Positions 1 to 28,290 of a stretch of DNA of 28,290 nt are shown piece by piece. The position numbers and the translations under genes were made by a program. This stretch comes from a virus (taxonomy: Duplodnaviria > Caudoviricetes). The stretch spans positions 1 to 28,290 of IMG/VR virus record IMGVR_UViG_3300037465_000360, one strand, 5' to 3'. Each line of letters opens with the position of its first letter. The stretch's first letter is position 1. The notes beneath the pieces were generated by a model. It searched no databases and was not told the DNA's origin. It was given only the letters and a program-made list of their open reading frames with translations.

Positions 1-301
1 CGTAGCCACCGCGACCACCACCACCGCCGCCGCCACCGTAGGAGGGGCGCTCGCCCTGTGGACGCGCTTCATTGGTGGTCAGATTGCGACCGCCGAATTC
101 TTTTTCGTGCAGAGCCTTGATGGCCTCAGTCATGGCAGTGGGAGTGTCCATGGTCACGAAGGCAAAGCCGCGCGGGCGGCCGCTGTCTCGGTCCATGGGC
201 AGATGCACGTCGGTGACGGTGCCGTAATCGGAGAAGAGGGCGCGGATCTCGGCCTCAGTGGCGCTGAAGGGCAGATTGCCCACATACATTTTGGTGTTCA
301 T
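1..301 (-). CDS. RRM-domain RNA-binding protein with Gly-rich tail (3' end beyond left edge)
   Basis: Manual translation from ATG at 301: [29 protein letters not shown]...[11 protein letters not shown]...[21 protein letters not shown]-2 (YVGNL) and RNP-1 (RGFAFVTM) motifs. Absent from the ORF track because it runs off the edge. Confidence 0.93.
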
Positions 302-493
302 TTCGATTTGTATTCCTCGGGGTTGTGTCAAACAACCGAACCATAAGGTAAGCTCCATAAGCGGATTTCAGAACACCAAAGGATTCAACCTGATGAACAA
401 TATGACTGACCTGGATCAGGCTGATGAACGCTTTGCCATCGCCTGGCAATCAGGTGCAAGGCAAGCGCGTGTTTGGAAAATCCCATTTCAACC

Positions 494-522
494 TTGCCGG
501 GCTGTGGGGAAATTCTTAGCAT
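494..522 (+). promoter_or_regulatory. Putative sigma70 promoter of cas9, probably giving a leaderless mRNA
   Basis: TTGCCG (494-499), 17-nt spacer, TAGCAT (517-522). ATG is at 530, 7 nt after the -10, with no Shine-Dalgarno. Confidence 0.45.
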
Positions 523-529
523 GTGACGC

Positions 530-3500
530 ATGAGCACGATTTGGGCGTTTGATTTGGGGAAAGGCAGCATCGGCGAAGCCGTGTGGGATGAGGCGCAAAA
601 TAAATTCCTGCACGTGGCCTCGCTGCTGATTCCGGCCGAATTCGCCTCCACCAGAGCCGCCGCCAGCCGCCGCCGCATGTGGCGCACCCGACAGGCGCAC
701 AAGGCGCGTGAGGCATGGCTGGATGAAGTGTGGAAAAAGGCGGGGCTGACACCGCTCATCGGTCGGCGCGTGGGGAAGGTGGATGGCGCGGGACAGTGGA
801 TTGAGCCAAAGGATTGGAAAAAGAAGAAAGGAACATGGAAGCTCAAGCACGAAGGCGATGAGAAGCTGGAGCGCGAGTTCGCGAAAGCCGGTGATCCGAC
901 GTGTTACACCTCCTGCCTCCTTCGCATCAAACTCCTGCGTGGTGAGAAACTGGAGGAATGGCAGATCTACAAGGCGCTGCACTCGGCAGTGCAGAAGAGA
1001 GGGTATGGGCGCGTGCCATGGGCGTCGCGTGATGTGGGACAGAAAAATCTCACAGAAGAAGAACTCGCCAAGGCTTTGAAAAAGCAGGATGACGAACTTG
1101 CGAAGAAAGACCCGACCTACAAAGCCGCTGTCGAAGCCTGGCCGAAGTTCAAACAAGAAGTGCCGGACAAGCAGTTTCATTACCCATGCTTCTATGATGC
1201 GCAGAAGATGGGTTTGTGGAATCCAGCGCAGCCAGATGAACTCAAGGAGCGCATTGACCATGACGCGACATCCACCCGGCGTGTCCGCTTTGATCGCGAG
1301 GATGTGAACCGCGAGATCGCTGAGCTGATGAGACAAGCGGCAAAGCAGAATGACAAACTGAAGCGCTCATTCGAGCAATGGAAAAAAACAGGCTGGAAGG
1401 CGGACGATCCCAAGCGCGGTGATGACGGCGTGTTTCCCGTTCATGCATCAGACATCGGCGAGTTTCTGGTTTATGGCCCGCCCGGAAAGCCAGATGAGCT
1501 GGCAGAAAAAGACTTTGGTGCTTATCTGAAGTTCCGCCAAGAGCGCAGCCTGCACCCTGGCAGCACGGATGACTGGATGGCCGCCACCGGCCAGAAAACT
1601 CCGCGCTTTGACAACCGCATCATCAATGACTGTGCCGTGTTTGAGGGAATGAAGGTCTGCAACGTCGCCATCCGCTACGACCAGAAAAACCAACGCATCT
1701 ACCCTGACTCGCTGCTCTACGCCGAGGTGACGTTCCTGATGAAGCTAAAGAACACACTCGTCGAGGACGTGAACGGCCAGCGCAAGCTCACCGTGGAGGA
1801 AATCAGGAAGATAATCGCCGTCGTTTCCAAAGAGGCACAAGCGGTGAAGCACGATCTCAAAAGATGGTCTGAGGCTGTGGCGAAACGTTACGCTCTCATT
1901 CAGCGTGATTGGGGGAATAAAAAGGGTATCAAAGAGATGAACCTGCGCCCGCTCAAAGGCCACGAAGAGGTGAAAGCACCCAAGACCGAGGGCCGCAGCC
2001 GCTACAGCCGACCAGCCTTGAAAGTGATCAAAGCTCTTTTGCTCAGCGGGCAGAAGCCGAGTTTGTTCTTGAAGCGTTTAGAGGACCGGGAGCCTTTGTT
2101 GTTGGACGAGATCGGCATGGATGTACACGATGCCGATCCGGTGAAAATCATTAACGGCAACAAGCAGAAGTGCGCCCTGCCACGTCCTTACATCCTCACG
2201 AAGCACTTGAAGTTCCTGCGCGATCTCGCGCAAACGAGCGACACCTGGGAGGGCATCTACATCCCCGAGCAGCGGCTCGACGCGCTGGAAGCACGGCACC
2301 GTGATGACGACGGCCAGGTGAACCGCCTCGCCGCCATCCAAGAATTGATCGGCAGCAACAACGATCCGATTGTGAGGCACCGGCTGTCCACGTTCGCCGA
2401 ACGGCTCATGGCGCTGGAGGAGGCGTACGGGGTGCCGTCAGAGATCGTGCTGGAGTTTGTGCGCACTGATTTCATGGGCGACGATGCGAAGCGCGACCTC
2501 GCGAAGTTTCAAAAAGATCGCGAGAAGGCGCGGCTCGAAGCCCGGAAGCTGGTACTGGACTACGGCTATCAGGACACCTTCGCTCCTCTTAAATACGAAC
2601 TGCTCAAGCAGCAGGGTGACGATTGCCTGTATTGCGGCAAGGCCATCAGCATGGATGAGCTGGATCAATGTGAGATCGATCACATCGTGCCGCGCAGCGA
2701 GCGTCATCGCGGGCCGGACGCGATGGTGAACTACGTTCTGGCCTGTCACGAGTGCAACCAGCTCAAGCGCGACCAGACACCTTATGAATATAAGCACGGC
2801 AAGCCCGGCTGGGACGCGTATGCGGAGCGGGTGAACAAGCACGCGGCAACACTGAGGAACAAAAAGATTCAACTGCTCCTGCGTGAGGACGCGCCATTGC
2901 TCGTGGACAAGTACACGGCGCTTGCGGAAACAGCATGGATTTCACGCCTCGCGAAGAAGCTCGCCTCGCTCCACTTCGGCTGGAAGAACGGCGTGGACGA
3001 AAAAGGCGTGCTCCGCGTCACCGTGGTATCCGGTGGCTTGACCGGACGCATCCGGCGCAAATACAAGCTCAATGGCATCCTCGATGTCAATGCAGTGACC
3101 GAGGAGGAGGCCGAAAAGAACCGCACTGACAAGCGCCATCACGCGCTGGATGCGATGATGATCGCCTTTCTGCCCGGATGGATGCGCGATGAGAAGAAAC
3201 AGAAGTTCTTCCGCTTTCCCGACCCCGTGGCCGCCAATCCGCGCGCCTTCTTCGATGCCGAGATCAAGCGCATCATGCCGGAGAACATGGCCGGGGAGAA
3301 AGCGGTGCTGGCTGAGACCATTTATGGTAGCAGACAGGATCAGCCCGGCATGGTGATCGTGCGGCGCGCCCTCGTTCGTGATCTGGCATACAAGCCTGCA
3401 ACGCAGCAGGGCAAGGTGGAGTTCGATTGCGATTACGCGCTCAAACAATTCAAAAGCATCCGCGACAAGGCGATCCGCGAGCGGTTGACAGCCTTCATGA

Positions 3501-3811
3501 ACAAGAAGACCACGGCAGCGCAATGGGATGAGTTCTGCAAGGAGTTCCGCGTCGTGCGTCCAGACGGGAGCGCGGGCGCGCGCATCCTCCGGGTGCGCAT
3601 GACCGTGGGCGCGGCGGATGAATATCGCGACATGTCAAAAGACCAGGGTGGCGCGTGGCGCAAGGCAAAGAAGGGACACAAGGGCCAGATCATTTTCATC
3701 GGAGAGGACGGCAAACCCGCTGTGCGTCCTGTCTATGTTTTCGAGTCCGAGGCAGCTGTGATGCGCGAACTGAAGCAAGCAGGTGCCAACGAAGGGGTTG
3801 AAATAGGATGA
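530..3811 (+). CDS. cas9: Type II (II-C-like) CRISPR endonuclease Cas9, probably C-terminally truncated
   Basis: RuvC-I WAFDLGKGSIG (D8), Arg-rich bridge helix RRRMWRTRQAHKAR, RuvC-II IVLEFVR (E642), HNH CLYCG...EIDHIVPRS...NYVLACHECNQLK (H718), RuvC-III KRHHALDA (~870). 1093 aa. Confidence 0.95.
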   Translation: MSTIWAFDLGKGSIGEAVWDEAQNKFLHVASLLIPAEFASTRAAASRRRMWRTRQAHKAREAWLDEVWKKAGLTPLIGRRVGKVDGAGQWIEPKDWKKKKGTWKLKHEGDEKLEREFAKAGDPTCYTSCLLRIKLLRGEKLEEWQIYKALHSAVQKRGYGRVPWASRDVGQKNLTEEELAKALKKQDDELAKKDPTYKAAVEAWPKFKQEVPDKQFHYPCFYDAQKMGLWNPAQPDELKERIDHDATSTRRVRFDREDVNREIAELMRQAAKQNDKLKRSFEQWKKTGWKADDPKRGDDGVFPVHASDIGEFLVYGPPGKPDELAEKDFGAYLKFRQERSLHPGSTDDWMAATGQKTPRFDNRIINDCAVFEGMKVCNVAIRYDQKNQRIYPDSLLYAEVTFLMKLKNTLVEDVNGQRKLTVEEIRKIIAVVSKEAQAVKHDLKRWSEAVAKRYALIQRDWGNKKGIKEMNLRPLKGHEEVKAPKTEGRSRYSRPALKVIKALLLSGQKPSLFLKRLEDREPLLLDEIGMDVHDADPVKIINGNKQKCALPRPYILTKHLKFLRDLAQTSDTWEGIYIPEQRLDALEARHRDDDGQVNRLAAIQELIGSNNDPIVRHRLSTFAERLMALEEAYGVPSEIVLEFVRTDFMGDDAKRDLAKFQKDREKARLEARKLVLDYGYQDTFAPLKYELLKQQGDDCLYCGKAISMDELDQCEIDHIVPRSERHRGPDAMVNYVLACHECNQLKRDQTPYEYKHGKPGWDAYAERVNKHAATLRNKKIQLLLREDAPLLVDKYTALAETAWISRLAKKLASLHFGWKNGVDEKGVLRVTVVSGGLTGRIRRKYKLNGILDVNAVTEEEAEKNRTDKRHHALDAMMIAFLPGWMRDEKKQKFFRFPDPVAANPRAFFDAEIKRIMPENMAGEKAVLAETIYGSRQDQPGMVIVRRALVRDLAYKPATQQGKVEFDCDYALKQFKSIRDKAIRERLTAFMNKKTTAAQWDEFCKEFRVVRPDGSAGARILRVRMTVGAADEYRDMSKDQGGAWRKAKKGHKGQIIFIGEDGKPAVRPVYVFESEAAVMRELKQAGANEGVEIG

Positions 3812-3871
3812 GACACCTAGCATTGGGTGGGGTTGGCTGGGTGCAAAATAGTGTGCGCGGTCAGAAAAGGG

Positions 3872-4324
3872 TCACTTTTGGTGGAGTTTGAGGGCGCGGT
3901 GGGCTGCCGAGAGCATCCGGCGGCGGGCGCTGGCTGATGGGCGCCCGTTGTCATCGAAAGGAAAGAATGGCCGCCCAGGGATGGTGTCTGTGCCGAGCTG
4001 CTGGTAGCCAGCGTAGGGGCGGTCTGAACCAACGGTGACGTTCTTGGAGCTGACTGAGACGATCCTGGGGCTGGCGGCTAGAGTGCCCTCGTTAATCAGC
4101 GGCTTCGAGCCGTAGCCAGCCCGGCGCTTTGAGGCCAGTGTGGCGTCACTCAAGGCAGCCCAGGCGGACGGTCTCAAGCTGGCATTGGTGAACGCGCGCT
4201 GAGCCATGCTCACGATGACAAGACCCATGGCCTCCAGCGCCTTGTGGGGGTTTGAGCAGGTGGCGAGGTGCTCCCGAAGGCTCGGCGTGAGCACGTCGCG
4301 GGTTTTGATGACTTCAATTTTCAT
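3872..4324 (-). CDS. Mu gpG-like phage virion morphogenesis protein
   Basis: WAALSDATLASK, LINEGTLAAS, VTVGSDRPYAGYQQLGT and IPGRPFFPF motifs typical of the family. Confidence 0.88.
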   Translation of the reverse strand: MKIEVIKTRDVLTPSLREHLATCSNPHKALEAMGLVIVSMAQRAFTNASLRPSAWAALSDATLASKRRAGYGSKPLINEGTLAASPRIVSVSSKNVTVGSDRPYAGYQQLGTDTIPGRPFFPFDDNGRPSASARRRMLSAAHRALKLHQK

Positions 4325-4553
4325 AAAGGGTCGCCCGCAGGGCTGACCCGGAGAAATTCAACGGCAGCGCCCGAAGGAAAGCAACACCGTTTTCGGCTGA
4401 AACCAGGCCGCCGGTCACAACCAGCGGAGAGGCGTCACTGACGAGCCTTTCAAGGCGCGGCGAGTCGCACAGCGCGCGGTTGCCTGGCCCAAGGCTCCAG
4501 GTTCCAAGCAGCTTCGGCTCGTCGCCTGTGTGTGAATGGAAGACGACTTTCAT
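4314..4553 (-). CDS. 79-aa hypothetical protein, candidate immunity/partner of the MuF C-terminal kinase
   Basis: Starts 2 nt after the MuF stop and overlaps the gpG start. This is the position immunity genes take in MuF toxin loci. Confidence 0.6.
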   Translation of the reverse strand: MKVVFHSHTGDEPKLLGTWSLGPGNRALCDSPRLERLVSDASPLVVTGGLVSAENGVAFLRALPLNFSGSALRATLYEN

Positions 4554-4555
4554 GG

Positions 4556-6316
4556 TTAATAGAACGGCTCCTCTTTGGTGACGCGCTTGGACTCTGGAAG
4601 ATGAGGATTGATCTCGGAGATGTCGAAGTCACCAAAGGTGCCTCGGGCTTTCAGTGCCCGTGCGCGCGCAAACATACCATCCACGGCCCCGTCAGACAAG
4701 AGAGGCTTCAGCGAGCGACGGACGCTTCGCTCCTCGCTGATGAAGCGCTCAATGCGGGCCATATTGAGAGGATCAATGGCACGGCCCTCCGCCGGGCCGG
4801 CGAAGCGCTTTCTTGTGATCGCCGGTGTGTCCGGCAGGCAATAGCCATTGTCGATCAGCGCGATCTCCACATCAGCACCAGCTCTCCTGGCGAGCCAGTT
4901 TCCATTATGTCGGTCGGTGTGCAGCAGCAGGTCGTCCAGGAGCTGCCAGTCATTGGCGAGCTGCGGAGGCATCCCCTTCCAGCCACGGGGACGCGCTCCG
5001 GTGGTGGTGCTGGTGGAGTGCAGGTCGCTGCGGTTGAAAAAGTCGGCTGCATCCTCGAATCCGCGCTGGAACAACTGCGCGGAACCCTCCTTGCCGCGCC
5101 ATTCGAGCCGGGCGGTGGGCGGCACCAAGCCGAGGTTGAGAGCCTCGTCAATTTTGCTGGCGGCGATCTCGCGCTTCCATTGCGTTCCTGGCACGACGCC
5201 GCGTCGAAGCTGGCGCTTCTCCTCGCCAGCCGCCGACTTGAAAACAACCTCGACACCGTTCTTGACGCGGCGCGTATCATTGACACCTCCGCCGAGCACT
5301 TTCTCGGACTTGAATGCGCCGTTTTCAATCGCGGCCCACTTCGCCGGCGTGGTGCTGGCCTGCCTCTCCGTCCATAAAAAGGTGAGCTCCGGTGTGAGCA
5401 GCGGCGCTGGCTGGTTTGGGAGCGGGAAAGAGCCTTGATTCAAGGCTTTGCCGTTCAGCCAGTCCCAGATGCTGGCTGTCTCACCCGCGCCGATCTCTTG
5501 CTTACGTGCCCAGGATTCAAATTCATTCCAGCTCTGCTGGCGCTCGGGGCTGTCCTGGTAGCGGGCGCGCAGGCCGTTGGCGTCGAGCCGCAGCGAGCCG
5601 GGATCAAAGAAAAAGCCATCTTCCCTGCCCTTCTCGATGGGCGCGCGGACATCGAAGTTTGCGCTCGGGCCGCGCGAGATGCGGCCATTGTTTTCCAGGT
5701 TCGCCCTGGCCGGGCCTTCGAGCACATTGCGTTTCTCGGGCGGCAGGTTTTTTTCCTGGTGGATCAGATCCTCCACGTCCTCCGGCAGCAGCGCGACCTT
5801 GCGGCATCGGCAGCCCCAGTCCCAGGGCGGCGTGTGGGTTTTCCAAAACGGTGAATCCGCCGGCAGCACGACGTTGTGCAGCGCGGCGTGCGTGGGTCTG
5901 ACCTTCTCATCGTCGAGGCTGAGGTACTGCCAGAAGGGGAACACATCGGCCTGACGCTCCAGCACTTGATGATTCGCGTTCGCGTAGGCTTGAAAGCCAT
6001 GCGTGCGCAGGATGAGCTGAGCGCGGGCGAGCGCGCCCTTATCATCGTCGTGCGAAACAAAGGGGCCGATGGAGGCGGCGATCTGTTTTTTCGCCTGCCT
6101 CCAGTCCGCGCCCTCGGGCACCTGGGCGACCAGCTCCCTGACATCGGCCAGGATGTTCATGTTTTCGATGCCGGTGATGGTGAAGGCGCGCGCGCGCAAT
6201 TCCGGGAGCAGGCCGTCAAAGACCTGCTTGGCGACCAGCGGCTTGCCGCGCAGCCACTCCGCCGCCTCGGTGTGAGGCGTGGGTTCAAGGAGAAAGTTTT
6301 TGGGAGGTTTTTTCAC
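4556..6316 (-). CDS. MuF (gpF) head morphogenesis protein fused to a C-terminal PI3/PI4-kinase/HipA-like domain
   Basis: N-terminal MuF motif VRPTHAALHNVVLPADSPFWKTHTPPWDWGCRCRKV. C-terminal LGGGVN, VFKS, REIAAS, LVPPT, GSAQLF, DRHNGNWL and LIDNGYCLP kinase-fold motifs. Confidence 0.88.
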   Translation of the reverse strand: MKKPPKNFLLEPTPHTEAAEWLRGKPLVAKQVFDGLLPELRARAFTITGIENMNILADVRELVAQVPEGADWRQAKKQIAASIGPFVSHDDDKGALARAQLILRTHGFQAYANANHQVLERQADVFPFWQYLSLDDEKVRPTHAALHNVVLPADSPFWKTHTPPWDWGCRCRKVALLPEDVEDLIHQEKNLPPEKRNVLEGPARANLENNGRISRGPSANFDVRAPIEKGREDGFFFDPGSLRLDANGLRARYQDSPERQQSWNEFESWARKQEIGAGETASIWDWLNGKALNQGSFPLPNQPAPLLTPELTFLWTERQASTTPAKWAAIENGAFKSEKVLGGGVNDTRRVKNGVEVVFKSAAGEEKRQLRRGVVPGTQWKREIAASKIDEALNLGLVPPTARLEWRGKEGSAQLFQRGFEDAADFFNRSDLHSTSTTTGARPRGWKGMPPQLANDWQLLDDLLLHTDRHNGNWLARRAGADVEIALIDNGYCLPDTPAITRKRFAGPAEGRAIDPLNMARIERFISEERSVRRSLKPLLSDGAVDGMFARARALKARGTFGDFDISEINPHLPESKRVTKEEPFY

Positions 6317-6351
6317 TTTGATATACGACCATTGGTTGTGGAATCACCGTT

Positions 6352-6459
6352 CTAGTCATCAAAAAGCGTCCCCTGTGCGACCTTCGCCGCGCAGGCTTTT
6401 GCGTAGATTGGGTTACGCTCGATGCCCACGGCACCAAATCCGCACAGCTTCGCGGCTGA
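6352..6459 (-). pseudogene. C-terminal remnant of an N6/N4 (beta-class) DNA methyltransferase
   Basis: Frame not in the ORF track reads SAAKLCGFGAVGIERNPIYAKACAAKVAQGTLFDD*, resembling the AAKxxGRxxxGIE...Y...QxxLF ending of phage MTases. No start codon or FxGxG motif upstream. Confidence 0.6.
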
Positions 6460-6790
6460 GGTGTTGCAGTAGCGGAGTCAGCAGTGATCCGGGAAGACGC
6501 TTTGCCCTGAGTGATTGGATGCCTTCGCGCAGCGCGGTGCCGATGCCGTGCTGGCAAAAGTAAAGCAGTGCATTGAATGCCTGATTCTGCGTGCTCGCGG
6601 CTAATGCGCCGCGAGCCAGGTCGGACAAGAAGGACTCCACCCTGCGCTCACTGTCCATGGCCGCTGCCTGTGCGTCGAGCTTCCTCAGCCAGGCGGCATA
6701 GCGGAGTACCCAGTGACGATAGCACTTGGCGGTCTTGTGGCTCTTATGCTGAAGCCTCAGCTTGTCGAGCATGGCGTCGAGCGCTCTCAT
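6413..6790 (-). pseudogene. Truncated integron-integrase-like tyrosine recombinase (N-terminal SAM-like domain only)
   Basis: LRLQHKSHKTAKCYRHWVLRY...VESFLSDLA...AASTQNQAFNALLYF...RAKR matches IntI-type N-termini. No catalytic R-H-R-Y domain. Confidence 0.8.
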
Positions 6791-7281
6791 TCTGCGCCGT
6801 CCTCCTTGATCATCTCTTCCCGTTCAATGAGGCTGCCGATGCCGCAGCGGGTGGCGTTCCAGAGGTCTTTGCGCTCGGGTGTCCACCAGCTTTTCTTCCC
6901 GGGCTGTCGGCGGGTGCGGTGCAGGTGTTTCAGGACGCTGATGAGATCCACCAGCAGCGTGCGAGGGCCGAACTCGCTGCTCTTCACGAAGCCGGTGCTC
7001 AGGAGGCGATAGAAGACGCTGGTGGACACGCCGAGGCCGAGGCGCGCGGCCAGATCCTCCGTCATGCGCACATGCTGCGCCCAAACGCAAGGGGTGAGCT
7101 GGTAGGTGCCCGTGGCCGGGTTCTTGACAAGCGCCATCGTGGCGTATTGCGGGATGGTGTCCGGAACTTTGACACGGACGCGGGCGCCGGGGTAAAGCTC
7201 GACCTCGATCTCTTGATTGACCGGGGCGCACCAGGCTTCATCTGGCGGCTGGGTGGTGGTGGATTCATCGCGTAGGCTCAT
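6787..7281 (-). CDS. Hypothetical protein with a possible excisionase/MerR-like HTH
   Basis: Likely start MSLRDES at 7281. EDLAARLGLGVSTSVFYRLLSTGFVKS..FGPRTLLVDL resembles a Xis-like winged helix. ATGA overlap with the integrase remnant. Confidence 0.55.
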   Translation of the reverse strand: MSLRDESTTTQPPDEAWCAPVNQEIEVELYPGARVRVKVPDTIPQYATMALVKNPATGTYQLTPCVWAQHVRMTEDLAARLGLGVSTSVFYRLLSTGFVKSSEFGPRTLLVDLISVLKHLHRTRRQPGKKSWWTPERKDLWNATRCGIGSLIEREEMIKEDGAE

Positions 7282-7294
7282 GGGCGGGGATGTT

Positions 7295-7609
7295 TTACAG
7301 GGAAAAAGCGAGCTGGGGATCGGCGAGGTCGCGCACACGGGCGTGGTGGAATGCCTCCACCTCCGCCATGGAGCGGGCGCGGTAGATGCCTTCGTGGCCC
7401 TCGCCGCCGATCAGCTCGACAAAGCCGAGGTCGAGCAGCTCCGTGGTGCGCGGGCGCAAGGTGAGGAGGCTGAGGCCGGAGCGATCCGCGATCTGCTTGG
7501 TGGTGCCGGGGCCGTAGTCAAGGAATGCCTGATAGACCTGGATGCGCAGGCCGGAGAGGCGTGACTTCAGATCGCTGAAGGTGGCGTTGCGGTAATCAAT
7601 CGGTACCAT
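7295..7609 (-). CDS. Winged-helix DNA-binding protein
   Basis: GPGTTKQIADRSGLSLLTLRPRTTELLDLGFVE wHTH pattern. Confidence 0.7.
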   Translation of the reverse strand: MVPIDYRNATFSDLKSRLSGLRIQVYQAFLDYGPGTTKQIADRSGLSLLTLRPRTTELLDLGFVELIGGEGHEGIYRARSMAEVEAFHHARVRDLADPQLAFSL

Positions 7610-7632
7610 GGGTTTGAGAGTTCAGGGTTCAG
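7610..7632 (-). repeat. Heptamer tandem array (CTGAACC/CTGAACT-like)
   Basis: Minus strand CTGAACC CTGAACT CTCAAAC CC fills the whole intergenic gap. Confidence 0.7.
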
Positions 7633-8211
7633 TTAGTCTTGGGTGCGGCGCTGGCTTTTGTTCCGGTTGGCGGCGTTGCCTTTGCCGTGCTTGGCGTTGC
7701 CGCGATTGCGGATGGTGTAGAAGACCTTCCAGACCTCTTTGGTGTGCAGGCTGGCGAGGGGGCGCTTGAACACGGCGCGGGCGATGGTCTCGGCGTAGCC
7801 GGGCTGGAGACCCTGGGCCAGCAGCTCGGTGCTGAGCTTTTGGTGAGCGATGCGCAGACCCTCTGTTTCGCTTTTCATAGCGCTGTCAAAGGCGCGGGCG
7901 CTCTCACCAAAAATGACGAGGAAGCGTGCCTGGATGGCCTTGTAATCGCCGTTGCCGGCGGCGCTGATGCGTTTCCCGCACGCCTCCACCGCCACACGGT
8001 GGCGGAAGTCTTCCAAAGACTCGCCCGCGAGCTGATCACGCCGCCCCAGGTGCAGCCAGGCTTCCTCGGCAAGATTGGAGAGCTGCCACTTTTGGCGGCG
8101 ACTGAGCGGGGCGCTGGTGCCGGGATACGGGGCGGGGCTGCGAACGGGAGCGTCCGTGCTCCTGTCCGGGCGTGGCGCACTGGCTGCGGGCTGGAGGATG
8201 TAGGTGCGCAT
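7633..8211 (-). CDS. GemA/gp16-like Mu early protein
   Basis: Likely start MRTYILQ at 8211. EDFRHRVAVEACGKRIS and YAETIARAVFKRPLASL resemble GemA/DUF1018; position in the Mu semi-essential region fits. Confidence 0.5.
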   Translation of the reverse strand: MRTYILQPAASAPRPDRSTDAPVRSPAPYPGTSAPLSRRQKWQLSNLAEEAWLHLGRRDQLAGESLEDFRHRVAVEACGKRISAAGNGDYKAIQARFLVIFGESARAFDSAMKSETEGLRIAHQKLSTELLAQGLQPGYAETIARAVFKRPLASLHTKEVWKVFYTIRNRGNAKHGKGNAANRNKSQRRTQD

Positions 8212-8215
8212 GGGG

Positions 8216-8467
8216 TTAGCGGATTCCGAGGAGGTCTTTGAGGTTGGTTTGAAGCCTGCGGACGGCCTCCTGGCTGGCTTTGATCTCCACGAGTGAGATG
8301 ATGAGCGGCATATCCGGCGCATCGTCAGAGCACAAGGTCAATTCCAGACGACCGCCGAAGCACCACACGGCTAAACCGTTGTGATCGAGGTAAGGCTTCA
8401 GCTCAAAGCCGAGCTGGTTCATCACATCGAATTGCGCTGGCAGGACTTTGGCGGGGATGTTGCTCAT
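8216..8467 (-). CDS. Hypothetical phage protein (83 aa)
   Basis: Start MSNIPAK at 8467 with ATGA overlap. This is the C-terminal part of track ORF 8216..8884. Confidence 0.6.
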   Translation of the reverse strand: MSNIPAKVLPAQFDVMNQLGFELKPYLDHNGLAVWCFGGRLELTLCSDDAPDMPLIISLVEIKASQEAVRRLQTNLKDLLGIR

Positions 8468-8586
8468 CGGCGGCGGCTGGGTGCGGGTTTGCGGGCCTGG
8501 GTGGCGGGCTGCTTGCGACGCAGCAGCGCGGTGAGGGTGCGCTCCGTTTGCAGGCAAATGGATTTGCGGAGATGTGCTGCGGTCAT
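8464..8586 (-). CDS. Small basic hypothetical protein (40 aa)
   Basis: MTAAHLRKSICLQTERTLTALLRRKQP...; ATGA overlaps at both ends. Confidence 0.4.
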   Translation of the reverse strand: MTAAHLRKSICLQTERTLTALLRRKQPATQARKPAPSRRR

Positions 8587-8931
8587 CGAGCTGCCTCTTC
8601 GTGGAACTTGGTTGCGCCTTCGCGCGGCTGGTCTTTGACCTAACAGATGGCGATGGCGGTCTGGGTCTTGACGACGAGGTAATCCTGTCCGCCGACGCAA
8701 CGTGAAGACCTGTTTCCACGGCTTGGCGAAGCCCGGTTTCTTGGGCGTGTTGCGACCCGCCCGGATATGCTCGTAACACTCGCGGACGGCCTCGACGTGG
8801 TTGTCGCTGCCGCGCGCCTCGCGGTAGAGTTTCCAAACGCGATCTTGCAGCGGCTTGGGCACGAAGGCCCAGCACGACGGGCACGCGAGGTGGTAATCAG
8901 CGGCCTTCTCTTTTCCACAGGAGCATTTCAT
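8583..8931 (-). pseudogene. Zn-finger-like hypothetical protein, apparently frameshifted with an internal stop
   Basis: MKCSCGKEK...CPSCWAFVP...KQVFT, then GC3-rich codons continue in another frame (CVGGQDYLVVKTQTAIAIC*VKDQPREGATKFHEEAAR*), ending in an ATGA overlap with the next ORF. Confidence 0.5.
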
Positions 8932-8956
8932 CCTGGTGCGTTCCTTTCGGATTGGT

Positions 8957-9550
8957 TCAGGCGCTGACCTGCGCGGTTTTGGCGATATCGGCCCCGGCTT
9001 TGAGGTCAAGTTCGATGGTGAAGCTCTCATCTTTTTGGATGGCGAGGCCCATCTCGGTGAAGGTCTCGCGATGATCGGGGAAGGCGGCCTTGATGGCGTC
9101 CTTATCGAGGCTAGGCTTCCAATTCAGGCACTTGTCAGAGAGCGCCTCGTCCTCGTGCTCGATCAGGCGGTCAATCACCGTCGCCTCGGTCACGCCCTTG
9201 ATGGTGGTGAGCTTGCCGGTGCCCTTGTGAAACTTCAGCGTATGGCCGGCGATGGTGACGCTCTGCTTGTCCTCCGGGAAGACCTGCGCGCGGTGCCGCT
9301 CGCAGTAGCTCTGGATGGCGTCCTCGCGCTCCTCTTTGATGGAGGCCATGGCGTCCAGCTTATCGGCGTAGCGTTCTTTCACGACTTGCAGTTCGGCGTT
9401 GAGTTCCTGAGTCAGCGCATTCAGTGCGATGGTGGCGCGCGCGGCGTCATTCAGGGCAATGGCGAGTTCGAGGTCATCTTTGATCAGGACGTGGAGTTTG
9501 GCTGCCTTCGCGGCGGCGATTTTGGCTTTGCGTTTGTCAGTGGTGCTCAT
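8957..9550 (-). CDS. gam: Mu Gam-like host-nuclease inhibitor (DNA end-binding)
   Basis: Coiled N-terminus, then IQSYCERHRAQVF..KQSVTIAGHTLKFHKG and SLDKDAIK...GLAIQKDESFTIE. Lies downstream of MuB. Confidence 0.85.
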   Translation of the reverse strand: MSTTDKRKAKIAAAKAAKLHVLIKDDLELAIALNDAARATIALNALTQELNAELQVVKERYADKLDAMASIKEEREDAIQSYCERHRAQVFPEDKQSVTIAGHTLKFHKGTGKLTTIKGVTEATVIDRLIEHEDEALSDKCLNWKPSLDKDAIKAAFPDHRETFTEMGLAIQKDESFTIELDLKAGADIAKTAQVSA

Positions 9551-9580
9551 ATTTGTGATGGAGGGCGGGGTGTTGGGATG

Positions 9581-9829
9581 TCAGGCGGCGCGGCTGAGGG
9601 GGATGATGTTGGCCCGGCGGGCGAGATCGGCGGCCAGCTCAAGCTGGCGGCGCGCGATCTCCTCGCGGACGTGGGTGATGTCGCCACTGAAGGCGGCCAT
9701 GGCGGTGGCCACATCGTCGAGCGAGTAGTGCTGCATGGCGGTGATCAGGGCGTTGAGCAGTGATTGCCGGAGCTGGGATGCCGGCGTGGTGGTGCGATCT
9801 GGATCGGGGAGTTGCAGGAGGATGGTCAT
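9581..9829 (-). CDS. Hypothetical phage protein
   Basis: Likely start MTILLQL at 9829; fills the gap between MuB and gam. Confidence 0.6.
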   Translation of the reverse strand: MTILLQLPDPDRTTTPASQLRQSLLNALITAMQHYSLDDVATAMAAFSGDITHVREEIARRQLELAADLARRANIIPLSRAA

Positions 9830-9852
9830 GATGCTTGGGGGGTGGTGGAGGA

Positions 9853-10863
9853 TCAGGCGGCGATCTGCGGTTTGCGGTCGCGCCATTCGGCGTCGGTGGA
9901 CTTGGTGATGAGGTCGAGCGTTACGGTTTTGCGGCTTTGCTCGATGCGCGTGATGACCTCGCGGACGAACGCGAGATTGCCGCGCTCGCGCGCCTTGGCG
10001 GTAATGAGTCGCGCGGCCTCCTCGCTGTCGCCATTCAGGGCGGGCAGTTGTTTTTGGAGAAGGAAAAGAACATCGCCCTCCGTTGGCTTCGCGAGCCGAA
10101 TCCGCGCCAGGAGGCGGTTCTCCATGAGTTGGGAGAGATCGTCGTAGTTCTCGCGCTCCAGGGTGCGGAAGAGCTGCGGATGCGCCAGCAAGACGAACTC
10201 GGCGCTCGTCTCATTGATAAGCGTTTTAACCGCGCGCAGGCACATCGGGCCGAAGTCATGCGTCTCGTCGAGGATGCAGCAGCGGCGCGCCTGGCGCAGA
10301 ATCTTGATCACGCGTTCCATCTTAGTGAACTGGCTGCGGCTGGTGTCCAGCTCGCCTAGTGATTCGAGTATTTTCGAGAAGAGGGCGCTCGGGCGGTCCT
10401 TCCAGCCGACCGTGCCCTCGATGCGCACCACACGGCGCGGGGTGGGATTGCTGGAGTAGATGCGCTCGACGACTTTCGCCGCGCAAGTTTTGCCCGTGGC
10501 GCTTTCGCCCTCGATGACGAGGAGGCGCGCGGCGGACTTGCTGAGCACGAGACGTGTGATCTGCTTGCGCACGCGCATGGTCGCGGGGAAGTCCTCATAA
10601 AGAGTCTCGGTTTCCTGCTCGCCGGAGAAGATGAGGTGATAGACCGCGCGGTAGTTCACGAGGTGCCGACCCACGTCCAGCTCCTCGGTGTGGCCGTCGA
10701 GGATGGACTTGAACGTCTTATCACTCCCGAGGCCGTCCTTGGCGTGACGCCGCATCAGCTCGGCCGTGCTGATTTCGTTGCTCTCTGCATACTCGCGGAT
10801 CATCGTGGCCAGGGAGTGAAGCTCCTCGGCGGGATTGGTGGTGGTGGGTGCTTGGGTGCTCAT
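9853..10863 (-). CDS. MuB-like AAA+ transposition ATPase
   Basis: Likely start MSTQAPT at 10863. Walker A GESATGKT, Walker B CILDETH, C-terminal GNLAFV. Confidence 0.9.
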   Translation of the reverse strand: MSTQAPTTTNPAEELHSLATMIREYAESNEISTAELMRRHAKDGLGSDKTFKSILDGHTEELDVGRHLVNYRAVYHLIFSGEQETETLYEDFPATMRVRKQITRLVLSKSAARLLVIEGESATGKTCAAKVVERIYSSNPTPRRVVRIEGTVGWKDRPSALFSKILESLGELDTSRSQFTKMERVIKILRQARRCCILDETHDFGPMCLRAVKTLINETSAEFVLLAHPQLFRTLERENYDDLSQLMENRLLARIRLAKPTEGDVLFLLQKQLPALNGDSEEAARLITAKARERGNLAFVREVITRIEQSRKTVTLDLITKSTDAEWRDRKPQIAA

Positions 10864-10906
10864 GGGGGTTGGGTTCAATGTTCTGGGTTCGGGGTTCGGG
10901 GATTCA
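10864..10906 (-). repeat. Heptamer tandem array upstream of MuB
   Basis: Minus strand TGAATCC CCGAACC CCGAACC CAGAACA TTGAACC, starting at the upstream stop codon. Confidence 0.7.
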
Positions 10907-11155
10907 GCCGTGGATGGTTTCGACCGGCGCTTGATTGGCCTCGTCGCCGATGAGCTGGATGGCGCGCAGTTGCGAGGCGCTGGCTTGGGCGAGGGCGGAG
11001 AGCGCCCGGCCCACCTCCTCGGGGCGGACTTGGACGATGGTGGCGCCATCGCCGTGCTGGTTCAACCACACGTCGAGGCCGCCGACTTCGCTGGCCTCGG
11101 TGTAAAGGATGTTGGTGCTTTCGACAAAGATGTCATTGGTCAATCGTATGATCAT
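10904..11155 (-). CDS. Hypothetical phage protein (83 aa)
   Basis: Co-oriented ORF between MuA and MuB with plausible composition. Confidence 0.6.
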   Translation of the reverse strand: MIIRLTNDIFVESTNILYTEASEVGGLDVWLNQHGDGATIVQVRPEEVGRALSALAQASASQLRAIQLIGDEANQAPVETIHG

Positions 11156-11199
11156 GGGTGGATGCGTTGGGTGTTGAGGTTGTGGGATGGCACGGGGAT

Positions 11200-11580
11200 T
11201 CAGGCGTCACGCTGCACGGACTTGGCGGCGCGGGGGGCTTTCTTCAAAAGAAAGGCGTTCCTTCCCCAGCGAGGCACCACGACGCCTTTGAGCGCGGCGA
11301 GGTCGCGAAGGCGCTTGCTGAAGCGTTGACGGGTCGCGCGCTTCGGTAATCCTGCGGCGATGCGAAGCTCGATCTCCGGGACGTTGAGCAGCGCGTGCGC
11401 GAGCCGTGCCTTTTGATACCAATGGGCGGCGCTCTCGGCGGGATCGAGAAGCTTCAACGCGGCATGATGGGGCCGCGCATCCGCAATGGTGCGCGCGAGG
11501 TTGTGTCCCGGTTTGGCCGGCGGATTCTCGATCAGATCAATCAAGTCGGCGATGGTGAGTTCGTTCAGTGGTTTGCTCAT
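11200..11580 (-). CDS. Hypothetical phage protein (126 aa)
   Basis: Starts 11 nt after the MuA stop; basic C-terminus. Confidence 0.6.
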   Translation of the reverse strand: MSKPLNELTIADLIDLIENPPAKPGHNLARTIADARPHHAALKLLDPAESAAHWYQKARLAHALLNVPEIELRIAAGLPKRATRQRFSKRLRDLAALKGVVVPRWGRNAFLLKKAPRAAKSVQRDA

Positions 11581-11591
11581 GGAGGAATGCT

Positions 11592-13415
11592 TCAGGCGTG
11601 GATCAGGCCGCCACGGGCGGCGCGTGATTCGAGGGCCAGCCAGTCGTCGTCGGCGTCGTCTGCTGGCGTGTTGATGTGGCGGGGGGATGGGATCTCGCGA
11701 TCAGCGGCGGGGAAGTCACGACCGGGGTCACTGCCCCCGGCTACAGCGCCACCGGCCACAGAGTTGCGCAGGGCGTTGCCGAGGCCGTCCGCCGCGAAGC
11801 TTTTCCGCGCGCCTCCGGGCACGATGGCGCGGAAGACGCGGCGCACCTGGGCGCGGTGGGCGCGCTGGCCCTCGCTGCCGCCCGCCTGGCCGCCGATCAC
11901 GACCTGGGCGACCTCGGGCATCCACTCCGCCACGCCGATGAACTGAGCGAAGCCGAAGCCCTCGCGGTTGCGCGCGCTGGTGTCCGCGTTGAAGACGTGG
12001 CAGCCGTCCTCCGCACGTGAAGGTGAAAACGCAATGAGCACCTCATGACCGTGCTCCAATAGCACATCGGGGAAGCGATTCGAGCCGCTGCACCGGAAGC
12101 GAAAGCTCACGGGCCAGTGTTTGACCTTCACCTCAATCGCGCCCTTCTTGATGCTAGCGCGCTGCTTGATCGCGCAGAAGCGCCAGCGCTCGCGCGCGGG
12201 GCATTCACGCTTCACCTGGGCGGCCCACAGATCACGAGGCACCAGGAATTTATTGCCATGACTCCGGCGCTGGTGCGCGGTGGCGTTGTAGAGATCGAGC
12301 GACGCCATCACGCTGGCCGCGCTCTCTTCGATGCTCCAGAATTTCCTCAGTGCGCCATCATCGCCGCGATGAGCGGCGAGCATGAGCTTCGTCGCCTGCT
12401 CAAATTGTCCGCGCGTGCGGCCAATGCTCAGCGCCTCGCCCGCGCGACCGTGCGCGCGGAGTCGCTGCGCAAAGTTGAACGCGCCTTCGATGTTCCCTTT
12501 TTGCCGTGACAAATGACAGACTTGAAGATGCACGATGTCTTCCAGGCTTCCCCAGCGTTTGCCCTCCTGGTCGATCTCGATGCCGTAAATAAAGTTGTTG
12601 TCCCAGCGACCGCGCTCAATGCGCCACACTAGCGGCAATCCATATTGATCGACGATGTCCGCGAAGTGATCCGCGATGTCCTCCGCGCGATACGCATCGC
12701 GGGCGCGGCCAATGTGGGAAAATCCCAGCCAGTAGTGGGAGAACACGTCCATCGTCTTCAGCGACTGGCGTCCGAGCTTCTCCTCGCCCGTGGCCGGGTC
12801 GGTGTAGCGGAAAGGCTCGTTCTCCGACTCGTCATCGGACTCAAAGATCGCGCCGGCGTAGAACGGGATCTTCTCGCCATCAATGATCATGAAATTCCCG
12901 CGTCGCTCCGTAACCTCATGGCTGAGGAAGGCGCGCGGGCCTTCAAACAGTGCGCGCACCTCGGGAGATACACGCGCGGCGCGCTTCAGCGATAGCGGCC
13001 ACTGCGGGCGCTGATGACGCGCCAGCGCGGCGCTCCAGCGCTCCTTGATGAAGGTGATGATCTCCGCGCGCGGCGGCGTGCCGGGGCGTTCGGTGCTGAT
13101 GATCTCCTCATCGCTGATCCATTCCTTCAGCGCGGCGGGGAGCGATCCTTCACGGATCAGCATCCAGTATTGGAGGCGCAGTTGCTCGTCAGGCGTGAGA
13201 GTGAGGATGGGCTTGCGACCGCGCTTGGCGGGTGCGCTCGGCGCGGTCACGGGTGCGGGCTCACGACTTGGAAAACTCGCGCTACGATTCAGGAGGCGGT
13301 AAAACGTCGCGTGCGAGATGCCGACCTCCGCGCAGGCCCGGCGCGCCGGTGTCCCGGCGTTGACGAGTTGCTGCACACAGGCGAGCTGGAGGTGACGTTG
13401 GGCGGCGGTGATCAT
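11592..13415 (-). CDS. MuA-like DDE transposase
   Basis: N-terminal HTH (RRACAEVGISHATFYRL). RNase H-like core FESDD...MDVFSHYWLG...WRIERGRW...QKGNIEGAFN. C-terminal beta-rich region; upstream of MuB. Confidence 0.88.
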   Translation of the reverse strand: MITAAQRHLQLACVQQLVNAGTPARRACAEVGISHATFYRLLNRSASFPSREPAPVTAPSAPAKRGRKPILTLTPDEQLRLQYWMLIREGSLPAALKEWISDEEIISTERPGTPPRAEIITFIKERWSAALARHQRPQWPLSLKRAARVSPEVRALFEGPRAFLSHEVTERRGNFMIIDGEKIPFYAGAIFESDDESENEPFRYTDPATGEEKLGRQSLKTMDVFSHYWLGFSHIGRARDAYRAEDIADHFADIVDQYGLPLVWRIERGRWDNNFIYGIEIDQEGKRWGSLEDIVHLQVCHLSRQKGNIEGAFNFAQRLRAHGRAGEALSIGRTRGQFEQATKLMLAAHRGDDGALRKFWSIEESAASVMASLDLYNATAHQRRSHGNKFLVPRDLWAAQVKRECPARERWRFCAIKQRASIKKGAIEVKVKHWPVSFRFRCSGSNRFPDVLLEHGHEVLIAFSPSRAEDGCHVFNADTSARNREGFGFAQFIGVAEWMPEVAQVVIGGQAGGSEGQRAHRAQVRRVFRAIVPGGARKSFAADGLGNALRNSVAGGAVAGGSDPGRDFPAADREIPSPRHINTPADDADDDWLALESRAARGGLIHA

Positions 13416-13448
13416 GAGGGCGGCGTGGCGGTGGGTGTGGACTGACGC

Positions 13449-13607
13449 TCACAGGTCGAGGCAAATCTGGCGGCAGCTCCGCGCGCGGAGGCGCAGATGG
13501 GCGCGACGGCGGTCACGGAACCACAGCGCCAGCAGGCGTGTGGCGGTGTAACCGGCGAACGCGCCGAGGCTGAAGATGAGGAGGGTGGTGGTGACGGGCA
13601 GGCTCAT
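13449..13607 (-). CDS. Small membrane protein (52 aa)
   Basis: MSLPVTTTLLIFSLGAFAGYTATRLLALWFRDRRR: hydrophobic segment then basic tail. ATGA overlap with the upstream ORF. Confidence 0.55.
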   Translation of the reverse strand: MSLPVTTTLLIFSLGAFAGYTATRLLALWFRDRRRAHLRLRARSCRQICLDL

Positions 13608-13969
13608 GGGTGCGATGCGGGTTCGGGGTTCGGGTTGGTGCTTGCGGGGACGGGATCGTTTTGCCCGCTGTCCTCTTCCCAGATCGAGATCAGGGCGGAG
13701 AGCTTCATGCCCAGGCTGAGCGCGATGCGGTGCATGACGGGGATGCCGTGGGTGCTGCGCTCGTTCAGCTCGATGTAATGCAGCGAGCTGCGCTGGATGA
13801 CGCACGCGGCGGCCATCTCAAAGAGCGAGAGATTCTGCTCCTGACGCAGGCGCTGGATCACACCGCCCAGCGTGCCTTTCATCGGCAATCGCTTCGTGCG
13901 CCGCGCCTCCAGGATGCGCATCTGCGCCTCCACCTCGGCCACGGTGCTGAGTTGTGACGCCTCTTTCAT
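13604..13969 (-). CDS. XRE-family HTH protein
   Basis: LGGVIQRLRQEQNLSLFEMAAACVIQRSSLHYIELNERS...RIALSLGMKLSAL. Confidence 0.8.
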   Translation of the reverse strand: MKEASQLSTVAEVEAQMRILEARRTKRLPMKGTLGGVIQRLRQEQNLSLFEMAAACVIQRSSLHYIELNERSTHGIPVMHRIALSLGMKLSALISIWEEDSGQNDPVPASTNPNPEPASHP

Positions 13970-14841
13970 TCCTCGTCGGTGATGCTGGTGATGGCCTCCG
14001 CCAGCATGAGGCGGAACTCCGGGTGTACTTCATTGGCGAGCCAGCGCTCCGTGAGCGTGCGCGCCTTCTGGCGCTCGGCATCGTCCCACTTGGTGAACTG
14101 TTTGCTAAAGCGGCTGATCGTGCCGAAGGGCGCGGTGAGACCCTGAAAGCCGATGATCTTCTTCGCGCCCTTGGTGGACCGCCCTCCCTCTATCCCGGCG
14201 ATCACGCCGCCGAGACCGTGACCGGCCCAGAGGGAGGGCTCGTACTGCTCGCGCAAGGCCTCGGCCTCGATCTTCGCTGCCTCATCCGCGCCCGGCGCGG
14301 CGTGGAAGGTGCGGTAAAGCTGCATGGCCTGCTCCAGCGTGCGGAGGCCGAGGCCGTATTGCGCGGCGAGACCCTCCGCATTCAGTGCGGAGGGTTGCCC
14401 GGCCTTCTCGCGCTGCGCGGCGTGGTGCACGATCTCCGGGTGCATGATGACGGCAAAGTAAGCCTTCATTCCCTGAGTCCAGTTGCGCCGCGCGATGACC
14501 GTGGCCTCGATGATCTTGCGCGCTTGCTTCTCCGTAACTACCTCCACCGGCACGCTCGCGAGATGATGCACCTTCGCCGCACACAGGCGGTGGCGTCCAT
14601 CACAAGCGAGGTATTGGACTTCCGCGTTTCCACGAAAAAGAGTGACCTTGATCGGCTCCAGAACGCCATTCTCTTTGACGTTCTCCGAGAACGCGCGCCA
14701 CTCCGTGGCGAGGTCGGCACCTTCCGCACGCACCTCCGCTTTTGGCGATTGCGCGAGACGCTCTGCCAGCGCCGTCATGAGAGGGACACCAGCCAGCGCC
14801 GGGTGCAGCCCGATCTGCGAGGGTGAGACGCGCGTGATCAT
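13966..14841 (-). CDS. ParB/Srx N-terminal-domain protein
   Basis: NVKENGVLEPIKV and LACDGRHRLCAA (GxxRxxA motif), IARRNWT, and a putative HTH GLAAQYGLGLRTLEQAMQL. Confidence 0.85.
   Translation of the reverse strand: MITRVSPSQIGLHPALAGVPLMTALAERLAQSPKAEVRAEGADLATEWRAFSENVKENGVLEPIKVTLFRGNAEVQYLACDGRHRLCAAKVHHLASVPVEVVTEKQARKIIEATVIARRNWTQGMKAYFAVIMHPEIVHHAAQREKAGQPSALNAEGLAAQYGLGLRTLEQAMQLYRTFHAAPGADEAAKIEAEALREQYEPSLWAGHGLGGVIAGIEGGRSTKGAKKIIGFQGLTAPFGTISRFSKQFTKWDDAERQKARTLTERWLANEVHPEFRLMLAEAITSITDEE
14371..14396. repeat. 26-bp palindromic site, copy 1 (inside the ParB-like gene)
   Basis: ACCCTCCGCA-TTCAG-TGCGGAGGGT-T: perfect 10-bp inverted arms; identical to 15541-15566. Confidence 0.95.
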
Positions 14842-15071
14842 TCCCCGGCCTCCTTTGTTAAGGTATTCTGCATGAGAGCGGCAAAGGTGAGCTGGCTGGC
14901 CTCTGCCTGCTGCATCAGGCGCGCGGCGGCGGCGGCTTGCTCGCTGAGCTTTTGATCATGCACAGCCCACGCGGAGGCGATTCCATAGTAGGCATCTGCT
15001 CGCTGCGGGAGCGGGAGAGCATTCACCGCCGGCATGGCGATCTCGATGAAGTAGGCCAGTTCTTTTTTCAT
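14838..15071 (-). CDS. Hypothetical phage protein (77 aa)
   Basis: Likely start MKKELAY at 15071; ATGA overlaps on both sides. Confidence 0.65.
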   Translation of the reverse strand: MKKELAYFIEIAMPAVNALPLPQRADAYYGIASAWAVHDQKLSEQAAAAARLMQQAEASQLTFAALMQNTLTKEAGE

Positions 15072-15265
15072 TCGGCAAGTTTCAGCAGTTTGGTGATGCG
15101 CTCCTTGGTGCGCGGAAGTTCGTCGTCTTCGTTGATCGCCCGCGAGACGGTGATGCGGGCCAGATTCAGCTTGCGAGCCAGCTCCGTGATCGTCCAACCA
15201 CGCAAGGCCAGTGCGGCTTTGGCACGGTTGCGAAATGGTAATTGAGTTGACACGGACTTACTCAC
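15068..15265 (-). CDS. Ner/Cro-like HTH regulator
   Basis: AKAALALRGWTITELARKLNLARITVSRAIN; first gene of the early operon, divergent from the repressor. Confidence 0.8.
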   Translation of the reverse strand: MSKSVSTQLPFRNRAKAALALRGWTITELARKLNLARITVSRAINEDDELPRTKERITKLLKLAE

Positions 15266-15275
15266 AGAGTATTAA
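15247..15275 (+). promoter_or_regulatory. Putative rightward (repressor) promoter
   Basis: TTGACA (15247-15252), 17 nt, TATTAA (15270-15275). The -10 is imperfect. Confidence 0.35.
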
Positions 15276-15293
15276 ATTGAATATGTGCAGGTG

Positions 15294-15321
15294 ATTATGC
15301 AAAACCAGTGAGCAGTGTCAA
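15294..15321 (-). promoter_or_regulatory. Putative leftward early (lytic) promoter
   Basis: Minus strand TTGACA (15321-15316), 16 nt, CATAAT (15299-15294), in the AT-rich switch region. Confidence 0.6.
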
Positions 15322-15328
15322 ATAAAAA

Positions 15329-16273
15329 ATGTCAACCAATGAGACTTTTGGTGATAAAGTGTTGAGTTTCCGACGCAGATCGGGACTCACTCAGGCAGAA
15401 TTTGCTCCACAGCTTGGCATATCGCGAAATTATCTATCAATGATTGAGAGCGGGCGGGAGCCTTCGGAATCACTGGTGACGCTGTTCAACCTGATCGCCG
15501 AGAAGCACGAAAACGAGACGGCGCGCCGTGCCGGCGCACCACCCTCCGCATTCAGTGCGGAGGGTTCCGAAAACAGGCTCACTGAGGAACCAACCCTCTA
15601 CGGCGCGCGGTTTTTTTTGAAGGCGGCGCGGGAGAAGGCGGGTCTCAGCCTCGCAGATCTGGCGAAGCGTGTCGGTTACAGCGTCGCGACGTATCGCGAG
15701 ATCGAGGACGGTCGCGCGCAAATGGGCGAGAAGATGGCGCGCAAGATCGCCGCTGTGCTCGATGTGGAGGCCGCCGATCTGATGAATGGCGGGGATCATC
15801 CACCGGAGAATGGCGCGCTGCGCGGCACGTTTGGCGCGGAGCCGTCCGTGGCGATGGGGCCGGGCATGGAGGGGCACAAGGCGAAGTTTGTCCCGCTGCT
15901 GTCCATGGCCCAGGCGGGGACGAATGCCGCCTGGACCACGGAAGGCTATGCGCGGGAGGGATTCCTCTCATTTGATCCGAAGGATCGCGATGCCTTCGCC
16001 GTGACGCTGGCCGGTGATAGCATGTCACCCATTTACACACCGGGCGATGTGGCGCTGGTGTATCCGAACCACGCGCCACGCAATGGCGATCTGGTGATCG
16101 CCGTGCTGGATGACGATCACGGCGCGGATGTGATGTTCAAGATTTATTCCCCGAGTGGACAGCGCGTGACACTCAGCAGTTACAATCCCGCGTATCCGCC
16201 GATGGAGTTCCCGCGCAGCGCGTTCAGGAGCTTGTTTCCAGTCGTGGCGGTGACGAAAGTGTTGAGGAGGTAG
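15329..16273 (+). CDS. CI-like repressor with two tandem XRE HTH domains and an S24 peptidase domain
   Basis: HTH1 RRRSGLTQAEFAPQLGISRNYLSMIESG; HTH2 REKAGLSLADLAKRVGYSVATYREIEDG; VPLLSMAQAG (Ala-Gly site), GDSM (Ser), MFKIY (Lys), LSSYNPAYPP. Confidence 0.92.
   Translation: MSTNETFGDKVLSFRRRSGLTQAEFAPQLGISRNYLSMIESGREPSESLVTLFNLIAEKHENETARRAGAPPSAFSAEGSENRLTEEPTLYGARFFLKAAREKAGLSLADLAKRVGYSVATYREIEDGRAQMGEKMARKIAAVLDVEAADLMNGGDHPPENGALRGTFGAEPSVAMGPGMEGHKAKFVPLLSMAQAGTNAAWTTEGYAREGFLSFDPKDRDAFAVTLAGDSMSPIYTPGDVALVYPNHAPRNGDLVIAVLDDDHGADVMFKIYSPSGQRVTLSSYNPAYPPMEFPRSAFRSLFPVVAVTKVLRR
15541..15566. repeat. 26-bp palindromic site, copy 2 (inside the repressor gene)
   Basis: Identical to 14371-14396, 1170 bp away; encodes part of the inter-HTH linker. 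Confidence 0.95.
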
Positions 16274-16278
16274 CGCGC

Positions 16279-16515
16279 GTGAAGCTCATCGCTGTCATCA
16301 CCCTGCTCGCGGCTCTGGCCGGTGCCTCGCTGTGGCGGCTGTCCGCCACGCCGGAGCCTGGATGTTGCGCGCCGGACGCGCTGGCGGTGTGCCAGCCCTA
16401 CGCGGAGAAATGCCCGGCCTGCACGGATTGCAGCGCGGCCATCACTGCTCGAATCTGGGCGGGAAGTGCAGTGTGTTTTTCAAAACCCCTCCCCCCATCG
16501 AAACCAAAACCATGA
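16279..16515 (+). CDS. Small secreted/membrane Cys-rich protein, possibly with two compensating frameshifts
   Basis: Signal-like MKLIAVITLLAALAGA, then CC...CPACTDCS. An alternative frame continues HHCSNLGGKCSV. Confidence 0.55.
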   Translation: MKLIAVITLLAALAGASLWRLSATPEPGCCAPDALAVCQPYAEKCPACTDCSAAITARIWAGSAVCFSKPLPPSKPKP

Positions 16516-17156
16516 ACGTCATGCTCTGGGTCGCGGCGTTTTTTCTGCCGCCGCTGGCGACACTGCTCACGGGCGGCGTGCGCGCGGCGGTGGTCAATGC
16601 GCTGGTGTGGCTCGCGGCGGGGATGCTGTCCTTCGCGCCGCTGATGGCGGTGGCCGAGCCGTCGCTCCGCGTGCTGGTGCCGTTCTCTCTGCTAGGGCCG
16701 GTGGCATGGCTCGTGTCGGTGATTCATGCGGGGGTGTATGTGGCGTGGAGCGGCAAGGTGCAGCGCGTGCGCGAGATGAACGAGCTGCGACGCATCGAGG
16801 GGAAACACACGTTTGTGTCCGTGGAGGAAAAGCCGGGCACGATCCTAAACACACTCATCATCGGCGCGCTGGCGGTGCTGTGCGCGGCAGGGGTGATCAC
16901 CCAGCGGAAGATAAACGCGGAGGCCGAACGGAAGAAGGCCGTGGCCTTCGCCGAGGAGCGGCGCGTGATCGCGGAGCAGCAGGAGGCGGCGCGTGAGCGC
17001 GCGAGGCTGGAGCAGATGACGGGCTGGACGTTTGACGAAGTGCAGGCGACGTACGGCGCGGCGGTCTCGACCGACAAAAGTACCGGCTGGGCGCAGTGGA
17101 CGAAGTTCCGCGCGCGCTTCGAGGGCGGCAAGGTCGTCGAGGTGACAGCGCGGTGA
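16512..17156 (+). CDS. Membrane protein with a Pmp3/YqaE-like N-terminus (lysogenic conversion candidate)
   Basis: Likely start MNVMLW at 16512 (ATGA overlap). AAFFLPPLATLL...VIHAGVYV, several hydrophobic segments, a coiled region and a small C-terminal alpha/beta domain. Confidence 0.65.
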   Translation: MNVMLWVAAFFLPPLATLLTGGVRAAVVNALVWLAAGMLSFAPLMAVAEPSLRVLVPFSLLGPVAWLVSVIHAGVYVAWSGKVQRVREMNELRRIEGKHTFVSVEEKPGTILNTLIIGALAVLCAAGVITQRKINAEAERKKAVAFAEERRVIAEQQEAARERARLEQMTGWTFDEVQATYGAAVSTDKSTGWAQWTKFRARFEGGKVVEVTAR

Positions 17157-17246
17157 TCTGATCGCAGGCGGGAAGGCCCGTTTCAACCACGCGGGGCGTG
17201 TCCCTTCTGTTTGCCTTTCAAGGCTTCGAGCGGGAAAGATGCGCGC

Positions 17247-18353
17247 ATGTCGATGCGCCTGCTCGCCGCCCTGTCCCGCCCCGCCTCCGCCGCTGTGGAG
17301 CTGGTCGCTTTCAGCGGCGCGCGGCTGAAGCTTGATGCCAATGGCGAACTGCCGCGCGAGATCACCGTCGCCCCGTGGGGTCGGCGTGAGACACGCAAGG
17401 GCGCGGTCGTGGTGGATGACTTTTCCGCCGCACAAGTGCCGCTCAACCAGGCCGCGCAACGGTTTGACACCGTGGCGCTGGATTTCAACCACAACACTGT
17501 GCCCGGCCACGCTAGCTACATGGCGGAGAAAGAGCCTCGATTGATCGCCGCCAACGCCAAAGTCCGTGTGCAGCCCGGCAAGGGCATCGTCTTCGAAATC
17601 ATCAATTTCACGCCGGAAGGCGAGGCCGCGCTCAAGGGCGGGCACTTCATTGATCTCTCACCGACCGTGGTGAGAGATGCGCAGGGCCGCGTGATCTTCG
17701 TCCACTCCGCCGCGCTGTGCCGCCAGGGCGAGATCGCCGATGACTCCCTGACTCTGATCCCGCATGACGCGGACAGCAAGCTGGCCGGCGTCATGACCGC
17801 ACTGGCTGCGGAGGCACCCATCACCAGCTCGAAACCCGAAAAACACCTGACAATCATGAAAAACGCCCTCGTGAAACTCCTCGCCGCCTTAGGTGTCACC
17901 CTCGCCGATGACGCCGATGAAGCCGCCATCGCCACCGCCCTGGAAGCCGCCGCCGCGAAGGCAGAGGAGCTTGCGAAGAGGCCGGAGGCGATGAATGCCG
18001 ATTACACCGCGCTGAGCGCGGAGGTCAAGATGCTGCGCGAGCAGATCAGCACGTTCAATGCGGCGGAGGAGCAGCGCCAAAAGGACGCGCTTGTCGCCAC
18101 CGCCAGCCGCGAGGGCAAAGTGATCCCGCTCTCCGCCGAGACCATCAAGGTCACGCCCTTCAGCGTGCTGGAAGAGATGGTGAAGCAGCTCAAGCCCGGC
18201 GCGGTGCCGCTGAGCCGCAGCACCACGGACAAAGACGCCACCGGCAAGGTGGAAGTCTTCAGCGCCGAGGACAAGGCCGTCTTCGCCGCCATGGGGCTGT
18301 CGGAAGACGACTACCGCCAGTATGTCCTGGACCAGAAGCCCGCGAAGGCGTGA
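17247..18353 (+). CDS. Mu gpI-like prohead protease, with a likely internal in-frame scaffold (gpZ) start at 17856
   Basis: APWG, ALDFNHNT, FTPEGEAALKGGHFIDLSP, HSAAL. Helical C-terminal half begins MKNALVKLLAALGV and ends AMGLSEDDY. Confidence 0.88.
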   Translation: MSMRLLAALSRPASAAVELVAFSGARLKLDANGELPREITVAPWGRRETRKGAVVVDDFSAAQVPLNQAAQRFDTVALDFNHNTVPGHASYMAEKEPRLIAANAKVRVQPGKGIVFEIINFTPEGEAALKGGHFIDLSPTVVRDAQGRVIFVHSAALCRQGEIADDSLTLIPHDADSKLAGVMTALAAEAPITSSKPEKHLTIMKNALVKLLAALGVTLADDADEAAIATALEAAAAKAEELAKRPEAMNADYTALSAEVKMLREQISTFNAAEEQRQKDALVATASREGKVIPLSAETIKVTPFSVLEEMVKQLKPGAVPLSRSTTDKDATGKVEVFSAEDKAVFAAMGLSEDDYRQYVLDQKPAKA

Positions 18354-18380
18354 ACCCTGAACGCTGAACCCTGAACGCTG
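18351..18380 (+). repeat. Heptamer tandem array
   Basis: TGAACCC TGAACGC TGAACCC TGAACGC, beginning at the gpI stop codon. Confidence 0.8.
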
Positions 18381-18415
18381 TATTTCCCAACATCCGAACC
18401 CCGACCTAACTCACC

Positions 18416-19183
18416 ATGTCCGCCGCCACCGTCTCCCAACCCATCGCCCGCCGCGATGGCATGAACTATGACTTCGCCCTGAAGGCCGCCGCTGTGAAGC
18501 TCCTCAAAGGAGTGCTCGCCGCGCGGAACTCCAGCGGCTACATCACCAACGCGAGCGATGCCGCCGGCCTGATGGTCGTGGGCGTCCACCGCGAGGAGGT
18601 GGACAACTCCGCAGGCTCTGCGGGCGATCTCGATGCCAAGATCGAGACCGGCATCTTCCTTCTCAGCAACTCTGTCACAGGTCCGCTGACGGACGCGGAC
18701 ATCGGCAAGCGCTGCTTCGTCGAGGACAACCAGACCGTTGCCTCCAGTGGTGGCACGCATGGTGTCGTCGCCGGCATCGTCCGCAAGGTCGATGACTCGG
18801 GCGTCTGGGTGCAAGTCGGCAATTTGGACGCGAGCGTCCAGCCCTTCCGCCTGCCCACGCTCGTGGACGCCGATGGTGCCACGATCACCGCCGCGCTATC
18901 GGGTGGTGTCATCAGCAACGCCGGTGCCTCCGGTGCTGCCACGTTCGCTCTGCCGCCTGCCACGGCGGGTCTGACCTTCACCTTCGTGGTCCAGGCGGCG
19001 CAGGAACTGCGCATTGACCCGAACGCTACGGAGACCATCGCGCTGCCCTCCACCGGAGTGCAGGGCGCGGCGGGCAAATACCTCGTTGCCGACGCGATTG
19101 GCGAGAAGGTGCAGCTCGTGTGCCTCACCGCCGGGAAGTGGGACGTGATCCACTACTCCGGCATCTGGACGGCTGAAGCCTGA
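18416..19183 (+). CDS. Head decoration/cement-like protein with a C-terminal extension
   Basis: Lies between protease and major head. ADIGKRCFVEDNQTV...VAGIVRKVDDSGVWV, plus a second beta-rich domain (TFALPPATAGLTFTF). Confidence 0.6.
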   Translation: MSAATVSQPIARRDGMNYDFALKAAAVKLLKGVLAARNSSGYITNASDAAGLMVVGVHREEVDNSAGSAGDLDAKIETGIFLLSNSVTGPLTDADIGKRCFVEDNQTVASSGGTHGVVAGIVRKVDDSGVWVQVGNLDASVQPFRLPTLVDADGATITAALSGGVISNAGASGAATFALPPATAGLTFTFVVQAAQELRIDPNATETIALPSTGVQGAAGKYLVADAIGEKVQLVCLTAGKWDVIHYSGIWTAEA

Positions 19184-19239
19184 TCCGGCCTGCTGAATTG
19201 AAAAAAAAGAACTGAAATCTCACCCCACTCCTACCCGCC

Positions 19240-20193
19240 ATGGAAGTCACCGCCGCCAATCTCGCTGGAATCAACAAGTCATTCCAGACCAAGTTCAACC
19301 AGGCCCGCAATCTCGCGCCGGGCTTCTACAAGAAGCTGTGCATGGAGTGCCCCTCCGCCGCCGCTGAGAATGTCTATGGCTGGCTGGCGAGCCTGCCGCA
19401 GATCGGCAGGAAGACGGGCGAGTACATCAAGAAGCGCCTCCAGCTTCTGGGCTACCGCCTGACCAATGAGACGTGGGGCGGCATCATCGAGATCCAGCGC
19501 GAGTCGATCGAGGACGACACCTACGCCATGTTTGCCCCCACGGCCAGCCTGTTGGGCCAGCGCGCCGGTCAGGTGCCGGATCTGGAGCTGACCCAACTCC
19601 TGATCAATGCCTTCAGCTCCAGCAAGGGCAAGGACTACACGAACAGCGCCTTCTTCTCCGCCGCGAAGAAAGCCCACGGCAAGGCCACGGCGTTCACGAA
19701 CAGCGGGGTCAAGAAAATCTCCGCCGCGAACTTCGAGGCCGCGCTCGCGGGCCTTGTGGAGCGCGTGGATGCCGAGGGCGTGCCGCTCTACCTCGGCCAG
19801 GACAGCTCCATGCTCTACCTGGTCGTGTGCTCCGACGACCAGAGCACGGCGGAGGCCATCGTGAAGCTGCCGACTCTGAGCGGCGGCGGCGCGAACCCGA
19901 ACTACCAGAAGGCGCAGCTCATCGTGCTGCCCGGCCTGCAAAGCGCCGCGCAAGCCTCCAGCGTCATCAATGACGCGGATGCGCGCCCGTGGTTCCTGCT
20001 GGATTGCAGCCAGGCGGTGAAGCCCTTCATCTACCAGCCGCGCAGCAGCTTCGAGATCACGCCAAATTTCAGCCTCACCTCGGACGCCGTCTTCAATCAA
20101 GACGTGTTCCAGTGGAAGGCGCGCGGTCGCATGGCCCTCGGCTACGGCCTGCCCGAGTATGCCTACGGCAGCACCGGCGCGGAAGCGGCCTGA
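19240..20193 (+). CDS. Mu gpT-like major capsid protein
   Basis: ENVYGWLASLP, NETWGGIIEIQRESIEDD, PWFLLDCSQAVKPFIYQPR, GYGLPEYAYGSTG. Confidence 0.93.
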   Translation: MEVTAANLAGINKSFQTKFNQARNLAPGFYKKLCMECPSAAAENVYGWLASLPQIGRKTGEYIKKRLQLLGYRLTNETWGGIIEIQRESIEDDTYAMFAPTASLLGQRAGQVPDLELTQLLINAFSSSKGKDYTNSAFFSAAKKAHGKATAFTNSGVKKISAANFEAALAGLVERVDAEGVPLYLGQDSSMLYLVVCSDDQSTAEAIVKLPTLSGGGANPNYQKAQLIVLPGLQSAAQASSVINDADARPWFLLDCSQAVKPFIYQPRSSFEITPNFSLTSDAVFNQDVFQWKARGRMALGYGLPEYAYGSTGAEAA

Positions 20194-20231
20194 TCGCCTT
20201 GATCTGAAACCCTCCATCCATCCCCCGCCGC

Positions 20232-20672
20232 ATGGATCCTGCTGATCTCCCCCCCGTCCCGCCCAAGGCGGTGGCCGCGCCTGCTTCGCAGCCGGTCGCC
20301 CCTTCAGGCGGCACGGTGTTCCAGCCGATCACCGTCCCGCCGCACATGGCGGGCATGATCGGCGCGGTGGTGGCCGCGCCCCCGGCGGCCACGCGCAAAT
20401 CCAATCCCACCTTCGACCGCCCCGGCGATGCCCTGCGTCGCACGCGGGAGATCGGCGACCGCCTCCGCGCCGCCGCCGCCGACTTCACCAGCGCTTGCGA
20501 GACCTTCCTTTCAGCAGTAAAAGCCGCCGAGGCCCACGCCAAGGATGATCCGGTTGCCGCCTCTCTCTGGAAAGCCGAGGGACTGGACCTGAGCCAGGCC
20601 GCCGAGGTCGCCCGCGAGGCTGGCGAGGCGCTGGACCGTGTGAAACCCCCGCTCCCGCCCGCCGCCGCCTGA
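20232..20672 (+). CDS. Pro/Ala-rich hypothetical protein
   Basis: Co-oriented ORF after the capsid gene with GC3-rich codons. Confidence 0.6.
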   Translation: MDPADLPPVPPKAVAAPASQPVAPSGGTVFQPITVPPHMAGMIGAVVAAPPAATRKSNPTFDRPGDALRRTREIGDRLRAAAADFTSACETFLSAVKAAEAHAKDDPVAASLWKAEGLDLSQAAEVAREAGEALDRVKPPLPPAAA

Positions 20673-20711
20673 ACCAACACTTTGCAATCCGCTCATGGGT
20701 TGCGATGCCAC

Positions 20712-20747
20712 GGGAACGGCGGTGGGGGAAACTTCACCGTCGTTTTC
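20712..20747 (+). terminator. Strong RNA hairpin, possible terminator/attenuator after the head genes
   Basis: GGGAACGGCGGTGGGG-GAAA-CTTCACCGTCGTTTTC: 16-bp stem with five G-U pairs and a GNRA loop; the U-tract is weak. Confidence 0.55.
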
Positions 20748-20882
20748 ATTAAAAACTCAAAAGATCGCGATTCCTGACGTGGTTCACCCTGATCCGCTGT
20801 CCTGACCCTCAAGGAGCCTCCGACCCCTCCGCGAAGCGCCGCGAAAGGGCAAAGAAGCGAAGCGGGCGGGAGACCTGATACT

Positions 20883-20910
20883 CTGAACTCTGAAATCTGA
20901 ACTCTGAACC
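20883..20910 (+). repeat. Heptamer tandem array upstream of gp36
   Basis: CTGAACT CTGAAAT CTGAACT CTGAACC. Confidence 0.8.
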
Positions 20911-20917
20911 GCATCGG

Positions 20918-21340
20918 ATGGCCTACTTCACCCTCACCGACCTCAACGCCCTCATCCCCGCCGGATGGGTGACAGAGGCGCTCGATGACGACCGCAACGG
21001 CGTGCAGGATCAGTTTTCCACCGTGCAGGCGCTCGCCGAGGGCCAGGTCAACGCGCTGATCGGGATGCGCTACACAGTGCCCGTGGACACCTCCGCAGCC
21101 AGTGCGCCGGTGGATTTCCTCCGACATGCTAGCTCATTGATCGCCGCCGCGCTGTGCTATGCGCGCCGGAACAAGGAGGCGCTTTTCCCTTATAAGGATG
21201 ATTTGCAGCTCGTGCGCGAGCAGCTCCACCAGATCGCGAAAGGCGAGCTGCCGCTCTTCCCTGGGCAGGATCGCACGCTGCCGAGCGCGGTCATCATCGC
21301 GGAAGACTCGCGGGTTTACTCGGAGGGCATCGGCTTCTAA
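20918..21340 (+). CDS. Mu gp36-like (DUF1320) head-tail connector
   Basis: MAYFTLTDL, VNALIGMRYTVPV, LHQIAKGELPL. Confidence 0.85.
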   Translation: MAYFTLTDLNALIPAGWVTEALDDDRNGVQDQFSTVQALAEGQVNALIGMRYTVPVDTSAASAPVDFLRHASSLIAAALCYARRNKEALFPYKDDLQLVREQLHQIAKGELPLFPGQDRTLPSAVIIAEDSRVYSEGIGF

Positions 21341-21342
21341 TA

Positions 21343-21480
21343 GTGAGCACGGCTGGCCATCTCATGATCGCGCTGCTCGCGCTGCTCGCGCTGCTGTTTA
21401 TGGCAGCGGCGTGGTGGCAGGTGACTCATCTGCCGGCGGATGTGCCTGCGACGCTTGAACCCATGCAGATCGCGCGATGA
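21343..21480 (+). CDS. 45-aa single-pass membrane protein (not in ORF track)
   Basis: GTG start: MSTAGHLMIALLALLALLFMAAAWWQVTHLPADVPATLEPMQIAR*. Fills the gap exactly and has an ATGA overlap with the next gene. Confidence 0.6.
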   Translation: MSTAGHLMIALLALLALLFMAAAWWQVTHLPADVPATLEPMQIAR

Positions 21481-22031
21481 AAGCCAGCACCATCCTTAAT
21501 GCGCTGTCCGCTGTGATCACGCCGCCGCTCGTGGCCGCGCGCGCGCATGTGTCCATGGCTCAGGATGAGACGGAGGCGCTCAACCAGCTCGAAGGCGACG
21601 TCCTGGGAGATTTCCGCGTAATCCTCAGCATTGATAGCGAGCGGATCGTCGAGTCCAACGATGCAGACGGCATCGTCGAGAGCACCATCGCCGCCTATGT
21701 GCAGGGGCACGTCTCCCTCGATCTGCTGCCGGGGAGGAGCGTGAGCGGCGCCACGGTGAGCACGCCGGACAGCTTCCTCGACCGCATCCAGTACGTCATC
21801 GCGCTCGTGCGCGGCGCTGACATCAGCGACGAGCCAAACATTGATTGCTCCGTGGGACGCATTTTCCGTTTCCAAACTTGGACGTGGTTGCGCATCGCCG
21901 AGCTGCCCGCCTATCGCGCGGCGAAGTGCGAGTTCGTGATCCGCTACGCGCTCGATGATCCCGCCGCTGTGCGACTGACCGACGCCGGCGAGGCCAGGCT
22001 GACCGATGCGGGCGCGCCCCGCGAGCATTGA
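21477..22031 (+). CDS. Putative tail completion/terminator protein (gp37-like position)
   Basis: Follows gp36; FLDRIQYVIALVRG helix. Assignment is mainly positional. Confidence 0.5.
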   Translation: MKASTILNALSAVITPPLVAARAHVSMAQDETEALNQLEGDVLGDFRVILSIDSERIVESNDADGIVESTIAAYVQGHVSLDLLPGRSVSGATVSTPDSFLDRIQYVIALVRGADISDEPNIDCSVGRIFRFQTWTWLRIAELPAYRAAKCEFVIRYALDDPAAVRLTDAGEARLTDAGAPREH

Positions 22032-22062
22032 ACTCTGAACTCTGAACTCTGAACTTAGAACC
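22029..22062 (+). repeat. Heptamer tandem array
   Basis: TGAACTC x3, TGAACTT, AGAACC; spans from stop codon to next ATG. Confidence 0.85.
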
Positions 22063-24138
22063 ATGAATCTGAAATACACTCTTCTGCTCATCGCGGGCAC
22101 CGCGTCCATCGCTTCGGCGCAGTTCGTCCCTTCTGGAAAAAAAATCAGCGATCTGCCCGCCGCGTCGAGCGTCTCGGGCGCGTCACTGTTTGAAGTGTCG
22201 AACTCCGGCACTTCTCAAAAAGCCAGCGCCGCGCAAATCGCCGCGTATGCGAACAGCCTGGTCAGCGGCGGCGCGTGGGGCAGCATCACCGGCACGCTGA
22301 GCGCGCAGACCGATTTGCAAACCGCGCTCGATGCAAAACTCAGCATCGCGGCCGCCCCAGGGCTTTACCAGCCGCTCGATGCGGATCTGACCAGCATCGC
22401 CGGGCTGACCACCACGGCGTATGGGCGCGGGCTGCTGACTCCGGCGGATGCCACGGCAGCGCGGGCACTGCTGGAACTGACGAAGGGCAGTTCGGTGAAC
22501 AATGTGCCCTACTGGCCGAGCGCGCCAGGTATTGCATCGACTCTCTTGGGCCATATCTCGGCGGGTGCGATTCGAGGCGTCACGCTGGATGCCTCGCTGC
22601 TGCTCGATACCAATGTTCTCTCTGTCCAGGGCGCGAACGTGACGGGACTGGACGCGGCCAATGTCGCCTCGGGTGTGCTGGCCCTGGCACGCGGCGGCAC
22701 CGGCGCGGGCACCGCCAGCGAGGCGCGAAGCAATCTGGAACTCGTCAAGAGCTACGGCGGGTTAGGGGCGGCGGACGCGGGGAGCGTGGCAGCCTTTGGT
22801 GCTGACGGCGAGCTGGCCTGCACGGGGTATTTCACCATCGTCTCCGATGGCGATAACACCCCGCATCTCTCCCTGGCCAATTTAAGTGGCGTAGCATCGG
22901 CGACGTTCGAATATGTTGGTGCTGGGGGGGTGACGATTAAAGTCGCAAATGCGGTGTCCGGTGACACGGGTTATTTACTCGCCGGCAGCGCGGCCAACCA
23001 CGGCGGGTGGCTCACCAATCTCAACGCCAGTAATCTCGCCACCGGCACCGTGCCAGCCGCCCGGATTGGCACGGGCACGCTCACCAGCGCCATGCTGACC
23101 AATGACACCATCGTGGACGCGGACATCAATGCCAACGCCGCCATCGCGGGAACGAAGATCGCGGGCGACGACACGGCTTACAATGCGACGAGCTGGGACG
23201 GGAACAGTGCCGTTCCCAGCAAGAACGCCATCCGCGACAAGATCGAGTCAATGGGAGGCGGAGGCACCATTGAGCTTGATCTCGTCGCTTGGGTGGAGAC
23301 GGACGGCAACGACCCCACCGGCACCGTGGGCGATCCCTCGAAGCCTTATCAAACTATGAACGAAGCCTACCAAGACGGCGCGCGGGTGTTTATTCTGGGT
23401 GCGGGCGCTTTCAGCGGATTGAGCCAGGAGGGCTCGATCACCATTGCGGTGGAGGGCATGTCGGCAGCGAGCACGACAGTGGCGAATGTGCAAAGCACCA
23501 ATTCCGGCGTTATCACGATCCGCGATCTTGGTGGCCGTTCAGTGACGTTTGACATGATCAGCAGCAACGGCGCGGATGGTGCCCCTGCAAGCAGCGGAGC
23601 CAACGCGGGTTCAATAGTGTTGCATAATGTAAAGGCGACGAATGTGAGTGTCATAGGAGGATCCGGAGGCGAAGACGAAGTTTCGGCAGGTGGAGGAGGC
23701 AACGGCGGCAGCGTCTATGCTATTTTTTCCGATATGACCACTGTCATCGCCGATGGCGGTAATGGAGGAAGCGCATCGGGCGAAAACGGCGCGGGCGGGA
23801 GTGCGGGCGCGGGCGGCTCAGTGGAGCTGCATTATACCAACGTCGGCGGTGTGGCGGCTGCCAATGGAGCTACTGGCGGGTCGCCGGGAACTGGGGGCGT
23901 GGCGGGCACAAACGGCGAAGGCGGGAGCATCACCTTGCGCCATTGCATGATCACCGAGGCTTCAGTGCAGTCCAGCGATACAGCCGGAGTCATTGACGCG
24001 CAGCATACCAGCGTGGGCATGCTGAAGATGGATAGCGGCACGGGCACGCTGAACGGCTATTTTATTTATGCCAACACCCTCAGCGGCACGCCGACGATCA
24101 ACGTGCGCCAGAGCTGTATCGATGAAATGAATTACTAA
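22063..24138 (+). CDS. Tail-fibre/adhesin-like protein with N-terminal signal-peptide-like sequence and Gly-rich C-terminus
   Basis: KKISDLPAA, WGSITGTLSAQTDLQTALDAK, YQPLDADLTSIAGL and LARGGTGAGTASEARSNL fibre-type motifs; GGxGGxGG repeats. Confidence 0.7.
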   Translation: MNLKYTLLLIAGTASIASAQFVPSGKKISDLPAASSVSGASLFEVSNSGTSQKASAAQIAAYANSLVSGGAWGSITGTLSAQTDLQTALDAKLSIAAAPGLYQPLDADLTSIAGLTTTAYGRGLLTPADATAARALLELTKGSSVNNVPYWPSAPGIASTLLGHISAGAIRGVTLDASLLLDTNVLSVQGANVTGLDAANVASGVLALARGGTGAGTASEARSNLELVKSYGGLGAADAGSVAAFGADGELACTGYFTIVSDGDNTPHLSLANLSGVASATFEYVGAGGVTIKVANAVSGDTGYLLAGSAANHGGWLTNLNASNLATGTVPAARIGTGTLTSAMLTNDTIVDADINANAAIAGTKIAGDDTAYNATSWDGNSAVPSKNAIRDKIESMGGGGTIELDLVAWVETDGNDPTGTVGDPSKPYQTMNEAYQDGARVFILGAGAFSGLSQEGSITIAVEGMSAASTTVANVQSTNSGVITIRDLGGRSVTFDMISSNGADGAPASSGANAGSIVLHNVKATNVSVIGGSGGEDEVSAGGGGNGGSVYAIFSDMTTVIADGGNGGSASGENGAGGSAGAGGSVELHYTNVGGVAAANGATGGSPGTGGVAGTNGEGGSITLRHCMITEASVQSSDTAGVIDAQHTSVGMLKMDSGTGTLNGYFIYANTLSGTPTINVRQSCIDEMNY

Positions 24139-24158
24139 TCCGCCGCCTGGCGCTGTCG

Positions 24159-24332
24159 ATGAAAGCCGTCCTGCTTCTTGCGCTCTGTCCTTTCCTGGCG
24201 GGCTGTGCCGCGCCGGAGGCGGAGCTCCGGGAGAGGCCGCTCAGCCCCTCGATGGAGCTGTGGATCTGGTGGCACATGCCGGAGGTGTATTCGCTCCTAA
24301 AGCCGTGGCCCGCGCCACCTTCGGATCTCTGA
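24159..24332 (+). CDS. 57-aa lipoprotein (not in ORF track)
   Basis: MKAVLLLALCPFLAGC-AAPEAELRERPLSPSMELWIWWHMPEVYSLLKPWPAPPSDL*; canonical LAGC lipobox. Confidence 0.65.
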   Translation: MKAVLLLALCPFLAGCAAPEAELRERPLSPSMELWIWWHMPEVYSLLKPWPAPPSDL

Positions 24333-24394
24333 TTTCTTTTTTTATCTGTCCCTCCTGTTCCACCCCGCGCGCGCACTGGCTCTAATCTCCCGCC

Positions 24395-24796
24395 ATGCCC
24401 GGCTCTATCAAAGTCCTCGGAAACGCCTCGCTCGGCTTCGGCACTTGCGAACTCGGAACCACCTTCGGCCAGATCGAGGATGGATCGCTCACCCTGACGG
24501 GTGACATCGAGACGATCCCCGATTGCTGCGGCGGACTGCAAAGCGTGCTGCTGACCAATGAGCGGTACGAGCTGGAGTTCAATGTCATCATGTCCAGTGG
24601 CGCGACGCTGCCCACACGCGGGCAGGGCATCGTGTTCCCGATCTCCGGCATCGCCGGCAGTGTGTTGGAGTGGACGGTGAAATGGACGGCGGGCAAATCC
24701 AAGATGCTCGCCATCAAAGCCACGCACTGGGTGAGCCTGGGCTCCGGCGCTGGCAGCACCGCAGGCCCGGCCCTGGGCACCTTGATCTGCTCGTAG
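24395..24796 (+). CDS. Putative major tail tube protein
   Basis: 133-aa beta-rich ORF directly upstream of the chaperone pair and tape measure; positional call. Confidence 0.55.
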   Translation: MPGSIKVLGNASLGFGTCELGTTFGQIEDGSLTLTGDIETIPDCCGGLQSVLLTNERYELEFNVIMSSGATLPTRGQGIVFPISGIAGSVLEWTVKWTAGKSKMLAIKATHWVSLGSGAGSTAGPALGTLICS

Positions 24797-24824
24797 TGAC
24801 TTTCGAGTTACGAAGTCCAAACTC

Positions 24825-25394
24825 ATGAGCACGGAGAATCCTGATCAGGCGGGGAAGCCCGTCCTCACCGAGCGCGATGCCTCCTGGCATGAGGCTCAGG
24901 CGGGCATCGCCGCGCGCGAGCAGGCGGTGGCCGCCGGCATGGATCCCGCGCACTTCCGCGCGCTGCTGCTGCCGGAGGCCGCGCCGATCCACATCCGTGG
25001 AGAGAAGCTGCACCACGCCGCGCTGCTGGTCACGCAATGCTTCACGCTGCACCGCGAGCTGTTCGTCCACGCGGCCCAGGAGCAGGTGGCCGGGCTGCTC
25101 ACCGCCGCGCAGGAGGGCGCTGACTTCACGGTGGACCAGCTTCGCGCGCTGTCGCACCTGGGCTTCATTTTCACGCGACCTCTGGATGCTTATGATCTGC
25201 TCGATCACGACACGCTCTCCGATCCCTTTGCCGGGACGGAATCAGCCGAGGAGCTGAAGGTGAAACGCCGCCGCCTCTTTGACCGCGCCGCCGCCCATGC
25301 CACGGCGGAATGGCTGGCGGAGGATTTCTTTCTCCTCATCGCGCATCTGGTGCGCCAGTCACGCGCGCGCAGCGCCGTTGAGGTGGGAAAGTAG
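24825..25394 (+). CDS. Tail assembly chaperone (lambda gpG-like)
   Basis: Ends GTG GGA AAG TAG, containing the lambda-type slippery heptamer; upstream of tape measure. Confidence 0.75.
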   Translation: MSTENPDQAGKPVLTERDASWHEAQAGIAAREQAVAAGMDPAHFRALLLPEAAPIHIRGEKLHHAALLVTQCFTLHRELFVHAAQEQVAGLLTAAQEGADFTVDQLRALSHLGFIFTRPLDAYDLLDHDTLSDPFAGTESAEELKVKRRRLFDRAAAHATAEWLAEDFFLLIAHLVRQSRARSAVEVGK

Positions 25395-25419
25395 AGACCG
25401 GCCCTTCCGCCGGGGCCGG
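25385..25419 (+). other. -1 programmed ribosomal frameshift signal
   Basis: G GGA AAG at 25385-25391, 6-nt spacer, then hairpin CCGGCCC/GGGCCGG (25398-25419). The -1 frame is open into 25421..25672. Confidence 0.85.
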
Positions 25420-25672
25420 GATGGACATGCCGCAGGCCGTGCCGGGCGCGGGCTGGGTCATGGCCTACATCGAACTCATGATGCATGATTATCGTTTCAC
25501 CCGGCGTGAGCTGCTCTTTGATCTACCGGTCGAGGCCGGTGCCGCGCTGCTGGAGGCGCGTGCCTCACGGCTGGATCCCGGCGGCACCGTGGGCTGGGTG
25601 CAGCGCTGCATTGTCCGCGCGCGCGACCAGATGCGCGCGTGGCTGGAGGAGCGATTCACCATCGCGCCGTGA
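25385..25672 (+). CDS. gpT-like C-terminal part of the G-T frameshift fusion chaperone
   Basis: -1 frame from the slippery site, continuous with track ORF 25421..25672. Confidence 0.75.
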   Translation, partial: GKVETGPSAGAGMDMPQAVPGAGWVMAYIELMMHDYRFTRRELLFDLPVEAGAALLEARASRLDPGGTVGWVQRCIVRARDQMRAWLEERFTIAP

Positions 25673-25730
25673 TCGTGCCTCCGTCCCTACTGTTTGCTCA
25701 CAGGTGCCTCCTCCCCGACTCTGACCGGAC

Positions 25731-27305
25731 ATGAGCGACGACCTGCGTTATAAAATCGGTCTCGACGGCGCTGGCGCGCAGCGCACGCTGCGGGATCTGA
25801 TCGGCGGTGTCGGCGGCCTGTCCGCGAAGCTTACAGGTCTCGGCGACGCGGCGGGCTTCACCTCGCTGCTGAAGCGCGGCATGGAGTTCAACCAGACGAT
25901 GGGTGACAGCGAGGTGGCCATCGGCAACGTGCTCCAGCAAATGGCCGGGCTGAACGCCGAGGCGGCGAAGGCCGAGGCGGCGAAGGCCATGCAGCAGCTC
26001 ATCGAGCTGGAGCCGAAAGTCACCGGATCACTGACCGACCTGGTGCAGGGCTTCATGGCCACGCTCGGCGCGAGCCAGAGCGCGGGCATCAACATCAAGG
26101 AGAACATTGACCTGGTGGGCAAGTTCGCGAACGCGCTGGGGAACTCCGCGATCCCTGCCCATCAGCTCTCCCAGGAGATGCGCTCCATTGTCACCGCCAA
26201 CATCGGCGCGGACAGCAGTCTCGCGAAGGTGCTCCAGATCTCCAACGATGACATCAAAACAGCGCGCGAGGCCGGGAACCTGTATCAATTCCTCGTCGGC
26301 AAAATCGGCACCCTCGGCGAGGCCGGCGACACCGCCGCCGTAGCCTTCAGCTCGCTGCAAAGCGCGATGGACAAGGCGGCGGGCGCGCTGACGAAGGGCA
26401 TCTTCCAGCAGGCCGTGGCCGGAGGCAAAGACCTCATGGCGGTCATCAATGACAATGAAAAGACCTTCGAGTCCATGGGCGTGCTGGCCTCGAAAGCGCT
26501 GGCCGGTGTGATCTACGGTGTGAAGGAACTGGCCGGGCCGTTGCGCCAGGCTGCCGTGCTCGTGGATCATCTTGGCGAGGGCTTCGGCTACCTCGGCGGC
26601 ATCGCCGCCGCGCTGGCGCAGGGATTTACGCTCGACGAGGCCATCAAGGGCGCGCGACGCACGGGTGATGAACTGCGCAATGCCACACGCGAAGCAGGCG
26701 GGCTGGAGGGCGCGATGCACGCGGCTGGCGACGCGGCCAGCTTAGCGATGAAAAAGACCGCTGCCGAAGCCAAACAGGCCGCGCAAAAAGTGCAGGCCGC
26801 CGCCGGTGGCGCACTGCGCGGCGACAAAGACGGCGACGGCATCATCTCCAAGCGAGAGCAGCGTAAACTCGATTTTGAAGACAAGCGTGCCCAGCAAAAG
26901 GCGGACAGCATCAAAGGCTTCTCAGGAAAGCGGCTCGGCCTGGATCTCGGCTTCGGTGGATCGGAAGCGGCGGGACTGGCGGGAGCGATCAACCTCACCG
27001 GCCCGAACGAAGGAAAGAAAGCGTTTTCCAATCTGTGGGACATCGGGGGCACTGCCGCATTAAAACAGCTGCGCGCGAACGGCGGCGATGTCGTCCAGGG
27101 CGCGCTGGCGCGCCTGCGCAATGGCGAGGACGTGACGAAGGGGCTCGGTGCCACGGGCAGCTTTGCCCTGCCAAAGGCCGCCGTGAACGCCAACCTCCGC
27201 GCCGCAGCCAATGCGGACGCCAAAAACAAACCGCCCGCCCAGGATCAGGTGATCGGCAAGCTCGATGACATCAAAGGCGAGCTGGAACGCATCCGCACGT
27301 CCTGA
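25731..27305 (+). CDS. Tail tape measure protein
   Basis: LRYKIGLDG N-terminus; Ala/Gly-rich helical 524-aa protein after the G/GT genes. Confidence 0.85.
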   Translation: MSDDLRYKIGLDGAGAQRTLRDLIGGVGGLSAKLTGLGDAAGFTSLLKRGMEFNQTMGDSEVAIGNVLQQMAGLNAEAAKAEAAKAMQQLIELEPKVTGSLTDLVQGFMATLGASQSAGINIKENIDLVGKFANALGNSAIPAHQLSQEMRSIVTANIGADSSLAKVLQISNDDIKTAREAGNLYQFLVGKIGTLGEAGDTAAVAFSSLQSAMDKAAGALTKGIFQQAVAGGKDLMAVINDNEKTFESMGVLASKALAGVIYGVKELAGPLRQAAVLVDHLGEGFGYLGGIAAALAQGFTLDEAIKGARRTGDELRNATREAGGLEGAMHAAGDAASLAMKKTAAEAKQAAQKVQAAAGGALRGDKDGDGIISKREQRKLDFEDKRAQQKADSIKGFSGKRLGLDLGFGGSEAAGLAGAINLTGPNEGKKAFSNLWDIGGTAALKQLRANGGDVVQGALARLRNGEDVTKGLGATGSFALPKAAVNANLRAAANADAKNKPPAQDQVIGKLDDIKGELERIRTS

Positions 27306-27306
27306 C

Positions 27307-27341
27307 GAGACTCCGAACCCTGAACTCCGAACCCCGAACCT
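27307..27341 (+). repeat. Heptamer tandem array
   Basis: GAGACTC CGAACCC TGAACTC CGAACCC CGAACCT. Confidence 0.8.
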
Positions 27342-27347
27342 TGCCCG

Positions 27348-27965
27348 ATGTCTTTCGTTAAGATCCTCGGCTCTGTGCCCTCCGGTGATCTGGAGATCCC
27401 GAAGCTGCGCCGCGCGGGCGACGGCTGGGATGAGGTGCGCGAACTTCGCCTGGAGACCACCCAGGACGGCATCGCCATCGGCGCGGCGCGCTCCCCGACC
27501 GGCATCAGCGGCACGTTCTTTGTCGCCAGCACCCAGGCCGTGGGCTGCAAGGCCGGGAAGCCGGTGATGGAGATCATCAGCCGAGGCGTCAACGGCACGA
27601 AGGGCTACATCGCAGAATGCACCAGCTATGCCGAGCGGGTGAGCGGTCGCTGGGTCGGCATCCCTGGCGCTCCCGCCGGTCCGCACCCCGGCAACGTAAC
27701 GCTGAACCGGGTCGGTGTCACCATCCGCTGGTTTTCCAGCACCAAACCGAGCGCCAGCAATGTGGCCACGGCCATCGCACCGCCAGAGAACTTCGGTCTG
27801 CCGTCCAACCCCTTCACCTGGCTGACGGATCCTCTCTACAACCAGCCGTCCGGCTGGGTGCTCGACAAGCGGGATGCCGTCCCGATCCCCGGCACGACCT
27901 ACCACGCCGTGGTGGACTACTACTCCTACTACTGGCTCGTGAATCCCAACCCAAGCGTTGGCTAG
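27348..27965 (+). CDS. Putative tail tip/distal tail protein
   Basis: Immediately follows tape measure; positional call. Confidence 0.55.
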   Translation: MSFVKILGSVPSGDLEIPKLRRAGDGWDEVRELRLETTQDGIAIGAARSPTGISGTFFVASTQAVGCKAGKPVMEIISRGVNGTKGYIAECTSYAERVSGRWVGIPGAPAGPHPGNVTLNRVGVTIRWFSSTKPSASNVATAIAPPENFGLPSNPFTWLTDPLYNQPSGWVLDKRDAVPIPGTTYHAVVDYYSYYWLVNPNPSVG

Positions 27966-27967
27966 CC

Positions 27968-28290
27968 ATGTCCGCGTCCCGACAAGCCCATGATCTGGAC
28001 TCCATCCTCGCGAAGAGCGATGAGCTGGCGCTCGTGAAAGTGCGCACTCTAAACAAGGCCATCAAAGCGCTGAAGCGTATCATCCCCATCGCGGGTGACA
28101 ATCTGAAAGCCCGAGAGGTCGCGGACGGCATCGTCTTTGACGCAGAGAACGGCGGCACGGCGGCGGCCACGGATTGTCCGCTCTCTTGCAAGGCCAGCGC
28201 CAGCGGCAAGATCACCTTCACCACCCTGGGTGCGATCAATGACGTTATACCCTCTAACCTGTTTGGCGGCGGCGGCTTCCTGACGCTGAC
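27968..28290 (+). CDS. Hypothetical tail-region protein (3' end beyond right edge)
   Basis: ATG at 27968: MSASRQAHDLDSILAKSDELALVKVRTLNKAIKALKRIIPIAGDNL...; open to the window end. Confidence 0.65.
   Translation, partial: MSASRQAHDLDSILAKSDELALVKVRTLNKAIKALKRIIPIAGDNLKAREVADGIVFDAENGGTAAATDCPLSCKASASGKITFTTLGAINDVIPSNLFGGGGFLTL

Follow-up and report, generated by a model that had tools for sequence, protein, structure and literature searches.

Insertion of a Mu-like prophage into the 3' part of a host cas9 gene, probably by near-random transposition

Transposable phages of the Mu/B3 type reside as prophages inside host genes, which are unrelated among relatives, generate short target duplications and share a set of genes encoding MuA, MuB, Gam, a repressor and the proteins F, G, I and T, and in all these features they resemble the element described in this work. 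Their duplications measure 5 bp in Mu and 6 bp in B3 and their termini usually read TG...CA, with TA-TA ends described in Leptospira (as covered by the available text of PMC8705779), whereas the clade containing our element shows a duplication of 4 bp in each of its four mapped members and variable termini. No 4-bp duplication was found for Mu-type phages in the open-access literature. A split head module has been described for KS10 (in the accessible part of PMC2628397), although with a different order, since gpF-gpG are located at one end and the terminase and portal genes at the other in the elements described here.

Mobile DNA is also known to disrupt CRISPR-Cas loci. The available part of PMC10359306 lists 163 natural insertions of insertion sequence (IS) elements in cas genes, a parallel in which a DDE element inactivates immunity and which extends to two IS cases in the Cas9 clade investigated here; the present case differs in that a complete temperate phage has inserted, an invader of the type against which the system is directed, and in that a single sample contains both the intact and the broken allele. 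Integration of a prophage also neutralises a type II locus in the case of the Streptococcus pyogenes phage AP1.1, which, according to the accessible portion of the preprint (bioRxiv 10.1101/2020.10.09.333658), enters the repeats and uses AcrIIA23, whereas our element has entered the coding sequence of cas9 and employs a DDE transposase, with no site preference found. No earlier case of a transposable phage inside cas9 was found in the open-access literature. The interrupted protein itself resembles Cas9d of type II-D, a subtype defined in PMC12669027 and PMC9755519, the former describing an adaptation module composed of cas1-cas2-cas4 (both as far as their available text extends). It scores far above the cut-off of the Cas9d model NF049971 and has a predicted C-terminal PAM-interacting (PI) domain, as described for Cas9d in the accessible part of PMC11903963. 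Conversely, with about 1,150 aa in its intact form it is larger, and the locus of its relative L001 leaves no room for cas4 in front of the array, which is more like type II-C. We consider the assignment of the protein to type II-D as uncertain.

A cas9 gene with a shortened 3' end

The analysed stretch of DNA (termed the window, a virus record of 28,290 bases) contains host DNA at positions 1–3789, with genes coding for an RNA-binding (RRM) protein and Cas9, and a Mu-like prophage in the remainder. The RRM gene (2–301, minus strand; NF058537 with 88.6 bits, below the cut-off of 100) is found upstream of cas9 and thus identifies the left flank as chromosome, and in the sequencing run X1 the host unitig extends about 7.5 kb further to the left of the window. 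The named homologs of Cas9 and of the phage transposase include proteins from Prosthecobacter, and the host is presumably a member of the Verrucomicrobiaceae.

The cas9 reading frame (530–3811, plus strand) encodes 1093 residues, of which 1–1086 are derived from the host, whereas codon 1087 is chimeric and residues 1087–1093 (NEGVEIG) are read from phage DNA. The product contains a split RuvC and an HNH domain with their catalytic residues present (RuvC-I D8, RuvC-II E642, HNH D717, H718 and N743, and RuvC-III HHALDA at 870), which defines it as a type II Cas9 and agrees with an earlier note, made from the sequence alone, that all catalytic motifs are kept. The same note had described a stop 223 residues past RuvC-III at GANEGVEIG, a phage gpG gene converging on cas9 with 60 bp between the stop codons and the lack of cas1, cas2, a tracrRNA or an array past cas9. 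All of this holds: the residue count was reproduced when starting from H870, gpG is located at 3872–4324 on the minus strand, and within the window searches for cas1 and cas2 (best E-values 0.66–0.9), for the 36-nt CRISPR repeat (best 20–21 of 36 positions) and for Rfam families all remained without a match. In the loci of relatives, cas1 directly follows cas9 in 14 of 16 cases, at a distance of 13 nt past the stop codon in L001, where cas9-cas1-cas2, with a cas1 of the Nmeni type, are followed by about 250 bp and then the array. This conserved neighbourhood makes a displacement together with a polar effect on cas1-cas2 probable, and cas1, cas2 and the array would probably be found beyond the far end of the prophage.

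The extent of the truncation is evident from a comparison of the sequence that follows the RPVY anchor, which measures 28 residues in the window protein and 69–136 residues (median 96) in all 119 other homologs among the best 120 of 648 matches. None of these 119 proteins ends as early, which places the truncation beyond chance. Identity with the closest homolog P0002 (83%) ceases after residue 1086, and the 68 residues absent thereafter include a nearly invariant GxFQSxC block. The window protein matches NF049971 (Cas9d, NCBIfam) with 862 bits at a cut-off of 375, covering the model up to position 920 of 986, while the intact proteins P0002 and P0003 reach position 985, and it also scores above the cut-off of TIGR01865. 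Its C-terminal domain, predicted to be PAM-interacting, is in this way incomplete.

An AlphaFold2 model of P0002 calculated with 102 sequences (mean pLDDT 83.9, with 82–89 in the block 1051–1130) displays a C-terminal unit composed of strands 1026–1033 and 1039–1045, helix 1050–1059, strands 1063–1068, 1073–1076, 1090–1097 and 1102–1106 and helix 1118–1123, and a cut after residue 1062 of P0002 takes away the final helix and four of the six predicted strands. The alignment of the model with solved Cas9 structures runs from one terminus to the other (best Z-score 18.2, rmsd 8.0, 786 aligned residues), its last residue falling at position 1101 of St1Cas9 and 1032 of SaCas9, near their C-termini. 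We take these positions to be part of the respective PI domains. The lost part would thus comprise most of the PAM-interacting module, although sequence and profile searches did not tie the segment to a solved PI domain and a lead from the Atlas stayed under 0.9. In a small Cas9d, the modelled PI covers residues 670–743 and some PAM contacts reside in the WED (available text of PMC11903963). As judged from the model, the truncated protein has likely lost CRISPR interference; it may possibly persist as a stable guide-binding but PAM-defective protein, and misfolding is just as plausible.

The junction and an uninterrupted allele

Position 3789 is the last base of host sequence, and the phage starts with the letters CG at 3790. 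This junction was mapped by comparing contigs of four sequencing runs (X1–X4) over positions 3640–4400. All four runs, which hold parts of the stretch, are labelled as freshwater metagenomes, and most of the stretch is found in X1 only. Contigs in X1, X2 and X4 diverge from the window behind 3789, where their frame continues with K-V-A/V-G-M-F-Q-S-L, in agreement with KVAGLFQSL in P0002, and therefore correspond to an intact cas9. The empty insertion site thus exists in three runs, and this uninterrupted allele provides direct evidence for the claim that a Mu-like prophage has entered the 3' end of cas9 and, in combination with the tail lengths described above, for the claim that the insertion removed the C-terminal part of the protein. 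The earlier note had further placed the end of the phage at a TG at either 3799 or 3809. While both dinucleotides exist, neither marks the end, since the intact-allele contigs and the end register of relatives locate both inside the phage. The dinucleotide also occurs at 3784, 3824 and 3828, and an end at 3784 is ruled out by the identity of the host sequence with the intact allele, which reaches 3789.

In X1, the host unitig that ends at 3789 has a depth of 14.6, compared to 8.67 in a 73-nt junction unitig, on which thirty 31-mers cross the junction, and to a back-calculated depth of about 5.5 in the intact branch. The depths of both alleles sum to the host depth, and by these contig depths the prophage is present in about 60% of the population and the intact cas9 in 40%. 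The junction was observed in X1 only, which is probably the source run of the window, in a bridging unitig with 30 host letters, one below the applied 31-letter rule. The runs X2 and X4 contain the intact allele only, at a depth of 2–3, whereas X3 and low-depth pieces of X2 contain only related phage DNA. There is no repeat common to host and phage at the junction. The last four host bases CCAA (3786–3789, plus strand), where the host contig ends, constitute the predicted target duplication, with its length of 4 bp taken from all four relatives with two mapped ends, and we would expect CCAA followed by the remainder of cas9 beyond the far end of the prophage.

X1 contains a second phage end (depth 13–15) with another flank and a TG at the column of position 3790. 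This second phage has only the end region and gpG in common with the window (3796–4324, at about 95–97%), the similarity ending at the gpG start codon, which suggests recent recombination and perhaps a double lysogen.

Gene content, relatives and termini of the prophage

The first 27 nucleotides of the prophage (3790–3816, plus strand), which were placed in the same register as the end motif of relatives and the 10 nt that follow it, form the outer end site of the gpG-side terminus, and the cas9 stop codon (3809–3811) is located within this site. The remaining end region (3817–3874, minus strand) includes the motif TGACCCTTT, which overlaps with the gpG stop codon, is common to many relatives and is a candidate for an inner transposase site. 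It is followed by the gpG-like virion morphogenesis gene (PF05069, phrog_26), which natively is the last gene at this end, and by the gene for a gpF-like minor head protein whose C-terminal extension is kinase-like (4556–6316, minus strand; PF04233, phrog_220, with a weak match to PF00454 and TIGR03843 below cut-off). Also encoded on the minus strand are Gam (8957–9550), a MuB-like ATPase (9853–11049) and a MuA-like transposase with 102 homologs (11592–13415; for the three genes PF07352, PF13401 and phrog_491/296/310), whereas the plus strand contains a repressor (15329–16273; HTH_3 and Peptidase_S24, phrog_4) and, at 17211–28290, protease I, capsid protein T, gp36 and the tail module. The matches to phrog_310, phrog_296, PF07352, PF04233, PF05069, PF10123 and PF10124 identify the element as a Mu-like prophage. 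Terminase and portal genes are absent from the window because the contig stops before them and before the far end. In the related prophages G032 and G080, the far end contains the genes for lysis, terminase and portal, located past those for the tail, which rules out a defective prophage devoid of terminase and portal.

Several other features were observed in the prophage. The gpF gene contains a C-terminal extension of about 290 residues followed by a 79-aa reading frame (the region spanning 4314–6316, minus strand), and such extensions vary among relatives. We presume that the pair resembles polymorphic MuF toxin-immunity pairs. An N-terminal fragment of an integron-type integrase (6413–6790, minus strand) is contained inside the prophage on a continuous X1 unitig and has no tblastn match in related loci. 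Tandem heptamers of the type CTGAAC(T/C/G) are found between late genes (18340–18384, 20880–20910, 22018–22062 and 27310–27340), and a scan of the window for promoters and terminators gave matches at chance level only.

An alignment of 34 transposases led to 34 viral loci. In the closest of these (L008–L014 and L021) the genes are ordered A, B, ..., F, G, with gpG being last wherever the contig extends that far (L009/G032, L010, L012, L013, L014, L021 and others; L009 and G032 apparently represent one prophage, as do L014 and L047). More distant relatives (L017, L019, L022–L024, L026, L033, L036, L083 and L084) keep the classical F-G-I order, which makes the gpG-terminal layout a clade-specific rearrangement. 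Past gpG, relatives contain a conserved motif and then 10 nt to their end, and the same register gives an end at 3790 in the window. Of 17 candidate loci, 6 (representing 4 distinct sites) did not show this motif, and a further one lacked a flank.

Both ends could be mapped in four prophages, with G032 (L074/L075) and G080 (L077/L078) each on a single contig and G057 (L089/L081) and G074 (L087/L079) each on two contigs that we have paired. The target duplication measures 4 bp in all four, whereas 5 bp fits none of them at that register, and G074 would also fit 6 bp if both ends were moved in by one base. Their termini read CC...GG, CC...AG, GA...TC and TG...CA. At the gpG side, the ends of ten relatives are CT, CC, CA, CA, TA, GG, CA, TC, TA and AG, with CA in 3 of 10, and L123 ends with CG as observed in the window. 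The rule that these phages begin with TG, end with CA and duplicate 5 bp, which the earlier note had carried over from Mu, is consequently not supported in this clade, and a search for the far end as CA followed by TAGGA or GGGGT would fail for the wrong reason. Within each of these Mu-like elements of the Verrucomicrobiaceae, the first base is identical at both ends.

The far end of the window prophage was not found in searches with gpG, MuA or the end pattern: gpG and MuA, each used as a single-protein query against viral contigs, did not retrieve it, a 17-letter end pattern gave six matches that were all unrelated, and MuA remained unmatched among GenBank phages. Relatives of gpG occur in 9 of 145 Verrucomicrobiaceae genomes while a sample of 401 genomes from the order yielded no additional one; with 401 genomes searched at each of the levels of order and class, G435 was the sole addition, and its gpG precedes gpI.

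Random, targeted or selected insertion

We find it probable that the prophage has entered cas9 by ordinary, near-random transposition, an event that likely inactivated CRISPR interference in this lineage; the mechanism, the identity of the PI module and the loss of function are what we infer from the data described above. Transposition into 3789|3790 would have swapped about 68 C-terminal residues for seven phage-encoded ones, and the protein, with most of its predicted PAM-interacting module gone, would probably be unable to engage DNA targets. The length of the phage would now separate cas9 from cas1-cas2, the tracrRNA and the array. The lysogen lineage, coexisting with cells whose cas9 is intact, would have reached a share of about 60% in the sampled population, for which drift or a general selection for CRISPR loss, as with IS elements, may suffice in the absence of site-specific targeting. 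By a rough calculation (3.4 kb in 5.5 Mb, with 11% of hosts carrying the gene), random insertions into cas9 are expected at about 0.7 per 10,000, and one case in a large scan thus needs no targeting. The four mapped sites of relatives comprise an autotransporter-like, a pectate-lyase-like and a sulfatase-like gene and one unassigned stretch (labelled from reading translations), and these sites and the ten flanks all differ from each other.

A preference of the phage clade for cas9 or its 3' end, in the manner of AP1.1 and CRISPR repeats, appears to us extremely improbable. It would be suggested by the location itself and by the AP1.1 precedent, where another mechanism operates (available part of bioRxiv 10.1101/2020.10.09.333658), but cas9, cas1 and cas2 were found in none of ten gpG-side flanks of relatives (six of at least 500 nt, and four of 35–73 nt, a length at which a translated search is unreliable) and no cas gene is among the four fully mapped sites. 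Of the independent cas9 insertions in relatives that the earlier note had suggested looking for, none by this phage clade was hence encountered in this small sample, nor was recurrent integration into CRISPR-cas loci of the AP1.1 type. Moreover, the flank of the second phage end in X1 is unconnected to positions 1–8000 of the window, and the genomes G097 and G139 each contain a gpG match on one contig and a full-length cas9 frame on another. The cas9 of the window was not found on other viral contigs. Also very unlikely, though less so, is an event other than a clean insertion, either a deletion or rearrangement that originated at the phage end and eliminated the remaining cas locus, or an incorrect joining of the contig. 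The far end missing from the contig, the terminal CG in place of TG and a junction known from one run would fit this explanation; against it, the junction falls exactly at the end register of the clade, L123 carries the same CG, thirty 31-mers span the junction on its unitig, the allele depths sum to the host depth, and no repeat connects host and phage. On the far side, a deletion next to the phage may nevertheless have occurred. That the CG end reflects a unique damage locking the prophage in place is unlikely, as L123 ends alike.

Near-random transposition could also have been followed by strong filtering, in which a host spacer directed against this phage, or against a related co-occurring one, left lysogens with a destroyed cas9 as the sole survivors. 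We regard such a selected escape as rather unlikely, although the frequency of about 60% in X1 is high for a neutral one-off event and could mean selection, and although a second related phage end is found in the same run at a depth of about 13. The trapping of IS elements in cas genes has been shown (accessible part of PMC10359306), and independent IS breaks of cas9 are found in the genomes G126 and G003. The 243 spacers of the arrays of eight relatives gave a best match of 22 of 30 positions to the window, which equals the shuffled background and, with the hosts being distant, is weak evidence against this scenario; the spacers matching this phage that the earlier note had suggested looking for did accordingly not emerge among these relatives. 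A total of 262 spacers had been extracted, of which the 19 from L001 were left out of the full-length comparison owing to their poor delimitation, and 4 of 13 loci were devoid of a usable array. The best spacer match overall, at 25 of 30 positions, is to L026. The 96-repeat array L099 (G037) contains the best though weak matches (24–25 of 30) to the Mu-like loci L026, L052 and L016.

In the 145 genomes of the family, 16 matches to cas9 were found, of which 14 have frames of 1039–1349 aa and two are broken by IS elements of the IS5 and IS630 type, not by phage. In G126 (L065/L109, L120/L113), cas9 is cut 36 residues before its C-terminus by a multicopy IS5-type element with nine ends in the genome and a TA target, and the remainder of cas9 together with cas1 is found on another contig. 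In G003 (L063/L117), cas9 is interrupted by an IS630-type fragment near the position of P0002 residue 998 and has additionally lost an internal segment, and cas1 was not found with the query used. Together with the phage, these insertions reveal that cas9 genes of this Cas9 clade have been disrupted more than once and by unrelated elements, with each of the three insertions located within the last approximately 130 residues, an observation made post hoc with n = 3. More speculatively, and in our view still somewhat less likely than an escape as such, the phage may exercise a counter-defence that is free of anti-CRISPRs, with lysogeny in a host with a primed Cas9 established only where a random insertion kills cas9, and with the lineage caught here in the middle of a sweep next to intact cells. 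The PI-encoding 3' end would possibly be favoured as a site of breakage, with a guide-sequestering, PAM-blind protein as the product, in a phage clade with 4-bp duplications and no fixed TG...CA.

As a single and probably random event, the near-random insertion that we favour has modest general significance. For the Verrucomicrobiaceae clade of Mu-like phages, the 4-bp duplications and variable termini matter for the calling of prophage ends and for transposase biochemistry. The locus itself is a clean natural example of the physical knock-out of a host Cas9 by a phage, with both alleles present in the same sample. A single public run would suffice to test the standing question whether CRISPR self-targeting selects lysogens in which cas genes are disrupted.
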